IMG/VR virus record: IMGVR_UViG_3300038424_000856 | DNA: 64,000 bases | Origin: an uncultured virus (IMG/VR IMGVR_UViG_3300038424_000856) | Taxonomy: Duplodnaviria; Heunggongvirae; Uroviricota; Caudoviricetes | Strand: one strand, 5' to 3' | In this document: one piece after another, positions 1 through 64,000 of the stretch | Layout of the letters: each line of letters opens with the position of its first letter | Position numbering within the stretch: the first letter of the stretch is position 1 | Program-made: the position numbers and the translations under genes | Notes under the pieces: generated by a model | The model's input: the letters and a program-made list of their open reading frames with translations, nothing else | The model's database searches: none | What the model was told of the DNA's origin: nothing

Positions 1-870
1 GTGATTAAATTAGTCAATATATTGAAAGAAATAGAAAGTAAAGAGCAACTTAAAAAACTTGCATATTCTTGGCAAAAACCTGATGGAACTTTTATTCCTG
101 TAAAACGCGAACATGGTTTGGATGCTTTAAAACATGTTGGTGGTGACCCGAAAGATGATAATGTTGTTATATTGTGGAAAAGAGGATGGCAAAGAATATT
201 TTATTATGGTACTGACCTTAATGTTCATAATGAATTTTATCAACCAAATGATAAACAGAAAGTTAGATTAATTGAATTAGCAATACAACTTGGTTTTGAG
301 AAAGTGGAATGGGATGGTGGTGATAAAGGTGATAAAATTCTTTGGTCGGTTCATGATGTTTTGGAAGAATCTATTCAAAATTTATCCAGAACAAAGCGTT
401 TAATTCCTTTAATAAAACTTGCCAGACAATATAATACATTTGAGAATTTTTATAACGATTATCAATTTAAAAATTATCATGGAATTTATTGGCATTTAAC
501 CAATAATCCAAATTTTCGAATAGACCCCAAGCATTCTCCATCAGACCTTTCTTCATTGGCTATTGGTGGTTCTGGAGAACCCGGATTAACGCTGAGTACA
601 GATTTGGGCAATTGGTATTCTATTTTTAAGAAATCCAGAAAATATGCTGCTCAAATAGATTTATCAGATTTAAAACCGAATGTGGATTATAGGGATACTA
701 CACGGCAATTCGGTCACGAAATATATGTTTTTAAACCAGAAAAAGTAAGAGTGGTAAAAGTATATCCTATAAAGAATGCCATGGCCATAAATTTAAGAGA
801 CTACAAAAAAGTTTTACCACAATCTATAGATGAATTAAAAAAGTTGTATTATTTAGCTAAACAGGGATAG
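1..870 (+). CDS. Two-domain putative virion-internal protein; C-terminal domain ADP-ribosyltransferase-like
   Basis: N-terminal MIKLVNILKE motif and a VLEE junction; C-domain has WHLT...GLTLSTD...HEI, resembling the ART H-S/T-E layout. The start lies at the window edge. Confidence 0.5.
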   Translation: MIKLVNILKEIESKEQLKKLAYSWQKPDGTFIPVKREHGLDALKHVGGDPKDDNVVILWKRGWQRIFYYGTDLNVHNEFYQPNDKQKVRLIELAIQLGFEKVEWDGGDKGDKILWSVHDVLEESIQNLSRTKRLIPLIKLARQYNTFENFYNDYQFKNYHGIYWHLTNNPNFRIDPKHSPSDLSSLAIGGSGEPGLTLSTDLGNWYSIFKKSRKYAAQIDLSDLKPNVDYRDTTRQFGHEIYVFKPEKVRVVKVYPIKNAMAINLRDYKKVLPQSIDELKKLYYLAKQG

Positions 871-880
871 ACATTCCTTG

Positions 881-948
881 GTTATGTTGGTGTAATCCGG
901 TAGCACGCCCGTTTAGGGAGGTTACGTTCAAATCGTAAGTGTTATGAT
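881..948 (+). pseudogene. Degenerate tRNA-like element with a stunted anticodon arm
   Basis: D arm GTGT-AATCCGGTA-GCAC and T arm TTACG-TTCAAAT-CGTAA; anticodon arm only CCC-GTTTA-GGG; weak acceptor stem; no CCA. Confidence 0.5.
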
Positions 949-1010
949 GAGCTCTTGCTCGAATGGAATCGGCTCGACGGAGCATTAGTGAAATCCCCTG
1001 ATAGAAATAG

Positions 1011-1119
1011 AGAGATAGACGAAAATCCGAAGATGGAGGTTCAATTCCTCCCTGCCCCTCTGGGGCGGTGGTGCAAATGGTTAGCATGTTGGACGCCCGG
1101 AACGACTGTGAAATCCTCT
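1011..1119 (+). ncRNA. Circularly permuted tRNA-like RNA (YrlA-type Y RNA candidate)
   Basis: Order is TCCGA(1026-30), T arm GGAGG-TTCAATT-CCTCC(1035-51), acceptor CTGCCCC-tct-GGGGCGG closed by a loop (1052-68), D arm GTGC-AAATGGTTA-GCAT, then TTGGA(1089-93) pairing with TCCGA. Confidence 0.75.
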
Positions 1120-1131
1120 TTAATTTCTTAA

Positions 1132-1160
1132 TTGACATAAATGCTTTAATGGTGTATAAT
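1132..1160 (+). promoter_or_regulatory. Sigma70-type early promoter
   Basis: TTGACA-N17-TATAAT, perfect consensus; ATG at 1167. Confidence 0.9.
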
Positions 1161-1166
1161 ATCAAT

Positions 1167-1448
1167 ATGAAAGTTATATTGCCGGTTAAAGAAATACCTG
1201 TTGGTTCTGTTGTAACAAAATTGAATGGGCAAAAGAAATATCAAGTAAGAGATAGAATTACTATTTATGATGAAGTGAAAAATTCATCAAGAGATATAAC
1301 ATTGGAAATGAATACAAGAGTTTTATGGTCTGTGGATTTGCCTATGTCGGTCAATATAATTTCAGGAGATACTGAAATGATATGGGATGCAGATTATAAT
1401 GCTCTTCAATCATATCTTTATGAAAAATATGAATTAGACCAAAAATAA
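1167..1448 (+). CDS. Hypothetical protein
   Basis: ORF 1068..1448 trimmed to the ATG after the promoter (MKVILPVKE...). Confidence 0.75.
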   Translation: MKVILPVKEIPVGSVVTKLNGQKKYQVRDRITIYDEVKNSSRDITLEMNTRVLWSVDLPMSVNIISGDTEMIWDADYNALQSYLYEKYELDQK

Positions 1449-1454
1449 TATTAG

Positions 1455-1531
1455 GGGGTGGTAGCTTAGCCGGATAAAGCGTCTGCCTGTCACGCAGAAG
1501 ACCGGGGGTTCGAGTCCCCTTCATCCCGCCA
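1455..1531 (+). tRNA. tRNA-Asp(GTC)
   Basis: Cloverleaf GGGGTGG/TCATCCC; anticodon arm TCTGC-CTGTCAC-GCAGA; G73-CCA. Confidence 0.95.
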
Positions 1532-1538
1532 ATTTAAT

Positions 1539-1613
1539 TCCCGCATGGTGTAGTGGTTTGCACGGTGGTCTTTGGAACCATAAGTGACGGCTCGAAACCG
1601 TAGGCGGGAGCCA
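1539..1613 (+). tRNA. tRNA-Gln(TTG)
   Basis: Anticodon arm GTGGT-CTTTGGA-ACCAT; T1-A72; G73-CCA; atypical T loop CTCGAAA. Confidence 0.85.
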
Positions 1614-1617
1614 TTTT

Positions 1618-1800
1618 ATGATAAGAATATTAAAAGTAAAATTGTTTTTGGGTTCGACCTTGGAAGAAATAGAAACAAAAATTTCTGATTGGTTATCCAA
1701 AGAAAAAATTTGTGTTGGAAATTATATGGATATTAAATTATCTAAATTGAGTGATGTTTATCAATTAATTCTTGTTTATGCTGAATTAATACAGGAGTAA
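1618..1800 (+). CDS. Hypothetical protein
   Basis: 60 aa ORF starting 4 nt after the tRNA CCA. Confidence 0.65.
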   Translation: MIRILKVKLFLGSTLEEIETKISDWLSKEKICVGNYMDIKLSKLSDVYQLILVYAELIQE

Positions 1801-1804
1801 AGTT

Positions 1805-2053
1805 ATGATGCAAGTAATAAGATGTGAAACTTGTGGTGGCGATACAATACCTTTGGGCGGTATTAGTGTTGATTTAACCCTAAATAAAAGTGAGTTTTGT
1901 AATCACTGTTACCGAACTAAAACAGACAAACAAGAACATTTCTTTTGTTCATTGCTTTGTTTTCATGAATATATGTTGAAGCTTGTTAATGGTGAAACAG
2001 AATTGAAATGGAAAGAGAGATTTCCACCCATTGCTATAGAAGTTAAAACTTAA
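1805..2053 (+). CDS. Small zinc-finger protein
   Basis: CETC, CNHC and FFCSLLC motifs; GGAG upstream. Confidence 0.7.
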   Translation: MMQVIRCETCGGDTIPLGGISVDLTLNKSEFCNHCYRTKTDKQEHFFCSLLCFHEYMLKLVNGETELKWKERFPPIAIEVKT

Positions 2054-2058
2054 TTTAT

Positions 2059-2132
2059 TGATGCGTGGTGTAATGTAGCGCCCCTGCCCTTGAAGCAGAA
2101 AGGTGTAAGTTCAAGTCTTACCGCATCAGCCA
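2059..2132 (+). tRNA. tRNA-Gln(TTG), second copy with C33
   Basis: TGATGCG/CGCATCA acceptor; loop CCTTGAA; T arm GTAAG-TTCAAGT-CTTAC; G73-CCA. Confidence 0.85.
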
Positions 2133-2138
2133 ATCTAC

Positions 2139-2312
2139 ATGAAATACGAAATACATACAAATATATTGTGGTTAGATGGAGTTCCAGCATTTCTTTTTTT
2201 ACCTAATGGAGAAAAAGACCCAATGACGCCGACAGGATGGAATTGGTATTGTAGTCATAAAGAAGAAATTGATAAATGGATTGAAAAACATTTCAAAAAA
2301 TTGCCAAAATAA
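2139..2312 (+). CDS. Hypothetical protein (57 aa, MKYEIHTNILWLDG...)
   Basis: ATG-TAA ORF read by hand, below the track cutoff, starting 6 nt after the tRNA CCA. Confidence 0.6.
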   Translation: MKYEIHTNILWLDGVPAFLFLPNGEKDPMTPTGWNWYCSHKEEIDKWIEKHFKKLPK

Positions 2313-2316
2313 TGAT

Positions 2317-2496
2317 ATGTGTGAACAAATTAAAGATAATTTTAACAAATTAAAATCACAATTTGTAAAATATCATCCATTTATGGAAATTGTTTCTGCT
2401 GAAGATATGATTGGACTAATTGGAAAATCTGAACAATTTGTGATAGAACAAATGAATAGATGGAAAATGACATATTATGGATGCTATGAAATTTAA
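2317..2496 (+). CDS. Hypothetical protein
   Basis: ORF 2269..2496 trimmed to the ATG after the previous stop. Confidence 0.6.
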   Translation: MCEQIKDNFNKLKSQFVKYHPFMEIVSAEDMIGLIGKSEQFVIEQMNRWKMTYYGCYEI

Positions 2497-2659
2497 GTGT
2501 AAATGTCCAAATTGTGGAACATTACGTGACCTTGAAGATTATTTGGTGAAACTTATACAAAGAAAGTATGTTAAAGGACCAACCAGAATTGGATTAGATT
2601 GTTGGTATTGCAATTTTTCATTTTGGGTAGCAGAGAAAGATTTAATAAAATCAGTATGA
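2477..2659 (+). CDS. Small zinc-ribbon protein
   Basis: CPNC...CWYC. Confidence 0.65.
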   Translation: MDAMKFKCKCPNCGTLRDLEDYLVKLIQRKYVKGPTRIGLDCWYCNFSFWVAEKDLIKSV

Positions 2660-2830
2660 TATGAAGTAAAAACCACATGGCCAACATTAAAAGGTAGATT
2701 AAGTCAACCATTAACAACGGAAGAAGAAGCATTACTTCAGTTAGAACAAATCGGTGGAGTAACTTTTTCAGAAAAGGCCATTAAGAAATTAAAGAAAATT
2801 AAAGAACGTCGATGTGATAAATTAAGAAAT

Positions 2831-2904
2831 GCCAGCATGATGTAACGGTAGCCTGCCAAGCCTGTACCTTGGACGTGAGGGTTCGATTCCTTCTGCTGGC
2901 TCCA
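2831..2904 (+). tRNA. tRNA-Thr(TGT) with C33
   Basis: GCCAGCA/TGCTGGC acceptor; CCAAG-CCTGTAC-CTTGG anticodon arm; T73-CCA. Confidence 0.85.
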
Positions 2905-2913
2905 AAAAAATTT

Positions 2914-3339
2914 ATGAAAAATATTTTAGTTTTTTGTTTAATGTTTTTAACAGCTATATCAATAGCTTGTTCATCTACTCTTACTATATACTATGGTGGT
3001 ATGCCATCAACCAATATGATAGATAGTATTAAAGTTTATTATGGCTCACAATTAAAGTCTTATACAAATTCTATTTCATTTCCAGTAAATACTTTAATAT
3101 ACATTACTAATGCTCCATTTAATGGATATAATCCAATATACTGCCGGGGTGAATATATGCCTTTTTATACTAAATTGCCAATCTCTGGCTTGATAAGTGG
3201 ACAACCATTTTATTATAAAATGAGTTATATATGGAAAGGTGGAAGTGAAGTATTAATGTGGGAATCGATGTGTGCATCTACAGTCCCAACTAATGATGTA
3301 GTACTTTTTCCACCAACCAATTTGCGAATAGTTGATTAA
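2914..3339 (+). CDS. Secreted fibronectin type III-like protein
   Basis: Signal peptide MKNILVFCLMFLTAISIAC; IKVYYG..YTN..ISGL..GQ.FY; C-terminal PPTNLRIV. Confidence 0.65.
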   Translation: MKNILVFCLMFLTAISIACSSTLTIYYGGMPSTNMIDSIKVYYGSQLKSYTNSISFPVNTLIYITNAPFNGYNPIYCRGEYMPFYTKLPISGLISGQPFYYKMSYIWKGGSEVLMWESMCASTVPTNDVVLFPPTNLRIVD

Positions 3340-3346
3340 ATAGTTT

Positions 3347-3769
3347 ATGAAAAAAATATTGATTACTTGTCTAATATGTCTATCAACATTGTTGGTTAAT
3401 TCAGCAATGGTAACTATTCATTTTATGACGGGATATAGTTTATCGCCCGTTAACCTTAAAATTTATTATGGTTCACAATTACAGACATATACAAATTATA
3501 TTATAGCATCTTTAAGTGCTAATAATATTGTTACTACAACTTATGCAGCCTATGATCAGGTGCAATGCAAAAGCGGAATCTGGAGTGCTCCTCATGTGGA
3601 TATTCCTATAGATGGTTTGATTTTAGGTCAACAATTTTTTGATGGCATTACTTTAATAAATTCTAATAGCGTTGAGTCTCCATTTTTATCTCAAGCGGTT
3701 TGCGGATTTACTGTTACTAATAATATAGACCAACCTCTTTCTCCAAATGGTTTGCGAATATCAAATTAG
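3347..3769 (+). CDS. Secreted fibronectin type III-like protein (paralog of 2914..3339)
   Basis: Signal peptide; KIYYGSQL..YTN, IDGL..GQ, VES.F, C-terminal PNGLRI. Confidence 0.65.
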   Translation: MKKILITCLICLSTLLVNSAMVTIHFMTGYSLSPVNLKIYYGSQLQTYTNYIIASLSANNIVTTTYAAYDQVQCKSGIWSAPHVDIPIDGLILGQQFFDGITLINSNSVESPFLSQAVCGFTVTNNIDQPLSPNGLRISN

Positions 3770-3815
3770 TTTGTTGCCATTTTAACTGTTTTTGATATAT
3801 TTATAGATAGTTTAT

Positions 3816-3907
3816 GGAAGTCAGGTAGATGTTGGTTTGCTGCGCCAGTCTTGAAAACTGGACCGGAATAAAATCCGGCAGGGGTTCGATTCCCTTGGCT
3901 TCCGCCA
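3816..3907 (+). tRNA. tRNA-Ser(TGA)
   Basis: CCAGT-CTTGAAA-ACTGG; long variable arm CCGGA..TCCGG; G73-CCA. Confidence 0.95.
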
Positions 3908-3911
3908 TTTT

Positions 3912-4003
3912 GGAAGTGTGGCCGAGAGGCTGATGGCGCAAGTTTGCTAAACTTGTGACCCTCTAACGGGGGTCCGTGGGTTCGAATCCCACCGCTTCCG
4001 CCA
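3912..4003 (+). tRNA. tRNA-Ser(GCT)
   Basis: CAAGT-TTGCTAA-ACTTG; long variable arm; G73-CCA. Confidence 0.95.
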
Positions 4004-4138
4004 ATTTATGAAAAATAAAAAGAAGCAAAAAAAACAGAAGCCGGTGGTAAAAGAACTTACAGTAAAAGGAACATTAGCTGCTTTTAAAGTGATTGTGGAT
4101 AATTTTACGCCAGCAGGTTATACGAGGATTTCTTGATT

Positions 4139-4312
4139 ATGAAAAATATAAAAAAATTATGGATTGAAAATATCAAAAAAGTGGCTCGTAAAAAATATAA
4201 GTTTTTAGAATCGGGTATTAATAATACCGATTGGGATATTTTTTGGGAAAGTTATGGTATTGATGGACTTTCACCGGAAGAAGCATTGAAAGAAGATTTT
4301 TCTAATACTTAA
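4139..4312 (+). CDS. Hypothetical protein (57 aa)
   Basis: Hand-read ORF MKNIKKLWIE...WESYGIDGLSPEEALKEDFSNT. Confidence 0.6.
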   Translation: MKNIKKLWIENIKKVARKKYKFLESGINNTDWDIFWESYGIDGLSPEEALKEDFSNT

Positions 4313-4385
4313 TATACGATAGCTTAATTTATTGGAAAAAGAAAGATGGTAAAATAAATTATCATTAAAAAATGAAAGAAAAATT

Positions 4386-4490
4386 ATGAATATGATATTG
4401 ACACCAATACTTGGTAGTACTATCTATATAGGAAGTGGAGTAGGTTTGGTTCTTTTGATAGTGGTTTTAATTTTAGTATTTAGACGTTAA
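4386..4490 (+). CDS. Small single-pass membrane peptide (34 aa)
   Basis: MNMILTPILGSTIYIGSGVGLVLLIVVLILVFRR. Confidence 0.55.
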   Translation: MNMILTPILGSTIYIGSGVGLVLLIVVLILVFRR

Positions 4491-4495
4491 GATAT

Positions 4496-4514
4496 GGTCG
4501 CTTAGTTTATTGGT
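4496..4514 (+). repeat. 19-nt direct repeat of the tRNA-Val(CAC) 5' end
   Basis: GGTCGCTTAGTTTATTGGT identical at 4496-4514 and 4684-4702. Confidence 0.9.
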
Positions 4515-4536
4515 GGAAAAAGTTGCCATCAATTTT

Positions 4537-4683
4537 ATGAATGATAAAACAAAAAAATTATCTGAAGATGTAAATGTTGTAAAAAATAATATTTCATTGG
4601 ATTATTTTGAAAAACTTAGTAAAATTAAAAATTTATTACTAACATATTTTTACGGAGATATATCCATTTTTGAAGAAAAATAA
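4537..4683 (+). CDS. Hypothetical protein (48 aa)
   Basis: Hand-read ORF whose TAA abuts the tRNA-Val start. Confidence 0.45.
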   Translation: MNDKTKKLSEDVNVVKNNISLDYFEKLSKIKNLLLTYFYGDISIFEEK

Positions 4684-4757
4684 GGTCGCTTAGTTTATTG
4701 GTAGAATAAAATCCTCACACGATTAAGAGATAGGTTCGATTCCTGTAGTGACCACCA
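4684..4757 (+). tRNA. tRNA-Val(CAC)
   Basis: GGTCGCT/AGTGACC acceptor; AATC-CTCACAC-GATT; A73-CCA. Confidence 0.9.
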
Positions 4758-4763
4758 ATTTAT

Positions 4764-4816
4764 GCCAGATAGCCCTGCAGGCAAATTCGTTTCATGAGCG
4801 AATTGTTCTGGCACCA
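4764..4816 (+). ncRNA. 53-nt T-armless mini-tRNA-like element with a CAT loop and ACCA end
   Basis: GCCAGA/TCTGGC-A-CCA; hairpin GCC-CTGCA-GGC; hairpin AATTCGT-TTCATGA-GCGAATT. Confidence 0.65.
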
Positions 4817-4823
4817 GTTTAAG

Positions 4824-4967
4824 TTTGTTAGAAAGTAGTGTACAGATACGATAAATAAATTGCACAGTTTAGTAGTAGCAACTATAAGGGTCTAATATGT
4901 TAAAGTTTTAGACACGAATTAAAACAAGAGATGGTGGAGAATCGGGATTCCGTCAGTTTCTAACAAA
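4824..4967 (+). ncRNA. Unnamed multi-hairpin RNA A
   Basis: Perfect 11-bp terminal helix TTTGTTAGAAA/TTTCTAACAAA enclosing about four hairpins; no ORF. Confidence 0.6.
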
Positions 4968-4975
4968 TAATGATT

Positions 4976-5076
4976 TGAGATACACGCAGCAATAAAACTT
5001 TGTCGGGCAACCGACTCCACGTTGTAGAGAACAACATTAAAAGGTTCCTCAGAAAAGAGTGTAAATCGGTATCTCG
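4976..5076 (+). ncRNA. Unnamed multi-hairpin RNA B (CAGCAA type)
   Basis: Terminal helix GAGATAC/GTATCTC, ACGCAGCAA, hairpins GTCGG-GCAA-CCGAC and GTTGT-AGAGA-ACAAC. Confidence 0.65.
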
Positions 5077-5086
5077 TTAATTTAAT

Positions 5087-5162
5087 CGGAGTGTCGCCTA
5101 GTGGCTATGGCGCTTGCTTTGGGAGCAAGATATCGGGCGTTCGAGTCGCCCCACTCCGACCA
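5087..5162 (+). tRNA. tRNA-Pro(TGG)
   Basis: CGGAGTG/CACTCCG; CTTGC-TTTGGGA-GCAAG; A73-CCA. Confidence 0.95.
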
Positions 5163-5204
5163 TTTATTGTATTTAATATGGATGGAGAATAAAACAATTT
5201 TAAT

Positions 5205-5284
5205 GTGAGTATGGCACCAGCGGCAACGGCGCTTCCCTTACACGGAAGTTTTTATCGCAGGTTCGAGTCCTGCTACTCACACCA
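5205..5284 (+). tRNA. tRNA-Val(TAC)
   Basis: GTGAGTA/TACTCAC; CTTCC-CTTACAC-GGAAG; A73-CCA. Confidence 0.92.
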
Positions 5285-5289
5285 ATTTT

Positions 5290-5472
5290 ATGAAAAATAG
5301 GATGTTAACATTATATAATTTTATTGATGAATTATCAAAAAAGGTTGAAAATAAAATCAAGAAAAATAAAATGTTAGGAGAAATATTATATTACAAATAT
5401 GATAATAAACTTCTCATTTATATTTTGATTAGTAGTATAGTGATTTCTGTTATTTTAACATTTTTGTCATGA
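5290..5472 (+). CDS. Small protein with a C-terminal transmembrane helix
   Basis: LLIYILISSIVISVILTFLS tail. Confidence 0.6.
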   Translation: MKNRMLTLYNFIDELSKKVENKIKKNKMLGEILYYKYDNKLLIYILISSIVISVILTFLS

Positions 5473-5636
5473 TTACTAAGTTTGAATGTAAAGATAAAAA
5501 ACGCTTTTCTACAAAGGAACAGGCAAATGAACATATTTATACATTAGTGATGGAATCTCTTGGTGGTGTAATTGAACTAAGGCCATATAAATGCAAGCAT
5601 TGCAAGGGGTACCACTTAACCAGTAAAGTAAAATGA
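5469..5636 (+). CDS. Small zinc-binding phage protein (55 aa)
   Basis: Hand-read ORF MITKFECKDKKRF...RPYKCKHCKGYHLTSKVK; ATGA overlaps with both neighbours. Confidence 0.7.
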   Translation: MITKFECKDKKRFSTKEQANEHIYTLVMESLGGVIELRPYKCKHCKGYHLTSKVK

Positions 5637-5833
5637 ATACTGAAACAGGACAATTAATAAATTTTGACGATCTTAAAAAATTACCACTTGAAGAACAAGT
5701 AAAATACACCGAAATTAAACGTGATTTGACCAAATTGGAAGAATTTAACAAACAAATCAGAATGTATTCCCCGTGCGGTTGTGGAAGTGGTAAAAAATTC
5801 AAATTTTGTTGTTACAAAAAACCAGTAAGATAA
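5633..5833 (+). CDS. SEC-C motif protein
   Basis: C-terminal SPCGCGSGKKFKFCC. Confidence 0.8.
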   Translation: MNTETGQLINFDDLKKLPLEEQVKYTEIKRDLTKLEEFNKQIRMYSPCGCGSGKKFKFCCYKKPVR

Positions 5834-5834
5834 A

Positions 5835-6104
5835 ATGATTTATATTTGTTCACAATGCATAGAACAGCAAAAATTAGGACCTTATACTATTAAGGCTCAA
5901 GCAGCAGGTGTTCAATTTAAACAAGGATTGTGTTTGCGTCATTATGTGAAAGCTGCACTTGATAGAGGTAGAAGTAAAAAGCAAATTGAAATAGGTATAA
6001 GGGCAAATGCCTCAACCGGGTTTAAACCACCTGTAGATTTGAAAAAATATCCAAGTTTGATTAAACAATATAAACAAGGAATATTTAAAGAACCAGAAGT
6101 GTAA
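5835..6104 (+). CDS. Hypothetical zinc-binding protein
   Basis: CSQC...GLCLRH. Confidence 0.65.
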   Translation: MIYICSQCIEQQKLGPYTIKAQAAGVQFKQGLCLRHYVKAALDRGRSKKQIEIGIRANASTGFKPPVDLKKYPSLIKQYKQGIFKEPEV

Positions 6105-6107
6105 TTT

Positions 6108-6196
6108 GCTACCATGCTGGAATTGGCATACAGACCAGCCTGAGAAGTTGGGGTCCGTAATTGGACTTGTGGGTTCGAATCCCTCTGGTAGCACCA
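6108..6196 (+). tRNA. tRNA-Leu(GAG)
   Basis: GCTACCA/TGGTAGC; CCAGC-CTGAGAA-GTTGG; long variable arm; A73-CCA. Confidence 0.95.
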
Positions 6197-6210
6197 ATTT
6201 TATATAGTGA

Positions 6211-6252
6211 ATTGTGTCAATAAAATTTTGTTATTGACACGATTTTTGTTTT
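6211..6252 (+). terminator. Probable intrinsic terminator
   Basis: TTGTGTCAATAA/TTATTGACACGA hairpin followed by TTTTTGTTTT. Confidence 0.6.
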
Positions 6253-6257
6253 AAGGC

Positions 6258-6290
6258 TTGACATTTTTATGTATTTGATTTATATTTATA
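6258..6290 (+). promoter_or_regulatory. Sigma70 promoter overlapping the putative late motif, upstream of RNase P RNA
   Basis: TTGACA-N17-TATATT; ATATTTATA at 6282-6290. Confidence 0.75.
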
Positions 6291-6313
6291 GATAAAGAGT
6301 TCTTTGAAATTTT

Positions 6314-6599
6314 TTTGTGACATAAGTGACCTTACGCTAACCTAAATGTGTTAGAGGAAGTTCGCGGCATCACAGCAGATGATTGGGAGAATCAGTAAAT
6401 GTTGCAACCGAGCCGTAGCCAGAGAAAAACTGGTAGTGAGCCTTGAAAGGGGTTAATCGGTATGATTCGTTAATACCACAAATTAGATGCAAGTGCAAAT
6501 AGGGACAAGAGTAGTGCTGCTCGTTATAAAGTCTGGGTAATAGCACGCTTAGAGAAATGTAAGGATAAAACAGAACCGCGGCTATGTCTGTGTCATAAA
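6314..6599 (+). ncRNA. rnpB: RNase P RNA (compact, phage-encoded)
   Basis: P1 TTTGTGACATA/TGTGTCATAAA; P2 CCTTAC/GTAAGG; P4 strands GAGGAAGTTCGCGG (6354) and AACAGAACCGCGGCTAT (6569); GCAAGTGCAAATAGGG (6489) and TAGAGAAATG resemble conserved bacterial segments. Confidence 0.88.
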
Positions 6600-6606
6600 T
6601 TTTATT

Positions 6607-6682
6607 GGGGTCTTAGCTCAATTGGTAGAGCGTCTCAATGGCATTGAGAAGGTCAGGGGTTCGAATCCCCTAGGCTCCACCA
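6607..6682 (+). tRNA. tRNA-Ala(GGC)
   Basis: G3:U70; TCTCA-ATGGCAT-TGAGA; A73-CCA. Confidence 0.96.
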
Positions 6683-6686
6683 GTTT

Positions 6687-6842
6687 TAGATGTGGTAACA
6701 GCAATTAAATATTGTTAAAACAAAAAACCCCAAAAGGGAATAAATCCTGCGAAACAGGTCGTAGCGGTGGCTACGCTAAAAACGCTCAACAGGGGTAAGT
6801 TGTAAAAAGAGCTTCGGAGATAACCGTAAATTCCGCATCTAG
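6687..6842 (+). ncRNA. Unnamed multi-hairpin RNA C (CAGCAA type)
   Basis: Terminal helix TAGATGTGG/CCGCATCTA, TAACAGCAA, hairpins CCTG-CGAAA-CAGG, CGTAGC-GGTG-GCTACG, CAAC..GTTG, CGG-AGATAA-CCG. Confidence 0.65.
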
Positions 6843-6899
6843 TATATTCTTTCTCTTCGTGAGAAAGATGAAGTTTTCCTCTCGGAAGGGAAACTTTAT

Positions 6900-6973
6900 G
6901 GGGTCATCGTTCAACGGGAGGACATCTCATTCGCAATGAGAAAATCCGGGTTCGATTCCCAGTGGCTCCACCA
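6900..6973 (+). tRNA. tRNA-Ala(CGC)
   Basis: G3:U70; TCTCA-TTCGCAA-TGAGA; A73-CCA. Confidence 0.93.
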
Positions 6974-6994
6974 ATTTAGAGTATTACAAAATAT

Positions 6995-7068
6995 TGATTA
7001 CTGATGTAATGGTAGCATGACGCTCTCTGAAAGCGTTCGTCCATGTTCGAGTCATGGGTAATCAGCCA
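6995..7068 (+). tRNA. tRNA-Gln(CTG)
   Basis: TGATTAC/GTAATCA; ACGCT-CTCTGAA-AGCGT; G73-CCA. Confidence 0.95.
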
Positions 7069-7073
7069 ATTTT

Positions 7074-7238
7074 AACAACGGATACCTACAGTTAAATCCT
7101 GACGTATTTGATACTCAGGACAATCACGGGTAATAAGTAGGTAATTAAAGTTTACCGAAGACCGTGTTAGGAGGCCACAATCGAAAGCAGTGGCTTTGCC
7201 GTTGGACGAGATTCCAACAGGTTATTAAATCCGTTGTT
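7074..7238 (+). ncRNA. Unnamed multi-hairpin RNA D
   Basis: Perfect 10-bp terminal helix AACAACGGAT/ATCCGTTGTT enclosing TCCTGA/TCAGGA, CACGG/CCGTG, GGCCAC/GTGGCT and GTTGGA/TCCAAC stems. Confidence 0.7.
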
Positions 7239-7241
7239 TTA

Positions 7242-7333
7242 GGATGTGTGGCAGAGTGGCTTATAGCGCTTGCTTGGAGAGCAAGAGGTCGGTGAAAATC
7301 GGCCCGGAGGTTCAAATCCTTCCACATCCGCCA
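7242..7333 (+). tRNA. tRNA-Ser(GGA)
   Basis: CTTGC-TTGGAGA-GCAAG; long variable arm; G73-CCA. Confidence 0.95.
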
Positions 7334-7356
7334 ATTTATTTGAAATTATAAATAAA

Positions 7357-7587
7357 ATGTTTTTAAAATGGGTAAAATTTTTATTTGCTAAAAAATCAAA
7401 AAACCCTGAAAAGGTAGTAATTGGTTTTGTATTACCAGATGGCAAAAAATTTAATATCGAAGCAATAAAACCATCAACAAATCCATTTGCTTGTAAAATT
7501 CATCCAGATTATATTCCTGTAAGTCCGCCAACAAATAATTGTAATAGTTGTTGGGAATATTATAGTAAAGGCCGTAGTAAATGGTAA
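7357..7587 (+). CDS. Hypothetical zinc-binding protein
   Basis: ORF 7270..7587 trimmed past the tRNA; CKIHP..CNSCW. Confidence 0.6.
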   Translation: MFLKWVKFLFAKKSKNPEKVVIGFVLPDGKKFNIEAIKPSTNPFACKIHPDYIPVSPPTNNCNSCWEYYSKGRSKW

Positions 7588-7588
7588 T

Positions 7589-7756
7589 ATGAATCAGAGT
7601 TATTATGACGATGATTACCCTGAAACAAATAGGGATAAGACTTTAGTGCCACGAAAAGTTTCTCTTTGGTGTGGTTGTGATAGAGTCTTAATAAGACCGT
7701 GGAAAAAGTGCCCCATTTGTGGCAGACGAAATGGCAGAAAACGATTTAAACGGTAA
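7589..7756 (+). CDS. Small zinc-ribbon protein (55 aa)
   Basis: Hand-read MNQSYYDDDYPE...WCGCD...KCPICG; the stop lies inside the first 5 nt of tRNA-Ser(CGA). Confidence 0.65.
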   Translation: MNQSYYDDDYPETNRDKTLVPRKVSLWCGCDRVLIRPWKKCPICGRRNGRKRFKR

Positions 7757-7845
7757 GTTGGCCGAGTGGACTAAGGCGCCAGTTTCGAAAACTGGAGGTC
7801 GGCAAAAATGCTGACCCGTAGGTTCAAATCCTACACTTACCGCCA
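7752..7845 (+). tRNA. tRNA-Ser(CGA)
   Basis: CCAGT-TTCGAAA-ACTGG; long variable arm; G73-CCA. Confidence 0.95.
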
Positions 7846-7859
7846 ATTTTATATTCTTC

Positions 7860-7888
7860 TTGACTTTTCTTTCTTTTTTTGATATCTT
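7860..7888 (+). promoter_or_regulatory. Sigma70-type promoter
   Basis: TTGACT-N17-TATCTT; ATG at 7896. Confidence 0.65.
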
Positions 7889-7895
7889 TATCTTT

Positions 7896-8105
7896 ATGAA
7901 TTTTCAACCACCAATCATATATGGAATTTATAATCTAACTTTGAATAAATGGGTTCAAGATGCAGATTCAGATGTTGGTGCAGATGTTAAATGTTATAGT
8001 CTATCTAAAGCAGAAAAATTATTGGAAAGAGTAAATGATTTGAAAATGCTTAATCCAAATAATAGAAACATGCAATTTGAAATAAGGCCTTATAAGGATT
8101 TATGA
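7896..8105 (+). CDS. Hypothetical protein
   Basis: ORF trimmed to MNFQPPII after the promoter. Confidence 0.65.
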   Translation: MNFQPPIIYGIYNLTLNKWVQDADSDVGADVKCYSLSKAEKLLERVNDLKMLNPNNRNMQFEIRPYKDL

Positions 8106-8713
8106 AACTTAAAATTATAGGTGATGGGGCGTTTGGTTCTTTTCTTAAAGAATTACTTGCTCCTCATTTTGAAATTTGTGATGATGCAGAAAGTGTTATT
8201 CTTGCTATTCCTATATCTGCATACCCATCTTGGGGAGCACAATTGTCTGATAAACATCTAATAAATGTATGTTCGGTTCAAAAACCATCAACTGATATAC
8301 TTCTTTCGTCAACAGACAGAGTTACAAGTATTCATCCTTTATTTGGAAGGCGAACACCCGAAGATAAACGGAATTCAATTTTGACATATATAGGAACAAA
8401 CAATGATACATGGGATTCAGGATTAGATTGTCAATTTGAATTCATAAAAATATTTGGAAAAGTTTCTAAAATAATAGATACTGATCAAGAGGGTAAAAAG
8501 TTTACACCTGAATCGCATGACCAGCTTATGGCTAAAACCCATGTAGCTGCCGTTATGGCAGCTAAACAATTAAAGGTATTTGTTGACAGAGTTAAAGATG
8601 TTCCTGATGAATTGATTCCTCATAGTTTTCGTATGATGCGAGAGTTTGTAAAAACTCTTGATGATATGCCGAAAGGAACTATTGAAAGTATTATGGCAAA
8701 TCCATATTTTTAA
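8102..8713 (+). CDS. tyrA: Prephenate/arogenate dehydrogenase-like protein
   Basis: Rossmann IIGDGAFG, VILAIP, NVCSVQ, SIHPLFG, TPESHDQLMA. Confidence 0.75.
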   Translation: MKLKIIGDGAFGSFLKELLAPHFEICDDAESVILAIPISAYPSWGAQLSDKHLINVCSVQKPSTDILLSSTDRVTSIHPLFGRRTPEDKRNSILTYIGTNNDTWDSGLDCQFEFIKIFGKVSKIIDTDQEGKKFTPESHDQLMAKTHVAAVMAAKQLKVFVDRVKDVPDELIPHSFRMMREFVKTLDDMPKGTIESIMANPYF

Positions 8714-8770
8714 TAAAACCATTAAATAAAATAAGTTGATTATAAAAACCCATTGTTGTATCATTTAGAT

Positions 8771-9091
8771 ATGACAATGGGTGTTTTTATTTTAGTTGTT
8801 ATAGCAATGACATTTTATGGATTTGGTGAATATTTTTCAAAATTATTTGCTAATATAGGTGGTTCAAAATTTGCTCTTCTAGCTCTTCTTTTCTATATTT
8901 TAACTTCTATCTGTTTTTTACCAGCCTTAAAAAAGCTTAATTCACTTTCTATTTTAGGAACTATTTGGAATGTAGGCTATATGATAATTACATTGGGAAT
9001 AGGTATTTTAATATTTCATGAAACTCTTACCATACTTCAAATTATAGGTATAATATTTGGTTTTATTGCTATAATTTTATTGTCAATATAA
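8771..9091 (+). CDS. SMR/DMT-family small membrane transporter
   Basis: About 106 aa, four hydrophobic helices, GEYFSK, IWN, FHETLT..IIGI; promoter TTGATT-N17-TATCAT at 8736-8764. Confidence 0.8.
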   Translation: MTMGVFILVVIAMTFYGFGEYFSKLFANIGGSKFALLALLFYILTSICFLPALKKLNSLSILGTIWNVGYMIITLGIGILIFHETLTILQIIGIIFGFIAIILLSI

Positions 9092-9144
9092 TAAATTGAT
9101 TTTCTCTTAATCTGTGTTAGTATGCTTCACAGAAGGAAAAATAT

Positions 9145-9828
9145 ATGATTGACAAAACTAATTTGACTGATGCTGAAATTCAAGAAAATTACCAAGAATT
9201 TTTGAAATTTGTTGGTGATACTTTCATTGGTAAAAGAAAAGATAAACTTCTAAAAATGTATTCTGATGAAGAAGATTCGTTGGGATTACCTTTAGCAACT
9301 GCACCTGCATCAATGTGTGAACATTTTCATCTGTGTTATCCGGGTGGATATTTGCAACATGTTATGCATGTAATCAGATTATCTTTTGCAGGAAAGAAAT
9401 TATTTGAAATTGCTGGAGCAAATATTGATTTTACAGATGAACAAATGGTATTTGCAGCTATGCATCACGATTTAGGAAAACTTGGTGACCCTGAATTTGG
9501 TGAATATTATGCTCCACAAGACCAAGATTGGAAGTATAAGAAGGGTGAATTTTACAAAATGAATCCTAATCTTCCTTACATGGAAGTTACTGATAGAGCT
9601 ATATTTCTACTTCAAAAGTATGGTGTAGTTTATGATTGGAAGGAATACCTTGGTATTAAATTATCAGATGGTTTGTTCAATGATTCCAATGAAAAATATC
9701 TAAAACAATATAATCCTGAAATGTATTTATCAACTAATTTACCACGCATAATTCATACTGCTGATTATACAGCATGTAGGTCAGAATATGACAGGTGGCA
9801 TTATGTTAAAGCTGAAGAAAAGCTCTAA
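9145..9828 (+). CDS. HD-domain phosphohydrolase
   Basis: HLCYPGGYLQH, AMHHDLGK, IIHTAD. Confidence 0.85.
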   Translation: MIDKTNLTDAEIQENYQEFLKFVGDTFIGKRKDKLLKMYSDEEDSLGLPLATAPASMCEHFHLCYPGGYLQHVMHVIRLSFAGKKLFEIAGANIDFTDEQMVFAAMHHDLGKLGDPEFGEYYAPQDQDWKYKKGEFYKMNPNLPYMEVTDRAIFLLQKYGVVYDWKEYLGIKLSDGLFNDSNEKYLKQYNPEMYLSTNLPRIIHTADYTACRSEYDRWHYVKAEEKL

Positions 9829-9849
9829 TAATTCCATGAATAAAAAACA

Positions 9850-9886
9850 TTCCCCGTCTGAAATATTCAGATGGGAGAATTTTTTT
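9850..9886 (+). terminator. Intrinsic terminator (possibly bidirectional)
   Basis: CCCGTCTGAA/TTCAGATGGG stem with a T7 run after and an A run before. Confidence 0.75.
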
Positions 9887-10041
9887 GTGCAATAGAAGAC
9901 TGCTAACGCGGATTAAACATCCGACATGAAATTTCATATTGTCGAAACAAGTATATCCACTATTATTTTTCACTATTATAAGTATCATTGCTACAAATGA
10001 AATAGTGTTGACTTTTAACAGACCTGTGATATGATATAATT

Positions 10042-10365
10042 ATGCCTGTAATAAAGGATGATAAAATATTGCTGATTCGTTGTAAATGCCATGGGCATAT
10101 TCTGGAAATTACTTACGATGATTATTGGATTGAAGAAGGTGTAGAACCTGATTTTTATGTTTCCGTATGGAATCAATCTCCATGTCCACTTTCTTTTTCT
10201 TACCGCCTTAAACTTGTTTGGGACTTAATTCGTGGAAAAGACCTTAGTGGTGATGATGTAATAATAGAAAAAGCAGATGCACAATCGATTGTAAATTTCT
10301 TAAACAAACAAATAAGAGCAAATTATGTCAAACAAAAAAAGAACAAAGGAAATGCAATCAGATGA
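10042..10365 (+). CDS. Hypothetical protein
   Basis: 107 aa ORF behind TTGACT..TGTG-N-TATGAT (10008-10035). Confidence 0.7.
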   Translation: MPVIKDDKILLIRCKCHGHILEITYDDYWIEEGVEPDFYVSVWNQSPCPLSFSYRLKLVWDLIRGKDLSGDDVIIEKADAQSIVNFLNKQIRANYVKQKKNKGNAIR

Positions 10366-10618
10366 AATCCTTACTTTAGAAGTACCCATAGCCGAAATAA
10401 TGAAACAAGAGGAAATTATTTGGTCGCCGGGAGATACAGCGCCACGTTATGTTATTGTTCGTGGTGGATTAAGAGTATCTGACAAAGATTATCCAGAACG
10501 GGATGACCCAAGGGCAATTTCTGAAATGAATTTTTGGAACAGAGTAATCAGTCGTTGGCCTGATGGAACGAAAATTGAAATCGTTCAATATGATAAAAAG
10601 AAGCATCGCATTTGGTAA
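10325..10618 (+). CDS. Hypothetical protein
   Basis: 97 aa ORF overlapping the previous one. Confidence 0.7.
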   Translation: MSNKKRTKEMQSDEILTLEVPIAEIMKQEEIIWSPGDTAPRYVIVRGGLRVSDKDYPERDDPRAISEMNFWNRVISRWPDGTKIEIVQYDKKKHRIW

Positions 10619-10650
10619 AAAAATAAAAATATTTATCTAAATTTATACGT

Positions 10651-10686
10651 AACGTGGTAGAGAAATCTACCACGTTTTTTCTTTTT
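10651..10686 (+). terminator. Intrinsic terminator
   Basis: AACGTGGTAGA-GAAA-TCTACCACGTT plus a T run. Confidence 0.85.
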
Positions 10687-10719
10687 GTACGTCTTTGCCG
10701 ATATTTATTCAATGAAGAT

Positions 10720-11073
10720 ATGGTAGAAAAAAATAATAAAAATATACCAACTCTATATGTTATACCATCTGATAATAAGGAATTGCAATTTTTTTCCAAA
10801 AAGTTTAAGTTTGACATGATGGAGCAAGTCATAAACATGATTGCGTTTGCTATTGAACATAATTTACCTCTTGTTGAAGTATTTCAGTTTAAAAATTCTG
10901 ACTTTGTTATAACATTATCAGAGAGAGATTATTTGACTAACCTTAACAATATTTATTCTTACTATGTAGAAAAAGAAGCTTACGAATATTGTCCAAAGGT
11001 AGTCAAGTTACAGAAAATTCTAAAGGAAAAGTCCGTAATAAATACTGATGAAAACCAAACGAATCGACACTAA
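10720..11073 (+). CDS. Hypothetical protein
   Basis: ORF trimmed to the ATG downstream of the terminator; C-terminal EAYEYC helix. Confidence 0.7.
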   Translation: MVEKNNKNIPTLYVIPSDNKELQFFSKKFKFDMMEQVINMIAFAIEHNLPLVEVFQFKNSDFVITLSERDYLTNLNNIYSYYVEKEAYEYCPKVVKLQKILKEKSVINTDENQTNRH

Positions 11074-11779
11074 TGAAGTTAAGGACATAAGCCCTATTAT
11101 CCCACAACGAAATAAGATTAAAAATCTTCTATCAATTTATCAAAGAAATCTTAATGAAAAGCAAAAAAATTTTTTGGAAATTGCCATGGACAAGAATACA
11201 AAAATTGTATTCGTATATGGGCCTGCTGGCACGTCCAAAACGTATATGGCAATATATGCTGCACTTACACTGGTCAATCAAAGAAAAGTAAGTGATTTAA
11301 TCTACATTCGTTCAGCAGTAGAATCATCAGAAGCTAAACTTGGATTCTTACCCGGAGAAGCTGACGAAAAAATGGCACCATATTTAGCTCCTTTAACGGA
11401 TAAATTAGTAGAATTATTACCAAAAAATGATATAGATATTTTAAAAAAAGAAAATAGAATTTCATCTATCCCAGTTGGATTTCTTAGAGGGTTAAATTGG
11501 AATGCTAGAGTAATAATTTCTGATGAAGCGCAGAACATGACTTTTAAAGAATTATTTACATTGATTACTAGGGTAGGAGAATTTAGTAAAATGTTTATTT
11601 TGGGTGACCCTGAACAATCGGACCTCAACGGTAAAACCGGATTTCTTAAAATGATATCTTATTTTGATGATGAAGAATCGAGAGCTAATGGAATTCAAGT
11701 GTTTAGATTTACCGATAATGATATTGTAAGAAGTGGATTGGTTCAATTCATTGTCAAAAAAGTTAAAAAAACGATTTGA
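11048..11779 (+). CDS. phoH: PhoH-family ATPase
   Basis: GPAGTSKT, LGFLPG, FLRG, DEAQN, TRVGE, GDPEQSD, DIVRS. Confidence 0.95.
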   Translation: MKTKRIDTNEVKDISPIIPQRNKIKNLLSIYQRNLNEKQKNFLEIAMDKNTKIVFVYGPAGTSKTYMAIYAALTLVNQRKVSDLIYIRSAVESSEAKLGFLPGEADEKMAPYLAPLTDKLVELLPKNDIDILKKENRISSIPVGFLRGLNWNARVIISDEAQNMTFKELFTLITRVGEFSKMFILGDPEQSDLNGKTGFLKMISYFDDEESRANGIQVFRFTDNDIVRSGLVQFIVKKVKKTI

Positions 11780-11801
11780 GAGTCTATTTATAGGTTATAT
11801 T

Positions 11802-12794
11802 ATGTCTGATAATGAAAAAGTATCTTCCTTACTGGAATTAGATGCACCAGAAATACAACCAAATGATGTTTTTCTAGTCACAGATATGAGTCAACGGGAG
11901 TCTAAACAACTTCCAGTAGGACAATTATTACTATTTATTGAAAGTAGTGGAAGTTTTTTGGCTTATGATTCTGCTCATGCAGATACGGCCTCTTATATTT
12001 TGGCTAGTGGTATTGATGGTATTATACCTCTTGCTACTAATGCGTCACAATCTATATCATCAAGTTGGGCGAGTCTTGCTGATACAAGTTCTTATGCTAT
12101 TACAGCATCATCTTCTTCATATTCTGCATTTTGTTCAATTACATCAGATATTGCTAATACTGCTTCATTTTTGTCATATACTGGAACACCTAATGGTACA
12201 GCTTCGTATGCTATAACTTCCCTTACATCAAATACTGCTCAAAATGCCGCGTTTTTAATTTATTCCAGTGGAAGTAATAATGGAACATCATCGTATTCTG
12301 TAACGTCGCTCACTACTATTTCAGCATCGTATTCCAATACATCATCATATTCCAATACGTCATTATATTCTGATACTTCAAGTATAGCAATATCATGTAA
12401 TACCGCACAGACAGCAAGTTTTTACAATGGCCCAAGATTTGCTCCTACTTTTATAGCACCCGTTACTATTTTTTCTGGTACAGGACAATCTGCATTTACA
12501 ACATTTGATTGTAGTCCTTATATTCCGGTTGGAACCAGCGTGGTTATTTTAGATGCATGGTCTGTAAATGGTAATACAAATACTACCGGATTTGTTTATA
12601 TAAGACCAGATTCCTTTTTTACTGCTTCAAATTATGTATTGATAGCATTTCGTTCAGCAGGCAGTGGTGATAATGTAGCAGTTGGTGCACAAGGAAGTTT
12701 TCCTCTTTCTTCAATTAGTCCTTTAACATTTCAATTCAGTGTGACACAAACAGCAGATGGTGGAACAACGATTCGTTTAATAGGATATTACTAA
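11802..12794 (+). CDS. Tail fibre-like protein with ASYA repeats
   Basis: N-terminal head shared with the next two ORFs; TASY/SSYA repeats; C-terminal IRLIGYY tip. Confidence 0.65.
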   Translation: MSDNEKVSSLLELDAPEIQPNDVFLVTDMSQRESKQLPVGQLLLFIESSGSFLAYDSAHADTASYILASGIDGIIPLATNASQSISSSWASLADTSSYAITASSSSYSAFCSITSDIANTASFLSYTGTPNGTASYAITSLTSNTAQNAAFLIYSSGSNNGTSSYSVTSLTTISASYSNTSSYSNTSLYSDTSSIAISCNTAQTASFYNGPRFAPTFIAPVTIFSGTGQSAFTTFDCSPYIPVGTSVVILDAWSVNGNTNTTGFVYIRPDSFFTASNYVLIAFRSAGSGDNVAVGAQGSFPLSSISPLTFQFSVTQTADGGTTIRLIGYY

Positions 12795-12807
12795 TAATAA
12801 CAATTTT

Positions 12808-14826
12808 ATGCCAAATATAGGAAATCAATTATTAACACAGTTAGTGGAACTTACAGCACCTGAAGTTCAACCAAATGATATATTTCTTATTGTAGATATA
12901 AGTGCTAATGAATCAAAAAAAATTCAAGCATATGATTTGGCATTGTGGTTGAATGCAAGTGGAAGTCTTTATGCAATTTATGCAGTAAATGCTGATACAG
13001 CTTCATATATTTTGGGGAGTGAAGTACATGGAACGGTAATTTCATCAAGTTATTCAAATAAATCTTCATTATCAGATACCGCTTCTTTTGCTCTGCTTGC
13101 AAATAGTTCTTCATATGCTTTGACTGCTTCATTTGCTATGAGTGGGTCAGGAGGAGCAACTTCCATTACTGCTTCGTATTTACTTTATTCAGGTGTGCCC
13201 AATGGAACGGCATCATATGCTATAACTTCTTTCACATCAAATACTGCTCAAAATGCTATCTTTTTACTTTATAATAGTGGAAGTAATAATGGAACGGCAT
13301 CGTATGCTATAACCACTCAAAATGTACAGCATTCGACTACATCTGATACTGCGTCTTATGTTGCTGGAGGACCAACAGCTACAGCTTCATATGCTCTTTA
13401 TGCTCAACAATCGGCTCCGGGGTCGTCTAGTTATTTGATATTTTCTTCAACTAATGGAACATCATCTTATGCTATGGCTGCACAAGTCATAGCTAATATA
13501 ATGGCTAATTATGGTATCTTTTTAGCATATACTCAATCAGTTAATATGGCACAACTTGATGATGTAGATATATTGTGGTCCACAGCAGCAGAGGCCATAA
13601 CACCCATTGAAGCTATGGGAACTGTAATTGTTCCTTTTACATCATCAGTTCCTACAAATGGAATTGTATATCTTTCCGCAATGGATAGAAATACAGGATT
13701 CCAGACTTTGTTGGATTCAACTCCAATATCAGTGAATGTCCCTATTATATATACTTGGGATAATCAATATGCTAGTGGAACTATAGAAACTCCGTTTTCC
13801 TTAATGGGGCAATCAAGTTTTTATGGTTCTTATATGTTATTTGTGAGTTCATCAAATAATATTAAAATTGAACCAACGAGAACTGTTCGATTTAAAATTT
13901 CCAGTCAAAGTGACACGGTAAATTCTTATGTAAATGTTCCATTAAGTTTAAGTGTGTTTCCATCTAGTTCTGTTGTATTCACATTTACATCCACAGATGG
14001 TGGTCCTTTTACGGATTATATTACAGGTTTATTTTACACAATGTCTTTTAATAAACAAATATTTACATTAGATGCCATTAACCAAGGTTTGACATCAATG
14101 TATTATTATTGGACATTGAATAGCGTCACAGAATCAAATTTTTCAAATAATCCATTATCAATATTGAGTGGTGTACCTAATTCTTTAACTTCTCTATCAT
14201 GTTCAAATTGCTCTTTGGCATCGTTTTACACATTCCAATCTTCATCGTTAAGTACTCTAAGTTGTGATGGTAATTTCTTAACATCATTACCAAATTTTCC
14301 AACATCCATGTCGTATATAAATTGCTCAAATAACAATTTGACATCTTTAAATTTACCATTAACATTATCATATTTGAATTGTTCTTTAAATCAACTGACT
14401 TCACTACCAAGTGTTCTTCCATCAGGGTCATATACATTTTTGGCTGATAATAATCAGATACAAGTTTTACCATCTGCCCTTCCAGATACCATAGTTACTA
14501 TGTCAATGAATAATAATACTTCATTATTAAACTTTTCACTAACACCTTTACCTGCTCAATTGGGTTATCTTTCTTTCAATAATTGTCCAAATATAGGTAG
14601 TTTACCGAGCATACCGACAGGAGTTTTATATTTATCTTTACAAAGTTGTAGTCTTAATTCGACAGTTTTGGAGAATATTACAGCTAATTTAGCATCTAGT
14701 AGCTTATCTGCTAGTATGATTAGCGGAACAGTTGATATAAGAGGAAATGGCGCACCCGATAGTACAGCATTAAACAATTTACAGACGTTAATAAATAATG
14801 GATGGGTGGCATTATACGATATGTAA
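12808..14826 (+). CDS. Tail fibre-like protein with C-terminal leucine-rich repeats
   Basis: ASYA repeats, then LxxLxCxxNxLTSLP repeats. Confidence 0.7.
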   Translation: MPNIGNQLLTQLVELTAPEVQPNDIFLIVDISANESKKIQAYDLALWLNASGSLYAIYAVNADTASYILGSEVHGTVISSSYSNKSSLSDTASFALLANSSSYALTASFAMSGSGGATSITASYLLYSGVPNGTASYAITSFTSNTAQNAIFLLYNSGSNNGTASYAITTQNVQHSTTSDTASYVAGGPTATASYALYAQQSAPGSSSYLIFSSTNGTSSYAMAAQVIANIMANYGIFLAYTQSVNMAQLDDVDILWSTAAEAITPIEAMGTVIVPFTSSVPTNGIVYLSAMDRNTGFQTLLDSTPISVNVPIIYTWDNQYASGTIETPFSLMGQSSFYGSYMLFVSSSNNIKIEPTRTVRFKISSQSDTVNSYVNVPLSLSVFPSSSVVFTFTSTDGGPFTDYITGLFYTMSFNKQIFTLDAINQGLTSMYYYWTLNSVTESNFSNNPLSILSGVPNSLTSLSCSNCSLASFYTFQSSSLSTLSCDGNFLTSLPNFPTSMSYINCSNNNLTSLNLPLTLSYLNCSLNQLTSLPSVLPSGSYTFLADNNQIQVLPSALPDTIVTMSMNNNTSLLNFSLTPLPAQLGYLSFNNCPNIGSLPSIPTGVLYLSLQSCSLNSTVLENITANLASSSLSASMISGTVDIRGNGAPDSTALNNLQTLINNGWVALYDM

Positions 14827-14854
14827 TACTTATACTTAAAAGGAATATAAAAAT

Positions 14855-15802
14855 ATGTCATTACAAAGCATACCAATCAGTGGTTTAAATCCGGATAGTG
14901 TAGTTGTATCAAGTGATTTTATACCAATAGTTCAAAGTTCTTCTTTAACAACTTTTAGAGTACCATTGTCAGTGTTAGCGAATTGGATATCTTCGTCTGT
15001 TGATGCTAGTTCTTCATTTTCATCTGTATCAGCATCATATGCCTACTCAGGCAGTTGGGCTTTTATGAGTATTAGCTCCAGTTATTTAATTTATCCTAAT
15101 TTATCTACTGCTTCATATGCAATAAGTTCAAGTTATGCAATAAGTTCAAGTTATACAATAAGTGCTTCGTGGGCATCATCGCCTGCTAGTTCTTCGTGGG
15201 CTTCTCGGTCTATTTGGTCGTTATCATCATCGTTTGCTTCTCGGTCTATTTGGTCGTTATCATCATCGTGGGCTTCACAGTCAATAAGTTCATCGTGGAG
15301 TCCATTTATTCCATCAGTTAGTGCCTCATATGCTTTTAACTCATTGAGTTCAAGTTATTCAGCAACAGCAAGTTATACACCACCATCTGCTAATATGATA
15401 CGTGCTTTTGGTACGATATTAATGGCGCAAGCAAACAAATATGATACTATACTTATTTCATCAGCTTCATATAACATAAAATCTGCTGTATATTTAGGTA
15501 ATAATAATGCAAGTAATATTCTACCAGATAATAATTGGTCTTCACCATTAGGTGTAAATACATTACACACTCATTTACCCGGAAATGCCATTTGTATTAC
15601 GTTTAATAATCCTATGCCAACAAAATATTATACGGTTGTAAATACCTATAATGGATACGAACCTTATGGGTATGAGGGTATTAATACATATATCAGTCCA
15701 GTAGGTCAAACTATTAATGGATATACTATGTCATTTTCTGGTGGTGATAATAGTAGTACTGAAGGAAAATTCTTAACTAATTTCATGGTTTTACATCCGT
15801 AA
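14855..15802 (+). CDS. Tail fibre-like protein
   Basis: ISGL..DFIPIVQ head, SSSWAS repeats, ITFNNPMPTKYY tip domain. Confidence 0.65.
   Translation: MSLQSIPISGLNPDSVVVSSDFIPIVQSSSLTTFRVPLSVLANWISSSVDASSSFSSVSASYAYSGSWAFMSISSSYLIYPNLSTASYAISSSYAISSSYTISASWASSPASSSWASRSIWSLSSSFASRSIWSLSSSWASQSISSSWSPFIPSVSASYAFNSLSSSYSATASYTPPSANMIRAFGTILMAQANKYDTILISSASYNIKSAVYLGNNNASNILPDNNWSSPLGVNTLHTHLPGNAICITFNNPMPTKYYTVVNTYNGYEPYGYEGINTYISPVGQTINGYTMSFSGGDNSSTEGKFLTNFMVLHP
15200..15269 (+). repeat. Intragenic tandem repeat with a 36-nt period
   Basis: GCTTCTCGGTCTATTTGGTCGTTATCATCATCGT twice. Confidence 0.9.
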
Positions 15803-15837
15803 AATAGTTATAATATATTACTACTGATGAATTCATA

Positions 15838-16839
15838 ATGAAAGACAAAAACTTACTAAAGTCTAAATTTTCATGGATATTAGGATGTTCAGCACTTTTT
15901 ATAGCATTGTGTGCAGCATTTTTTAGTGTTTATGGTATTTCAACCCTTTTTGCAGGAGCATTTATTTCCGCTGTAATTATGGCGTCATCTCTTGAAATAG
16001 GTAAATTGGTTGGAGTTACATTTCTATATCGTTATTGGACAAAATGTAGGGGATTTTTAAAAGCATATTTAATAAGTGCTATTTTGGTATTAATGCTTAT
16101 AACGTCATTAGGTATTTTTGGTTATTTATCGGCTGCTTATCAAAAATCTTCCTCAGAATTTAATGTGGCACAAGAAAAGATATCAAATGTACAGGACCAA
16201 AAAACCTATTACAAAGATAAAATAGATGTGGCTAAAAAGCGTATTGATGACCTTACTAAACTTCGGGCTTCTCAAGAAACTACAATAAATAACGTGATAG
16301 AAAAGAAAGGTCTTTTTTCTTCAAAGTGGAATCAATCATCACAACAACAAACGGTGGATTTAATCTCTGATACTGATAAGAGTATAAAAGAAGAAAATCA
16401 AAAAATACAAGAATCTATTGATACTATTCGTGGTATTGACAATCAAATTAATCAGTTAAAATCAACAATAGTAGCAAGAAAAGATATTCAGACTTTTAAA
16501 TTTGTTGCCGATGCATTAAAATTACCATTGGATACTGTAGCTAGATGGTTTATTTTATGTTTAATTTTTGTATTTGACCCATTGGCAATTTCTTTAGTTT
16601 TAGCATACAATGTAGCTGTTTATAGAAAAGAAGATGAATCCGTATATGATAGAAATACAAATAATATTCCAGTATTGTTGAAAAGCGAACCAGAACCTTT
16701 GCCACCACCCATATCTCAACCAAAAATTGATTCAGAACCTTTGCCTACTGTCAAAGAGGAACCAAAAGTAGAGAAAATAGAAGAAAAGAAACCTAAATAT
16801 AATATGCCATTGTGGTATAAACAAATGTTTAAACTTTAA
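15838..16839 (+). CDS. Membrane protein with a coiled coil
   Basis: Three N-terminal TM helices, coiled coil, IFVFDPLAI TM, Pro-rich tail. Confidence 0.8.
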   Translation: MKDKNLLKSKFSWILGCSALFIALCAAFFSVYGISTLFAGAFISAVIMASSLEIGKLVGVTFLYRYWTKCRGFLKAYLISAILVLMLITSLGIFGYLSAAYQKSSSEFNVAQEKISNVQDQKTYYKDKIDVAKKRIDDLTKLRASQETTINNVIEKKGLFSSKWNQSSQQQTVDLISDTDKSIKEENQKIQESIDTIRGIDNQINQLKSTIVARKDIQTFKFVADALKLPLDTVARWFILCLIFVFDPLAISLVLAYNVAVYRKEDESVYDRNTNNIPVLLKSEPEPLPPPISQPKIDSEPLPTVKEEPKVEKIEEKKPKYNMPLWYKQMFKL

Positions 16840-16944
16840 TACTTGCCAAAATGAATAACATATATTAAACTCAATTATATTAAAAATTTTGATATTTAAT
16901 TAGTTATTCAACTATATATGACGCTGATAATCCTTATGTAATTA

Positions 16945-17082
16945 ATGATGAATCAATCTGATATAAATTGTATAGTAGAACTATTAAGTAAAGCCATAAA
17001 ACAAAATGATTGGGATGCCGTGGCAGAAGCTCTTGAATATATTCAAGAATTTCAAGATGACCCCCAATATGAAGAAGAATAA
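16945..17082 (+). CDS. Small acidic protein (45 aa)
   Basis: Hand-read ORF MMNQSDINCIVELL...DDPQYEEE. Confidence 0.5.
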   Translation: MMNQSDINCIVELLSKAIKQNDWDAVAEALEYIQEFQDDPQYEEE

Positions 17083-17085
17083 CAT

Positions 17086-17379
17086 ATGTTAATTTCTTTA
17101 GTTATATTGTTGTTAATATTATTAATAGTATCTGTTGTTTTCAACTTTCTCCTTTTAAAAGCAGGTGAACGACAACTTGTAATAAATGAATTGTATATAA
17201 GCTGGATATCTGAATGGAGAATACAAGTTCTAAAGACTTGGGCACATATGAAAATGCTTGATGATAAGCAAATGTTTGAAAAAGACGATGAAGTTGGCAT
17301 TGTATTTCAAGATATGAAAGACCTTATACAGAATCTTAATAATAGAACTGAAGAAACCATAGAAGAAGAAGGAGAATAA
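17086..17379 (+). CDS. Membrane-anchored protein
   Basis: N-terminal TM; FEKDDEVG motif. Confidence 0.75.
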   Translation: MLISLVILLLILLIVSVVFNFLLLKAGERQLVINELYISWISEWRIQVLKTWAHMKMLDDKQMFEKDDEVGIVFQDMKDLIQNLNNRTEETIEEEGE

Positions 17380-17387
17380 AATTTTCT

Positions 17388-18317
17388 ATGAAGAAGAAAA
17401 AAACCCTGAAGCATAGTCATGTCCATAAATTCAATAAGAAGAATAGAAAACTAAGAAAAAAAACTATTCATCGAAAAAAAAGAGTTGTTCGTCATTATAG
17501 AAGAAAGGTGATGCGCCGATATCATAAGAAAAGAGTTATAAAAAATCCTATAATATCATCTGTATCTCCCATTGTAGTAATTACACCACCAAAACGAGGT
17601 AAAAGAAGTAGTAACACCTCCATTAGTAAGATGTATTTTACTAAAGATACTGAGGATTCTATTATTAAATATAATAACACAACTGATTCTCAAATTAGAG
17701 AAGATATTTACAATACTAAAATTAAACATCCGTTTGAAAAATTAGTTGAGAATATTTTTAATACATTTAAATTTAGTTATTTTGAAATTGGTCCTTTGGA
17801 TGTTCAAAAAGAAACTGTCGCTCATTTAGTATCAAACATACATAAATTTGAAGCTGGAAAGGGTAAAGCTTTTTCTTATTTTTCAATTATAGCAAAACAT
17901 TATTTAATTGCGTTAAATAACTCAACTTATAAAAGACGTAACCAACATGTCGAAATAAGTGAAGAGCATGATGAAAATACAGTTCAGCTTCAAACCGAAG
18001 ATAAACATTATAAAGATGCAGAAATGCATGAATTCATGGAGTTGATGATAAAATTTTGGGAAAATAATGTAGGAAAAATTTTTACCAAACAAAGGGATTT
18101 AGATATAGCTAATGCGGTTATTGAATTGTTTAGAAGTTCTGACCGAATAGATGCATTCAATAAAAAAGCTTTATATCTCTATATCCGAGAAATTTCGTCT
18201 TGTAAAACCCAGCAAATTACTAAAGTAATCAACAAGATGAAACAATATCAAAATAACATATCCCGTTCTTATCTTAACCAAGGTTCTATAAATACCGAAA
18301 ATTACATAAAGGTTTAA
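17388..18317 (+). CDS. Putative phage late sigma-like transcription factor
   Basis: YFTKDTE..IIKYN, KF..GKGKAFSYFSIIAKHYLI (sigma region-2/gp55-like) and a C-terminal HTH-like segment. Confidence 0.6.
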   Translation: MKKKKTLKHSHVHKFNKKNRKLRKKTIHRKKRVVRHYRRKVMRRYHKKRVIKNPIISSVSPIVVITPPKRGKRSSNTSISKMYFTKDTEDSIIKYNNTTDSQIREDIYNTKIKHPFEKLVENIFNTFKFSYFEIGPLDVQKETVAHLVSNIHKFEAGKGKAFSYFSIIAKHYLIALNNSTYKRRNQHVEISEEHDENTVQLQTEDKHYKDAEMHEFMELMIKFWENNVGKIFTKQRDLDIANAVIELFRSSDRIDAFNKKALYLYIREISSCKTQQITKVINKMKQYQNNISRSYLNQGSINTENYIKV

Positions 18318-18347
18318 TAAAATACCATACGCCTCTATTTATAGGGT

Positions 18348-18725
18348 ATGGAAACTGATTTTGAATTATTTGAAGGAAAATCCTTCAGGGATTTATGTAG
18401 AGATATTGTTACTAATCAAACTCATCGCAAAGAACAAATCGAAATTTTTATTGGAGATTTGCGTCCAATGATTAAAACGGTTAACGATGCTATGCAAGTT
18501 GTTCCTCTTATAAAACAATATATTGATGCAGGCATTTCTAATGACGAACATCTTGTAAAATTGGCTCAAATTTGCCAAAGAATTATGGCTATTCAAGCTA
18601 ATGTTGAAGCCGGTGGTGGTTCTTTTGGTCTTAGTGAAGAAGAAAAAAAAGAATTGATGACTACTATTGATGAGATTAAGAAATCAGATTCGGTTATTGT
18701 TAAAACTATTTCTCAAAAGGAATAA
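18348..18725 (+). CDS. Hypothetical late protein
   Basis: 125 aa ORF behind the CTATTTATA motif. Confidence 0.75.
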   Translation: METDFELFEGKSFRDLCRDIVTNQTHRKEQIEIFIGDLRPMIKTVNDAMQVVPLIKQYIDAGISNDEHLVKLAQICQRIMAIQANVEAGGGSFGLSEEEKKELMTTIDEIKKSDSVIVKTISQKE

Positions 18726-18728
18726 GTT

Positions 18729-20345
18729 ATGTCATATTGGAATAGACCTTTTAGTAACTTTGCTCCTTCGTTAGATACAGTATCTCTTTCTGCTGGTATG
18801 CGAAAGGGTAAGACTACTGCTGATGAATTTTATGAAATAGAACCTGCTATAGTCTTAGATATAATATTAGACATAAATCATCCTTATTTTAAAGAAAAAA
18901 ATTATAAATTGATTCCTGACCAATGGCCTGTCTGTATAAATGGAAAACCGCCTCTAAATACCGACCAAGATTATACTTGGGTAGGTAGAGCGCAAGTCAG
19001 GCTTCTTTATAGTCAACGTAATGTAGCTAAAGAAGATTTGATATGGGCAATACCTTTGGAATCCAATATATCAGAATATCCTGTATTAAATGAAATTGTT
19101 GGTGTAGTATTTTATTTGGGTCAATATTATTATACAAGAAAAATTAACATCTTTAATACTCCTAACGCTGATGCTAATTTTAATATGGAATTAGCGTATG
19201 GTGGATTTAGAGATAATCCTCAATCTATAATTCAAGGAAATAGAGAATTATTGGTTAATTCTACAGACCCAAAAATTCCGTATATTGGACCACCCTCTAA
19301 GTTAAACTCTTTAGGTAGTGTTGGATATGTAGGTGCATTAGGAAGATATTTTTTTTATAATAATAGAATACGATGCCTTAAGAGAAGAGAAGGAGATTTG
19401 ATTTTTGAAAGTCGTTTTGGGCAGTCTATTCGATTTGCTTCTTATGATGACAACAGAAATAATGATAAAGGTTATAATTCTGATTTCAGTGGATATGCTG
19501 ATTATAAAGGTAGTGGTATAACCAATCCATATTCTAAAACAGAAGCAGGTGGCGGCAATCCTATGCTTCTTATTCGCAATCGTCAACGACCATTAAATTC
19601 AACAAGTGATGATGAGAAAAATGTTGGTGGTTACATGCTAGAAGATATTAATAATGATGGTTCTTCTATACATCTTACATCAGGTGTTACTTTAAGTGCA
19701 TTTCAAACAACATGCTTAAAGAAAATGTGGGGAATGGGAGAAGAACAATCTAAATTTAACGGTAATACTTTATTTGTATTTCCTAAATTATTAGGTGACC
19801 AGATAGTAATAAACAGTGATAGAATTGTTATTTCAGCTAAAAGAAACGAAATGTTTCAATATTCAAAAAAACGAATGGCATTTGTTACGGATGATGAATT
19901 TACAGTTGATGCTCAAAATCAAATAGTTATTAACACAAACAATAAAACGGTATTAAATTCCCCGGCTATTTATTTAGGAGAATATAATCAGACTAATGAA
20001 CCTGTTTTGCTTGGGCAAACATCGGTCAATTGGCTGTATAATTTGTGTAATTGGTTATTGGAACATACCCATTGGTATAAACACAATCATCCGGATGCAC
20101 AGGGTGGAACAGTGGGTGGCCCAAATCCGGTTCAAACACAAGCATCGGTTCAGATAGCATCTTTGATTGTATTAAGAGATACTTTAAATTTATTAATGAG
20201 TAGAAGAGTATTTGTAGTGGGTGGCGGGCTAGCACCGGGTGTGAATGGTGGGACTATTCCAAACGGTGCATCACCTGTAACAATAACCACACCTTCTGGG
20301 ACTGGAGTTCCGGGCGGATGGGGCGGGTCTAATTATAAAACATAA
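18729..20345 (+). CDS. Baseplate hub/central spike (gp5/VgrG-like)
   Basis: OB-fold YP..NEIV, GD.IFESRFGQSIRF, beta-helix QIVINSDRIVI, HTH..HNH metal tip. Confidence 0.7.
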   Translation: MSYWNRPFSNFAPSLDTVSLSAGMRKGKTTADEFYEIEPAIVLDIILDINHPYFKEKNYKLIPDQWPVCINGKPPLNTDQDYTWVGRAQVRLLYSQRNVAKEDLIWAIPLESNISEYPVLNEIVGVVFYLGQYYYTRKINIFNTPNADANFNMELAYGGFRDNPQSIIQGNRELLVNSTDPKIPYIGPPSKLNSLGSVGYVGALGRYFFYNNRIRCLKRREGDLIFESRFGQSIRFASYDDNRNNDKGYNSDFSGYADYKGSGITNPYSKTEAGGGNPMLLIRNRQRPLNSTSDDEKNVGGYMLEDINNDGSSIHLTSGVTLSAFQTTCLKKMWGMGEEQSKFNGNTLFVFPKLLGDQIVINSDRIVISAKRNEMFQYSKKRMAFVTDDEFTVDAQNQIVINTNNKTVLNSPAIYLGEYNQTNEPVLLGQTSVNWLYNLCNWLLEHTHWYKHNHPDAQGGTVGGPNPVQTQASVQIASLIVLRDTLNLLMSRRVFVVGGGLAPGVNGGTIPNGASPVTITTPSGTGVPGGWGGSNYKT

Positions 20346-20353
20346 TACATAAT

Positions 20354-20908
20354 ATGAAAATAGATGAATTAAGAAAAGCTATTCGACACTTGGTAAGACA
20401 AGAAGTTAAAAAAACGGTAGCAGAAGAGGTCAGTAAAGCTATGGGTAAGGTGTTGGTGGAAATGGTAAAGGAAATTAAATCCAATAATCCTTCTAAGATA
20501 ATTGAAGATGTTGAAGAAGTGCCAGAATCTACTGCTGCTATCATACAAACAAAAAATCCAAAACTTAATTCTGTTTTGGCTGAAACTGCTCGTAATTTCA
20601 AACCATTACAGAAAACAACTGATGCATCTTTGATAGAATTGATTGGTGGCGGAATGGCAAAAATAGGTCAAGAGGAAAATATGGAATCAGAACAACCTGC
20701 TACTAAAATAGATTTCCTGAAACAAATAGTAGGACAGCCATCAGAAGTAAGTCAACCATCTGCTTTAGATGGCGGAGCTGAAGTTCCTGCTGCTTTAAAG
20801 AAGGTTTTCAAAAAGGACTTTAGAGCTATTATGAAAAGGATAGATGAACAGAAAAAGGGAACAGCTAGTGGAGGATATATTGATACTACAAAACTTTTAT
20901 CTGGATAA
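20354..20908 (+). CDS. Hypothetical virion protein
   Basis: MKIDELRKAIRHLVRQEV N-terminal motif. Confidence 0.75.
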   Translation: MKIDELRKAIRHLVRQEVKKTVAEEVSKAMGKVLVEMVKEIKSNNPSKIIEDVEEVPESTAAIIQTKNPKLNSVLAETARNFKPLQKTTDASLIELIGGGMAKIGQEENMESEQPATKIDFLKQIVGQPSEVSQPSALDGGAEVPAALKKVFKKDFRAIMKRIDEQKKGTASGGYIDTTKLLSG

Positions 20909-20910
20909 TT

Positions 20911-21345
20911 ATGGCAACTATAGTCACAAATCCTATATCAGCAGTTCCAATTGGATTAACTTTACCAATTCAAGATGGTAATAGTGGATATTTTGCACAA
21001 TCGTTTGATACTTTAACACAAGTTAAAACCAATATTACTAATCTTTTAAATACTCGTCAGGGAGAAAAAAGATTTCAACCAACATTTGGAACAAGATTAT
21101 GGAATTTGGTTTTTGAACAAAACGTAGATACGTTGAAAGACCAAGCAATTAATATAGTGAGTGAAGATATATCATCATGGATACCAAATGTGACGGTTAC
21201 TAATGTAACTGCTAATTTATTAACAAGTAATCAAATAATAGCAGAAACAGATATTTATATGTTGGAAATTGCTGTGACTTTCATGGTAAATTTAACAAAA
21301 CAAATTGACACGGTAATAGTAACAATTAATAATGCCTTACAGTAA
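20911..21345 (+). CDS. Baseplate wedge subunit, gp25-like
   Basis: NLLNTRQGEKRFQPTFG..L.FE..WIP. Confidence 0.9.
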   Translation: MATIVTNPISAVPIGLTLPIQDGNSGYFAQSFDTLTQVKTNITNLLNTRQGEKRFQPTFGTRLWNLVFEQNVDTLKDQAINIVSEDISSWIPNVTVTNVTANLLTSNQIIAETDIYMLEIAVTFMVNLTKQIDTVIVTINNALQ

Positions 21346-21348
21346 TTT

Positions 21349-23337
21349 ATGGCAACAACAACACAAAAAAGCTTTCAGCCAAATAGTAAAGAAGTAAGAT
21401 ATCTCAATAAGGATTTTTCTCAATTTCGCCAAAATCTTATTAATTTTGCCAAGTATTATTTTCCAAACACTTATGCTGATTTTAATGATGCAGCTCCGGG
21501 TATGATGTTTATTGAAATGGCATCTTATGTTGGAGATGTTTTATCTTATTATACTGACTATGCTTTCAAAGAGGGTCTTCTTTATAATACAACAGAGAGA
21601 AAAAATATTATCGCTCTAGCAAAATATCTTGGTTATACAACTTCGCCGGCAAAAGGTGCCACCGGACAGATAAATGTATCTCAAATTTGTCCTACTACAG
21701 TTGATGAGAATGGAAATTATGTTCCTGATAATAATTATGCATTAAGTATTCAGGAAAATATGCAAGTGTCTAATAATGCTGGTGCATATTTTTTGACTTC
21801 TGAAACCATAGATTTCACAGTTAATACCAACTTATCTCCGTTGACTTCATCAGTTTATCAAAGAGATAATACAGGAGTTCCCACATTTTTCTTATTGCAA
21901 AAAACTTCTAATATTCGTTCAGGACAAATTGTAACTAAAACTTTTACAATTAGTGCAATGCAACCATTTATAAATCTTTATCTTGATGAGGATAATGTTT
22001 TGGAAATCATAAGCGTGGTTGATTCTGATAATAATCAATGGCATCAAGTTGATTTCTTAGCTCAAGAAATGGTTCTTACTGATGTTCCAAATAATGAAGC
22101 ATTTGAAGGAACGCTTTCCACTTATCAAGGTACTGTTCCTTATATTCTTGATTACTTGAAAACATCACGAAGATTTACAGTTAATGTAGATGAAAATAAT
22201 AAAACATATTTGCAATTTGGAGCTGGAACGAGTGGATTTGCTGATGAAATTATTAATTTAAGTTCACAACAAATTGGAGTTGGATTATCTAACATAAGTA
22301 ATCTTAATTTACCAATAGACCCTTCTAATTTTCTTAATAATGACACTTACGGATTAGCACCACAAAATACTACATTGACTGTAACATATACAATTGGTGG
22401 TGGTTTTGAGTCAAATTCACCATCAAATTCCATTATCAATGTCGATTCAGTTACTATAAACAATTCAACAGATGGACTTACACCTGAACAAACGTCACTT
22501 CTCAATACCGTTCAAAGTTCTTTAAAAGTTAACAACCCAGATGCTACCGTGGGCGGTGCTGGACCTGAAAGTAATGACAATATTCGGCAAAATGCTATTG
22601 CTGCTTTTGCAGCTCAGAATAGAGTAGTTACACAAAATGATTATTTGGCAAGAGTATATGCATTACCCCCAAAATATGGTTCAATTGCTAAAGCGCAGGT
22701 TATAACTTATAATAGTTTGGATGTATATCAAAATCAAATTTTAACAGGAACAGTTAGTCAAGACAATATTGCTATTGTTAATAATGCCAATACCCAAACT
22801 TATTTTAGGAATGTTGCTTTTGATAGAAGCAATCCTTTTGCTGTTAACCTTTATATTTTGTCATTTGATGAAAATGGAAATCTTACTCAATCAAATGAAG
22901 CGTTGGTAACTAATTTGTTGACTTATTTGAGACGTTATAGAATGTTGACTGATGGCATTAATGTTATTGATGGTTATATAATCAATATAGGAGTCCAATT
23001 TACAATCAGTGTTTTCAAAGGTTATAATAAGAAAGATGTATTAACAAATGCTATTGCTGCTGTTCAAGCTTTTTTTGATATAGATAAATGGGAATTCTCA
23101 CAACCTATTAATTTAAGTAGCTTAAGATTGGAAATTGCTAAAGTTGAAGGTGTTCAGACGGTTGTATCGTTAAATATTATCAATCTTACACCATTAACAA
23201 CCAATGGTGGAAATTATTCTCCCGTAGCATACGATATTTCAGCTGCTACTAAAAATGACATAATTTATCCTTCTTTGGACCCATCCATTTTTGAAGTAAA
23301 ATATCCAAACAGTGATATACAAGGAACCACAATGTAA
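21349..23337 (+). CDS. Baseplate wedge protein, gp6-like
   Basis: DF..FRQNL, SYVGDVLSYY, LAKYLGY, LQFG, AQNRVVTQNDY. Confidence 0.9.
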   Translation: MATTTQKSFQPNSKEVRYLNKDFSQFRQNLINFAKYYFPNTYADFNDAAPGMMFIEMASYVGDVLSYYTDYAFKEGLLYNTTERKNIIALAKYLGYTTSPAKGATGQINVSQICPTTVDENGNYVPDNNYALSIQENMQVSNNAGAYFLTSETIDFTVNTNLSPLTSSVYQRDNTGVPTFFLLQKTSNIRSGQIVTKTFTISAMQPFINLYLDEDNVLEIISVVDSDNNQWHQVDFLAQEMVLTDVPNNEAFEGTLSTYQGTVPYILDYLKTSRRFTVNVDENNKTYLQFGAGTSGFADEIINLSSQQIGVGLSNISNLNLPIDPSNFLNNDTYGLAPQNTTLTVTYTIGGGFESNSPSNSIINVDSVTINNSTDGLTPEQTSLLNTVQSSLKVNNPDATVGGAGPESNDNIRQNAIAAFAAQNRVVTQNDYLARVYALPPKYGSIAKAQVITYNSLDVYQNQILTGTVSQDNIAIVNNANTQTYFRNVAFDRSNPFAVNLYILSFDENGNLTQSNEALVTNLLTYLRRYRMLTDGINVIDGYIINIGVQFTISVFKGYNKKDVLTNAIAAVQAFFDIDKWEFSQPINLSSLRLEIAKVEGVQTVVSLNIINLTPLTTNGGNYSPVAYDISAATKNDIIYPSLDPSIFEVKYPNSDIQGTTM

Positions 23338-23357
23338 ATTAGGTAAGATTAAACAAT

Positions 23358-25922
23358 ATGCATCATTTCATTTATCCATCACAAGACACATTCATAACCA
23401 ACACTGTAGGACTTGAAGACCTAAATTTTGGATTGGATGAAATTTTGCGTGTAGGTACTGAAACGATTACTGTTAAAAGCACATCACCAACTACAACTAT
23501 TCCTATCTTTGGAACGGTATTAAATTTATGTGTGTCAGGATTTTCAGGTTCTATTGTTAATTCTTCCATTTATGGGACAGCATCATTTGCATCGGGAGTG
23601 ATTACAAGTAGTATTGATGCAAATGTAACTGCTTCTAATTTTAATGGAATATTGACAGGTAGTTATCTTTCATCTTCTTTATTGAGTGGTTCAGCTTTTA
23701 CAGGTTCATTGACAAATTTCAGTGGTAGTTTTACAGGTATTTTTAGTGGAAGTGTTTCTGGTTATCTTTGGACTGATTATTTACAGTACTTTAACGGTAA
23801 TGTGATTGGGTTTACTGGTCAAATTATTTCAGGAAGTGTTAATGGAGCTGACATTTTACCACAACAAAATACAACCATTTCTGATATAATTTATGATAAT
23901 AGAGCATTAGTTCAATTTGACATAACTGCTATTTCTCAGTCCATTGCTAGTAGGGATATTGTTAATCCAGAATTTAGACTAAAATTAAAGGTAGCAAGGG
24001 AATTTGAATTACCTATACAATATCATATTTATGCTTTTCCAATTTCTGAAAGTTGGGTAATGGGTAATGGATATGTATCTGATAACGGTTCATCACAGGG
24101 GGCTAACTGGATATATAGAGATTATGATGGAGGCACACCTTGGGCTACTACAGGTTCATCTTATATTTCATCTTTATCTGTTACTCAGTCTTTTAATTAT
24201 CAGGTTGGTGACATCAATGTGGATGTTACACCCATTGTCAATGCATGGGTAAGTGGAACAGTTCCTAATAATGGAATTGTTTTAATCAGCGGTGATGAAT
24301 TTGCACCAACAAGTTCAGGTATGAGTTTGTATTTCTTTAGTAAGGATACTAACACTATTTATGAACCTATTTTGGATGTTGGATGGAGTGATTTTTCTTG
24401 GTCAACGGGTAGTATAATCACTTCTAGTGCGAATATTTCTACAATTCCTGCAGGTATTTCTGGAAGTGTTAGTGATAGTGGTTCTATAAGTGGTTTCCTA
24501 TTTGGTTGTTTCACAGGATTTGGTAATATGTCCTTTTCTTCTAGTATTGACCCTATTAGTGGCTCTAGTGGTTCTTTTATCACAAATTCTTATGCGAGTG
24601 GGATAATTCAAGCAACTGGACTTTCTGGGTTGATAACAAGTATGTCTATCAATGGGGATTTTGTTGGTATGGTTAGTAGTTCTACAGTTTGTTTAATTTC
24701 TACTTGTAGTTCATGCATACCAAACTTTTATTCCAGAACTGGTGATAGTTGGGTTATTGATGGTCAATTTCCGTCAATGTATTCTCCATATCCTAATGTG
24801 CCGGGGTTTGTACAGGAAGGTCTAGCATATCTTAATCAAGGTCAAAATCAATCACAATACGAAGGTCATGACATATATGGTTGGGGTGATAAGTTTAATG
24901 AATTTAACCAATATGACTGGACGAGTGACCACGTTTTTCAGGAGGAATTTGGACCGGGTTCCATACCGTTTTTTGTAAATAAAGGATGTAATTGCAATCC
25001 TACTCAACAAGGAGCGATAGCATATTCCTATTCTAGTAGTCTATATAACTGTGCAACTGGCGATCCATGTATTCAATCTGCAATTGATAATACAACATGT
25101 CTTGGTCCATGTAATCCTTCTTTATCTATTACAATATCATTAATTATGGGAACTTTTACAGATGGAATTTTTAGTGGAAGTGTTTTTACTTCAAGTTTCT
25201 GTGATGGATATCTTTTGGGTAGAGGGTTTTTGATTGGTAATTGGAATGAATCAATGATAGATGGTACTATCATAAGTTCATCATATCCATCATCATTTCC
25301 TTCTGGAATTGTAGTAACTTTTGATGGTAATTATTTCAGTGGGTCAGCATTTGGGTCTGTAACGGAACTTCCATTGACTAATAGTTATTCCACTTCTAGT
25401 TATGGTATATTTAGTGGTGTATTTATTAATGGTCTTCTTGCCGGCTATAAGATTTATGCGCCGTTTTCTGGAAGTATAATGAGCTCTAGTTACAGTTACA
25501 CAAGTAGCCTCAATACAACTTCATCGGTTATCAATCCTGTTAATGTTAAAAGTTCATTTGCTACAGTAATTCAGAATGTTCCATCATCTGTAACTGCTGG
25601 TGATATAATTAAGGTAAATGTTTTTGCTAGACCAGAGTTTCCACTTAAAAATTTTGACAGACAAACCCAATTTACTCAATTTCTTATTCCACAATATTTG
25701 CCTACGTCATCATATTATGCAATTAAAGATAATGAAACCGAAGAAATGATACTTGATTTTGACCAATATACACAATTAAGTTGTAATCTTAATGGTAATT
25801 ATTTTATGCTAGATACCACAAGTTTTCCACAGGAAAGATATTTCAAAATCTTAGTAAGAGTAGAACAAAGTGGAAGTGTTTATACTCTTGACCATAATAA
25901 TATTTTTAAAATTGTTAGATAA
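23358..25922 (+). CDS. Baseplate/virion structural protein (DNRLRE-like domain with insertions)
   Basis: SQDTFI..NFG..EIL, RALVQFD, DVTPIV..W...NNG.....FFSKD...YEP.L. Confidence 0.65.
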   Translation: MHHFIYPSQDTFITNTVGLEDLNFGLDEILRVGTETITVKSTSPTTTIPIFGTVLNLCVSGFSGSIVNSSIYGTASFASGVITSSIDANVTASNFNGILTGSYLSSSLLSGSAFTGSLTNFSGSFTGIFSGSVSGYLWTDYLQYFNGNVIGFTGQIISGSVNGADILPQQNTTISDIIYDNRALVQFDITAISQSIASRDIVNPEFRLKLKVAREFELPIQYHIYAFPISESWVMGNGYVSDNGSSQGANWIYRDYDGGTPWATTGSSYISSLSVTQSFNYQVGDINVDVTPIVNAWVSGTVPNNGIVLISGDEFAPTSSGMSLYFFSKDTNTIYEPILDVGWSDFSWSTGSIITSSANISTIPAGISGSVSDSGSISGFLFGCFTGFGNMSFSSSIDPISGSSGSFITNSYASGIIQATGLSGLITSMSINGDFVGMVSSSTVCLISTCSSCIPNFYSRTGDSWVIDGQFPSMYSPYPNVPGFVQEGLAYLNQGQNQSQYEGHDIYGWGDKFNEFNQYDWTSDHVFQEEFGPGSIPFFVNKGCNCNPTQQGAIAYSYSSSLYNCATGDPCIQSAIDNTTCLGPCNPSLSITISLIMGTFTDGIFSGSVFTSSFCDGYLLGRGFLIGNWNESMIDGTIISSSYPSSFPSGIVVTFDGNYFSGSAFGSVTELPLTNSYSTSSYGIFSGVFINGLLAGYKIYAPFSGSIMSSSYSYTSSLNTTSSVINPVNVKSSFATVIQNVPSSVTAGDIIKVNVFARPEFPLKNFDRQTQFTQFLIPQYLPTSSYYAIKDNETEEMILDFDQYTQLSCNLNGNYFMLDTTSFPQERYFKILVRVEQSGSVYTLDHNNIFKIVR

Positions 25923-25923
25923 T

Positions 25924-26415
25924 ATGACGGATTTCAGTCAACAAATAGCAAGTTTCATAAATTACGGGACATATAATTATCGATTTGATAGTATAGGTAA
26001 CGAAATTTTAAATCAGTCTTCGTCTATTTTTCAACAAGTTTATTTTAATCTTCCTCTGGGAAATTTTGTTTATAACAATTCTAAAGTATTATCTTTTTAT
26101 AATCCAACATTTACGGAATTTGTTCCAGCTTCGCCAACAAGTTCAACATCTGCATCATTGTCATCATCATTTCCACAAGCTGCTATTGACCAAATTAATG
26201 CAATTACATATCAAAATACTCAATTACAAAGCCAATTAAATTCTGTGGTTGCTAGTAGCTCAATAAATACAAGTTCTGCTGATATACAATCTATAGAAAA
26301 TACGATTATTAATCTTAGAATTCAATTAGGGCAAGGTTCTGTTCCAAATGATTTCCAAGATATATATCCATATCTTCCGATTCCACCAGAACAAAAAAAT
26401 CCACCATCACAATAA
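25924..26415 (+). CDS. Virion structural protein
   Basis: ORF in the structural operon trimmed to MTDFSQQI; coiled coil. Confidence 0.65.
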   Translation: MTDFSQQIASFINYGTYNYRFDSIGNEILNQSSSIFQQVYFNLPLGNFVYNNSKVLSFYNPTFTEFVPASPTSSTSASLSSSFPQAAIDQINAITYQNTQLQSQLNSVVASSSINTSSADIQSIENTIINLRIQLGQGSVPNDFQDIYPYLPIPPEQKNPPSQ

Positions 26416-26417
26416 AT

Positions 26418-29400
26418 ATGTCATTACCATATACAATTTTAGGTGAATTCACAGGCAGTATTGAATCTGCTTCGGTTTTGAGTGTACAAGATACATCATT
26501 ACTTTATGTTTCTCAAAGCTCAGATATTTGGTTCGGTCTTTCTACTAATGATGCAATTGAAATAGGTGCATATTCTACAGACGATCAAACTCTTATAGCA
26601 TGGGGAACTATTGGTCAAGATAAGACATTTCAAACAATTACATTAACATATTTGAATAATCTTAACATGCCTGTAAGTTATTCATACAGCCAACTTATTA
26701 ATCCATTTACACTTTATAAAAATAATTCAATATTATTTCAACCACCATTTGATTTAAATGGAATAGGAATTACTAGTGGAAGTTATACTGTGTCTTATAA
26801 TTTTGTAAGAGAAGTGGCAGGTAATTTATCATCATCTCTTACAATCAAGGATATTTCTCCATCAAGAACTGAAATAAAACTTATACCATCCAATACATTT
26901 GATATTGAATATAGTTCTTTCTGTATTAAAAAGTTTCCAATTAGAGATGTGGCTCCTGTTTTGTTGTCAATTATTAAAAATTTTCCTTATGATACAATTT
27001 ATGAGGAAATGAGTTCTTTAAGTCAATATCAAGATGGTATTTCTTTTTTGAAATTTGTTTTTTTTCTTACTGATGACGGTTCTGTTATAAATTTGTTAAA
27101 AAATTTATACGAAGATTACATAAAATATACTTTTGTAACTCCAACAACAAATACTTTACAACAACCTGTAACTATAAAGAGAATTCAGGGTATAAGAACA
27201 TATTATAGTAATTATTTATTACAAAGTTATAGACATATTGCTGATTTTAATGATATTAGACAACAGTATATCAATTTTGTAAATGCTCGATTAGATGAAA
27301 AATTCAGCCAACTTTTAAATTCACAAGACCAAGGATATAAAGATGCTAGACAGTTTTGTTATGATTTCTTTGTGACATATTTTTATGACAATGCTGTTAG
27401 TCCATTACAATCCAGTTACGAAGACAAATATTTTGGATATTTAAAAAACGTACTAAATTTTGGAAATAATAAATATTTCTCAATATTAGATATAGGATAT
27501 CTTGATGAAAGGACAATTCCTACAGACCCTCTGACTCTTATTGTAAAATTATCATCGGCACTTTCTTCTGATATTTCAATAAAGGATACGTGCTGGGTAT
27601 CTAATTTTGGTATGGTGCCTTATGTGTTTACTGCTATTTTACAAGCACCGGTACAATATCAAACTATAACAATTTCTTCCCCAAATTTTGGACCACCGCA
27701 AAATCTTATTAATGTAGGGAATTCTAACATTTTATATTCAGCAGATGACCTTTCTTATCCATCTACTATAGAAAATAGTATTAGAATTAACAAAAATATT
27801 GCTAAATTGAATACGGATTATACTGATTATAATAATTTTGTGGTATTCTCGTCTGCACAAAACAGGCTTAATATTTTTAAGAATAAGATGATTCAATGGA
27901 CAGTTTTGAGTGCTTCGATAGTGGAACTTAATAATAGATATAATAGTTCATTATCATCTTCAATACCTTATCAATATTATTTTAATGAATTATCTAGTTT
28001 TAGTACACAAAGTAACCAAATAGTTGATTCATTCGATGGATTTGAGTCCTATTTATTTAATTCTGGTTTCTACCAATATAATTTGCAGTCTGGTTCATTT
28101 TATAGTGCGAGTTATATAAGTGATGCAGACTTTAGTGCAAGTCTATATGACACAAATAATAGAGATAGTCTTTCATCAAATGTACCCCAATATATTATTG
28201 ATGACGACAACTATTCAGAGTATTTGACCTTTTTGAATATGATAGGTCATCATTTTGATGATATTTACACATATATTTCTGCTATGCCTATTGAAAGGCA
28301 GGTAAAAAATGAATTTACTTCTAGCCTTCCAACCAATACATTAAAAGAAATGTTGTATTCTTTTGGATGGGATGTCGATGATATTATTGGGTCGCTAGAC
28401 CTTGACGAAGTATATCTGAACAGTATGAATTCAGCATCTTATAATGCTTTATCTTCCCAACAGAGACTTCAAATTATATGGAATCGCATTCTCATTAGTT
28501 TACCGGGCATCTATAAGACCAAGGGTACAGAACAATGTGTGGATTATTTGTTGTCATGTTATGGTTTACCTTCATCGATGCTTACGATAAGAGAATATGG
28601 TGGGACAGATTATGCTAGCGATATATCTCCTACATATGAACTAGATGAAAAAATGTATATGCTCCAATTCTCAGGCGTGAGTGATTACATTGAAGGACCA
28701 ATACCATATTCAGTTATGACAACAGAATTCAAATTTTCCATTGGTTCTGACCCTAACAATACTTATTACCCAAATTTTAAATTTTTCCCATTATTTACAA
28801 GTATTCCATATCCATATTCAAGTTCTTATAATTTTAATTGGGCTTTAGGATTCTATAGAGTTCCGGGTCAATATACTGGAAAAGTTGTGTTTCAAATGGG
28901 TTCTGGTTCTTCAGGTATTAATATAACAAGTAGTGTATTGCCTATTTTCAATGGTGATATTTTTAGTGTGATGTTGAGAAGAAATTATCCAAATTCTTTA
29001 TTTGACCCATCTACAGATTTAAATGATATTCCTACTGAATATGATTTAACCGTTCAAAGGAATGAAAATGGAAGAAAAATTTTTTATTCTACATCCGATG
29101 CAATTTTTTATAATAATGACAATGATGTATTTTCTCAATTTGGTAAATTTAGATTAAGTGATGGAACATTTAAAGGGGCATTGGATAAATTATTAATTTG
29201 GGATGTTCCTATTGATGATAACGATTTTGAAGAACACGTTGATGATTTAAATTCATATGGTTTTAGTGGTTCTGTTCCTTATCAACATTTATGGGTAAGA
29301 TTAAATTGGGATTATCCACAAAACATGTATTATTATAGTGGTTCTGTGTGGGTTGATAATGAATCTCCATACTATGCTATTCCAAACTATTACACAGACC

Positions 29401-31280
29401 AAACTCTTACTACTGTTAATCCTACTTTATATTCTGCATCTTTGAGTATTATTGAACAAAATTGGCAATCTTATTATCCGACAGGTTCAGTTGAAATTAT
29501 TGCTCATAACTTTCCAGAAGCAATTGGAAATGCTTTTTCTGCTTCTTGGGTTGGTTATCCTACATGTCAATGGTTTTCTCAATCAGTTTATCCATATCAA
29601 TTTCAAGAATTGACATACCAACAGAATATTGATGCATCTAAATTTGGACCTAATAAATATAAAAATGTTAAAATCCGAACATTATCTTATAATCTCGATA
29701 CTAGACTTGACCCATTTGACAGGTCAACCATTAATCCTGATATAACAGTTTCAGGTGAGTCTAATCAACTTGGATTTTTTATTGACCCACAGGATTCTAA
29801 AAATAAAGATATTTTGAGATATGTTGGTAAAAGCGGCATTATGGGGCTTATTGGTAATACATCTGACCTTTACAATGACAAATATGCAAATTTAGTTAAT
29901 AAAAATTATGAATATAATACAAATGGTAATAAAAGAACATATTTTAATGAATTATTGACAGTATATAAATTTTATTTTGATAAATCTATTTTTCAAGCTA
30001 TACGAAATATTATACCAGCTAGAGCTAATTCTTATACAGGTGTGGTAATTGAGCCAACACTTCTTGAAAGACCAAAATATCAAAATAGGCCAATAACAGC
30101 TAGTCTTGACATTTCATATAAAACTCCAACTGTAATAAAAAATATTTATAATTTTGATGAATGTCTTTTTTGGACAGATTTTAATACTGACTGGACATTG
30201 GTAAACGGTGGTTTTCCACAATTACAACAGTCTATGGCAAACTCTATGCCTCCAAGTTATAGTGATATAATAGACTTAACATACATAGATGACCCTACAG
30301 AAGTAAAGCCTTCTAATATTGGAAGTGGATATTATACTGATTTCATGGATAAAATTCAACATTCCTTCTATCCTGATTTTGAATTATTGCCTAGATTGTG
30401 GGAAACATCTTCATCAGGACCATTATCATCTAATTACACCATTCCTATTTATGGTTCGGTAACTTCTCAAGATGAAGGTGGTAGATTTATAATTGGACCT
30501 GACCACGGTGTTAATTATCCAAATAAATTCTTTTCAGGTTCTAATCAAGGAAATCATCCAATTCTATACTATATGGTAAAAGTGTGGGATAAATATTATT
30601 ATTATGCCAAAACAGGGGAATATATTCGTTCTGATAATCCATTAGATAACACATATTCATCCTCGTCGCTATATCTTTATAGATACGTTATGCTTGATGA
30701 ACATTATATGAGAAATCTAATATATTTTACGGATTTAGTATCATTGCCTGTATATGACTCATCAAGCTATTCTTATACATATGATTTTGTTGCAAATGCA
30801 TATCTTCATAGAACTAACACGTTTCTTGGAACACCAGATCAAAAAGTAAGTAATATAAGTGCTTCTGCAAATATATTTACACCTATTACCAAAACCAACT
30901 TTAATTTAAATATAAGTCCTTTATCACAATATTTTGAATTGGTTTCTGGTTATCCAAGAAATCATTATTCTCATAAATTACAACAATTCTCAAAAATAAA
31001 ATATGGAACCTATGGTAATAGAATTTTTATTAAAGGACAAGAAACATCAGATTCAACGATTAATAGTAATGGTATTAACGATGGAAGTTCTCCTGTTCAA
31101 TCAACTAACGTCAGTAATGTTACTGTAATAAATGCTAGTAATGTTATTCAAACTGTTCCTTCTTCAACTACTGGTCAAATAGTTTTATCTGGTGGAGGTT
31201 CGGCTGGGCCAACCAGACGACCTAGTAAGGGTCCTCCCAGTAGGGGCGGTCCTCCCGGTAGTAGGGGCGGCTCCAGTTAA
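26418..31280 (+). CDS. Large baseplate/tail protein (gp7-like)
   Basis: 1620 aa; ISPSRTE, MIGHHFD, YKTKGT...CYG..IREYGG, IIPARAN. Confidence 0.7.
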   Translation: MSLPYTILGEFTGSIESASVLSVQDTSLLYVSQSSDIWFGLSTNDAIEIGAYSTDDQTLIAWGTIGQDKTFQTITLTYLNNLNMPVSYSYSQLINPFTLYKNNSILFQPPFDLNGIGITSGSYTVSYNFVREVAGNLSSSLTIKDISPSRTEIKLIPSNTFDIEYSSFCIKKFPIRDVAPVLLSIIKNFPYDTIYEEMSSLSQYQDGISFLKFVFFLTDDGSVINLLKNLYEDYIKYTFVTPTTNTLQQPVTIKRIQGIRTYYSNYLLQSYRHIADFNDIRQQYINFVNARLDEKFSQLLNSQDQGYKDARQFCYDFFVTYFYDNAVSPLQSSYEDKYFGYLKNVLNFGNNKYFSILDIGYLDERTIPTDPLTLIVKLSSALSSDISIKDTCWVSNFGMVPYVFTAILQAPVQYQTITISSPNFGPPQNLINVGNSNILYSADDLSYPSTIENSIRINKNIAKLNTDYTDYNNFVVFSSAQNRLNIFKNKMIQWTVLSASIVELNNRYNSSLSSSIPYQYYFNELSSFSTQSNQIVDSFDGFESYLFNSGFYQYNLQSGSFYSASYISDADFSASLYDTNNRDSLSSNVPQYIIDDDNYSEYLTFLNMIGHHFDDIYTYISAMPIERQVKNEFTSSLPTNTLKEMLYSFGWDVDDIIGSLDLDEVYLNSMNSASYNALSSQQRLQIIWNRILISLPGIYKTKGTEQCVDYLLSCYGLPSSMLTIREYGGTDYASDISPTYELDEKMYMLQFSGVSDYIEGPIPYSVMTTEFKFSIGSDPNNTYYPNFKFFPLFTSIPYPYSSSYNFNWALGFYRVPGQYTGKVVFQMGSGSSGINITSSVLPIFNGDIFSVMLRRNYPNSLFDPSTDLNDIPTEYDLTVQRNENGRKIFYSTSDAIFYNNDNDVFSQFGKFRLSDGTFKGALDKLLIWDVPIDDNDFEEHVDDLNSYGFSGSVPYQHLWVRLNWDYPQNMYYYSGSVWVDNESPYYAIPNYYTDQTLTTVNPTLYSASLSIIEQNWQSYYPTGSVEIIAHNFPEAIGNAFSASWVGYPTCQWFSQSVYPYQFQELTYQQNIDASKFGPNKYKNVKIRTLSYNLDTRLDPFDRSTINPDITVSGESNQLGFFIDPQDSKNKDILRYVGKSGIMGLIGNTSDLYNDKYANLVNKNYEYNTNGNKRTYFNELLTVYKFYFDKSIFQAIRNIIPARANSYTGVVIEPTLLERPKYQNRPITASLDISYKTPTVIKNIYNFDECLFWTDFNTDWTLVNGGFPQLQQSMANSMPPSYSDIIDLTYIDDPTEVKPSNIGSGYYTDFMDKIQHSFYPDFELLPRLWETSSSGPLSSNYTIPIYGSVTSQDEGGRFIIGPDHGVNYPNKFFSGSNQGNHPILYYMVKVWDKYYYYAKTGEYIRSDNPLDNTYSSSSLYLYRYVMLDEHYMRNLIYFTDLVSLPVYDSSSYSYTYDFVANAYLHRTNTFLGTPDQKVSNISASANIFTPITKTNFNLNISPLSQYFELVSGYPRNHYSHKLQQFSKIKYGTYGNRIFIKGQETSDSTINSNGINDGSSPVQSTNVSNVTVINASNVIQTVPSSTTGQIVLSGGGSAGPTRRPSKGPPSRGGPPGSRGGSS

Positions 31281-31343
31281 AATATGGAAAGATGGAAAAA
31301 AACACATTTAAGAGAATACTTATAAGAGAAAAGAGAAATTCAT

Positions 31344-32000
31344 ATGGGATATATTGACAATCAAACAATAACTGTAGATGCTATTCTTACTAAAAAAGGA
31401 CGCCAGCTTCTGGCGCAGAATGGAAATCTGAATATTACATCATTTGCTTTGGCAGACGATGAAATTGACTATACACTTTATCAACCAAATCATCCAAATG
31501 GTAGTGCTTTTTATGATATTGCTATAAGAAATACACCTGTTTTTGAACCTGTTTCCGATGAAACTCAGGTCATGAAATATAAATTGGTAAGTCTTAATCA
31601 AGGCGTTACTTCTATTCCTGTTATCAGTATTGCACAGGATAAAATTTCGGTTGCTAGTAATTATACTGGTCAGATTACCATTGCTCCTTCAACCAATCCA
31701 CCTTATAATCTTACTCTTGGTTATACAGCAATTCTTGGAAATAAGAATGTTGGTGTTTTGATTGTTTCTCAAGCTAATTCAATTAATTCTGTTTCTAGTA
31801 CAATACCAGCATTTGCTGGTGATATCAATACATCCAGTTCACAGGTTGTTGTAGGACAAACTTTTATCTTTCTTCCGAATAGTAGTTTAGGTCAAACAAC
31901 TTCTACGACATTGACAATTATTGGTAATGAATCTGGAGGTAGTTTGAGTATTGAAGTTACAGTAACAGTCCCACTGACGACTACTAATATAACAACATAA
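31344..32000 (+). CDS. Virion structural protein
   Basis: DAILTKKGRQLLA...ITSFALADDEIDY tail/baseplate-type N-terminus. Confidence 0.75.
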   Translation: MGYIDNQTITVDAILTKKGRQLLAQNGNLNITSFALADDEIDYTLYQPNHPNGSAFYDIAIRNTPVFEPVSDETQVMKYKLVSLNQGVTSIPVISIAQDKISVASNYTGQITIAPSTNPPYNLTLGYTAILGNKNVGVLIVSQANSINSVSSTIPAFAGDINTSSSQVVVGQTFIFLPNSSLGQTTSTTLTIIGNESGGSLSIEVTVTVPLTTTNITT

Positions 32001-32010
32001 ATATAATTAT

Positions 32011-33195
32011 ATGATATTCAATCAATTTGACCCCACTGATATAGTAGCTGGTAGAACGAGTACCGTTACAAGTGGATTTTGGCCCGAAGGAGTTACCTTC
32101 CTAACTCAAAGTTCTTTTCTTGATGACTTTTTTGCACTAACCCAATCAGCAACTACACCATCACCTTCGTTCGGAGCATCAATTTATGATATTCGTAGAA
32201 CCATGTATTATATTAATATATTTCCAGATACCACAACTTATGGTAATAATGACCCATATTTTTCAGTAGCTTATGGTAATTATTATGGTGAATTTGGAAG
32301 TGGTTCTTTTGATTTAGATACTGGAAGTATTTTAGCGTTTGCACCCAAAGCTATTTATACGCAATATCAAAATTTATTGTTGGGAGAAGGAGAAACTGGA
32401 TTGTTTCAATTTTTATCTGGAAGTTCTGCTAATCCTCAAATGATTACTGGATATGATATATTTGTTATAAATTTTTCCTCTTATAAAATGAAAGACAAAG
32501 TTGATGAGGGTCTTTTTGAAATTACATTAACGGGGTCTAATGGTTCTATAACTTTACGAGATGATTCACCATTCTTTTCTCAAGCTTCATCAGTTTATAA
32601 TTTGATAATAGGGTCTATTAATGGTTCAACGACCACTTTGCCTTCATATCAGGGTATTGGATTATTCTATCCAGAAGATGGTGTAGTTGTATTTAATGCT
32701 AAAATTATTGATCAACTCATAGGATTGAGTAATCTTTCAGGAACAGTTGGGCCGCCTAGTCCTAGTGGTGCTGGAACAGTATGTATGTCAAATTATAGTA
32801 CTGGAAGTATTTCTGGTATACCTATTCTCGGCCAATTATCATTAGTCCCAACTACTGTAAATCATAAAGTATTCTTTTGGGCAATTCAGAATGCAAATAA
32901 TACAATGAAAGTTCGTAAAACTGAATATGTTCCATCTCAGCATTATTTTGTGAGAGTTAAAAATCTTGATTTTAATTATTCTAATAATCCGACATATGTT
33001 TATGATGGTACAGACGGTATTCATGCTGCCGGAACTATATACAATTCTGATTTTATTACAAATCCAACAACATATATTACTACGATTGGTTTGTATGATG
33101 CTAGCAATGAACTGGTAGCAGTTGGTAAATTAAGTAGACCTGCTATAAAAACCTTTGACAATGAGCTTTTAATTAAGGTCAGATTGGATTTTTAA
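32011..33195 (+). CDS. Tail/baseplate structural protein
   Basis: C-terminal YITTIGLYD..NELVAVGKLSRP...KVRLDF. Confidence 0.75.
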   Translation: MIFNQFDPTDIVAGRTSTVTSGFWPEGVTFLTQSSFLDDFFALTQSATTPSPSFGASIYDIRRTMYYINIFPDTTTYGNNDPYFSVAYGNYYGEFGSGSFDLDTGSILAFAPKAIYTQYQNLLLGEGETGLFQFLSGSSANPQMITGYDIFVINFSSYKMKDKVDEGLFEITLTGSNGSITLRDDSPFFSQASSVYNLIIGSINGSTTTLPSYQGIGLFYPEDGVVVFNAKIIDQLIGLSNLSGTVGPPSPSGAGTVCMSNYSTGSISGIPILGQLSLVPTTVNHKVFFWAIQNANNTMKVRKTEYVPSQHYFVRVKNLDFNYSNNPTYVYDGTDGIHAAGTIYNSDFITNPTTYITTIGLYDASNELVAVGKLSRPAIKTFDNELLIKVRLDF

Positions 33196-33204
33196 AATAA
33201 TGAA

Positions 33205-34677
33205 ATGCTTAAATCACTTTATAAAGATGATACGCAAACCACACCTTTTGTTGCTACACAAAATTGGGAAGTATCCAATGTAATAAATGAGGATTTAATT
33301 CTCATGGAACATAGTGGAAGTGCTGGTCTACCTGTTGCTCTGGAGTATATTGATAATGAACTTTCTGGTCCTATAACTGCTAGTGCTTGTAATATTGCAT
33401 TGGAACAACAAGAACTTGACTTAGCTTTGTTTAAAGATGGACTAAAAGTTACGGGAATTTTTTATCCTAACTCCGACCCTCAAAATCCAGATGGAACTTA
33501 TCAACGGTGTGTTTATACACAAATTGCTGGTATGTTTTATAACAATTATCGTGACCCTACAAAAATTTGGGGATTGGAAAACATTGATTTTGAAAATTCC
33601 AAAACAAAAAGATTTATAACTGATAAATTCAAAATGTTTGAAATTCCTCAAGCAGTTTTTGGAGAAAAAATGTTACCTAATACTATTGTGATGTATGATA
33701 CTACAACAGATAATAATTATACTATTGTAGATGATGGTAATGGAAATTTGTTTGCTGGAACTAATTTATTTTCCCGTCAGCAAGAACTTGGTACATATCC
33801 AAATAATTTTGTAACTGCTAGTGATAGAGGTTGTGATTGGTATTGGGAATCATTAACACCGAAGCCTTCCCTTTCTTTTATATTTGTTCCCCAAGATTGT
33901 ATAGGAGCATATGGGTTTCGCTGTATAATAGATGTAAATGGTACACTCTATGGTACCGATGGTAGCAATTTCTTTTCTTCGCCTGATGGATACTATTGGA
34001 CTTTTATAGGTGATGTCAATGATACAATTGTTAGTTTTATTTATGTAAATTCTTTGTTTGTTGGTGTAGGGAATGATGGTGTAATATATACATCCTCAGA
34101 TGCCATTGTCTGGTATCAACAAGTATCGCCCACACTATCCAATTTACAATCAATAATTTATGCAAATGGACAATACGTTGCTGTAGGAACCGGCGGTACT
34201 ACAATTCTTTCATTGAATGGAACTTTATGGACAAAACATGATTCTCCCGTAGGAAACGACCTGTATAGCGTAATTTACGCTCAAGGACAGTATGTCGCAG
34301 TTGGACGTGGTGGAATTGTTATCACGTCAACAAACGCTACTTTGTGGTCAGTCCAAATTTCTGGAGTAAGCAGTGAACTTCACCAAGTTATTTATGACGG
34401 CAATAACTTTGTTGCTGCAGGTTTTGGGGGTACTATTATAGTATCATCGAATGGAACTCTATGGAATATTCGAAGCAGCGATATCACAAATGACTTATAT
34501 ACTGTTCTATTTGATAATGGTGTGTATTACGTAGCAGGTTTAAATAATACTTTTTACCAGTCAACCGATACTATTGTATGGACGCCAGTTGTCCATGAAC
34601 ATTTTTCACCGGAAGTACGGGGACTTCTGGCCTATGGAAGTTCCATTATAATTGGAAGACAATATACTACTGATTAA
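33205..34677 (+). CDS. Tail protein with C-terminal beta-propeller repeats
   Basis: N-domain paralogous to 34680..35339; repeats L..VIY..GQYVAVG.GG.I..S.NG..W. Confidence 0.75.
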   Translation: MLKSLYKDDTQTTPFVATQNWEVSNVINEDLILMEHSGSAGLPVALEYIDNELSGPITASACNIALEQQELDLALFKDGLKVTGIFYPNSDPQNPDGTYQRCVYTQIAGMFYNNYRDPTKIWGLENIDFENSKTKRFITDKFKMFEIPQAVFGEKMLPNTIVMYDTTTDNNYTIVDDGNGNLFAGTNLFSRQQELGTYPNNFVTASDRGCDWYWESLTPKPSLSFIFVPQDCIGAYGFRCIIDVNGTLYGTDGSNFFSSPDGYYWTFIGDVNDTIVSFIYVNSLFVGVGNDGVIYTSSDAIVWYQQVSPTLSNLQSIIYANGQYVAVGTGGTTILSLNGTLWTKHDSPVGNDLYSVIYAQGQYVAVGRGGIVITSTNATLWSVQISGVSSELHQVIYDGNNFVAAGFGGTIIVSSNGTLWNIRSSDITNDLYTVLFDNGVYYVAGLNNTFYQSTDTIVWTPVVHEHFSPEVRGLLAYGSSIIIGRQYTTD

Positions 34678-34679
34678 AT

Positions 34680-35339
34680 ATGATAAAATCACTTAAAAAG
34701 TATCAAGTTCAATCTACACCTTTTAGTGCAATAAAAGCATGGTCAGTTAACAACACTGATAATTCCGACTTGCTTTTACTGCCTATGGGTACGCAATCAG
34801 TTGTTACTCTTGCATTACAATTTCTTGATTATGGTAATGGAAGTTCTTCTCCAGTTTTAAATATTTCGTGTAGTTTAGCATTAAATCCGGCACCATATGA
34901 TTTAGCTACAATAGAACAAGGTTTAAATGTTACAGGTTCATTTTATCCTGATTCTGACCCTGTGAATTTGGATGGAACATATCAGAGGTCCATTTATTAT
35001 CAAGTTAAAACAGCGTTTTATAATACTTACTATGACCCAAGTAAAATGTGGGGTATTGAAAATATTGATTTTGAACTTTCTAAAACCAAACGATTTTTAT
35101 CAAATGGATTTTGGCTGATTGATATTCCAAGATATTTATATGGAGATAAAATCTTACCGAATACAATTACGATGTATATTGATACTTATGATAATCCATA
35201 CACTGTAATGGATGACGGTAATGGAAATTTGTTTGCTGGAACTAATTTATTTTCTCACCAACAGGAAATAGGTTATTTTTCAAATACATTTAATGCAAAT
35301 GCCAGTTCATCTGGATGTAATTGGTATTGGGGAGTATAA
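34680..35339 (+). CDS. Tail protein (paralog lacking the propeller)
   Basis: FYPDSDP.N.DGTYQR, WG.ENIDFE, DDGNGNLFAGTNLF. Confidence 0.75.
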   Translation: MIKSLKKYQVQSTPFSAIKAWSVNNTDNSDLLLLPMGTQSVVTLALQFLDYGNGSSSPVLNISCSLALNPAPYDLATIEQGLNVTGSFYPDSDPVNLDGTYQRSIYYQVKTAFYNTYYDPSKMWGIENIDFELSKTKRFLSNGFWLIDIPRYLYGDKILPNTITMYIDTYDNPYTVMDDGNGNLFAGTNLFSHQQEIGYFSNTFNANASSSGCNWYWGV

Positions 35340-35374
35340 TTTGAAAATTATTTTTTATATGGATAGTTATAGTT

Positions 35375-38074
35375 ATGATTGCAAATATTTATAACCAAAA
35401 TTTTGGATGGTCTGTAGCATGCGATGGATATTGGGCAGCAGTGGGAAATCCTAGTTTATTTCGTTATGACCCAATGACAAGTAGCCTTACCAGAACAGGT
35501 TCCGTAGAAGTTTATAAATATAATATAAATTCAGATATTCATGATTATAAAACAACTCTTTTTCGCCCTTTAACTCCATCCGAATTGATTTTGTTAACAA
35601 CAGAATATAATAATCCTTTTCCAACAGGTCCAACCGATTATATACAAACAGAATATACAGGTTCCATCCCTTATACTGCAGACTTGGATTTGTCTGTTGA
35701 TACGGGATTATATTATACAGCTTCGGAAGATGGATATGGATTATCATTAGATTTACGTAATACTTTATTAGCAATAGGAAATCCATACTTTACAAGTACA
35801 TTTACATTTATAACGGAGTCTTTTGTTTTTACAGGGTCGGGATATGTTGACCTTTTTGATGTTTCAGTATTAGATATAGACCCTTATGCTAAGAGAATAC
35901 CACCTACAATTACCAGTTATTTCTCTTCATCACTAAATGGGCCTGTGACTGTTCAAGCAAATGTTCCATCAGTACAAAATTATTCATTTGTATTACTTCA
36001 ATCATTGGATTTATTGACTCCGGGAGCTAATTGGATAAACGTGTCAATAGCATCAACATCAAATAGTGGTGGTAATGTAAACATACAAACATTTTATACA
36101 AATACAGACCTTGTAAATTTAAGTCTAAGAACAGTTGGAATAGTTGGAACAAATCCATACTTAACGACAATATATAATCCAAATCCTGTCATAACATCTT
36201 CCTTTGGGTATTCTGTTTCATTAAATGATGAATGGTTGGCTGTAGGTTCACCTCTTGAATCAGGAAGTATGGGAGCAGTATTCATGTTTAGAAAATTGGA
36301 TGAAAATAATCTGAGTTGGTCGTTTTTTCAAACGTTACCACTACCTTCCGATATTGATGTAGATGATGATTTTGGTGCTAGTATTGGAATGAATAAAGCA
36401 TCATCCTCTTTTAGTTGGAGTATGGTTGTTGGAAGTTTGAAATCAAGTGAATCTAGAGCTTATATTTATGAATTTGATGGAACTGAATGGAATAATACGT
36501 TTACTTTGTATCCTGATAGTGGTTCTATTTATCCACTTCCATTTTATCCTACTTTTCCTATAGTTTTAAATTATCCGAATGTTAATGATTCTTTTGGTCA
36601 TTCTGTTTCGATGTATGGTAATACAGTAATGGTAGGAGCACCAACTGACAGAACTATACAAGAATATGAAAATGACAGTTTATCATATACACAAGGTTCT
36701 GTTTATTTCTTTGAAAGATGTGCTAATGCAAACTATGGATATTATTTGGCTAGAAAATCATATGGTAATGAAAAGATTATCAACAATAATATGTTAGGTT
36801 GGTCGGTGAGTGTTTATGATCAATATGCTGTAGCAGGAGTTCCAAAAATAAATGCTTTATCTTCTTCAATTTGTTATCTTCGAGGTTCTTTATTCCAAAA
36901 ATGGTTTTGTGGAGATAGTCCTGATGCTCTTTTAAATGGGCAATTTATTTTATATAACAAAAACACAGGTTCTATACCCGACACAACTAATATTGATTGG
37001 GATATATCCAATATTTATCAAGTTAAAAAACAGTTTTTGTCACCATATCGTGTGTATGGGTGGGATGCAAATATTAGTAATCAATTCATCATAATAGGTT
37101 CTCCTATGTTGATATCAGGGTCAAACACTATCATGGATTTGAGTCCTTTTACGGGAAGCTTTACTGGTAGTGTGGATGTTATTGGCGACCTTAGTGGAAA
37201 ATCTTACATTTATAATCTTAAAAATCTTCGCCCAAATTTTTATGTTGGTAATGTTTTTTATAGAAACGGTAAAATGGTTATTATGACTTCTGGTTCAAAT
37301 TTTGAGGGATTACAACTCAGTAATACTGTTAATGAATATGATTATGATATAGAATTCACATCTTCTCAGACCATATTTGAAAAACAAGTTGTTTGTCCTG
37401 TTGATATAGGAGAATTTAACGTTAGTACCAATCCAACAGCAATTATATTTCCAAATGCCGAATTTGATATAAATCAAAATGGCAAATTTGATTTTCAAGA
37501 TGCAGATGTATTACTTAGGTATATGGCCTACAAGAATACTGAAGTAACAGGACAACCAAATACTGATTGGAGTTCTTCAATTGTTGATACTACTACAAAT
37601 GAAGAACCAGCTGTGTTTAAGATGTATTCATCTTTTTGGGTTGGAACAGATAATTTATTTGCCTCAAGTTATTCCACCATAAATAATACTATGTATGGAG
37701 ATTTGGATTTTAACAATGATAATAAAATTGATAATAATGACATGTATATTTTGTGGAAATACTTTATTTACAGATTAACACAGAAAAATTATAATCTTTA
37801 TATTACTCCAAATTCACAGAACAAATTTTTGGCTAATATTCTTGATTATATGAATAGTAAAACTCTTCGTGGTCAACCACCGATGATTAATCCTACCTTT
37901 TTAGAATATGAAAGTTTAGTCAAGCAGGACCCAACGGGTTCATATTTGGCACCTACAGTAACTTCAATTGGATTATATGATGGATGTGATTTAGTAGCCA
38001 TAGCAAAATTGGGTTCGCCAATCAAAATTACCCCAGATTTTCCTATTAATTTTGTGGTGAAAATAGATTTCTAA
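35375..38074 (+). CDS. Tail protein with FG-GAP repeats and dockerin/EF-hand-like motifs
   Basis: FGWSV, FGYSV..LAVGSP, FGHSV..MVGAP; DINQNGKFDFQDA and DFNNDNKIDNND; C-terminal IGLYD..LVAIAKL. Confidence 0.75.
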   Translation: MIANIYNQNFGWSVACDGYWAAVGNPSLFRYDPMTSSLTRTGSVEVYKYNINSDIHDYKTTLFRPLTPSELILLTTEYNNPFPTGPTDYIQTEYTGSIPYTADLDLSVDTGLYYTASEDGYGLSLDLRNTLLAIGNPYFTSTFTFITESFVFTGSGYVDLFDVSVLDIDPYAKRIPPTITSYFSSSLNGPVTVQANVPSVQNYSFVLLQSLDLLTPGANWINVSIASTSNSGGNVNIQTFYTNTDLVNLSLRTVGIVGTNPYLTTIYNPNPVITSSFGYSVSLNDEWLAVGSPLESGSMGAVFMFRKLDENNLSWSFFQTLPLPSDIDVDDDFGASIGMNKASSSFSWSMVVGSLKSSESRAYIYEFDGTEWNNTFTLYPDSGSIYPLPFYPTFPIVLNYPNVNDSFGHSVSMYGNTVMVGAPTDRTIQEYENDSLSYTQGSVYFFERCANANYGYYLARKSYGNEKIINNNMLGWSVSVYDQYAVAGVPKINALSSSICYLRGSLFQKWFCGDSPDALLNGQFILYNKNTGSIPDTTNIDWDISNIYQVKKQFLSPYRVYGWDANISNQFIIIGSPMLISGSNTIMDLSPFTGSFTGSVDVIGDLSGKSYIYNLKNLRPNFYVGNVFYRNGKMVIMTSGSNFEGLQLSNTVNEYDYDIEFTSSQTIFEKQVVCPVDIGEFNVSTNPTAIIFPNAEFDINQNGKFDFQDADVLLRYMAYKNTEVTGQPNTDWSSSIVDTTTNEEPAVFKMYSSFWVGTDNLFASSYSTINNTMYGDLDFNNDNKIDNNDMYILWKYFIYRLTQKNYNLYITPNSQNKFLANILDYMNSKTLRGQPPMINPTFLEYESLVKQDPTGSYLAPTVTSIGLYDGCDLVAIAKLGSPIKITPDFPINFVVKIDF

Positions 38075-38104
38075 CTATATTTATAAACAACGGAGACATA
38101 TTAT

Positions 38105-38377
38105 ATGCCAACACCAATTACAAGACCATCATTAACAACAACCCTAGCAGAGAGATATGAAACTCAACCTGTTGGTGGAGCATTTGATGCTAGAGATATT
38201 ATTGAAAGCGGAGTAGATGCATTATTTGCAAGTATGCAGGGTGCAGAATTTCAAGTAAAAAATGGATTTTTAACCAAAGAACAATTGGAAGTTTCTGATT
38301 TTATAAATGATGGAAATGGATTATCCATATATGTTCAGGGATTGGATACTAAAAAATACGATTCAGCTATTGGTTAA
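38105..38377 (+). CDS. Hypothetical late protein
   Basis: 90 aa; ATATTTATA and GGAG upstream. Confidence 0.7.
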   Translation: MPTPITRPSLTTTLAERYETQPVGGAFDARDIIESGVDALFASMQGAEFQVKNGFLTKEQLEVSDFINDGNGLSIYVQGLDTKKYDSAIG

Positions 38378-38432
38378 ATTTAATTAAAAGTTTTATAAAA
38401 TCCTATATATTATTGTTATATAGGATTTTATT

Positions 38433-38945
38433 ATGTCCAATATTGTTTTAGGTCTTGATGCATCAACATCCATAGTTGGGTGGGGATTTGCACAAAGTGG
38501 TTCAGTAATGGATGCTGGTTTCCTTAATGTTTCAAAATTTGAAACTAACAAGGAAAAAGGAAAATTTGTTATAGATTTTTTGTTAAAACATTCTTTAATC
38601 ACTTCAGTTGACCATATTAATCTCGAAGCTGCATTGTCAGGATTTGGTGGTGGCCTTACTTCTCAACAAACTATTATTACTCTTTCAAGATGGAATTCTG
38701 TGTTTGAATATATGTTGTCTGAATATTTCAAATTTCCAATTGCTCTTTGTAATGTTAATACTATGAGAAAAAAAGTATTTGGTAAAGCAAGGATAAAAGG
38801 AATCAAACCCAAAGATTATGTTAAACAACAAATCCCTTTGATAGTACCTAATATATCCAAGTTTGAGAAATTAAATAAACGGGGTAAGTGGGATGCGCAT
38901 AATAGTGATATGTATGATGCTATAGTTTGTGCTTTATTTGGCTAA
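38433..38945 (+). CDS. ruvC: RuvC-like Holliday junction resolvase
   Basis: VLGLDASTSIVGW, INLE, DMYDA. Confidence 0.85.
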   Translation: MSNIVLGLDASTSIVGWGFAQSGSVMDAGFLNVSKFETNKEKGKFVIDFLLKHSLITSVDHINLEAALSGFGGGLTSQQTIITLSRWNSVFEYMLSEYFKFPIALCNVNTMRKKVFGKARIKGIKPKDYVKQQIPLIVPNISKFEKLNKRGKWDAHNSDMYDAIVCALFG

Positions 38946-38965
38946 TCAATATATTTATAAACTAT

Positions 38966-39712
38966 ATGCCAAATTACGACAAATACACTTTAGCAGGCAA
39001 ACAACCTTGGCAAACATGGACCCAACTCGTTGAGTATGTTACAGAATCTTCGTCTTTTACGGATGGTTCGGGAAATGTATTGACTCAAAGTATAAATTTA
39101 ACTGCAAGTAATGCAATTAGTTCTAGTTATACCATTACTTCTTCATTTGATTTTATATCAGTAATGTCAATTACTTCTTCATTTGCTACTCAGTCTATTA
39201 GCGCAAGTTATTTAAGTGGTTCTGCTACTGGTTCATTTACAGGGTCATATACTGGTTCATTTTATGGAACTGCTTCGTGGGTAATTAATGCTATTTCTTC
39301 AAGTTATTTGAGTGGTTCATCAACAGGCTCATTTATGGGGTCATTTACAGGTTCATGCGTTGGGACTTCTAGTTGGGCAAATAATGCAATCACAGCATCT
39401 CAAGGTGCTTTTGCTTGGGCAAGTATGGTAACTTCTTTAACTTCATCTGCGATAAGCAAATCATATAATTGCTATCTTTCTCGTTCAAGTACTGGAATGT
39501 ATTGTATTGGTTTTAACAATCCAGCAGCAAGTATTTATTATGCAGCAATCTTTAATGGATGGAGTGGTAGTAGTTCTTCATCTGTAACTGCTTCGTTTGG
39601 AGTTCCTTTTAATATGAATCCGGAAGGATTTACAATGTCAACAGTTTTACTTACCGCTTCAAATGCTATAGCTGATTTTGTTTCTGGAAGTTTAGTAGTG
39701 TTTAGTTATTAA
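38966..39712 (+). CDS. Tail fibre-like protein
   Basis: GSFTGS and ASYA/SSW repeats; RSSTGMYCI.F tip motif. Confidence 0.65.
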   Translation: MPNYDKYTLAGKQPWQTWTQLVEYVTESSSFTDGSGNVLTQSINLTASNAISSSYTITSSFDFISVMSITSSFATQSISASYLSGSATGSFTGSYTGSFYGTASWVINAISSSYLSGSSTGSFMGSFTGSCVGTSSWANNAITASQGAFAWASMVTSLTSSAISKSYNCYLSRSSTGMYCIGFNNPAASIYYAAIFNGWSGSSSSSVTASFGVPFNMNPEGFTMSTVLLTASNAIADFVSGSLVVFSY

Positions 39713-39718
39713 AAATAT

Positions 39719-39747
39719 TTGACTCTCAACTTTTTATAATTTAGCAT
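39719..39747 (+). promoter_or_regulatory. Sigma70-type promoter of the primase gene
   Basis: TTGACT-N17-TAGCAT; ATG at 39755. Confidence 0.65.
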
Positions 39748-39754
39748 TTCTTAG

Positions 39755-40687
39755 ATGCTAAAGGAATCACAATTATTTTCTCTTCTTGATAAGGTATTGA
39801 ACCAAATTTCTTATATCCGGAAGGGTGAAGAAGCAGTTTATTTCTGTCCATTTTGTTCACACTATAAAAGAAAATTGGAAGTCAATGTTAGAACTCAAGA
39901 ATGGCATTGTTGGGTTTGTAACTCTTGTGGCAGGTCCATTAGTTCGCTTTTTTATAAACTTAAAGTCAAAGAAGCTTATTTTGATGAATTGTATAAAATT
40001 GTAGGGAAATCGTGGAAGCGAATTATAACAGAAGTAGAGCGACCAAAAAATTTATCTTTACCAAACGAATTTATACCTCTTTGGAAACCATCAAAATCGT
40101 TTGATTATGGACATGCTATAGAATATCTTGGAGATAGAAGAGTTACAATGGATGATATTCTTCGTTATAATATTGGTTATTGTGAAGAGGGTATCTATAA
40201 ACAAAGAATTCTAGTTCCATCCTATGATAAAGATGGTAATGTAAACTTTTTTGCAGCTAGAGCTTACCATGAAGGAAATTGGTATAAATATATGTTACCA
40301 CCTTGGTCCAAAGATATTATTGGATTTGAGTTATTTGTGAATTGGCATGAACCCATAACATTAGTGGAAGGCACGTTTGATGCAATGTCAGTTAGAAATA
40401 ATGCAATACCTCTGTTCGGAACTACATTACCATTTTCCTTAAAACTGGCAGTTGTATCTAATAAAGTTAAGAGGGTTAATATTGTTTTGGATAATGATGC
40501 ATTAAAACAAGCAGTGGATATTTTTGACAGAATTGAGGATTTACAAGTTAATCAAATTGATATTCATTTAATCAGATTGGGAGAAAAAGACCCATCTATT
40601 CTTGGATTTGAAGCAGTAAATGAATTGATTGAGAAGTCAAAAGCTTTTGATTTTTCGGACATAATTAAAGCAAGACTTGATAGATAA
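39755..40687 (+). CDS. dnaG: DNA primase
   Basis: CPFC...WHCWVC zinc finger, YL..R, TOPRIM LVEGTFDA and LDNDA. Confidence 0.92.
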   Translation: MLKESQLFSLLDKVLNQISYIRKGEEAVYFCPFCSHYKRKLEVNVRTQEWHCWVCNSCGRSISSLFYKLKVKEAYFDELYKIVGKSWKRIITEVERPKNLSLPNEFIPLWKPSKSFDYGHAIEYLGDRRVTMDDILRYNIGYCEEGIYKQRILVPSYDKDGNVNFFAARAYHEGNWYKYMLPPWSKDIIGFELFVNWHEPITLVEGTFDAMSVRNNAIPLFGTTLPFSLKLAVVSNKVKRVNIVLDNDALKQAVDIFDRIEDLQVNQIDIHLIRLGEKDPSILGFEAVNELIEKSKAFDFSDIIKARLDR

Positions 40688-40886
40688 AGATTATAGAAAA
40701 TGTTATAAAATTTATTGATAACAATTTGGTTAAACCGTATATTGAAATGAGAATGAATGGGAAATCGTGTAAAGAATTTAGTGAATATATTATGTCTGCT
40801 ATGAATAAATTTAGTGTAAAAGAACAAGAAACATTACAACTTTTATTTATGCTTAGAATTGCTCTTCTTACAATAAAATCATTGAA

Positions 40887-41390
40887 ATGATGAAAAGTTT
40901 AGAACTAAATTGGATTCGTAGAAAGGTAGATAAAACCATCCCTTTCCCAGAAGTGTTGTTTTTTCCATTTACTAGTGGTAGAGCTGGTAGTTATTACAAT
41001 CCATCCCCGAAGAATGAAATATATGATATTGATGGAAAGCCCCATTCTCTAAAATATGGTGCAATTGTTGTTAGCAGTAAATATGACAATAAAGTACAGA
41101 AAAATATTATTGCACATGAATGGCGTCACCATTGGCAATACTTCAAAGGTATAGAAAAAGAAACGCCAAAATGTAAAGCTACCCAAATAACAAAAGAAAA
41201 TTATAATGATATAGCAAGATTGTATTTTACCACATCAAAAACTGAATTAGATGCTCTTCGATTCTCATATATTCATGCAGGGTTTCTTAGCAACTATGAA
41301 CCTTGGGAAGAATTATTTTACGATTTAATAAAGGATTTAAGAGTAAAACCTATTATAACTTATGGCAATCAAGCACTTAATAACAAATAA
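40887..41390 (+). CDS. Zincin-like metallopeptidase
   Basis: IIAHEWRHHWQY with downstream ELDA. Confidence 0.7.
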   Translation: MMKSLELNWIRRKVDKTIPFPEVLFFPFTSGRAGSYYNPSPKNEIYDIDGKPHSLKYGAIVVSSKYDNKVQKNIIAHEWRHHWQYFKGIEKETPKCKATQITKENYNDIARLYFTTSKTELDALRFSYIHAGFLSNYEPWEELFYDLIKDLRVKPIITYGNQALNNK

Positions 41391-44300
41391 AAAATTCAGC
41401 CATATAGTTCATTTATCGGACATTCATATTCGGCTCACAAAAAGACATGAAGAATATAAAGAAGTATTTTCAAGACTGTTTGATAAAATATTAAAAACGC
41501 CATTAACAACTGCAATCTTTGTTATTGGTGATGTAGTTAATAGTAAAATTGATTTGAGTCCTGAATGTGTGGATTTAGCTGCTGATTTTTTGTTTGAGTT
41601 GGCCTCACTACGACCTACTGTTCTTGTTGCAGGTAATCATGATACAAATCTGACAAATCGCAATAGAATGGATAGTTTAACTCCTATTGTGGATGCATTA
41701 AATCATCCATCTCTTTTCTATCTCAAGAAATCAGGTCTTTATGGATTAGGTAATATTTGTATAAATAACTATAGTGTATTCGATTCACCTGACAAATACA
41801 TGGAGAAACGGTATATACCTGATATTTATAAAAACCAATATGAATATTTCATTGTTACATATCACGGACAAGTTGATGGAGCTAAAACAGACCTTGGGTT
41901 CACTCTAACCAATCCTTTAATTACTACTCATACATTTGATGGTCATGATATCGTTTTATTGGGTGATATTCACAAAGAACAAACTCTTCAAATATATGAC
42001 GAAGAAGAATCCAAACCTGCTATAAGATATGTGGGGTCACTTATTCAACAAAAACACGATGAACCCATAAAGGGCCACGGTTATTCGTTTTGGAATTTAG
42101 GGCAAAGAGATTATATTCATTCAGACATTCCAAATGATTATGGGTTTTTAAGTGTTCTTCTTAATAATGGCGTCATTTCTACCTCTTTGAATAACCTTCC
42201 TAAGAAGGCTAGAGTTCGTTTTCAGCTAAAAAATACAATGCCTACCGAAGTCAAGGAAGCTCTGACTCACGTTAGGCAACTGACGGAAGTTGTTGAATCA
42301 TGTTATCAAAAGTTGGATTCAGGAATTTCTTTAGCGAAGATTTCAACAGCTAATGGCAATGTGATTTTGGGTAATATTAACGATAAAAACTATCAAGTTG
42401 ACCTTCTAAAAGAATTTCTGAAAACTAAACTTAAAATTATCGACCAATCCTTTATTGATGGAATCATCAAGATAAATGATGAAATGAATGATTTGGTAAA
42501 GAAAGATGATTTTGCCAGAAATATTCGTTGGATTCCAATCAAATTTGAATGGGAAAACATGTTTTCTTACGGTGAAAAGAATATTATTGATTTTACAAAA
42601 ATGAGGGACCTTGTAGGTTTATTTGCAGCAAATACTTCTGGAAAGTCCAGTATATTTTCTGCAATGACATTTTGTTTATTTGATAAATGTGAAAGAGAAT
42701 TTAAAGCAGCCAACATAATGAATGTTCATAAAACCAGTTTTAATTGTAAATTTGAATTTGAAATTGACGGTAAAAGATACTTCATTAAACGAGAAGGTAA
42801 AACTGATAAAAAAGATAAAGTCAAAGTTGATGTTCGTTTTTGGAAAATTAAAAATGGCCAAGAAGTGGATTTGAATGGTGAACAAAGAAAAGATACAAAT
42901 GAAATTATTAGAGAATATTTGGGGTCTTATGATGATTTTGTATTAACTTCCTTGAGTGTTCAGAGTGGTAAAAACAATGCTTCCATTATTGATATGGGTG
43001 ATACAGACCGCAAAGATTTGTTTGCTCAGTTTATGGGATTAACAATATTTGATAGACTTTACACAGAAGCTAATCAAAAGCTAAAAGAACAAATTGTAAC
43101 TCTCAAAGCCTATAGAAATGATGATTATACGCAAAAATTGGTGAATTATACCAATCTTCTTGGACAGGCTGAAGGTTTATATCATGATGAAACTGAAGTA
43201 TTGGCTGAACTTGGAAAGATTAAGGAAAGAATTCAACAGAATATTTTAGACGAAACCCGAAAATTGATTAAAATTGATTATGAAATACCTCTTTTGTCAG
43301 CAAGTCAGTCCCATTTGGATAAAGCTAAATTGAATATAACCATTAAAAAATCGGACATTGTCGGTGTTGAAAAGAAAGTGGAAAAGTTGTCGGGACAACT
43401 GATAACAGTTGAAAATGAAATAAAGATATTGGAATTAAAAAAGATAGATATCGTGTATGTAACTTATCAAAAACTTGTAGCTAGAAGACAAGACGTTGAG
43501 AACGCACGAGCAAGAATAAAATTGAATTATGAACATGACATTCAAATTTGTAAAAATGCTGAAATGCTTGAATATGACTCTGCTTGCTCATACTGTGTTA
43601 AAAATGCAGGTAAAGTAGCAACCGAAGCTGAAGAAGCTAAAAAACGAATTGTTAAACTTAAAGAAGATGCAACCAATTTAAAAAAGGAAAATGAACTTAT
43701 TGATGTACAAATTGGTGAATCTTCATGGGCTCATGGAGCTAATCTAAAACATATGGGCCTTCTCAAAAAACGAAATGACTTAAAAGATACAAAGTTACAA
43801 TTTACTAATCAACTTAATTTATTACATCAATCTTTGGCAAAAATTGAAGAAGAAGTTAAGCTTCATGAAAAAAATATAGAATTATACAATAAAAGTAGTG
43901 AATCAATATTGATTAATGAAAAAATTAACAAACAAATCAATGATTACAAACGAGTTTTAGAAGAAACAGAATATTCTTACAAAGAAAAAAATAAAAGTGT
44001 CATGGATATCAATAGTAAAATTTCTGTATGTAAGAATCAAATTTCAGAAATCAATCGTAAAATTGACCAAATTAAAATTGTAGAACAAAAATATAAACTT
44101 TATGAAGTGTATTGTCAAGCTGTCAGTAGAGATGGAATTCCGTTCGGTGTAATCACAGCCACCGTTCCAGAAATTCAAAATGAAGTTAATAATATTTTGA
44201 GTCAAGTTACTGATTTTACATCGATATTTGAAACTGATGGCAAAAATGTAGTTCCCTATATTGTTTATAATGACAAAAAATGGTTGATGAGTTTAACTAG

Positions 44301-44571
44301 TGGGTTTGAAAAATTTGCTTTATCTTTAGCCATCCGCATAGCTTTGATAAATATTTCAAATTTACCAAGACCCAATTTTCTTATTATAGATGAAGGTTTT
44401 GGGGTATTGGATGCAGAGAATTTGGCCTCAATGCAAACGTTATTTTCTTATTTGAAGACTAATTTTGATTTTATCATAATAGTTTCGCATTTAGAATCTC
44501 TTCGTGATATAGTGGATAAACACATTGAAATAATTAAAGATAAGGGGTTTTCTAAAGTCAATTTCATTTAA
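41362..44571 (+). CDS. Fused Mre11/SbcD nuclease and Rad50/SbcC ATPase (gp47-gp46-like)
   Basis: SDIH, GD, GNHD, GDIH; Walker A NTSGKS; CSYC hook; SGFE signature; IIDEGFG; VSH. Confidence 0.92.
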   Translation: MAIKHLITNKKFSHIVHLSDIHIRLTKRHEEYKEVFSRLFDKILKTPLTTAIFVIGDVVNSKIDLSPECVDLAADFLFELASLRPTVLVAGNHDTNLTNRNRMDSLTPIVDALNHPSLFYLKKSGLYGLGNICINNYSVFDSPDKYMEKRYIPDIYKNQYEYFIVTYHGQVDGAKTDLGFTLTNPLITTHTFDGHDIVLLGDIHKEQTLQIYDEEESKPAIRYVGSLIQQKHDEPIKGHGYSFWNLGQRDYIHSDIPNDYGFLSVLLNNGVISTSLNNLPKKARVRFQLKNTMPTEVKEALTHVRQLTEVVESCYQKLDSGISLAKISTANGNVILGNINDKNYQVDLLKEFLKTKLKIIDQSFIDGIIKINDEMNDLVKKDDFARNIRWIPIKFEWENMFSYGEKNIIDFTKMRDLVGLFAANTSGKSSIFSAMTFCLFDKCEREFKAANIMNVHKTSFNCKFEFEIDGKRYFIKREGKTDKKDKVKVDVRFWKIKNGQEVDLNGEQRKDTNEIIREYLGSYDDFVLTSLSVQSGKNNASIIDMGDTDRKDLFAQFMGLTIFDRLYTEANQKLKEQIVTLKAYRNDDYTQKLVNYTNLLGQAEGLYHDETEVLAELGKIKERIQQNILDETRKLIKIDYEIPLLSASQSHLDKAKLNITIKKSDIVGVEKKVEKLSGQLITVENEIKILELKKIDIVYVTYQKLVARRQDVENARARIKLNYEHDIQICKNAEMLEYDSACSYCVKNAGKVATEAEEAKKRIVKLKEDATNLKKENELIDVQIGESSWAHGANLKHMGLLKKRNDLKDTKLQFTNQLNLLHQSLAKIEEEVKLHEKNIELYNKSSESILINEKINKQINDYKRVLEETEYSYKEKNKSVMDINSKISVCKNQISEINRKIDQIKIVEQKYKLYEVYCQAVSRDGIPFGVITATVPEIQNEVNNILSQVTDFTSIFETDGKNVVPYIVYNDKKWLMSLTSGFEKFALSLAIRIALINISNLPRPNFLIIDEGFGVLDAENLASMQTLFSYLKTNFDFIIIVSHLESLRDIVDKHIEIIKDKGFSKVNFI

Positions 44572-44588
44572 TGAGCCTATTTATAGGC

Positions 44589-46805
44589 ATGGCATTAAAT
44601 TTGTTAAATAGTTTTGGGGTTGGGGGAACGGATTATGGTCTATATACAATGCAGGCAGATGTGATTGATACACAATATCTTTCACAGTTTTTTGTTATTT
44701 CTGAATTTAATCCACAATTTACCGCTGGTAAAAATTCTTTTTCTTTTAATGGATCTACTTATCTTAAATCCGGTAGTCAAATTCTTATAGAATGTTTGGA
44801 TTCTCAAGGCAATGCCCTTCATATTGAATTGGCACAATCTTCTAATGTTTCTTCTATAACTTATGCTTATAAGGAAGGAACATCCTATATTTTTTCTATA
44901 TATGTTTTCGGTGATACATCAGATGGTGTTGGTAAAATAATTTTATATGGAACATTAATTGATGGAAGAACGGTAAAATGGATACAAAATATTACCATCA
45001 ATAAAACTTTAAAAAATATTTCAAGAGTAAGATTTTATCGAACACCTGTGTTAGAAGTTGCGTCTGCTGAAGTTCCTGTTTTAAATTCTAGTATATCTAC
45101 GGGGTTGGTGAGTAATGAACTGTTTACAGGAACAGTTCAGGGTTTAGCAATAAGTCCTCCAAAAGATACTAATTTATCTACAATTAATAAACGCAATACG
45201 AATATAGATTATAGATTGACATTGTTATCTCCTATTGTTACGGATACTACTCCTGACCCGAATGCTTTTAATTCGCAAATGGTGGGTGCTACCATCAATC
45301 TCAATATCAATACTATACAATCACCGTTATCTCAAACTAATATTCCCGTTTCTGCTACAGCATCTTACACTATTACCAGTGTTATAAACAATAGCACCAT
45401 CCAAATTTCTACACCTTATTATTATAGTGACCAATATGGTAATAGTACGATAACTAATATAGTAAATGCAAACTTTTCAATTCAATATCCATTTATAGCA
45501 TATAATAATGCTACATCCAGTTATCAAACAACAATTATAGGTGGAATTCCATACATTGTTCAGCAATCATATGCTGATATAACTTATAGAAATATTAGGA
45601 CATTTTCAGGTTATGTGGCTCGTCATAAAGTGTATAGAAAAAGTTTATTATCTACTGCGGACTTTTCAATAGTTGCAGATGAACCTATTATTGCAAATGA
45701 ATTACTAGAAGATGATATAACTCAAAATGCGTTTTATGATTTATTGGGTAAATTTTATAATGATGAACATATAGCTCGTTATTGGTTTACGAGTTCCAAT
45801 AATATATCATTGATTCATTCTCCAAGTTTTGCTATTGATTCTATGTTTATATCTTCTCCATCATATACCAGTTTGTCAGGGAGCGATTATTTCATGGTTA
45901 AAAGTGATTCTGTAACAACGGATAAAAATGCTATTTATGTTCCCTTTGATATGAATCAGTTTTTGGAGGAATCGGGGTCTTCTTATGATTCAAATTTTAT
46001 AGCTCTAAAAGCTAATGTTCAATATATTATAGAAGTTTCTGCAGTTGTAATAAAAAACCCATCAGAAACAACGGCTGGATTATCATTTTATTTTACCAGT
46101 TCAATTCCTACAGCTCAACAAGAACCTACTTATAATAATACTTTTGGTATCAATATTGCCAATTTAGTGGCTAATATTACTTCTTCACAAGTCAATTTTG
46201 ACAATGTAATTGCTTTTTATACACCTCAAAATGATTTATTTGGGACATTGGTGATTGTACCAAGACTTTGCCAATCATATATTAAAAATATTTCATTTAG
46301 GGTTTATGGTGATGATGGATTTTCACCTGATGTGTTTGTTACACAGATTCCTTGGCCTATTTCTGTAGCTAATGAATGCTTTGATATTAAAGCTGAACTA
46401 TTTGATATCAATAATAGTTTAGTTTATTCAGATTTGGAGACATTGCAAAGTTTTGACCCATCAGGTAGCACATTGATACCATATATACCGGGGGGAGGGG
46501 GTTATCAAAATTTAGTTGTTACAGGAAGTTTGTTTGTACCAAACTTACCAGCAAGACCCGGTGGTTCTGCTATAAGCCAAAGTAGAGTGTTATCGGTTAG
46601 AGCTGATGGTGCTATTGTTTTTGACCCGATTGTTGATATTACTTATGATAATACATATTTGTATTTAACTTTAGATAATTCATCTAATAGACTGGATACA
46701 TTACACATTTCTACAAAAAGGTCATTGGTTTCTGAATATGATTCATTAGCAGGGAGAAAAATTTATTGGTCAGGTAGTACTAAAATAATTGAAACCAGTC
46801 CATAA
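44589..46805 (+). CDS. Virion structural protein
   Basis: Ser/Thr/Asn-rich beta protein; FTAGKNSF..GS.YL; late motif at 44577. Confidence 0.65.
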   Translation: MALNLLNSFGVGGTDYGLYTMQADVIDTQYLSQFFVISEFNPQFTAGKNSFSFNGSTYLKSGSQILIECLDSQGNALHIELAQSSNVSSITYAYKEGTSYIFSIYVFGDTSDGVGKIILYGTLIDGRTVKWIQNITINKTLKNISRVRFYRTPVLEVASAEVPVLNSSISTGLVSNELFTGTVQGLAISPPKDTNLSTINKRNTNIDYRLTLLSPIVTDTTPDPNAFNSQMVGATINLNINTIQSPLSQTNIPVSATASYTITSVINNSTIQISTPYYYSDQYGNSTITNIVNANFSIQYPFIAYNNATSSYQTTIIGGIPYIVQQSYADITYRNIRTFSGYVARHKVYRKSLLSTADFSIVADEPIIANELLEDDITQNAFYDLLGKFYNDEHIARYWFTSSNNISLIHSPSFAIDSMFISSPSYTSLSGSDYFMVKSDSVTTDKNAIYVPFDMNQFLEESGSSYDSNFIALKANVQYIIEVSAVVIKNPSETTAGLSFYFTSSIPTAQQEPTYNNTFGINIANLVANITSSQVNFDNVIAFYTPQNDLFGTLVIVPRLCQSYIKNISFRVYGDDGFSPDVFVTQIPWPISVANECFDIKAELFDINNSLVYSDLETLQSFDPSGSTLIPYIPGGGGYQNLVVTGSLFVPNLPARPGGSAISQSRVLSVRADGAIVFDPIVDITYDNTYLYLTLDNSSNRLDTLHISTKRSLVSEYDSLAGRKIYWSGSTKIIETSP

Positions 46806-46868
46806 AGACTTTATTTATAAATATTATGAAAATTTTTTGTAAACTATGTAATATAAAAGGAATATATT

Positions 46869-47483
46869 ATGGCTAGACGAAAATGGAATTATGAAACTAT
46901 ACAGCAAGTATTAGATGGTGAAAATCCATTTATTCAGGTTGGTTATGAACCAAATATTTCTCAAAGAAAAGAAGGCGAGATATGGAAAGACTCCAGAGGA
47001 AATAAATGGCAAAAAAAGAATGGATATAAAGTTCAATTAAGTTCAACTGACACCCCAATACTTGACAAACTTAACGAATTATCTCGATGTTCTATTTGTG
47101 GCACAAATGTTAGAGCATATGGAGATAGGCTAGACCAGAAAGTATTTCCAAGAACAGGCAAATGTTATGATTGTCTTCAAATAGAAGAAATGGATTATCG
47201 TATCAATGGACAGTGGAAAAATTATGAAAAGATGAAATTGCTTAAGAATAAACAAGGTGTGTTAGAAGATTTTAAAGAAAAAGTTATAGACTCAATCAAC
47301 TTTCTTAAAAATGATTCAGGTAAAATGGGTGATGTTTTATCTAATGGTGAAATAATGACTTGGACAGGTAAATGTAATCCACAATGGTTGAAAGCCGCAG
47401 AGGAAGACTTGATAAAAGTCAACGGAGAATTAGAAAAAATGGAAAAAGAAATAACTACACTTGAATCTGAATTGAAAAAATAA
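46869..47483 (+). CDS. Hypothetical zinc-binding protein upstream of terminase
   Basis: RKEGEIW.D.RG.KW; CSIC...CYDC. Confidence 0.75.
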   Translation: MARRKWNYETIQQVLDGENPFIQVGYEPNISQRKEGEIWKDSRGNKWQKKNGYKVQLSSTDTPILDKLNELSRCSICGTNVRAYGDRLDQKVFPRTGKCYDCLQIEEMDYRINGQWKNYEKMKLLKNKQGVLEDFKEKVIDSINFLKNDSGKMGDVLSNGEIMTWTGKCNPQWLKAAEEDLIKVNGELEKMEKEITTLESELKK

Positions 47484-47484
47484 T

Positions 47485-49098
47485 ATGGTAAATCAACCTA
47501 CATTAAGAGATATAATAAAAGAAGAGACAAAGAAGTGCATGGAAGACCCTGCATATTTCATGCGAAAATATGTAAAAATACAGCATCCAACGAGAGGAAC
47601 TATACTTTTTGATTTATATCCATTTCAAGAAGACACACTTAAGGAGTTTGATTTACACCGATATATTCTTATACTTAAATCAAGACAATTGGGTATCACC
47701 ACTTTAATTGCAGCATATTCTTTATGGATGTCCATTTTTAATAGTGATAAAAATATTTTAATTATTTCAATAAAACAGGAAGTTTCAAAGGAAATTATCA
47801 CCAAAGTTCGTTTTGCTAATGAGCATTTGCCATCGTGGTTAAAAGTAAAGGAAACCACAAATAATTATATGTCTCTTAGATTTGCAAATGGTTCTCAGGT
47901 TGCAGCTACGTCATCAGCTAAGGATGCTGGTCGTTCAAAAGCATTGTCTCTTTTGATTATTGATGAAGCAGCTTTTATTGAAGAGAGTGAAACTATATGG
48001 GCATCATCTTATAATACCTTATCAACCGGTGGTAAAGCTATTGTTCTTTCAACCCCGAATGGTGTTGGTAATTGGTTTCATAAAATGTGGGTGGATGCCG
48101 AAAGGAAGAAAAACGATTTTAAAACATTGAGACTTTCGTGGAATCTTCACCCAGAACGTGACCAAAAATGGAGAGATGAGCAAACCAAACAACTTGGTGC
48201 TAAACTTGCTAGTCAGGAATGTGATGGAGATTTTCTATCATCAGGAGCAAACGTTGTAGATTTAATAACACTTAAATGGTACGAAGAAAATCCAGAAATG
48301 GTAAGAGATAGGAAAGAAGCAAGAAGTGGAGAAGCTTTATGGATATTTGAAGAACCAATGCAAGGCAAAGATTATCTTGTATGTGCTGACGTAGCTCGTG
48401 GTGATGGGTCTGATTTTTCTGCAGCTCATGTGTTTGATATAGAAACCTTGGAACAAGTTGTAGAATTTCAAGACCAAATAGGTACAAGAGAATTTGGCAA
48501 TATGTTAGTGTATCTAGCTACCGAATATAATGATGCACTTCTGATTGTTGAACGTGAAAATATTGGTTGGGCCGTTCTTCAACAAATTATTGACCGCCAA
48601 TATAAAAATACATTTTATTCTAATACTAATGACCCGAAGATAGCAGATGTCTATCATAATATGTCAAATAGATATAATCGTGATGAAGCTAAATTACTTC
48701 CGGGATTTTCTACAACAATTAAAACAAGACCATTATTAGTTTCAAAGATAGAGGAATATTTTAGAGAAAAGTTGGTTATTATTCATTCTATCAGATTGAT
48801 TAATGAATTAAAAACTTTTATTTGGGAAAATGGAAAGGCACAAGCAGCTCAAAATTATAATGATGATTTAGTTTTGGCATTGGGTATGGGATTGTGGGTA
48901 AGAGATACAGCTTTAAGACTTAGAAATGAAAAAATGGTTTTAACAAAAAATATGTTAGATAAAATACACATCAATAAAAATGAAGATAGAACTCCCATTT
49001 ATACTGCTAAAGTCCAATCAACAGGTCGTGACCAATGGCAAATGAAATTTGGTAAAAGACCGGGTGATGTTGAATCCTTAACTTGGTTATTACGATAA
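47485..49098 (+). CDS. terL: Terminase large subunit (T4 gp17-like)
   Basis: LYPFQ, KSRQLG, IIDEAAF, STPNG, ADVARG, NDDLV. Confidence 0.96.
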   Translation: MVNQPTLRDIIKEETKKCMEDPAYFMRKYVKIQHPTRGTILFDLYPFQEDTLKEFDLHRYILILKSRQLGITTLIAAYSLWMSIFNSDKNILIISIKQEVSKEIITKVRFANEHLPSWLKVKETTNNYMSLRFANGSQVAATSSAKDAGRSKALSLLIIDEAAFIEESETIWASSYNTLSTGGKAIVLSTPNGVGNWFHKMWVDAERKKNDFKTLRLSWNLHPERDQKWRDEQTKQLGAKLASQECDGDFLSSGANVVDLITLKWYEENPEMVRDRKEARSGEALWIFEEPMQGKDYLVCADVARGDGSDFSAAHVFDIETLEQVVEFQDQIGTREFGNMLVYLATEYNDALLIVERENIGWAVLQQIIDRQYKNTFYSNTNDPKIADVYHNMSNRYNRDEAKLLPGFSTTIKTRPLLVSKIEEYFREKLVIIHSIRLINELKTFIWENGKAQAAQNYNDDLVLALGMGLWVRDTALRLRNEKMVLTKNMLDKIHINKNEDRTPIYTAKVQSTGRDQWQMKFGKRPGDVESLTWLLR

Positions 49099-49118
49099 AT
49101 TGAACATATTTATGTATT

Positions 49119-49322
49119 ATGACAAAAGATAACACGTTAGTATTGATAAGCCCATATTCTAAATCTAAAATCACTTTAGAATGTTTGGAAGATATTGAGA
49201 AATTTCACGGTAAAGATGCATTAAAAGATTCTTTATATGAATTATATCAATCTGTGATAAATCCTGAAAAATTTGGGATGACTTTAGAAGTTAAAAAAGA
49301 ATTAAAAATTACATTGAAATAA
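49119..49322 (+). CDS. Hypothetical protein
   Basis: 67 aa ORF between terminase and portal. Confidence 0.6.
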   Translation: MTKDNTLVLISPYSKSKITLECLEDIEKFHGKDALKDSLYELYQSVINPEKFGMTLEVKKELKITLK

Positions 49323-49334
49323 TAAAAGGATAAT

Positions 49335-51416
49335 ATGCCTGATTCACCTCTAAGACCAGAAGTAAGAGTAGATAATGACGAAGTTGACATAAAGCAAAAG
49401 TCTTTATTTGCGCGTTTAAAGAAGTTGTTTTCTTCAGGCGTTGTAGTTCGTAACGTTGGTGGTAAAAAACTTAAAGTAAAGGATACCAGCGATTTGATGT
49501 ACGCAACTGATAGAAACAGTTTGCGTGACCGTTTTAATCGTGTTCGTTCTACAGCTTATAATGCTTACACTAGAGATTTTTCTCTAGCTTACCAAGCAGC
49601 TCGTATTGACCTTTTTAGAGATTATGATACGATGGATATGGACCCTATTATCGCATCAGCTTTGGATATTTACGCAGATGAATCGTTAACTGTTAATGAA
49701 TTGGGAAAAATTTTAGTTGTTCATGCTGAAGATGAAAATATAAAGGGTATTCTTACTAATCTTTTTTATGATGTTCTAAATATTGAACATAATCTTTGGT
49801 CTTGGACAAGGAATATGGCTAAATATGGTGATTTTTACATGCGCTTATATATTTCGCCTGAATATGGTGTTTATCAGATTGAACCAATTTCTTCCTATAA
49901 TGTTGAACGGCTTGAAAATACAGACCCACTTAATAAAAATTATGTAAAGTTTCAAATAAGACCAACCGATACGTCACAAGTTGAAACATTGGAATTTTTT
50001 GAGTGTGCTCATTTTAGATTACTTTCTGATTCAAACTTCCTTCCTTATGGTAAAGCTATGATTGAAGGAGCACGCCGTGTTTGGAAGCAATTATCTTTAA
50101 TGGAAGACGCTATGTTGATTAATCGTATTATGCGTGCTCCAGAAAGACGTATTTTCAAGTTGGATGTAGGTAACATTCCTCCACAAGATATTGATTCTTT
50201 TATAGAAAAGCAGGTAACTAAGTTAAAGAGAGTTCCATATGTTGACCCTCAAACAGGAGATTATAATCTCAGATTTAATCTTCAAAATATGACGGAAGAC
50301 TATATTTTGCCTGTTCGTGGTAGTGATAGTGGAACTTCTATTGAAACTTTGAGTGGTATAGAATGGACGGGTATTGATGATATTCAATATTTACGTAACA
50401 AATTAATGGCAGCATTAAAGATTCCTAAAGCTTTCTTAGGTTATGAAGAAGAACTTTCAGGTAAAGCTACATTAGCATCAGAAGATGTAAGATTTGCTAG
50501 AACTATTCAACGTATTCAAAGAGTTCTTATATCAGAACTTGAAAAAATTGCTATTGTTCATTTGTATTCACAAGGATATCGTGATGAAAGTTTGGTAAAT
50601 TTTAAACTTGAACTTACTAATCCATCAACGATTTTTGAGAAGGAAAAGATTGAAGTTTGGGGAAATAAAACGGAATTGGCTAAAAATATGATGGAAGCTA
50701 AATTATTTTCTAAGCAATGGATTTACAAAAACGTCTTTAATTTGTCCAAAGATGATTCAGAAGAATTACTTGACCAGATTGTTGAGGATTCCAAACAGGT
50801 GTGGAGATTTAAATCCATTGAAGAAGAGGGTAATGACCCTGCTAAACCATTTCAGAAAATTAATCCAAAAGCTGAAGGTCTTCCACCGGGTGGTGGAGGA
50901 TTGCCTGAATTGGGCGGCGGCGGATTACCTGAACTAGGCGGAGCTGGTGTCGGTGGATTACCTGAACTGGGACCTCCAGTAGGAGGCGGTGGAGCTGGCG
51001 TATTACCACCGTTACAAGAAGCAAAGATTAAAGGAGATACTAATTATGCTAAATGGAATCAAATGGCTATCAATAATACTGGAAGTATAGAAGAGGAACA
51101 TGGTGAACATGCTGAAGATTATGAAAGGCCGTCGCAAGAAGGGGAACATGATGCTCGCAAACAACACCGTTTTGGAGAAGACCCCCTCGGTGATTTGGAA
51201 AATAAAAGAAAACCGAGAAAAAGTAGTAATTCTCTGACACCAAAATGGGCAAAGAATTCTCCATTCAGTCTTGAAACACTTCAAAGAAGTAGTTTGATTA
51301 AGAATCTTAACTCTTATTTGGATAAATCAAAAAGAGAAAAAAAGGAATTAATTAAGGAAGCAACGACAACAGGAAGCAAGTCAATGCTTGATGAAGATAA
51401 CATAATTGATGAATAA
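49335..51416 (+). CDS. Portal protein (T4 gp20-like) with a C-terminal extension
   Basis: LMEDAMLINRIMRAPERRIF..DVGNIP, EDYILP.RG, ALKIP. Confidence 0.95.
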   Translation: MPDSPLRPEVRVDNDEVDIKQKSLFARLKKLFSSGVVVRNVGGKKLKVKDTSDLMYATDRNSLRDRFNRVRSTAYNAYTRDFSLAYQAARIDLFRDYDTMDMDPIIASALDIYADESLTVNELGKILVVHAEDENIKGILTNLFYDVLNIEHNLWSWTRNMAKYGDFYMRLYISPEYGVYQIEPISSYNVERLENTDPLNKNYVKFQIRPTDTSQVETLEFFECAHFRLLSDSNFLPYGKAMIEGARRVWKQLSLMEDAMLINRIMRAPERRIFKLDVGNIPPQDIDSFIEKQVTKLKRVPYVDPQTGDYNLRFNLQNMTEDYILPVRGSDSGTSIETLSGIEWTGIDDIQYLRNKLMAALKIPKAFLGYEEELSGKATLASEDVRFARTIQRIQRVLISELEKIAIVHLYSQGYRDESLVNFKLELTNPSTIFEKEKIEVWGNKTELAKNMMEAKLFSKQWIYKNVFNLSKDDSEELLDQIVEDSKQVWRFKSIEEEGNDPAKPFQKINPKAEGLPPGGGGLPELGGGGLPELGGAGVGGLPELGPPVGGGGAGVLPPLQEAKIKGDTNYAKWNQMAINNTGSIEEEHGEHAEDYERPSQEGEHDARKQHRFGEDPLGDLENKRKPRKSSNSLTPKWAKNSPFSLETLQRSSLIKNLNSYLDKSKREKKELIKEATTTGSKSMLDEDNIIDE

Positions 51417-51477
51417 TGAAATAATACATTTTCATATGTTCACATCATATTTATAAATAAGTGTAAAGGTTGAATAT

Positions 51478-52350
51478 ATGCCTAAGAAAATGCGCCACTC
51501 AAAGTTTAGAAATACAGGTATTTTGTTTGAATTGTTGACACGACAAGTGACAGCAGATATTATTGCTGGTAAAGATGAGTCGGAAGCTAAAGATTTACTT
51601 TTTAAATACTTTAAAGAAAACACCGAATTGGGCCGAGAATGGCGTCTTTATAATTTTCTTTTGTCTGAAAAAATCAAGGATGAGCACCATGCGGATAGAT
51701 TTTTGTCGGTTATTGTAGAACAACGAAAAAAACTTAGTAACGCTAAATTAGCGAGGGAAAAATACGAATTAATTAAGGAAATTAAGGAACTTTATCCAAT
51801 TAACGATTTTTTAAAAGCAAATATTAAAAATTATAGGACTTTAGCTTCCATATTCAAACTATTTGAAGATGATTCTTCCAAAGATTTGAAATTTGATGCA
51901 AAAGAAGTTTATCAAGCAAAAACGTGTATTATTGAAAACATTGTTGATAGACCGAAGAAATCTGGTGAAGAGGATATTCTTAAGTTTTATGCACAACAAA
52001 ATGAAGATGTTCGTCTTTTATCTTATCGTATATTGGTCGAAGGTATGAATAAGAAATATAAAGATTTAGATGAAAATCAAAAGAATGTTCTTCGTGAATA
52101 TATTAACAATATTTCCAATACTAATTCGCTTGGTGAATATATTGTAAAAGAAGTGGATAATGTAAAGAAACAATTGTGTGAATTATCATCAAAAATTAAG
52201 GATAATGATGTAATAAGAATAAAAATCAACGAAGTTGTTCGTCAACTGAATAAAGTAAAACCATTACCAAATAAAATAGTAAAGGATAATCAAGTTATGG
52301 TTGTTTTACTTTCTTATGAACTTTTGAAAGAAATTAAAAATCAACTTTAA
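51478..52350 (+). CDS. Head-assembly-associated protein
   Basis: HSKFRNTGILFELL; directly downstream of portal. Confidence 0.7.
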   Translation: MPKKMRHSKFRNTGILFELLTRQVTADIIAGKDESEAKDLLFKYFKENTELGREWRLYNFLLSEKIKDEHHADRFLSVIVEQRKKLSNAKLAREKYELIKEIKELYPINDFLKANIKNYRTLASIFKLFEDDSSKDLKFDAKEVYQAKTCIIENIVDRPKKSGEEDILKFYAQQNEDVRLLSYRILVEGMNKKYKDLDENQKNVLREYINNISNTNSLGEYIVKEVDNVKKQLCELSSKIKDNDVIRIKINEVVRQLNKVKPLPNKIVKDNQVMVVLLSYELLKEIKNQL

Positions 52351-52355
52351 AAAAA

Positions 52356-54407
52356 GTGAAAAAATCTCAATTCCAATCATTGATTAAAAATGTGGTTGAA
52401 GAACAATTAGGACGATGGGTTTCTCCTAGTGAGTTAAATAAACAAACACCACAACAGAAGGGAGTTGTGCAATATTTGGAAAAACTTAATTATCGTGTTA
52501 CATCCACAATGCCTGCAGATACAACAGGTAAAACTGTAATAGTTATTATGGATAAATCGGGTGGAAAATATGGCCATGAAGAAGCATTAGTAAATCCTAA
52601 TGGTTCTGTGACTGGAAAGGCTGCATCTGATATTCCTATGAGCCTTACGGGTGGAGGTTTAGATTTTTCTATTGTTGAAAAAAAATTACATCTTAAATTT
52701 CGGATTAAAAATATGGTAGAAAAAGCTATATTGAATGAGATACTTGGTGTTGGTCCAGATATTCATCAAGCTACAATAACTCAGAAACGAGCTATTAACA
52801 CATTGAAAAAAATAGGATTTATTCTTAGAAATACTTATCCAACATCAGATGGCGTAGGTATAATTCTCATAAGACATAAAGGGAAGCTTGGTAGTCCAGT
52901 AACAAGAGTTGCAAATATAAAACCAGATGGAAGTATTAATGAGCCACATATAAATCTTAGTAAATATCTTAGTTTTGTTGGTGGTGGCGCTGGAGGTTCT
53001 GAACGTGGAGTTTCTTTACATGAATTGAGTAAACAAACATCATCACAAACAAGAGCAGTTAATCATTTTGAAAGGAGAGGGTATCATATAAAATCTACGT
53101 CGCCTATAAGTGACAGAACTATAAATGTTATTATGACTAAATCGGGTGGTAGATTTGCCAGTGATGAAGTAATAATTGGACCAGATGGTTCTGTAAATGG
53201 AAAAGTATCTGCTACTCCTATTATTCATGAAAAAATGACTACGAGAGCCGACTTAGCAGCTGATGTGGGTCTTGGTGGCACAATGAAAGCTGTGAACGTT
53301 GCAGAAGAAAATGAGGAAAGAACATGCGACTGTGGTAGTGGATTACCTAGTAAATGGGAACGTGATGGTCAGGGTATTCCTTTGGTAAGAGCGTGTGATA
53401 AATGTAGAAAGCAGAAACTATCAAAATATCGTCCAGAAATTCTTAGACCATATACTCAAGCAGATGTGGATGAACCGATTGAACCAGAAGATTATGAGGA
53501 ACAAATGGGTGCAGTTGGTGGATATGCTACTCCATATGTGTTTAAAAAGAAAATAAGAGAAAAAATCGGTCCTGATGGAAAGTATCAAGATGATATGGAA
53601 AGTGGTGTTAGGTCAAAAAGAATTTCTGGTCTTTCTGAAATTGGTGTAGGTTTGACTACGGCTGCCGCAGTAGGGGGTATTGCTTTTATTTATATGTTAT
53701 TAAACCGTATAATTAACCGTGGTTCTAACATTTACGCTGGTGGTGGTGAGTGGGAGAAAATAGAGATAACACAAGATAACATAAATATGATGCTTGATTT
53801 GATAAAAGCACATAATCCAAGACTAAAAGATGCAGATATTGAATTTGTTAAAAATCAAATTATGAATGAAATAAAGGGTGGTACAGTAAAAACCGTGGGA
53901 GATTTAAAAAAATATTTAAAAGCAAGAGAATTGGAATCGAGAAAAAAATTAGAAGAAATACATAGGTCAGGACTCCATAGGTTAGGAATGGATTATTCTA
54001 TAATTAAAAAAGTAAGAAATGCAGCTTCTAGATTTTTTAAGGTCCCTGTAGGAAATATTGAAAATATTAAAGTATTATATAAAATTACTCCTACTGATAT
54101 TGTGTTTGAAATTATTTTGGGGCCACCAAGATGGGAAAGAAAATTTATAAGATTTCATGGTATAAATAATCCTTTTGAAGTATGGGATGAAGAGCAAGAG
54201 AAATTTGTACCAACTCTTAAAACAGTTAGAAATTTTCCTCCAGAGGAAGAAGAAAATATTCAGGAAATGACAGCAACGGGTGCTATAGCTGGATATGCTA
54301 CACCATTTGCATTTTCTAAAAAGAAAAGTGGTAGTCAAAGAGCATTAGATGTAACTAAAAAGTTAGGATTTAAAGTAGTAGAAAGTATTTTAGAGAAGGT
54401 GAAGTAA
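52356..54407 (+). CDS. Modular putative head-internal polyprotein
   Basis: MKKSQFQSLIKNVVEE start; three 60-aa repeats ending P[ND]GS[VI]; CDC..CDKC; TM-like segment; two GYATP[YF].F motifs. Confidence 0.65.
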   Translation: MKKSQFQSLIKNVVEEQLGRWVSPSELNKQTPQQKGVVQYLEKLNYRVTSTMPADTTGKTVIVIMDKSGGKYGHEEALVNPNGSVTGKAASDIPMSLTGGGLDFSIVEKKLHLKFRIKNMVEKAILNEILGVGPDIHQATITQKRAINTLKKIGFILRNTYPTSDGVGIILIRHKGKLGSPVTRVANIKPDGSINEPHINLSKYLSFVGGGAGGSERGVSLHELSKQTSSQTRAVNHFERRGYHIKSTSPISDRTINVIMTKSGGRFASDEVIIGPDGSVNGKVSATPIIHEKMTTRADLAADVGLGGTMKAVNVAEENEERTCDCGSGLPSKWERDGQGIPLVRACDKCRKQKLSKYRPEILRPYTQADVDEPIEPEDYEEQMGAVGGYATPYVFKKKIREKIGPDGKYQDDMESGVRSKRISGLSEIGVGLTTAAAVGGIAFIYMLLNRIINRGSNIYAGGGEWEKIEITQDNINMMLDLIKAHNPRLKDADIEFVKNQIMNEIKGGTVKTVGDLKKYLKARELESRKKLEEIHRSGLHRLGMDYSIIKKVRNAASRFFKVPVGNIENIKVLYKITPTDIVFEIILGPPRWERKFIRFHGINNPFEVWDEEQEKFVPTLKTVRNFPPEEEENIQEMTATGAIAGYATPFAFSKKKSGSQRALDVTKKLGFKVVESILEKVK

Positions 54408-54408
54408 T

Positions 54409-55539
54409 ATGAGTAAGAAAATTAAATTAAGAAATTTGTTGAATTTAACTGAACAGGCTCCACAGCCACCAATGGCAAGCCCGGCTACTCCTGTGCCTGC
54501 TCCTGTTCTTCCCGCAGGTATGAGCGCAGGCGGTGCTGCGGCAGAAGAGGTACCACCAACCCCTCCACCTGCAGAAACATCACCTGAACCGGAAGACCCA
54601 TCGGAATATGATTTCACTCGTGATTTTAGGGCATTTGAGGATAAAAAGAACAAGGCTGAATCTGATGCTAAGAAGGTTCTTTTGGATAAAATGAACAAAA
54701 GACTTTTGAACAAAACTGTTGTTGCTAATGCTTCACGCGGTTATGGACAACCAAAAACCGATTACACTATAGAAAATATTAAGAAAATTAGTGTAGAATT
54801 TTGGTATAAGGATTATGTGGTGATAGCAACCGACCAAAATGATAAGAAATACTTTTTAACTCCGGGTATAAATATTAAAATTGAAAGTGAAGGTTCTCAA
54901 CCTGCTCCGGGTGCAGAAGAAAAACCAATAGCAGGTCCAGAAGTTCCACCACAAGAACAACCAGCGGAACAACCACCAAAAGCTGGTGATGAAGAAGAAC
55001 CAAATGTAGCATCTCCATCAGCACCCTCACCAGAAGAACAACCACCACAGGCTGTTCCAATGGTTCCTACTCAAGAGCCAGCACCAATGGCTCCACAACA
55101 AACGGTGCCAAAACAAGCACCAGCTCCAGCAGAGCCATCGCTGGCAGAACCAGAACCGGAGATTCCACATCGTAAAAAGAAAAAGAAACTTCCACCTGTA
55201 GCTGAATGGATTCAAAAAGATTTAAATATATTTCTTGTAGAATTTATGTCTGATAGTATAAAAGATGAAAATGGAAAAGTTAATTTTCTTCCTTATATAA
55301 AGAAAACATCAAAAATATTAGCTGAAAATGTAAATACTACCAAAATCAAGTACCAGTTATTGATTCCTGAAAATCATATGATAAATAATATAGATAACAG
55401 AGATATAAAATTGGCTGCAATTGATGCTATGAGACGACAAACGTATTATGGCCAATATTCGAAAGGTTCGGTTGATATAGTTAAAAATGGTAGATATTAT
55501 CTCTTGGAATATGTTAAAGAGATAGGATGGAACGTTTAA
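54409..55539 (+). CDS. Pro/Glu-rich putative prohead/internal protein
   Basis: IKLRNLLNLTE start; Pro-rich linkers between globular parts. Confidence 0.65.
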   Translation: MSKKIKLRNLLNLTEQAPQPPMASPATPVPAPVLPAGMSAGGAAAEEVPPTPPPAETSPEPEDPSEYDFTRDFRAFEDKKNKAESDAKKVLLDKMNKRLLNKTVVANASRGYGQPKTDYTIENIKKISVEFWYKDYVVIATDQNDKKYFLTPGINIKIESEGSQPAPGAEEKPIAGPEVPPQEQPAEQPPKAGDEEEPNVASPSAPSPEEQPPQAVPMVPTQEPAPMAPQQTVPKQAPAPAEPSLAEPEPEIPHRKKKKKLPPVAEWIQKDLNIFLVEFMSDSIKDENGKVNFLPYIKKTSKILAENVNTTKIKYQLLIPENHMINNIDNRDIKLAAIDAMRRQTYYGQYSKGSVDIVKNGRYYLLEYVKEIGWNV

Positions 55540-55540
55540 T

Positions 55541-56170
55541 ATGAATACTAAACAATTATTAGTTGATTGTATAACCTTTGAATTTATCAAAGATAATCTC
55601 TTTGAAGAAGCTATTCGTACTGATGGAAGACGATTGGTTGTCAAGGGTATTTTACAACGAGCAAATATAAAAAATCAAAACGGTAGGCTATATAAGAAAG
55701 ATGTACTTTTTCGTGAATCAAAAAAATATGAGGAAAACTTTGTAAAAGAAAGAAGAGCATTGGGAGAACTTGACCATCCAGAAAGCTCAGTTGTAAACTT
55801 ACAAAATGTGTCTCATAATGTTGTAGAATTACATTGGGAAGGTGATGACCTTATGGGAACTGTTGAAGTTTTACCTACTCCAAATGGAAATATTTTAAAG
55901 GAATTATTTAAAGCCAATATTCGACTTGGAATTTCCAGTCGTGGATTGGGAACAGTCAATAAAAGTATAAATGAAGATGCAGATGTGGTTCAAGATGATT
56001 TTGAACTTATAGCGTTTGATTTTGTATCAAATCCTAGTACAAGGGGCGCCTTCATGTTTCCATCGGGTACTCTTCAGGAAGGTGTTAAAACCACTATTCA
56101 AAATCCAATTACCCAAAAATGGGAAAGGGTTGAGAATATTGTAAGAGATATTTTAACTGAAATTGAATAA
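55541..56170 (+). CDS. Prohead core protease (T4 gp21-like)
   Basis: NQNGRLY, ALGELDHP, GISSRGLG, DFVSNPS. Confidence 0.95.
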   Translation: MNTKQLLVDCITFEFIKDNLFEEAIRTDGRRLVVKGILQRANIKNQNGRLYKKDVLFRESKKYEENFVKERRALGELDHPESSVVNLQNVSHNVVELHWEGDDLMGTVEVLPTPNGNILKELFKANIRLGISSRGLGTVNKSINEDADVVQDDFELIAFDFVSNPSTRGAFMFPSGTLQEGVKTTIQNPITQKWERVENIVRDILTEIE

Positions 56171-56174
56171 TTAT

Positions 56175-56465
56175 ATGAAAAATAAAATACATGAAATAAT
56201 AGCAAAACCAACTAAGTCTAGTACTTCAGCGCCATTAGGATTTAAATCCACTGTTTCAGTACCGGGGAGAGCTAAAGAAACTATTCAAACTATTTTGGAT
56301 AACATTGGCTATAATCCACGAACATTGTCACATCAAGATGCTATACGGTTGCTTGAAAAGATTAAAGTTATTTTACAAGACCTTATAACTACAAAAAACG
56401 TTGAAGAAGAATCAAAATATCCTATATTTGAAAATGTTAGTGGAAATACTTTCAAATTAAAGTAA
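56175..56465 (+). CDS. Hypothetical protein
   Basis: ORF trimmed to MKNKIHEI after the protease stop. Confidence 0.6.
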   Translation: MKNKIHEIIAKPTKSSTSAPLGFKSTVSVPGRAKETIQTILDNIGYNPRTLSHQDAIRLLEKIKVILQDLITTKNVEEESKYPIFENVSGNTFKLK

Positions 56466-56471
56466 TAATAG

Positions 56472-57737
56472 ATGAAGAAATCACAATTAAAATTGATAAT
56501 TTCAGAAATTATAAAGCAGGCAAAATTACTTGAAAATGGGTTATCTCGTAATTGTACTGCTAATGATATTACATGGAAAGGAAAAAAAGGATATCAATGT
56601 TTAAATTGTGGTGCATGGGCTGAACATTCTTGGGATATTAAACATAAAAAACAAAATCCATTAGAAAAACCAAAATTTTTTGAAAATGATTTGAATGAAG
56701 CAATATCTCCAAAAAGTGTTGCTACAATTGAAAAATGGCGAAAAGAAGTCGGAGATAGACAAACTGGTGTAAAATTAATAGATACCGTTTTAGAAAGAAG
56801 ACTTGGATTATTATCAGCAGATTTAGCTGATACTGCTATATTTGCAAATGGATTGGATGCAATAGAAGAAGTGTTAAAGGAGAATAATTATGAAGCTGCT
56901 ATTCGTCAAGCTATAGAAACTGCTAGGGAAATGATAGAGGATGAAGGTGGGGCAGGAATATGGGAAGAATACAGAAAATTACAAGAAGCTCAAGGATGGG
57001 CAGGTGCAGATGATAGATGGATTTCACACCCTATAACAAAAAAGGAACCAAAATATTATAAAGAATATGGTGTAACATATTGTCATATTGACCTAAAAAA
57101 AGAAAAGTGTCCTCCGGGTATGAAAATTTTCCCCTACACAGAAGAACATGTTCCTACAAAGAAAAAATTTCCAAGACAAATATGTTGTTATAATGAAAAT
57201 GATTTTCGCAAATTATTAGGGCATTGGAATACAGCAGTGTGGAAATACGAACCAACTAGTTCAATGTTACAAGAGAAAGTAAATAGGTCAGAATTAAAAT
57301 TTATTATTAAAGAAATTGTCAGAGAAATTTATTCTGAACAATTTCGACAAGATGAAATTAGTAATAAATGGAAAGCATTAGCAAGCGCCGCTTTGGTTGG
57401 ATATGCTGGATTGCATACTCCTTTTGGAACAAAAACCGCTCAACATTGGAGTCAAACACCTGCTGGACAACAAATTGTAATGACGGCTAGACAAATGTGG
57501 AATCAAGTACCACCAGCTCAACGAACAGCAGAAAAGGCTAAACAAATATGGGGTCAAATAATAAAACCGGGTCATATTGATATGCCCAATCCAAACGAAC
57601 CATTACCATCAGAAAAAGGTATGAGTCCTTGGGATTTAGCTGGTAAATATACTGCAAGAAATGTGGACCTTACTCAAAAATTACAACCGTTTGTTAAACG
57701 TTATCTACCTCCTGTTAGTTCAAAGAATCCTTCTTAA
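56472..57737 (+). CDS. Modular putative head-internal polyprotein
   Basis: MKKSQLKLIISEII and internal SELKFIIKEIVRE motifs; domains bounded by LLE, LNE and LQE. Confidence 0.65.
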   Translation: MKKSQLKLIISEIIKQAKLLENGLSRNCTANDITWKGKKGYQCLNCGAWAEHSWDIKHKKQNPLEKPKFFENDLNEAISPKSVATIEKWRKEVGDRQTGVKLIDTVLERRLGLLSADLADTAIFANGLDAIEEVLKENNYEAAIRQAIETAREMIEDEGGAGIWEEYRKLQEAQGWAGADDRWISHPITKKEPKYYKEYGVTYCHIDLKKEKCPPGMKIFPYTEEHVPTKKKFPRQICCYNENDFRKLLGHWNTAVWKYEPTSSMLQEKVNRSELKFIIKEIVREIYSEQFRQDEISNKWKALASAALVGYAGLHTPFGTKTAQHWSQTPAGQQIVMTARQMWNQVPPAQRTAEKAKQIWGQIIKPGHIDMPNPNEPLPSEKGMSPWDLAGKYTARNVDLTQKLQPFVKRYLPPVSSKNPS

Positions 57738-57798
57738 TATATTCAAAATATTCAGTTTAACATTAATTGCCGTTAAATGGATAAGATTTATCTTTTCA

Positions 57799-57827
57799 TT
57801 GACAATCCGCGAATTTTGTGGTATTAT
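57799..57827 (+). promoter_or_regulatory. Sigma70-type promoter
   Basis: TTGACA-N17-TATTAT with a TG extension; ATG at 57837. Confidence 0.8.
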
Positions 57828-57836
57828 ATTTTTATT

Positions 57837-58301
57837 ATGAAAATTGAATTCTATAGAATAGCAGAACCTTATGGAGATTTTTCCAATTTTTCAAGACATC
57901 CAATTGTTTTGAAAGGTAAAGTGTGGCCTACTACAGAGCATTATTTCCAATCACAGAAATTCGCTGGAACTGAACACGAAGAAGATGTAAGGCTTGCCAA
58001 AGGCCCGCGAGCGGCTGCTGAAATAGGACGTGACAGGAATCGTCCTTTAAGAGTTGATTGGGAACAAGTCAAAGAAAGCATTATGAAAGATGCTTTATTA
58101 GCTAAAATTGCACAATATCCTAAAATTAAGGAGCTTTTACTTTCTACTGGAGATGCAGAAATTGTTGAACATAGTTTCAAGGATAGATATTGGGCTGATG
58201 GTGGTGATGGTTCTGGAAAAAACAGATTGGGTATTCTTTGGATGGAAATAAGAAAAGAGTTACAAGATGAAAAGAACCGAACGGCTCCGCAAGGAAGCTG
58301 A
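57837..58301 (+). CDS. NADAR (YbiA-like) family protein
   Basis: FSNFS..P, WPTTEHYFQSQKF, DWE..K, LLSTG...VEHS..D.YWADG...GKNRLG. Confidence 0.92.
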   Translation: MKIEFYRIAEPYGDFSNFSRHPIVLKGKVWPTTEHYFQSQKFAGTEHEEDVRLAKGPRAAAEIGRDRNRPLRVDWEQVKESIMKDALLAKIAQYPKIKELLLSTGDAEIVEHSFKDRYWADGGDGSGKNRLGILWMEIRKELQDEKNRTAPQGS

Positions 58302-58788
58302 AAAAACGATGGAAAAAATTCGCCTAATTGCGAGACATATTCGCAATGTGGAAGATAATTGCGTAATATTAGCAGAAAAATTATTGGCTTTGGGTGAAGT
58401 GGAATTAGCTAGAAATTTGGTTGCTAATGGAATGGTACACGATGCATCTAAATTTTTTGGTATAGAGTGGGAATATCTTTCTCTTGGAAATCCTGTAGAA
58501 GATGTTGCTAAATTGAAAATGAAATTGGCAATTCATCATCATAATTCTACAAATAAACATCACCCCGAAGCTTGGCCGGGTGGCATTAAAGAAATGCCTG
58601 ATGTATATTTGGCAGAATTTTGCTGTGATATTAAAGCAAGAAGTGAGGAATTTGGAACCGACTTACGAAATTGGATTGATGAAGTTGCAACCAAAAAATA
58701 TTGCTTTACTAAAGAGGATGAAGTTTATAAAAAGGTAATGAAATTTGTTGATATGTTGTGTCCGCCGCCGTTTAAAGAAATTAAATAA
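58267..58788 (+). CDS. HD-like protein (DUF5662-like)
   Basis: RHI..V, HDASK, HHHNSTNKHHPE.W...MP...E..CD. Confidence 0.75.
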   Translation: MKRTERLRKEAEKTMEKIRLIARHIRNVEDNCVILAEKLLALGEVELARNLVANGMVHDASKFFGIEWEYLSLGNPVEDVAKLKMKLAIHHHNSTNKHHPEAWPGGIKEMPDVYLAEFCCDIKARSEEFGTDLRNWIDEVATKKYCFTKEDEVYKKVMKFVDMLCPPPFKEIK

Positions 58789-58827
58789 TTGACTTTTGTA
58801 ATAAAGTGTGATATTTTCTTTATAATT

Positions 58828-59232
58828 ATGACACCAAAATCAATAAACATAGCAGTGGCAGAACAAATTGAAAAATTCGGTTCTGATAAAGTAGTTAATA
58901 CAGTTGTGGAGAAATTAGTTAATGCTGAAGTAATTAAACGAGCTGATGCTCTTGCTGCAGCCATTAAGTTATCGGAAGAAACTCTCCGTGAAGCTCGCAA
59001 GGCTTCTAAACCAGACCAAGTAGCTATAAACGCTGATGGTAGTAGAAATGAAACATTTTCTCCAAAAGCATTTGAAGCCAAGAAGAAATTGGATGAAAAA
59101 CTAACCAAGATTGAAAACACAGTAGTAAATGCTACTGAAAAAGGTGAATGGGGTAAATTGTATGAATTGGTAAAGGGCGGCGCTCAGCCAACAGCAGAAA
59201 CCAAACCTGATGACGCCTCAACAAATAATTAA
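58828..59232 (+). CDS. Hypothetical protein
   Basis: ORF trimmed to MTPKSINI after TTGACT-N17-TATTTT (58789-58817). Confidence 0.75.
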   Translation: MTPKSINIAVAEQIEKFGSDKVVNTVVEKLVNAEVIKRADALAAAIKLSEETLREARKASKPDQVAINADGSRNETFSPKAFEAKKKLDEKLTKIENTVVNATEKGEWGKLYELVKGGAQPTAETKPDDASTNN

Positions 59233-59554
59233 TAGAATTCAAAAAGAAGCAGACGCTCGATTGGGTGATACCATCGAGCGTTTGTTTTTAATTTTACGAA
59301 ATCGCCATACACACCAATGCTGGCGGAAGGAATGTGATTGTGAATATTGTCGGTTTATCAATGGTAAATATGTTCATGAAAAACTTGTATTACATGCATT
59401 GAAAAGACGAATTAGAGAACTTGATGATTATTGGAATGCATCTGATTATGAATTACAGTTATTATGGCAATTACAAGCAGACCAATGGAAACAGAAAGCG
59501 AAAATTCGTTTATTGAAAAATCATAAAAAGGAATTACACGAAAATATTGTCTAA
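59210..59554 (+). CDS. Hypothetical protein
   Basis: 114 aa with H..C...CDC.YC; its 5' part overlaps the hairpin, so the start is uncertain. Confidence 0.55.
   Translation: MTPQQIINRIQKEADARLGDTIERLFLILRNRHTHQCWRKECDCEYCRFINGKYVHEKLVLHALKRRIRELDDYWNASDYELQLLWQLQADQWKQKAKIRLLKNHKKELHENIV
59251..59289 (+). terminator. Probable intrinsic terminator
   Basis: AGACGCTCGAT/ATCGAGCGTTT stem followed by GTTTTT, just after the stop at 59232. Confidence 0.6.
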
Positions 59555-59720
59555 TGGAAAAATATAATAAAATTTTTAAGAGAATGTTAAAATATCATTT
59601 TCATAGAGGATTGTGTTATCCATTGGATATAAACTGGTATGGAAATGATGGTCATTATTTAAAAATAATTTTTTACATAGAACTCTTGGACAATCTTAGG
59701 GAAGTGATTCTTAAGAACGC

Positions 59721-59748
59721 TTGACATTTATGCTTTCTCTGATAAACT
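59721..59748 (+). promoter_or_regulatory. Sigma70-type promoter
   Basis: TTGACA-N16-TAAACT with a TG extension; ATG at 59755. Confidence 0.7.
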
Positions 59749-59754
59749 ATCTAT

Positions 59755-60981
59755 ATGAATTTGAATTGGCTTGTTCCAAATACTATTTACATAACTCTCC
59801 ACGGTTCACAGGCTTATGGCTTGAATAATGAATTGTCCGATGTTGATGTAAAAGGTATTGTAATTCCGCCTAAAGAAATAGAAAATAATCTATTTCATCG
59901 CTTTGAGCAGGCAGAAAATGATAAATCTATTGAATCATTTTTGGAGCATTTGAAAAATCCAAAAAATCCAAAATTTGAGTCCACTCTTTACTCTTTGAAA
60001 AAGTTCATGATTTTGGCTGCTAATGTAAATCCCAATATTATTGAACTATTGTGGACCGACCCCAGTAACCATTTTGTTTTTAAATCACCAATGGATGAAT
60101 TGATGGATAGTAGAGATTTATTCTTGTCATCCAAAGCTAAATTTACATTTTCGGGATATGCATATAGTCAATTAGCGAAAATTGAACGACACCGCAAATG
60201 GATTGTTCGTGGTGAATTGACAGAACCAAAAAGAAAAGATTTTGGTTTGCCCGAAGAACGCCCAAGACAAATGAGTGAAATCTTTGGTTTAATCAAATCC
60301 GAAGTTGAACGATGGAATCTATCACAGTTTCCATTAAGTGAAATGGAACGCGACGAATTAAAGTCAACCATTTGGGAATTAATTCTTAATGTTTCAGAAG
60401 TGGACGTTAATGAAGGTAATTGGCCTCAAATGTATGAGGCTGGTGTCATTGAACGTTTGTCCAAGGAATACAACTTGAAGGAAGAAGTAATTGATATTTT
60501 ACAGAGAGAACGACTTTACAAAAAGGAAATAGAAGCCTACAATTCTTGGCTTAATTGGAGAAAGAATCGTAATCCAGCAAGACATGAACTTGAAGTTAAA
60601 TCGGGTTACGATACCAAACATGCTTCACATCTTGTTAGGTTAATGCGAATGGGTTTGGAAATCTTGAATGACCGCAAGGTTATTGTCAAACGTCCTGACC
60701 GTGAGGAAATCTTAGCTATTAAAAATGGTTCATGGTCTTATGAACAGGTTATTGAATTTGCAAATTCCATGCAAGTAAAATTAGATGAAGCTTATAAAAC
60801 TACAACTCTTCCAAAGACTGTGAATTATGAAAAGATTAATGAACTTTATCATAAATTGTATGAGGGGTATCATAATAAAAATTCAAATGTTATTTTTGTT
60901 CAACCTTCCTGTAATCCTGAACCTATCGGTGTAGGCAGGATATCAGATGGACAACCTCTTGAAAATAAATTTTACATGTGA
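59755..60981 (+). CDS. Pol-beta-superfamily nucleotidyltransferase (RlaP / T4 NrdC.11-like)
   Basis: HGSQAYG....SDVDVKG, NPNIIE, FSGYAYSQ, GYDTKHASHLVRL. Confidence 0.85.
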   Translation: MNLNWLVPNTIYITLHGSQAYGLNNELSDVDVKGIVIPPKEIENNLFHRFEQAENDKSIESFLEHLKNPKNPKFESTLYSLKKFMILAANVNPNIIELLWTDPSNHFVFKSPMDELMDSRDLFLSSKAKFTFSGYAYSQLAKIERHRKWIVRGELTEPKRKDFGLPEERPRQMSEIFGLIKSEVERWNLSQFPLSEMERDELKSTIWELILNVSEVDVNEGNWPQMYEAGVIERLSKEYNLKEEVIDILQRERLYKKEIEAYNSWLNWRKNRNPARHELEVKSGYDTKHASHLVRLMRMGLEILNDRKVIVKRPDREEILAIKNGSWSYEQVIEFANSMQVKLDEAYKTTTLPKTVNYEKINELYHKLYEGYHNKNSNVIFVQPSCNPEPIGVGRISDGQPLENKFYM

Positions 60982-61193
60982 TTATGAAAATTACACCAAA
61001 ACAAAGATTTACATTTCAAATAGCAGCTGAAAAAATTATTATAGATATAACTTCTAAGAACGAACCTTGGTCGTCAAGAGTTTTAGCCGATGAAATTGTT
61101 AATATGGTTTTGAATACTTTGGAAAGAAAAAGAAAATCACCAAAAGGTAAAGAACTAAAACCTTGGTTAGCTTTTGGGTTTAAGTCAAAGTAA
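60978..61193 (+). CDS. Hypothetical protein
   Basis: 71 aa ORF in the operon. Confidence 0.55.
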   Translation: MIMKITPKQRFTFQIAAEKIIIDITSKNEPWSSRVLADEIVNMVLNTLERKRKSPKGKELKPWLAFGFKSK

Positions 61194-61203
61194 TTATTAA
61201 AGT

Positions 61204-61428
61204 ATGGCAATTCCACTTAAAAAATTGATTGAAAATCCACACATATTGGATGAATTTTATGAAAAACATAGGGATTATTGTGCGTATTGCAAAGTTCCAT
61301 TACAAGGTTTTATCACCGGTAGAAACAAATGCCCAAAGGGTGTTTGTTGTGATGATTGCTATTATGAAAAACTGGGAGAAGTTATAGAGCGCTACCCAAT
61401 TTGTTCACCAAGAATTCGACGTGGATAA
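61204..61428 (+). CDS. Small zinc-finger protein
   Basis: CAYC...CCDDCY. Confidence 0.7.
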   Translation: MAIPLKKLIENPHILDEFYEKHRDYCAYCKVPLQGFITGRNKCPKGVCCDDCYYEKLGEVIERYPICSPRIRRG

Positions 61429-61431
61429 ACT

Positions 61432-61734
61432 ATGACAAATAAGCGACTTGTATTACAGTGGGAAAATTTATCCATCAAATTTAAATCTGATAATTCCATG
61501 CGACCTTTAAAGGATATGTTTCTTGTCTGCTTGGGAGAACGTGAATGTAATATTAATGACAGGGGAAAAAAGGAGAGACTTGTGATTTTTGATGAAGGCG
61601 GTGGATGTGATGAAGGTGCCCCTATATTTTTTTGTAAATCAGATAATAAAGATAATTGTTGGATATTTGCATGGAATAGTAAAGAAGAAATTTTTATAAA
61701 AAGTAATATAGGAAAGTTTATAAAAAATGAATGA
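61432..61734 (+). CDS. Hypothetical protein
   Basis: 100 aa ORF in the operon. Confidence 0.6.
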   Translation: MTNKRLVLQWENLSIKFKSDNSMRPLKDMFLVCLGERECNINDRGKKERLVIFDEGGGCDEGAPIFFCKSDNKDNCWIFAWNSKEEIFIKSNIGKFIKNE

Positions 61735-62224
61735 TAGATTAAAATTAAGTCATCATTATCCGGGTGCTTATCATTTACCGAATGATTTGTGGACACCGGA
61801 AGAAATTGAAGAAGCGGGGTTTATTTTTGTAGAATATCCAACATTTATTCATCAATTTGATGACCCCACCCATCCTATAATGAAATCGTATATTGATGGA
61901 ACTGTTCCTAATGTATTACCAATGATTTGTAAAACAGCCAGATATTGTGGTGTAGGATACACAAAAACTTATGACCTTGATGCCGGCAGGTGGAGAGGTA
62001 TTGAAAGTGTGTTTGATTATTTTAGTAAAAAAGATATTTTTAAACCTATGATTTTAAAATGGATGAAAGATCAGAAATATCATTACGTTCATAGAATATC
62101 ATTGGAAGATTCTCCGTTTATTTGGAAAGGAACCTTTGGAAGTTCAGAAATGTATTACCACAGACATGCCGTACATGTTAGAGGAACTAAATTGCCTATA
62201 AATCACAATTATGAAAAATGTTAA
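61727..62224 (+). CDS. Hypothetical protein
   Basis: 165 aa ORF overlapping its neighbours. Confidence 0.7.
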   Translation: MNDRLKLSHHYPGAYHLPNDLWTPEEIEEAGFIFVEYPTFIHQFDDPTHPIMKSYIDGTVPNVLPMICKTARYCGVGYTKTYDLDAGRWRGIESVFDYFSKKDIFKPMILKWMKDQKYHYVHRISLEDSPFIWKGTFGSSEMYYHRHAVHVRGTKLPINHNYEKC

Positions 62225-62477
62225 ATATGTTGATCCCAAAACAGTAAAACTTATTGATTTGGTGAGAGATAATAAGGTTGTAAGATTTGTTTATTTCAGG
62301 GATAATGAATTTTGGTATCAACACCAAGATGGATTTTTATTTCCAATTTCTCTTCAAGAAGCCACTACAGGTCGTGCTACATTCCTTGCCGAAGATAAAG
62401 CAATCTATTTTATGCGTTGGATGAAACGTTATATTGAAGTGTGTAAAACTGAGGATGTAAATAATACTACAAATTAA
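62211..62477 (+). CDS. Conserved-type phage protein
   Basis: V.F.YFRDNE.WY....FLFPI......ATFLAEDKAIYFMRW. Confidence 0.75.
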   Translation: MKNVKYVDPKTVKLIDLVRDNKVVRFVYFRDNEFWYQHQDGFLFPISLQEATTGRATFLAEDKAIYFMRWMKRYIEVCKTEDVNNTTN

Positions 62478-62484
62478 GTAGATA

Positions 62485-63093
62485 TTATCCTTCTTTTGGT
62501 TTTTTAACAACCCAAGGTTTTATTATCTTGCTTAGAGGAACTGTTGGAACAGGTGCAATTGGTGTAGGGCCTTGGCTAAGTTTAGATACATTATATTCAT
62601 ATTTGTAAGCGTTAAAAATTCTGTATGTAAGACTTTCAGTATAACGCTGAAGTAATATAAGTTTTTCTTGAGCTGTAAACAGGTCGTCTCCTATTTTATG
62701 GGGGTCTGTGGATTTTAATCTCCTTCTTTTTAAATCTACATTATTAAATTCCAAGTAATCACCAAAAGTATAATCGTGTATGTTATCAGCGATATCTTTT
62801 ACTGATTTAACAACTTTCATTTTATCTCTAAAATCATTATAATAGTATGATGGAAGAAATTTTCCTTGAGGACCACTAACATTACTAATTGTTTTTGATA
62901 CTGATACGAATGGAATTCCTCTTAAATGTCTAAAATTTGAGTCAAGATACATTGCGTAATTTTCCTTATTGCCATCTACGAAAACAATAACTGAGGGGGT
63001 GGGTAAACTTTCCAACAAATCTACAATATGATTGACATCTAATGGAGTTCTGCCGCTTCTTGTCGTTTCTCCAACTTCATTTAATTTTTTTTT
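62485..63093 (-). CDS. Hypothetical protein; probable frameshifted C-terminal continuation of 63081..63863
   Basis: The frame is open upstream of the TTG at 63018 through the A9 run and reads KKKLNEVGETTRSG... Confidence 0.6.
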   Translation of the reverse strand, partial: KKKLNEVGETTRSGRTPLDVNHIVDLLESLPTPSVIVFVDGNKENYAMYLDSNFRHLRGIPFVSVSKTISNVSGPQGKFLPSYYYNDFRDKMKVVKSVKDIADNIHDYTFGDYLEFNNVDLKRRRLKSTDPHKIGDDLFTAQEKLILLQRYTESLTYRIFNAYKYEYNVSKLSQGPTPIAPVPTVPLSKIIKPWVVKKPKEG

Positions 63094-63863
63094 AAGTGTT
63101 GTTCGGTAAGACTTTCTTCTTCATCCGATACTTCACCTATTCTTGGAGCAGGTGCTGAAATTTCTTGTTGTGGAATTGCAGAAGCAATTTCGTCCAAGGA
63201 TTGTATTTCAAAATATCTTTCCATTTTTCTACCCATATCTTCGTAAAGAGCATTTAATTGCTGAAGACCACCGTAACATTCTTTGGCTCGTTTTGAAAAA
63301 TCTTTGGTAATCTTTTTTACTTCATTAAAATCTCTTTTGACAACTTCGGCTTGAAAATAATCACCAGATTCGGTCATAGCGTAAGATTCTGCCATTTGAC
63401 CAATTTCAGAAAGATTTTTTGCCATTTCCATTAAAGCCGTTTCACATCGTAAAACTTTTCCATATTCGTTGAATTTGCTAACCTTCTCCATCAATTCTTT
63501 TTTTTGTTGTGGGGAAAGTTTTTTAACTTCATCACCAAATCTAGCACCACCATCTCTGGGAATATTGGATAAATTTTCAACAATTTTCTTTAGACTAAAC
63601 TCTTGTACTTCTAAATTTTCTTTCATAAGATTTTCGGTTTCTTCTTCTTTCCCAAACATTTTATCTTGACAGTTTTGGCAAAGACCACTAATTCTAAATT
63701 CTTTTCTACTTTGTTCATCACGAAATTTATTCACATCTACAGGTTTATGACAGAAAGGACAAATTTTATCGATAATAGCTTTTTTTCTGTCAATGCCCGT
63801 TAATCTCTTGATATCAGTATCAAGTTGTGGATCTTTTTCAGCTGGGCTCCAATCGCCATTCAT
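63081..63863 (-). CDS. Putative head-associated late protein
   Basis: ATG after the CTATTTATA motif; CPFC..CQNCQD zinc finger; LYEDMG..MERYF. Confidence 0.7.
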   Translation of the reverse strand: MNGDWSPAEKDPQLDTDIKRLTGIDRKKAIIDKICPFCHKPVDVNKFRDEQSRKEFRISGLCQNCQDKMFGKEEETENLMKENLEVQEFSLKKIVENLSNIPRDGGARFGDEVKKLSPQQKKELMEKVSKFNEYGKVLRCETALMEMAKNLSEIGQMAESYAMTESGDYFQAEVVKRDFNEVKKITKDFSKRAKECYGGLQQLNALYEDMGRKMERYFEIQSLDEIASAIPQQEISAPAPRIGEVSDEEESLTEQHLKKN

Positions 63864-64000
63864 ATGTCTTATAAATAGGGCCGGTTTTCCCATTTTTGCT
63901 TATAATTAGCAAAATATTCTTCAAGGTCTTTAAATTTTAGGAATGTTCGTTTTTCTTTTTTTGTTCTATCTTCAATAATAAAACCTGTGCCTTTTTTATG

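Follow-up and report, generated by a model that had tools for sequence, protein, structure and literature searches.

Among the described systems closest to the locus are the following two. The first is the tRNA array of large phages, in which a large tRNA set, a CCA-adding enzyme, tmRNA and GOLLD RNA occur in one region as they do here (Al-Shayeb 2020, PMC7162821; Rfam RF00023 and RF02032); RNase P is not mentioned in the main text of that paper. The second is the Ro60 ribonucleoprotein. In a preprint, Bas63 gp130, a Ro60-like protein, counters Ppl, and the plasmid-borne protein alone rescued T7 on Ppl, so the rescue did not depend on phage RNAs (bioRxiv 10.1101/2024.10.10.617714). The preprint also offers the guess that annotated tRNAs may be Y RNAs, whereas the candidates described below lie in unannotated gaps between tRNAs.

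The island is read as a cassette for supplying tRNAs and handling RNA, which is built from several transcription units and includes two or more separable ribonucleoprotein systems, a reading to which a probability of roughly 55% is given as a whole. Its features are collected in Table 1.

Table 1. Features of the tRNA island, numbered from the first nucleotide of the window (the whole stretch of DNA analysed, 64,000 nucleotides).
Feature	Position	Strand	Remarks
Type II unit 1	862–999	+	Closing helix GGAUAGAC / GUGAAAUCC; tRNA-like body in normal order, with D arm, stunted anticodon arm and T arm; 3' hairpin
Type II unit 2	1010–1119	+	Circularly permuted tRNA mimic; closing helix as in unit 1, with bulged C
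Sigma70 promoter-like site	1132–1160	+	12/12 consensus; would open a new unit after the type II pair; consensus match only
15 tRNA genes	1455–7845	+	Asp, Gln x3, Thr, Ser x4, Val x2, Pro, Leu, Ala x2
tRNA remnant	about 4489–4521	+	5' half of tRNA-Val(CAC) repeated; blastn
Mini-tRNA, 53 nt	4764–4816	+	Acceptor stem with ACCA, 3-bp hairpin, long hairpin; 6 nt past the tRNA-Val CCA
RNA B	4823–4968	+	Closed-end, two conserved loops
RNA C	4977–5075	+	Type I (CAGCAA), Y-like; hairpin/A-tract body
Terminator-like hairpin and promoter-like site	6209–6286	+	Hairpin 6209–6245; 11/12 promoter-like site 6258–6286; ahead of RNase P
Compact RNase P RNA	6318–6595	+	Rfam RF00010
RNA D	6686–6842	+	Type I (CAGCAA), Y-like; body a chain of hairpin and A-tract modules with at least one H-type pseudoknot
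Twin hairpins	6849–6895	+	Between D and tRNA-Ala; 96% identical in L023
RNA E	7074–7237	+	Multi-helix junction, AGUA/GAA internal loop; between tRNA-Gln(CUG) and tRNA-Ser(GGA)

Genome setting and island layout

The island is not self-contained but forms the 3' end of a tRNA region of about 35 kb in a T4-like jumbo phage of 365 kb. This region begins about 27 kb upstream of the island and includes the tmRNA and the GOLLD RNA. The preliminary description was borne out as to the RNAs of the island. Every RNA that it named is present in the sequence, including all 15 tRNAs, and most have homologs with covarying stems; the covariation that it proposed to look for in relatives was found in D, E and the permuted unit. 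The tight packing that had been noticed is also real, as 11 of the 12 junctions within the two clusters measure 3–11 nt and the remaining one 21 nt, a count that leaves out two kb-scale gaps between clusters. The small ORFs among the tRNA genes have no Pfam matches. At E<=5 no relevant Rfam match was obtained for RNAs B to E, the mini-tRNA or the type II pair, and a likeness to hammerhead, twister, pistol, theta, SAM-I, preQ1 or T-box was dropped for want of Rfam support. Copies identical to the window were excluded throughout the homolog sets.

Elsewhere the genome encodes three RNA ligases, a PNKP-like kinase-phosphatase, RlaP and a CCA-adding enzyme. The last was one of four partners suggested for a search; the other three, TROVE (PF05731), RtcB and RnpA, gave 0 matches each in the phage's own genome.

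The island had been taken for a single polycistronic transcript. This is unsupported because near-consensus promoters occur within it, at the two sites listed in Table 1, the second of them preceded by the terminator-like hairpin. The leader before RNase P has a similar counterpart in the related locus L023. The division into several transcription units belongs to the main reading and shares its joint probability.

Compact RNase P RNA

The RNase P RNA proposed for the island was recovered in the Rfam scan by RF00010 over 6318–6599, with a score of 44.1 bits at E 2.2e-11; the gathering cut-off is 100, so a scan at default settings would miss it. GenBank records of huge phages also contain the RNA, unannotated, and no paper on a compact phage RNase P RNA was found in the literature searched. 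The recognisable parts are P4 (6358–6367/6576–6583) with its bulged U, P2, P5, the P6 pseudoknot, P15 with GGU at 6536–6538, and P16, together with a P12 insertion of about 70 nt that is missing from L023.

The catalytic half covaries across 51 viral sequences, a set from which 10 of 63 distinct pattern cores with poor P4, L044 (a chance match) and L087 (a near copy of L048) had been dropped. P4 with its bulged U, alongside CR-I and CR-V, has 99.5% of cells paired and compensatory changes in 4 of 8 pairs. Rows were selected on P4 pairing, and P2 and P5 therefore provide the unbiased test; P2 is 94.6% paired with 5 of 6 pairs compensatory, P5 is 97.5% paired with 4 of 4, and the CR-IV columns of the same scaffold are conserved. 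Two class A features are also present, namely the P6 pseudoknot (best run 5.6 against 4.3, maximum 4.7), which occurs in 49 of the 51, and an invariant L15 GGU. The class A S-domain signature, CR-II together with CR-III, was found in 0/51 viral RNAs as opposed to 33/38 cellular ones (matches of one pattern) by regex, and this loss may cripple the RNA. For RnpA there was no match in 25 of 25 viral records, and the RNR-motif regex gave in the phage's own genome a single match, which spans stops.

tRNAs are present at 40 of the 50 homolog loci, the other 10 having none within the sequence stretch examined. Judging by the conserved core and the close spacing of the island, the RNase P RNA probably cuts the tightly packed precursors. 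It would do so with RnpA borrowed from the host and together with the phage CCA-adding enzyme, so releasing the tRNAs and the RNAs that lie between them.

The preliminary description instead favoured decoy or scaffold RNAs that counter tRNA-targeting defence. Worked out as a toolkit of decoys, this reading would have the mimics and closed RNAs directly titrate or block anticodon nucleases, PNPase or tRNA-sensing defences of the host, and the RNase P RNA might itself act as bait for pre-tRNAs or for the RnpA of the host. The single experimental link to such a role, the countering of Ppl by Bas63 gp130, is indirect. The missing elbow motifs would suit such a role, but the features of the catalytic core are all kept with compensatory change, beyond what a decoy would need. 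Bodies that resemble a tRNA but have no usable anticodon do occur in the type II pair and in numerous units of type I, though sealed acceptor stems and missing anticodon loops should make poor anticodon-nuclease bait. A Thermus phage Ro60 and its Y RNAs dampen host PNPase (PMC12135203), which is a precedent for this reading, yet the decoy toolkit is considered unlikely.

A Ro60-fold protein and the CAGCAA family

The phage encodes a DUF2828 protein with a Ro60-like fold. The model has a pLDDT of 94, all 13 Foldseek matches at E<=0.001 are Ro60/TROVE, hhalign gives 97.3% and the TM score to 1yvr is 0.58; sequence searches against the PDB returned no match, and the fold search alone provided the link. 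Of 44 records, 7 have DUF2828 and 9 have TROVE, and none has both. Relatives of the protein occur in 692 GenBank phage records, some of them already named Ro-like. In Felixounavirus the relative lies directly upstream of the tRNAs, as the preprint states for g130 (bioRxiv 10.1101/2024.10.10.617714), and from genus and position gp130 is inferred to be a DUF2828 protein.

RNAs C and D have in common a closing stem and the motif CAGCAA, which define the type I family. RNA C has homologs in L023 and L080 and a paralog at genome position 267162. RNA D, in six sequences, is 96% paired with two-sided change in 7 of 25 pairs, a result equalled in 0/500 shuffles. Six further type I units are present in the genome, two of them in the leader of the DUF2828 gene, where L220 and L221 have three. 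A strict descriptor, written after units near DUF2828 had been seen, finds 90 units in 53 of 79 viral DUF2828 loci (86 on the strand of the gene; shuffled 2–7) and 2 units across 545 kb of RNase P loci. The relaxed form gives 212 matches in 71 of the 79 (shuffled 12–18) and none in the other 8; the 79 contain close relatives, and these counts therefore overstate independent events. In canonical TROVE/Ro60 loci it gives 4 matches (shuffled 0–5), which is background only.

Among four cultured phages examined, the Felixounavirus carries four type I units between its tRNAs, in unannotated gaps, and Clautastrophe and LP-048 carry none. The complete genome G020 has one doubtful unit only, and the TROVE-bearing genome G008 has a variant in which the motif reads TAGCAA and the body is a permuted tRNA. 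The DUF2828 gene is about 156 kb away from C and D, whose body type is not among 140 units examined near such genes. Neither matches the YrlA model (RF02553), and the proximity expected of YrlA, less than 4 kb from a TROVE-domain Ro60 gene, does not apply to them, as there is no PF05731 match and the Ro60-fold gene is that far off. The best YrlA score of any type I unit in five loci was 37.9 bits, against 69. By the broader definition of a Y RNA, genomic association with a Ro60-fold protein, the type I family belongs, and the permuted tRNA bodies of many units make them look like a second Y-RNA class. The connection to Y RNAs drawn earlier stands through the DUF2828 protein and RNAs C and D, and not through the permuted unit, which has another closing motif, or through TROVE. 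From the fold and the genomic association, C, D and the six further units are likely to be Y-RNA equivalents that the DUF2828 protein would bind. The terminal stem with CAGCAA would be the handle gripped by the protein, and the variable body, whether empty loop, T arm, permuted tRNA or pseudoknot chain, would be the element that tethers or gates the ring.

The CAGCAA stem could alternatively be a cis element, an operator or a processing or stability signal through which DUF2828 regulates the mRNA that encodes it as well as the tRNA precursors, with no free Y RNAs. Short empty units directly in the gene leader point in this direction, as do the 82 of 140 units that are at most 80 nt long and have no T arm and the 38 of 79 loci with a unit within -700 to +2100 of the gene start. 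In a further 25 of the 140, however, a D-like arm comes after a T arm, as in YrlA, and the phage Y RNAs already described are likewise encoded upstream of the Ro60 gene (PMC12135203). Since tRNAs flank the units, processing would moreover release them, and a purely cis-acting element is quite unlikely.

The tandem pair and the remaining RNAs

The stretch 862–999 is not a separate tRNA remnant but the first unit of a tandem pair with the permuted tRNA-like RNA. A genuine remnant is the repeated tRNA-Val 5' half (88% over 33 nt). The same first unit of the pair occurs in L158, L169, L174 and L176, while L157 has a single unit, and no Rfam match was found for it. The permuted RNA was located as proposed, with a T arm (1035–1051), a 7-bp acceptor stem capped by a 3-nt loop (1052–1068) and a D arm; in five sequences 96.7% of cells are paired and 11 of 24 pairs show two-sided change (0/500 shuffles). 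It thus has the permuted T-acceptor-D module of YrlA, which C and D are without, but it does not match RF02553, and of the YrlA motif GNCGAAN0-1G (wording from PMC4201824) it has GACGAA followed by AA, which is not kept in the homologs. Four of 13 matches to the type II set were dropped as chance, and BLAST with 871–1125 over 50 records gave short matches only. The closing motif of the pair differs from the type I CAGCAA. None of the 79 DUF2828 loci scanned contained it, and both complete genomes examined that contain the pair (G000 and G053) have DUF2828.

The armless mini-tRNA was confirmed, with a CCA end and a folding z of -3.2; the metagenome scan found it at 3 loci in two variants, the sole other variant being the L023 type. 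The four closed-end RNAs B to E each have at least one homolog, covariation having been counted for D and E alone. The one homolog of RNA B (folding z -2.1), behind tRNA-Ser in G012, has a different closing stem and keeps both loops. RNA E, in eight sequences after 2 of 13 matches were dropped as chance, is 93.2% paired with two-sided change in 14 of 28 pairs (0/500 shuffles). In the main reading, conserved cargo also comprises the mini-tRNA, the two type II units and RNAs B and E, whose likeliest role is as further mimics of the tRNA elbow or as handles for proteins. That the RNAs merely boost translation in a slow-growing host, the mimics being decaying tRNA duplicates that serve as spacers, would fit the genuine tRNA-Val remnant, the single other variant of the mini-tRNA and the ability of tandem tRNAs to mimic permutation (PMC4201824), but is improbable, since divergent phages show compensatory change in the permuted unit as well as in D and E, the non-tRNA closing motifs are conserved and the units are strongly tied to one protein family, DUF2828.

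Possible role and significance

The purpose of the cassette may be to shield or mend translation RNAs under host attack, together with the phage RNA ligases and the kinase-phosphatase; this is offered tentatively, at somewhat short of even odds. Rather doubtful is the further idea of a second, parallel phage Ro ribonucleoprotein, in which a DUF2828 ring reads the CAGCAA handle, is programmed by interchangeable RNA bodies freed from tRNA operons by the elbow-less phage RNase P, and counters RNA-attacking defences. In the boldest form of this idea, RNase P would receive the specificity module that it lacks in trans from a neighbouring RNA, B or E.

The C and D family provides candidate RNA partners for a Ro60-shaped type of protein that is widespread in phage records and linked to counter-defence, and Felixounavirus is one genus among the relatives with an experimentally shown counter-defence Ro60-like gene. 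Laboratory phages carry candidate RNAs in their unannotated gaps, which makes an immediate test of binding and function possible. The findings also suggest that cases of a Y RNA without Ro60 may have a partner overlooked by TROVE searches. In turn, a phage RNase P RNA that naturally lacks the motifs for reading the elbow is a test of what the specificity domain is for. The CAGCAA family is widespread and, in the literature consulted, apparently undescribed.

Comparison with known systems

The phage RNase P RNA resembles bacterial class A (RF00010) and archaeal (RF00373) RNase P RNA in P1–P5, the bulged U of P4, CR-I, CR-IV and CR-V, P6, the GGU of P15 and P16, and the letters of its P4 resemble the archaeal matches. 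It differs from the cellular RNAs in being phage-borne, with a core of 157–231 nt and no protein subunit gene found. The DUF2828 protein has the helical-repeat ring and vWA of Ro60/Rsr, of the phage "Ro-like RNA binding protein" and of Bas63 gp130, at 12–14% identity to the solved Ro60s. The type I and type II RNAs are like YrlA and the other bacterial and phage Y RNAs (RF02553; Chen et al. 2014, PMC4201824; phiLo Yrl1/2, PMC12135203) in the terminal stem by a short conserved motif, the often permuted T-acceptor-D body, the tandem copies, and the placement on the strand of the Ro60-fold gene, often upstream of it. Type I units have CAGCAA and type II units GAUAGAC/GUGAAAUCC in place of the GNCGAAN0-1G/CGAA of YrlA, and the associated protein is DUF2828/DUF7788 and not Pfam TROVE. 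In contrast to YrlA, the units number up to eight per genome, lie far from the gene, and have bodies that include empty loops and pseudoknot chains.

Genome context and transcription

The complete-rated virus record (365,299 bases; window at 287252–351251) encodes T4-like major capsid, portal, terminase and sheath genes. The tRNA region begins about 27 kb upstream of the flagged stretch, which forms its 3' end, and the upstream part includes a tmRNA (103.6 bits) and a GOLLD RNA (165.5 bits). A tRNA-like segment is embedded in the GOLLD RNA, and further structured sequence extends for about 600 nt upstream of its Rfam match. All 15 tRNAs of the preliminary description were recovered in the window, every one on the plus strand. 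Its island of non-coding RNAs is real and richer than first noted, with a compact RNase P RNA and CAGCAA RNAs, and a Ro60-fold protein is encoded elsewhere in the genome. Covariation among homologs from related contigs was positive for the RNase P RNA, RNA D, the permuted tRNA-like unit and RNA E (0/500 shuffles each). The single polycistronic transcript proposed there was not borne out, since two promoters close to consensus (1132 and 6258, by sequence match only) and, at 6209, a hairpin resembling a terminator argue for several transcription units. Chance alone would give 32 promoter-like sites where 45 were seen, and weight is therefore placed on these two strong sites only. The RNA junctions of 3–11 nt would be compatible with release by tRNA processing.

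Coordinates of features in the RNA island and related loci
Feature	Window	Other location
Type II units (second permuted)	862–999; 1010–1119	
Tandem paralogs	2914–3339; 3347–3769	
Mini-tRNA	4764–4816	
RNA B and homolog	4823–4968	G012:26940–27090
RNA C	4977–5075	
RNase P RNA	6318–6595	
RNA D	6686–6842	
RNA E	7074–7237	
DUF2828/DUF7788 protein gene		genome 136404–137963
CUA tRNA, degenerate tRNA		L014:13672–13817 (genome ~266814–266960)
Second mini-tRNA		L014:13822–13876 (genome 266964)
GOLLD RNA		L014:14846–15311
UCA tRNA		genome 282604–282719
Extra closed RNA, relative		L023:4975–4800 (-)
Tootiki CAGCAA units		L348:8713–9481
TAGCAA-handle RNA		L314 (G008:257310)

A survey of 377 genome ORFs (short ORFs retained within the tRNA region only) identified a CCA-adding enzyme, three RNA ligases, a kinase-phosphatase, RlaP, PTH2 and RF-1. 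Among the proteins suggested for this search, the CCA-adding enzyme is present and TROVE, RtcB and RnpA gave no match in the genome. A CUA-anticodon tRNA, the degenerate tRNA following it (possible UUA anticodon) and a UCA tRNA from a relaxed ARAGORN call are suppressor-like by predicted anticodon and would cover all three stops; coding density is 91% under table 11. Directly 3' of the degenerate tRNA is a second mini-tRNA with a 7-bp acceptor, one hairpin, a T arm and CCA. The tRNA island also contains tandem secreted-looking paralogs (87% over 47 nt) that have no Pfam match. Elsewhere in the genome (L001:4441–5310; DruA matches in L004 and L007; L010:22–1296) are an Acb1-like 2H phosphoesterase, three DruA-like genes, a PARP and an NAD salvage cluster.

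Compact RNase P RNA

In a comparison with Rfam, the RNase P RNA of the preliminary description was matched (44.1 bits, E 2.2e-11) below the cut-off of 100, and E, B and the mini-tRNA had no match. Viral contigs were scanned by pattern three times, with 7, 18 and 62 loci found; deduplication left 63 distinct cores, 50 with a perfect upper P4. Fifty-three passed the filter, and removal of L044 (chance) and L087 (near copy) left 51 aligned sequences with 97.5% of cells paired and two-sided change in 13/18 pairs (0/500 shuffles). Because rows were selected on P4, the independent part of this covariation is P2 (94.6% paired, two-sided change in 5/6 pairs) and P5 (97.5%, 4/4). The P6 pseudoknot also finds support, with a mean run of 5.6 versus 4.3 (maximum 4.7) in 49 usable sequences. 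The L15 GGU, which pairs with tRNA CCA in bacterial RNase P, is invariant across the alignment. Sequence and covariation identify the island RNA as a compact RNase P RNA.

The CR-II and CR-III motifs occur jointly in 0/51 viral RNAs versus 33/38 cellular matches of the same pattern, the latter mostly from archaeal genomes. Seven viral RNAs (L053, L058, L063, L074, L076, L083, L088) form a subgroup in which the start of the S-domain is longer and looks more bacterial. A single-pattern scan of cellular genomes found the phage form on just two contigs, one of 546 kb and the other a tRNA array of 3 kb. Phage-type RNAs within bacterial MAGs lie on L119 (the 546-kb contig, Bacteriovoracaceae) and L120, probably mis-binned phage contigs. 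Homolog loci carry tRNAs in 40/50 cases and at least four in 36/50. RnpA was found in 0/25 viral records, and the phage RNA may use host RnpA. Huge-phage GenBank records carry the phage-type RNA unannotated, and the literature searched yielded no account of an RNase P RNA in a phage, with 0 mentions in the passages searched of PMC7162821 and PMC7824862. Diverged forms are reported for CPR (PMC8172020) and an inactive candidate for camelpox (PMC3001073).

CAGCAA RNAs and the Ro60-fold protein

RNAs C and D (type I) share a terminal stem beginning AGAU, CAGCAA directly after the stem and a 3' GUAAAU. D, which includes an H-type pseudoknot module, is 96% paired across 6 sequences with two-sided change in 7/25 pairs (0/500 shuffles). 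Fifteen descriptor matches in the genome include eight convincing units: two in the DUF2828 gene leader, four in the upstream tRNA region, C and D. Two relatives have three units in this leader. Another relative, L023, has an extra closed RNA of ~170 nt between tRNA-Ala and D, absent from the window.

The DUF2828 protein aligned with phage TROVE proteins (97.3% probability, 370 columns), and its model (pLDDT 94) gave 13 PDB matches at E<=0.001, every one Ro60/TROVE; alignment and model identify it as a Ro60-fold protein. Relatives occur in 692 GenBank records, some already annotated as Ro-like. Among 44 records, DUF2828 occurs in 7, TROVE in 9 and both in none.

The neighbourhoods of 79 viral DUF2828 genes contain many RNAs closed by the C/D-type handle. 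A strict descriptor, composed after units had been seen and applied to loci that include relatives, found 90 units in 53/79 loci (shuffles 2–7), of which 86 share the strand of the gene and 35 contain a T arm; RNase P loci spanning 545 kb yielded 2. Relaxed, it found 212 in 71/79 (shuffles 12–18) versus 4 in nine TROVE loci (shuffles 0–5). Among four cultured phages, the Felixounavirus Escherichia phage tootiki has four unannotated units in the gaps between its tRNAs, and the body of one is a permuted tRNA (315 GenBank records contain similar regions); a cyanophage has two adjoining its DUF2828 gene, and the mycobacteriophage and Listeria phage have none. Counting against the tie are complete genome G020, with one doubtful unit, and a phage with TROVE and without DUF2828, which has a TAGCAA-handle RNA whose body is a permuted tRNA. 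The remaining four complete genomes with TROVE gave chance-like matches only. By genomic association, the CAGCAA-handle family is strongly tied to the Ro60-fold protein, which may bind these RNAs; a possible role is the protection of translation from defence.

Other RNAs of the island

RNA E (8 distinct sequences; 13 scan matches, 2 chance and 4 copies) shows two-sided change in 14/28 pairs and adjoins tRNA-Gln(CUG) and/or tRNA-Ser(GGA) in 8/8. B has one homolog, 3' of a tRNA, with changed stems and two invariant purine-rich loops, which may form a double T-loop able to stand in for the RNase P module that is missing. The mini-tRNA (folding z -3.2) has one other variant.

The closing motif of both type II units is GAUAGAC/GUGAAAUCC, which includes a bulged C. 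Further examples of the pair lie in L158, L169, L174 and L176, and single units in L157 and L173 (13 scan matches, 4 chance and 4 window copies). The motif is absent from the 79 DUF2828 scan loci; of the complete genomes examined, two carry the motif, and DUF2828 is present in both. The permuted tRNA-like RNA of the preliminary description covaries (96.7% paired, two-sided change in 11/24 pairs, 0/500 shuffles).

Comparison with known systems

No description of the CAGCAA motif was found in the literature searched, and an earlier one may exist elsewhere; papers naming DUF2828 include none on RNA, judged by title. In the passages searched of PMC4201824 and PMC12135203, known phage Y RNAs carry GNCGAA or CGAA and lie beside TROVE proteins; CAGCAA has 0 matches in the searched supplement of PMC4201824. 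The PhageMaP preprint (bioRxiv 10.1101/2024.10.10.617714) demonstrates that Bas63 gp130, a Ro60-like protein encoded upstream of the tRNAs, counters Ppl, reports that gp130 by itself rescued T7, and speculates that Y RNAs are among the tRNA genes. As a member of the bacterial Y RNA family YrlA, the permuted unit was rejected by motif, model and distance. Its topology is like that of YrlA, and it has the 7-bp acceptor stem that, according to PMC4201824, lets RNase P cut M. smegmatis YrlA.

Follow-up and report, generated by a model that had tools for sequence, protein, structure and literature searches.

The question raised by this locus is how an RNA gene of only 53 nucleotides, with the acceptor end and anticodon-type loop of a tRNA and no T arm, comes to stand among the full-length tRNA genes of a huge phage, and what it might do there. 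T-armless tRNAs are known from animal mitochondria. At the level of titles and abstracts, the literature offered no counterpart from phages or bacteria, and pseudo-tRNA entries in the tRNA tables of huge phages may hold such forms. The element occupies positions 4764..4816 (+) of the window, the 64,000-nucleotide stretch of viral DNA that was analysed, and belongs to a T4-like peatland huge phage whose 365,299-bp virus record has a GC content of 33%, is rated 100% complete and encodes capsid, portal, terminase and sheath proteins of the T4-like type. The 24 sequencing runs that contain the phage are peat or wetland metagenomes.

ARAGORN predicts 54 genes in the 365-kb genome, 53 tRNAs and a tmRNA, and the 53-nt element is not amongst them, nor does it have an Rfam match at E<=5. 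It lies 6 nt downstream of the CCA of tRNA-Val(CAC) (4684..4757, +), a distance that is the same in both phages known to carry the element and that falls within the 3-10 nt of nine close spacers between ARAGORN tRNAs on the same strand, bearing out an early remark in the initial annotation that the element is spaced like a real tRNA. The genome also encodes a CCA-adding enzyme, three RNA ligases, RlaP, PTH2 and an RF-1-domain protein (297 of the 339 ORFs scanned, 130-1500 aa). Together with the tmRNA and the 54 ARAGORN genes, the CCA-adding enzyme, ligases, RlaP and PTH2 are equipment for tRNA conflict, and jumbo phages are described as carrying RNA-repair kits against tRNA attack in the accessible part of PMC7824862. 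Other genes of note in this genome are a NAD salvage set, PARP-like and ADP-ribosylglycohydrolase genes, three DruA-like and three Mom-like genes (G000; L182, L184-L188, L192), and a gene for a DUF2828 protein.

Structure prediction yields a three-way junction made of a 6-bp terminal helix, a 3-bp hairpin, a long hairpin and an unpaired ACCA tail, with a minimum free energy of -19.0 kcal/mol (z -3.2) that was equalled by one of 200 shuffles. Of the 14 rows that a descriptor for T-armless forms returned in the 365-kb genome, only two reach a folding energy of -19 kcal/mol or lower; these two, the 53-nt element and one other mini-tRNA, lie inside the tRNA array. On the folding model, the T-armless fold of the element is real, and the arrangement agrees with that first described, namely a 6-bp acceptor stem plus ACCA, a small hairpin and a 7-bp stem with no T arm. 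All parts lie on the + strand. The acceptor 5' strand (4764..4769) pairs with 4807-4812 and, like the acceptor 3' strand with its discriminator A and encoded CCA (4807..4816), is invariant in the two known versions of the element, the second of which comes from a sister phage, L009. A seventh acceptor pair would be U-U in the window version and A-U in L009. A U-A linker (4770..4771), which can be aligned to U8-A9 of a paralogous tRNA-Ile, leads to a 3-bp GC hairpin with a 5-nt loop at the place of the D arm (4772..4782), which is the same in 11 of 11 bases in both versions and has none of the conserved D-loop bases. There follows a 7-bp anticodon-type stem with a 7-nt loop (4784..4804; loop 4791-4797), whose two outer pairs are made from former variable-loop bases, and the former variable loop (4803..4806) is joined straight to the acceptor 3' strand, T-arm positions 49-65 being missing.

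The loop carries CAU at 4793-4795, as originally noted; it is not fully canonical, because the equivalent of position 37 is a G (4796), as against A37 in 28 of 28 CAU tRNAs sampled. The predicted minimum-free-energy structure adds two pairs inside this 7-nt loop, shrinking it to 3 nt. Cofolding through the palindromic loops favours a homodimer (about -48 versus 2 x -19), a strand-swapped form that is not diagnostic. An alternative assignment of the long hairpin as a degenerate T arm was rejected: it has no U54-A58 or G53-C61 register and fits an anticodon arm plus variable loop. Of the canonical tRNA (RF00005), the element has the acceptor stem (6 bp, or 7 in L009), discriminator and CCA but lacks the T-arm cloverleaf, and its long loop shows neither a G53-C61 pair nor a U54-A58 register.

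In gross architecture the element resembles the T-armless mitochondrial tRNAs of nematodes and mites, with which it shares the absent T arm, an acceptor stem, a reduced hairpin at the D position, an anticodon arm and a similar length. This likeness, together with the invariance of the anticodon-like loop and CCA, would suit a true T-armless tRNA decoding AUG or AUA in the manner of nematode mitochondria. Unlike the mitochondrial type, however, the element belongs to a phage that infects a bacterium and has an encoded CCA, a junction of only 1-2 nt in place of the TV-replacement loop, and a 7-bp anticodon stem, and it coexists with three full-length CAU tRNAs in the same genome. Moreover, the portion of PMC12221289 available describes the T stem as a contact site of bacterial EF-Tu and an adapted factor as a requirement of armless tRNAs, whereas the co-adapted EF-Tu typical of the mitochondrial systems is missing here: PF00009 had no match in the phage genome (control 14/14), a result that covers phage genes only. 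There were likewise no matches for MetRS, Ile/Leu/ValRS or TilS (0 each; controls 14/14). With none of these proteins encoded by the phage, a decoding role is very improbable.

Comparison with initiator and isoleucine tRNAs narrows the possibilities further. The CAU loop had at first been connected with tRNA-fMet and the VapC-type toxins that target it. Initiator tRNAs are marked by a run of three G-C pairs in the anticodon stem and a 1:72 mismatch, as stated in published abstracts and in the accessible text of PMC9976931; in the element, 1:72 is G-C, and the three pairs beside the loop are C-G, G-C and U-G in the window version and U-G, G-C and U-A in L009. The absence of both marks speaks against an initiator tRNA or a mimic of one, and the fMet/VapC idea is weak because these features are absent and the ancestry leads instead to a tRNA-Ile. 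For tRNA-Ile2, the determinants read by IleRS include A37 (as t6A), C4-G69, C29-G41 and A73 in the same portion of PMC9976931. The element has CAU and A73, but G37, a C-G pair shifted to position 3, and C29-G41 in the window version only. It was rejected as a good IleRS substrate, since t6A37 is impossible with G37 and C4-G69 is shifted, and G37 makes the loop unlike that of host Met or Ile2 tRNAs.

Charging with methionine via CAU and A73 is possible, which brings in the idea of a dedicated aminoacyl carrier, most likely for Met, that would be hidden from EF-Tu and would either feed a non-ribosomal transferase or sequester a synthetase or amino acid. For MetRS, a CAU anticodon placed on a tRNA-Val body is enough (PMC9976931, as far as the available text goes), and the small hairpin, purine pair and 7-bp stem of the element could stack into 11 layers, compared with 10 in the normal D/anticodon domain. 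On the other hand, the determinants for IleRS listed in that text are lost (no A37, C4-G69 shifted, C29-G41 replaced by U-G in L009), the phage has no synthetase or TilS of its own, and no obvious aminoacyl transferase was seen among the 297 ORFs scanned, so that such a carrier seems a poor candidate.

The window version is found, letter for letter, in four IMG/VR contigs and one metagenome contig, and identical copies in separate contigs mean that it is not an assembly error; contigs from four of the 24 DNA runs showed no other letters in the element. Only two sequence versions are known. The second was found in L009, one of 26 loci collected through a neighbouring gene, at L009:3548-3600, where it is also 53 nt long and 6 nt after tRNA-Val(CAC), and it recurs in two metagenome contigs. 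Viral pattern searches returned real copies in 4 of 4 (all identical to the window), 5 of 42, 5 of 30 and 5 of 8 matches; a further viral search with 13 matches gave five mini forms, three Ile paralogs and five unrelated sequences, and three of five metagenome matches were real. A GTDB search gave no matches, INPHARED nothing beyond tRNA fragments, and a covariance model (R1) recovered only its training sequences from 88 sources and nothing from 32 further records (mostly fragments, five at least 90% complete, a set without a positive control). No further homolog was found in 1.39 Mb of loci, and no third version in the viral, metagenome, GTDB, INPHARED or covariance-model searches. Amongst 12 distinct contexts of tRNA-Val(CAC), two have the mini form, one (L012) has a full tRNA-Leu(UAA) and nine have other sequence; a unique short form whose close relatives hold a full tRNA-Met or tRNA-Ile at this place is therefore not what is seen. 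Descent from the tRNA-Leu(UAA) of L012 was considered and rejected, since the two have no more in common than the outer four acceptor pairs and ACCA.

The two versions differ at 8 of 53 positions (15% divergence) with no indels, by seven transitions and one transversion, and no pair is broken. The changes comprise one double change from A-U to G-C, three one-sided changes that still pair, one change from U-U to A-U, and a swap of two purines, 4783 and 4805, which go from A/G to G/A in L009 and could form a 26-44-like pair. Five of the eight substitutions fall in the 7-bp anticodon-type stem, all of which still pairs, and the 7-nt loop, the 11-nt small hairpin, the six acceptor pairs and ACCA are unchanged. 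By comparison, the four-fold sites of 11 ORF pairs nearby differ in 109 of 281 cases (39%; Fisher p 8e-4 against the 15% of the mini form), and the mini form falls inside the span of identities, 60-100%, seen for 13 orthologous tRNAs. When the changes were placed at random in 200,000 trials, all pairs were kept in 5%, and in 24% when starting from the other side with one break allowed, so that pair retention alone is weak evidence (P 0.05-0.24). Retention of pairs, loop and tail together occurred in 0.2% and 1.7% of 200,000 trials (P 0.002-0.017), with a loop-plus-ACCA criterion picked after the data had been seen.

These numbers bear on the possibility that the element is a young pseudogene, that is, a duplicated tRNA-Ile now under drift after a single deletion took out its T-arm hairpin, with the similarity of its two versions owed to recent exchange of the surrounding block. 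Between the window and L009, identity is 95% for tRNA-Val, 90% for the structured RNA downstream and 85% for the mini form, the least conserved of the three, and because both neighbours are more alike than the mini form, the whole block may have been exchanged recently. The very narrow distribution would also fit a pseudogene, as would the exact removal of a hairpin in a plausible single event, the prevalence of transitions (7 of 8), which often keep G-U pairing, and a pair-shuffle covariation control that, with two sequences only, was not passed (246 of 500 shuffles score as high). Nor would it be the only tRNA remnant of the array, given that the first ~20 nt of tRNA-Val(CAC) are duplicated near 4496-4520, ahead of a small ORF. 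A simply deleted pseudogene, as the initial annotation had proposed in one of its two readings, is nonetheless argued against because the L009 version keeps the fold; there are no indels, and change is absent from the remaining 45 positions, among them those of every loop and of the tail. Drift would also have to account for a new GC hairpin and for a 2-bp stem extension that pairs with different bases in each version. Decay is judged the less likely course, and the element is real, probably selected, and narrow in range.

The sequence of a likely parent adds to this argument. When the anticodon arm and variable loop of the window version were compared with 854 distinct tRNAs, drawn from the genome and the collected loci, the best match, 18 of 21, was a tRNA-Ile(GAU) at C1:285523-285596, the other 853 reaching 14 of 21 at most. 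This is the genome's second tRNA-Ile(GAU) and lies 6.4 kb upstream of the element, outside the window. It again ranked first when the T arm was removed from 488 CCA-ended tRNAs (score 51 versus 39.5, z 5.1), and it is the only one of 53 CAU or GAU tRNAs sampled that has G37, as the mini form does. In the alignment, T-arm positions 49-65 are missing exactly, pair 3:70 is missing on both strands, U8-A9 are kept, a GC hairpin replaces the D arm, the variable loop is recruited into the anticodon stem, and position 34 differs, GAU in the tRNA-Ile versus CAU in the mini form. The element thus appears to derive from the genome's tRNA-Ile(GAU, G37), a direction read from the alignment, and its tRNA-derived, T-armless nature as first described is upheld by both the fold and this paralogy. 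Relative to tRNA-Ile and tRNA-Ile2, the mini form has A73 and, in the window version, C29-G41 in common, with this tRNA-Ile its closest full-length relative, and differs in the lost T arm, the replaced D arm, one acceptor pair fewer and a G37 that excludes t6A. To judge from the alignment, the changes build structure and are not decay; a pseudogene would need two separate one-base losses that removed both partners of 3:70. The L009 version matches the tRNA-Ile paralog at 14 of 21 positions (z 3.1, second rank behind a tRNA-Leu), and this weaker match implies either greater change along the L009 lineage or conversion of the window copy by the tRNA-Ile. The G37 tRNA-Ile, itself a possible nuclease-evasion variant, was found only in the window's own population. 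Another unusual tRNA of this array is tRNA-Thr(UGU) (2831-2904), which has C at position 33 and is 100% identical in L009; tRNA-Thr(UGU) is named as the P2-OLD target in the part of PMC12445682 available.

Downstream of the element lies a conserved structured RNA of ~100 nt with a terminal helix that closes it (4976..5080, +), which follows straight after the mini form in L009 and after the tRNA-Leu in L012. Six distinct versions are known, including those of L009, L012, L134 and L216, with a paralog after tRNA-Val(GAC) at C1 ~267160-267245, and there was no Rfam match for it in the window. MascRNA-type elements are known as processing signals, and the 53-nt element might similarly be a minimal substrate for RNase P and a 3' nuclease that releases or stabilises the structured RNA behind it. 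Structured RNA begins 4-8 nt past the CCA in both phages, a full tRNA-Leu takes the same place in L012, and the acceptor stem and RCCA are invariant. Yet tRNA-Val, 6 nt upstream, could already serve this purpose, the paralogous RNA directly follows tRNA-Val(GAC) with no mini form between them, and the invariant CAU loop would be left unexplained, making a mere role in processing improbable. Three unannotated intergenic RNAs with long terminal helices are found nearby, at 4822-4970 (absent from L009), 6688-6845 and 7076-7238. A candidate for the 5' processing ribozyme is an RNase P RNA-like gene at 6318..6599 (+), which scores 44.1 bits with RF00010, below the gathering score of 100, and combines a conserved catalytic core with a reduced specificity domain that the model leaves unaligned; it might be adapted to substrates that have no T arm. 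A literature search for phage RNase P RNA found nothing.

With YrlA, the tRNA-like domain of tmRNA and mascRNA, the element has in common that it is a small RNA with part of the tRNA fold and, as expected, ends of the RNase P and CCA type. Unlike tmRNA, it has no T arm, and YrlA is described in the accessible part of PMC4201824 as mimicking the D arm, T arm and acceptor stem, whereas in the mini form the anticodon arm is retained and the T arm lost. It is not a Y RNA of the YrlA type, having no T arm and no Rfam match, and no TROVE/Ro60 match was found in the phage genome. Elsewhere in the window, at ~1035-1090 and inside a longer structured region, a T arm, a 7-bp acceptor hairpin with a 3-nt loop and a D-arm-like segment occur in a YrlA-like, circularly permuted order, and a GOLLD RNA (165.5 bits) with an embedded tRNA is found at L193:1988-2453 (C1 ~267,988-268,453).

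What is kept and what is lost instead suggests a tRNA mimic, kept by selection but not used in translation, whose binding partner would be a host protein which reads tRNAs. This is the favoured reading, at a probability of roughly 0.45, because the unchanged parts are the ones by which proteins recognise a tRNA, and the elbow on which EF-Tu depends has been lost. A copy of tRNA-Ile(G37) would have lost its T arm exactly and pair 3:70 from both strands, exchanged its D arm for a 3-bp GC hairpin, lengthened its anticodon stem to 7 bp and, in the same step of origin, come to differ at position 34 (GAU/CAU). The RNA would be co-transcribed with the tRNA array and probably released like its neighbours, by an RNase P-type 5' cut and 3' trimming to the encoded CCA. 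A promoter scan gave little more than chance, 14 candidates against 11.9 expected. Having no T stem, it would not be delivered by bacterial EF-Tu, and as a free RNA it would display a CAU stem-loop and an ACCA acceptor end, which may bind and titrate a host protein that reads those ends. The likeliest partner would be a tRNA-attacking defence effector, such as an anticodon nuclease or CCA-tail enzyme, aimed at Ile2- or Met-type tRNAs, with MetRS or TilS less likely. As far as the available portions of the sources go, Cas12a3 grips the acceptor stem and CCA and cleaves a truncated tRNA without a T arm (PMC12851939), and loop changes in phage tRNAs are put down to anticodon nucleases (PMC10264068).

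The tRNAs by which phages counter retron-Eco7, PrrC, PARIS, P2-OLD and VapC are similar to the mini form in their place in tRNA arrays, in altered loops near nuclease sites (here G37) and in the company of RNA-repair genes. They are, however, full-length tRNAs that replace a cleaved host tRNA, whereas the mini form probably cannot translate and could only bind. Counting against a decoy, the phage counter-measures described in the accessible parts of PMC11555353, PMC12445682 and PMC10264068 are replacement or resistant tRNAs and not decoys, and G37 sets the loop apart from that of a host Met or Ile2 tRNA.

A second mini-tRNA in the same genome (C1:266964-267018; L193:964-1018) has the opposite design to the 53-nt element. 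In 55 nt it combines an acceptor and RCCA with a T arm and a single 5-bp arm that bears a 5-nt loop, and it has no anticodon arm. Another phage record carries two tandem copies (L212:1264-1318 and 1207-1261, - strand), and amongst these three copies 13 of 17 pairs change on both sides, a level reached by none of 500 shuffles. A fourth copy lies in a third record (L219:1501-1555; covariance-model E 2e-12), and all four follow a tRNA with a CUA anticodon. The 55-nt model matched 14 of 44 records at E<=0.01, the other matches being weak (E 4e-6 or worse); two of three weaker matches inspected were a full tRNA or part of one. The family has no Rfam match. As read from this covariation, the clade shows retention of arm-deleted, CCA-ended RNAs under structural selection, which is no proof of a function for the 53-nt element but suggests support for a mimic. 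The two types were also considered as halves of a split tRNA and rejected as such, their acceptor strands not being complementary. Near these copies, a degenerate 70-nt tRNA-like gene (27 bits; C1:266893-266962) separates the CUA tRNA from the 55-nt mini-tRNA, and three tRNA-ended RNAs with large insertions, one of them a tRNA body with a ~120-nt D-loop insert, come right after the tandem copies (L212:810-1200, - strand).

A broader and more doubtful proposal is that arm-deleted mini-tRNAs form a kit evolved by the huge phages of this clade, with the 53-nt and 55-nt types as members; they would be processed like tRNAs and serve as decoys, each against a different class of tRNA-targeting immune effector. 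If true, such a kit would be an RNA-sponge form of counter-defence distinct from tRNA replacement and repair. Should the 53-nt element be functional, phage tRNA arrays hold small tRNA derivatives that are missed by ARAGORN and Rfam, and this one, short enough to be easily synthesised, could be used to probe decoy versus replacement roles of phage tRNA genes. Its traceable parent tRNA would also offer a rare view of the birth of a tRNA mimic.

Follow-up and report, generated by a model that had tools for sequence, protein, structure and literature searches.

The locus lies in the 64,000-nucleotide stretch that we analyzed (the window), part of a 365,299-bp tailed-phage genome with terminase, portal, and baseplate genes, and comprises an RNase P RNA gene set inside the phage tRNA gene array. 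The RNA homolog occupies positions 6315 to 6598 of the plus strand (284 nt, as bounded by the P1 pairing; the Rfam alignment spans 6318 to 6599, and the original prediction gave 6314 to 6599). Upstream, tRNA-Leu(GAG) (6108 to 6196, +; ARAGORN) is followed by a terminator-like hairpin with a T tail (6209 to 6245, +; a 15-pair stem and then a T run), which divides the upstream unit from that of the RNase P RNA. Next comes a sigma-70-type promoter (6258 to 6286, +; TTGACA at 6258 to 6263, a 17-nt spacer, and TATATT at 6281 to 6286), and the GGCTTGACATTTTT start is found again at genome position 236,694. The arrangement of −35 element, spacer, −10 element, and leader is conserved upstream of the RNA in four lineages (the window, L029, L039/L150, and L126). 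The earlier claim that the RNA has its own promoter holds in part, for this site, given its 11/12 match and its conservation in relatives, although promoter-like sites as a class were not enriched (3 found versus 4.0 ± 2.2 in shuffles). The conserved 5′ leader (6298 to 6314, +), likely the transcription start region, reads AGTTCTTTGA(A/G)A, with a short stretch rich in U between this and P1; it is common to the window, L029, L039/L125/L150, and L126, while L077 has AGTTCTTTTTGA. Downstream, tRNA-Ala(GGC) with an encoded CCA (6607 to 6682, +) begins after 8 nt, and the gap between the two genes contains no terminator-like site. The same tRNA-Ala(GGC) follows the RNA within 1 to 3 nt in L029, L039, L125, and L150, and L174, like 8 of the 12 first-collected members, has a same-strand tRNA within 0 to 8 nt of it. 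The RNase P RNA and tRNA-Ala(GGC) are probably cotranscribed, and cleavage at the tRNA 5′ end would then set the 3′ end of the RNA. The array gap beyond this tRNA (6683 to 6899) is strongly structured (z = −5.59).

The Rfam model of bacterial type A RNase P RNA (RF00010, RNaseP_bact_a) aligned with the window RNA end to end over model positions 1 to 367 with a score of 44.1 bits (E = 2.5e-12 for 801 nt and 2.7e-13 for the whole record), and this was its sole match in the 365,299-bp record. RNaseP_bact_a was the best-scoring clan member; five lower-scoring overlapping matches to families of its clan, not attributed to this locus, were suppressed in the scan. The match was recovered with permissive filters; at the Rfam gathering threshold, the window yields 13 tRNA matches and zero RNase P matches. 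The covariance-model check that had been proposed therefore came out significant and full length in E value (2.7e-13) but, at 44.1 bits, below the gathering score of 100 bits. The inner covariance model built from the family itself (R1; 126 positions) scores the window RNA at 89 bits. These results confirm that the RNA at 6315 to 6598 is a homolog of bacterial type A RNase P RNA and, together with an intact catalytic-domain fold, bear out the prediction of a compact phage-encoded RNase P RNA. At the nucleotide level, a blastn search of 6200 to 6700 against GenBank recovered 108 records, none with ≥80% query cover, and the best 40 of these 108 matches all fall on the tRNA-Ala part; a megablast search with 8000 to 30000 found nothing.

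The secondary structure was traced helix by helix on the plus strand, and P1, P2, P3, and both P4 strands lie where they had been predicted. P1 is formed by 6315 to 6324 pairing with 6589 to 6598, P2 by 6330 to 6335 pairing with 6559 to 6564, and the P3 hairpin (6337 to 6354) by 6337 to 6341 pairing with 6350 to 6354. The J3/4 GAGGAA and the 5′ strand of P4 together span 6354 to 6367, where the P4 strand itself (6359 to 6367, with a bulged U at 6362) pairs with 6576 to 6583; on the opposite side, the J2/4 ACAGAA and the P4 3′ strand CCGCGGCU span 6570 to 6583, as placed by both the RF00010 alignment and an 18-sequence comparison. P5 (6368 to 6371 with 6486 to 6489) is followed by the 5′ strand of the P6 pseudoknot (6373 to 6377), which pairs with the P17 loop (6515 to 6519), and by the P7a and P7 5′ strands (6380 to 6386), of which 6380 to 6383 pairs with 6482 to 6485 (P7a) and 6384 to 6386 with 6476 to 6478 (P7). 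The P15-P16-P17 arm (6493 to 6546) comprises P15 (6493 to 6496 with 6543 to 6546), P16 (6503 to 6506 with 6531 to 6534), and P17 (6509 to 6511 with 6520 to 6522). The P15/P16 internal loop bears a GGU (6536 to 6538) that is invariant, as GGT, in the 12-sequence alignments, and J18/2 (AGAGAAAUG) with the P2 3′ strand (6551 to 6564) contains an AGA..ATG invariant in 18 sequences. The window RNA thus holds the catalytic-domain set of P1 to P7, P15 to P17, the P4 and P6 pseudoknots, the bulged U, and the GGU. In bacterial RNase P RNA, this GGU pairs with the 3′-CCA of tRNA, and that of the phage RNA would do the same. A CCA-binding role is given for the "UGG" motif in an excerpt of PMC8172020.

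What has been lost is chiefly the specificity domain (S-domain). Its remnant (6389 to 6468, +) consists of a stub hairpin (6389 to 6393 with 6464 to 6468) and a variable 70-nt insert (6394 to 6463), and in the RF00010 alignment of the window RNA, the model positions of P8 to P14, with CR-II and CR-III (J11/12 and J12/13), are deleted. Within the S-domain, binding of the tRNA elbow falls to CR-II and CR-III. Taken alone, the stretch 6380 to 6486 matches no RNase P model at E ≤ 10. The S-domain insert differs between otherwise near-identical relatives, and in minimal relatives, everything from P7 inward, both of its strands included, takes up just 30 to 32 nt. P18 is also absent from the window RNA, the segment between P15 and J18/2 having zero length in the RF00010 alignment. 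By eye, the P18 position of other members holds one or two hairpins, often with GNRA loops.

The phage family to which the window RNA belongs numbers at least 18 distinct sequences, with GC contents of 37 to 69%; they come from contigs of viruses and metagenomes, among them complete huge phages. The RNA measures 239 to 355 nt in 11 of the 12 first-collected relatives (the ends in L133 are tentative), with 251 nt in L125 and 250 nt in L077, two of the minimal forms. RF00010 matches 9 of these 12 at 39.6 to 50.4 bits and gives no report at E ≤ 0.01 for L126, L133, and L146; with later relatives included, the matches score 39.6 to 67.4 bits. In a 12-sequence MAFFT alignment, the 60 assigned pairs were 76.2% paired versus 36.7 to 45.7% when slid, the covariation score was 0.348 versus 0.094 to 0.136 when slid, and none of 500 shuffles reached any of five measures. 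A model-guided inner alignment gave 79.9% paired versus 37.0 to 45.0%, and its pair counts understate the support because indel-shifted helices (P16 in L077 and L146) remain in it. Each catalytic-domain helix occurs in 5 to 10 distinct compensating versions across members, with 9 strand versions of P1 (in 11 of 12 members), 9 of P2, 10 of P3, 9 of P5, 9 of P6 (complementary in 12 of 12), and 8 of P16; the helix table omits P1 to P3 of L133, P16/P17 of L148, and P15 of L126, which have no assignment. P2 is paired in 87.5% of cells with double changes at 5/6 pairs and P5 in 91.7% with double changes at 4/4. Folding of isolated arms recovered 65/65 (the P3 hairpin), 101/106, and 111/118 (the P15-P16-P17 arm) assigned pairs. 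The structure is hence more than chance, being kept with differing sequences in relatives. A few copies show defects: P1 is weakened in L143, and one P4 pair is mismatched in L175.

In its geometry (3 pairs, a bulged U, and 5 pairs), the P4 helix follows the Rfam consensus; four of its pairs are changed in both strands, and the variant sequence is exactly the one that the original prediction had written. At four upper-case positions of the Rfam consensus, its 5′ strand has a different nucleotide, so that activity is not to be assumed. Among 18 sequences, 12 of which were chosen by their P4 sequence, 143/144 P4 cells are paired, double changes affect 4/8 pairs, and the bulged U is present in 18/18. 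The covariation of P4 appears when the 5′ strand of the helix is left free in collecting members; a further variant, CGAUA/UAUCG, is present in L258. Around these pairs, the core nucleotides GAGGAA, the bulged U and the next C, ACAGAACC, and AGA..AUG are invariant in the 18 sequences. A 243-nt RNA in a 202,737-bp viral contig (L156) has a canonical bacterial P4 and scores 84.9 bits with RF00010 versus 18.5 bits with the inner model of the window family; on account of these, it represents a separate lineage or a distant branch. Both L156 and L159 are tRNA-flanked phage mini RNase P RNAs with an intact catalytic domain and a reduced S-domain.

Searches for relatives were run over several collections. 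A 14-mer scan of viral contigs returned at least 119 loci, mostly chance matches (L119, for instance, was rejected as a coding-region false positive). The pattern search of viral contigs used single gap ranges of 30 nt, and the range of 212 to 242 found nothing. Of 21 metagenome loci, 11 were rejected; a high-GC coding gene accounts for 8 of these and chance matching for 3. A mini-form pattern with both window-type P4 strands was run over the genomes of 185,579 species at gaps of 150 to 180 nt, a range that excludes the 204-nt spacing of the window and full-size cellular forms; its lone match (L155) was rejected as not being RNase P. Among 18 terminase-related records, RF00010 found the RNA in 1 and the family model added another that RF00010 had missed, counts that give no measure of prevalence because 16 of the 18 records are only 9 to 36% complete and RF00010 missed one. 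One complete relative (G006; terminase 53% identical, 34 tRNA matches) has no match with either RF00010 or the family model, and the RNA is therefore dispensable for tRNA-rich phages of this group. Twenty-three peat and wetland DNA runs contain at least half of the sampled words of 6100 to 6900; 10 of these runs count as possible sources, and one run (X11) yielded an identical 721-nt contig. A full-text literature search, outside subscription journals and supplements, found no paper on a phage-encoded RNase P RNA, and the main text of a huge-phage survey does not mention RNase P.

The phage encodes 53 tRNAs and a tmRNA, with the CCA encoded in 53 of these 54 genes. ARAGORN places 15 tRNAs in the window, of which 13 pass the Rfam tRNA gathering score (38.5 to 67.8 bits); the suggestion that the phage tRNAs are atypical thus finds no support in these scores or in the nearly universal CCA. 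Complete huge phages carrying the RNA hold 43 to 64 tRNA matches. A six-frame search of the phage genome for RnpA (PF00825) gave no match at E ≤ 10, with the control positive in 10 of 14 genomes, and the genome has no RtcB. Pfam searches with 26 open reading frames (ORFs) (25 in 1068 to 12794 and one at 59755 to 60981) identified no known RNA-binding cofactor, the RNA-related matches being limited to PhoH and RlaP. The phage does possess three RNA-ligase-family enzymes. Scattered among the tRNA genes are many small ORFs whose function is unknown.

We consider it probable, at roughly 70%, that this is a phage gene for a miniaturized type-A-like RNase P RNA, expressed from its own promoter, that processes the phage tRNAs with a host protein. 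The analysis shows the homology, the fold and its covariation, the conservation of unpaired core nucleotides and of the promoter, the placement within tRNA arrays, and the existence of a phage family; that the gene is transcribed in this phage, that its RNA is catalytic, and which substrates and protein partner it has are what we infer. The RNA would be transcribed from its host-type (sigma-70-like) promoter together with tRNA-Ala(GGC) and would fold into a complete catalytic domain, with the specificity domain that docks the tRNA elbow cut to a stub and insert. It would most likely act as an endonuclease that trims the 5′ leaders of the 53 tRNAs and the tmRNA, and for recognition it would rely on their acceptor stem and genome-encoded CCA, not on the T/D-loop elbow. 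As the phage is without RnpA, the host RNase P protein is probably borrowed, which is a reasonable inference. An excerpt of PMC4919922 reports that the isolated catalytic domain still cleaves pre-tRNA, whether RnpA is present or not, although its rate and affinity are lower.

The RNA could instead be an active RNase P ribozyme that, having no elbow-reading domain, has been retargeted to cut mainly RNAs other than ordinary pre-tRNAs: tightly packed junctions of polycistronic tRNA arrays, the tmRNA precursor, tRNA-like or hairpin-CCA RNAs of phage or host, or its own precursor. The absence of the S-domain modules alongside a retained CCA-binding GGU would suit such a role, as would the tRNA abutting the RNA by 0 to 8 nt, the tmRNA, and the structured array gap at 6683 to 6899 (z = −5.59). 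However, the phage tRNAs look canonical and bear CCA, which makes them the simplest substrates, and no other substrate is indicated; we regard retargeting as rather unlikely. It is quite improbable that the RNA is a noncatalytic mimic that retains the protein-binding face of RNase P RNA and soaks up or competes for host RnpA (or another host factor), thereby shutting down or redirecting host tRNA maturation: the lack of a phage RnpA, the conservation of the P2-P3, J18/2, and J2/4 regions, and the departure of P4 from the bacterial consensus are compatible with it, but selection is evident on features of catalysis and substrate binding, beyond those of protein binding alone, namely, the P4 geometry and invariant bulged U maintained through compensatory changes, the P6 pseudoknot, and the GGU of the CCA loop, with CCA encoded in 53 of 54 substrate genes. 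We give a very small chance to independence from host protein, in which the RNA would act as an RNA-only enzyme or an unrecognized phage cofactor would replace RnpA and the missing S-domain. The missing RnpA gene and the many small ORFs of unknown function among the tRNA genes leave room for it, and the P4 sequence drift, at odds with Rfam's highly conserved positions, could reflect a different protein environment; yet Pfam indicates no candidate among the 26 ORFs, the regions flanking P4 and P2/P3 stay near the bacterial consensus, and RnpA, though dispensable for catalytic-domain cleavage in vitro, improves it (from an excerpt of PMC4919922). That the RNA is a decaying, functionless fragment of a captured host rnpB is disfavored and hardly credible, for the subthreshold Rfam score, the loss of the S-domain and P18, and the absence from one complete relative (G006) are set against at least 18 distinct sequences with 37 to 69% GC whose common fold is upheld by compensatory changes in all helices, invariant unpaired core nucleotides, a conserved promoter, and a mini-form pattern (gap of 150 to 180) whose one match in 185,579 species' genomes is not RNase P.

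A metatranscriptome contig of a close relative also carries the RNA, with structure-preserving differences such as T to C at 6534, which turns a G-U pair of P16 into G-C. The evidence for expression is this one contig, at a depth of 3.76 and from a relative, and the RNA library may have included DNA. The contig closes on itself, and a circle is one reading of this single low-depth contig. In run X24, there is no cover over the flanks 6100 to 6315 and 6596 to 6649, a gap that does not count as evidence here. An extension of the tRNA-processing reading, which we think unlikely as a whole, is that the phage RNase P RNA is a covalently closed, exonuclease-proof, self-matured ring. Such a ring would assume the 5′ processing of tRNAs without need of the host RNA subunit, and its freely drifting P4 would mean that the "invariant" bacterial P4 sequence is unneeded for catalysis. 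An RNase P cut at the 5′ end of the abutting tRNA would generate the 3′-OH end of the RNA, a cut in the conserved 5′ leader would generate its 5′ end, and a phage RNA-ligase-family enzyme would join the two, closing P1 with a 12-nt loop.

RNase P RNA is generally treated as a universal cellular ribozyme. With processing of phage tRNAs as the preferred reading, a conserved phage RNase P RNA family would add a ribozyme to the translation-related genes of large phages, and RNAs of about 240 to 355 nt that lack the elbow-reading domain would address how much RNA the function needs. The family lets P4, the most conserved part of RNase P RNA, drift by compensatory change while the bulged U is retained. 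Its short transcripts are open to tests of the minimal core, the role of the S-domain in vivo, the key P4 nucleotides, and the use of host protein, and they offer compact RNase P scaffolds for engineering. Threshold-based annotation misses such genes, as the 44 bits of the window RNA against a cutoff of 100 illustrate.

The known systems with which we compare the phage RNA are taken from excerpts of the sources cited. With type A RNase P RNA (RF00010; Escherichia coli M1 RNA/rnpB and Thermotoga maritima P RNA), it shares P1 to P5, P15 to P17, the P4 and P6 pseudoknots, the GAGGAA and ACAGAA flanks of P4, the bulged U, J18/2, and the GGU. It differs in its size (284 nt versus a typical 340 to 420 nt; PMC4919922, in part), in the loss of the S-domain modules (P10 to P14 and CR-II/III) and P18, in its remodeled P4, in being encoded by a phage without RnpA, and in scoring below the 100-bit cutoff. 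RNase P RNAs of CPR bacteria likewise fall below the Rfam thresholds, are without P12 to P14 and P18, and needed manual refolding (Lui et al. 2021, PMC8172020, as excerpted); they are cellular sole copies, some without the UGG/CCA-binding motif, whereas the phage RNAs keep the GGU, have lost more of the S-domain, and are located in phage tRNA arrays. Pyrobaculum RNase P RNA ("type P"; Lai et al. 2010, as cited in the part of PMC4919922 used here) is without nearly the whole S-domain and, like the phage RNA, is naturally an essentially catalytic domain alone. It is, however, archaeal and cellular and works with archaeal proteins, while the phage RNA resembles bacterial type A and has the P6 pseudoknot as well as the GGU of the P15 loop; we treat the likeness as convergent reduction, functional and not of membership. 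In bacterial enzymes, loss of S-domain modules lowers affinity and rate (the same excerpt), and isolated catalytic-domain constructs (Green 1996; Loria and Pan 2001; Wu et al. 2012, via PMC4919922) are a precedent for the possible mode of the phage RNA, except that they are engineered deletions, whereas the phage RNA forms a natural conserved family with a stub and insert at the deletion point. Circular RNase P RNA, described for some archaea in an excerpt of PMC4238349, is a possible precedent for the closed contig of the relative. Lastly, theta ribozymes (minimal HDV-like ribozymes) occur beside phage tRNA genes and have been proposed to remove 3′ trailers, thereby freeing the phage from host tRNA-processing enzymes, in an account that, in the part consulted, leaves RNase P and the 5′ maturation that it performs to the host (10.1101/2023.06.13.544163). 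They are small and self-cleaving, with a fold unrelated to that of the phage RNase P RNA, and share with it that they are phage encoded and lie beside tRNA genes.

The RNA at 6315 to 6598 on the plus strand is a genuine and conserved variant of a known ribozyme, RNase P, carried by a phage. At the Rfam gathering thresholds, RNase P was not among the window's matches, which comprised only 13 tRNAs. With permissive filters, the covariance model of bacterial class A RNase P RNA (RF00010, RNaseP_bact_a) aligned 6318 to 6599 to its positions 1 to 367 (44.1 bits; gathering score, 100; E = 2.5 × 10−12), and a search of the whole phage genome with this model recovered the same RNA as its sole match (E = 2.7 × 10−13). 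The covariance-model search proposed with the original prediction gave a significant match, at a score below the gathering threshold. The elements aligned to the model were those of the catalytic domain (P1 to P3, both P4 strands, P5/P7, P15 to P17, J18/2, and J2/4), while the positions of the specificity domain (P10/P11, J11/12, J12/13, and P11'/P10') were deleted and the P18 segment had zero length.

The pairing of P1 (6315 to 6324 with 6589 to 6598) sets the ends of a 284-nt RNA. It is followed on the same strand by P2 (6330 to 6335 with 6559 to 6564), P3 (6337 to 6341 with 6350 to 6354), and P4 (6359 to 6367 with 6576 to 6583, with a bulged U at 6362), the strands of which the original prediction had placed correctly. 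The remainder consists of P5 (6368 to 6371 with 6486 to 6489), the P6 pseudoknot (6373 to 6377 with 6515 to 6519), P7a (6380 to 6383 with 6482 to 6485), P7 (6384 to 6386 with 6476 to 6478), a stub hairpin carrying a 70-nt insert (6389 to 6393 with 6464 to 6468), P15 (6493 to 6496 with 6543 to 6546), P16 (6503 to 6506 with 6531 to 6534), P17 (6509 to 6511 with 6520 to 6522), and a GGU at 6536 to 6538.

Scans of viral and metagenome contigs for the two P4 strands of the window type at defined distances recovered at least 12 distinct sequences of 239 to 355 nt, with GC fractions from 0.37 to 0.69; no member was found in viral contigs at spacings of 212 to 242 nt. Ten of the 21 metagenome loci were the RNA, and the other 11 were rejected as a high-GC coding gene or chance matches. 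That protein-coding family (GC, 0.66 to 0.77; loci L131, L135, L136, L139, L141, L144, L147, L149, and L155), one copy of which lies in an Actinophytocola MAG, carries both search motifs at a fixed spacing of 157 to 160 nt and is a recurrent false positive of the two-strand pattern. An RNA identical to that of the window occurs in four further viral contigs. RF00010 matched 9 of the 12 first-collected members (39.6 to 50.4 bits) and reported none of L126, L133, and L146 at E ≤ 0.01. Since these 12 had been selected by P4, a second scan constrained only J18/2, J2/4, and the two initial nucleotides of the 3' strand of P4. Its 20 loci comprised seven known members or fragments of one, six new members (L164, L166, L167, L168, L174, and L175) recognized by Rfam and/or the inner model (a 126-position covariance model of the inner region built from family members), five chance matches, and both ends of a single contig, where the 3' strand of P4 is canonical. 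These ends, L159 and L165 of IMGVR_UViG_3300045988_174042 (46,105 bp), share the J18/2-J2/4 motif, with L159 scoring 37.3 bits on RF00010; probably, the contig either has a terminal repeat or is circular and was cut within a further phage gene for RNase P RNA. A further member, L258, found in a terminase relative, was missed by RF00010 and caught by the inner model.

Carriers include two complete huge phages, both with direct terminal repeats (the 305,833-bp L077 record and the 488,051-bp L166 record, with 46 and 64 tRNA matches, respectively), and the 250,813-bp L174 record (43 tRNA matches). No copy was detected in one complete relative, which has 34 tRNA matches, so that the gene looks accessory rather than required. 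Among 185,579 prokaryote species (one genome each, spacings of 150 to 180 nt only), the exact pattern of the mini form had a single match, which was not RNase P. Another viral contig (202,737 bp) carries a tRNA-flanked, 243-nt mini RNase P RNA, L156, with the canonical bacterial P4, which scored 84.9 bits on RF00010 and only 18.5 bits on the inner model; phage mini RNase P RNAs therefore form a wider class, with the window RNA in one branch.

The fold is supported by comparative evidence across the family. In a MAFFT alignment of 12 sequences, onto which a structure of 60 pairs (both pseudoknots included) had been placed by hand, 76.2% of the cells were paired (36.7 to 45.7% when the partners were slid by one to three columns), the covariation score was 0.348 (slid, 0.094 to 0.136), and 35 pairs had double changes (slid, 16 to 29); in 500 shuffles, no measure out of five attained its observed value. 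A model-guided alignment of the inner region gave 79.9% pairing (37.0 to 45.0%) and a covariation score of 0.380 (0.073 to 0.128), and these pairing and covariation figures are conservative because some helices are still misplaced in both alignments. A strand table whose order and complementarity were verified by script, with P1 to P3 of L133, P16 and P17 of L148, and P15 of L126 left out, contained 11 versions of the stub hairpin, 10 of P3, 9 each of P1, P2, P5, and the P6 pseudoknot, 8 of P16, 7 of P17, and 5 each of P7 and P15. Minimum free energy folding of isolated arms regained 65/65 assigned pairs of P3, 101/106 of P7 plus the stub, and 111/118 of P15 to P17, the recovery of outer helices being partly circular as evidence since the arm ends were chosen by hand. 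For P4, 143 of 144 cells were paired in 18 sequences, 12 of which had been picked by their P4 sequence, with compensatory double changes in four of the eight pairs and the bulged U in all 18. Slid controls gave 23.6 to 55.6% pairing, and shuffles reached the observed value in 0/500 cases on four of five measures and in 1/500 on the fifth (further pair types). The P4 variant of L258 (CGAUA/UAUCG) replaces two G-C pairs kept by all of the other 18 sequences. Across 18 sequences, the invariant unpaired letters of the core include GAGGAA, the bulged U with the following C, ACAGAACC, and AGA..AUG.

The specificity domain is reduced to a remnant. Scanned alone, 6380 to 6486 gave no match to RNase P models of any type (E ≤ 10), and in minimal members only 30 to 32 nt extend from the P7 5' strand through its 3' strand. 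L039 and L125 are identical save for about 105 extra nt at the stub-hairpin tip of L039 (L039 positions 83 to 203), and a close relative in a peat metatranscriptome, X24, has 112 other letters in place of window positions 6391 to 6464 (74 nt). The tip thus holds a 7-nt loop, 70 nt, about 105 nt, or 112 nt in otherwise near-identical RNAs, which marks it as a site of insert gain and loss, resembling a hot spot for insertion. The enzyme is unlikely to need the insert, which may nonetheless take part in substrate docking. The X24 sequence is one 359-nt Logan contig (depth, 3.76), 90 to 95% like the window RNA, from a library that may contain DNA; its differences are compatible with the fold (e.g., T to C at 6534, converting a G-U of P16 to G-C). 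It forms a closed path of 49 letters equivalent to 6547 to 6595, 12 others, 6316 to 6390, the 112-letter replacement, and 6465 to 6576. In the 12-letter linker, the first five letters are similar to the short 3' trailers that precede the tRNA in the family, and the last seven are similar to the terminal part of the conserved leader. A circularized RNA, tandem gene copies in the relative, and an assembly artifact are all possible; circular RNase P RNA from some archaea is described in a passage of PMC4238349.

The window encodes a terminase large subunit, a portal protein, and a baseplate wedge subunit, which identify a tailed huge phage, and its 365,299-bp record is 100% complete by CheckV. 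Around the RNA, ARAGORN found a dense array of 15 tRNA genes, all on the same strand (1455 to 7845). The original prediction had called the phage's tRNAs atypical, which is not supported, as 13 of these 15 pass the Rfam tRNA cutoff. Within the array, the 217-nt gap at 6683 to 6899 (plus strand) between tRNA-Ala(GGC) and tRNA-Ala(CGC) has a minimum free energy of −65.6 kcal/mol (z = −5.59; as good in 0/200 shuffles), with two strong hairpins at its end and no Rfam match of note at E ≤ 10, and may be a further structured RNA. The phage has 53 tRNAs and one tmRNA in total. The 404-nt tmRNA (genome positions 260,388 to 260,791) and a tRNA with anticodon CUA (labeled Pyl by ARAGORN; 266,814 to 266,888) lie outside and upstream of the window. 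The latter may act as an amber suppressor; since table 11 keeps the long ORFs of the window open, any TAG recoding would have to be elsewhere.

Ahead of the RNA, a terminator-like hairpin (6209 to 6245) after the upstream tRNA-Leu is followed by an 11/12 sigma-70 match (6258 to 6286). The window, L029, L039/L150, and L126 share a layout of GCTTGACA, about 16 to 17 nt, TATAGT (TATATT in the window), a few bases, and the conserved leader AGTTCTTTGA, with P1 starting 13 to 17 nt further on. A second promoter-like site at genome position 236,694 (plus strand) has the same GGCTTGACATTTTT start as that at 6258, and the two may represent a recurrent phage promoter type. In L126, between the leader and the functional P1/P2 and about 50 nt upstream of its P1, a stretch very similar to the 5' strands of P1 and P2 in the window group (compare L150) lacks 3' partners and resembles the relic of an earlier 5' end that a rearrangement displaced. 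No terminator-like site was found between the window RNA and tRNA-Ala(GGC) at 6607. L174 and 8 of the 12 members collected first have a same-strand tRNA 0 to 8 nt from the RNA; it is downstream in six of these nine, being tRNA-Ala(GGC) in five of the six, and L133 has a tRNA-Ser about 15 nt downstream of its tentative 3' end. From this layout, we infer that the RNA is cotranscribed with the tRNA and that its 3' end is freed when RNase P cuts at the 5' end of the tRNA.

The strong structural evidence predicts RNase P function. Searches of the phage genome found neither RnpA nor RtcB, and 26 ORFs scanned against Pfam included no recognizable protein cofactor; the simplest assumption is therefore that the phage RNA would borrow the host RnpA. 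The phage has a sizeable RNA repair and processing kit, namely, three RNA-ligase-family ORFs (PF09414; genome positions 126,528 to 127,007 [minus], 189,025 to 189,528 [plus], and 212,753 to 213,343 [plus]), a PolyA_pol/CCA-adding family enzyme (genome positions 8,900 to 9,346 [minus]), an RlaP-type RNA-repair nucleotidyltransferase (59755 to 60981), and PhoH (11048 to 11779). The CCA end is encoded in 53 of the 54 tRNA and tmRNA genes, which fits an enzyme that keeps the CCA-binding GGU and has lost the elbow-reading modules.

In the full-text literature covered, which includes few subscription journals, we found no account of a phage-encoded RNase P RNA, a provisional result. The main text of a huge-phage survey (PMC7162821) does not mention RNase P, passages of a theta-ribozyme preprint (10.1101/2023.06.13.544163) take it to be the cell's enzyme, and the relevant part of Lui et al. 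2021 (PMC8172020) presents diverged RNase P RNAs in cellular (CPR) forms only. Sections of a review (PMC4919922) describe CR-II and CR-III of the specificity domain as touching the D and T loops, Pyrobaculum RNAs without nearly the whole of that domain, and a catalytic domain that by itself can cut pre-tRNA whether or not RnpA is present, at lowered rate and affinity. They place the active site in P4. The P4 of the window RNA has the same geometry as the RF00010 consensus, three pairs, a bulged U, and five pairs, and differs from it in four pairs altered on both sides.
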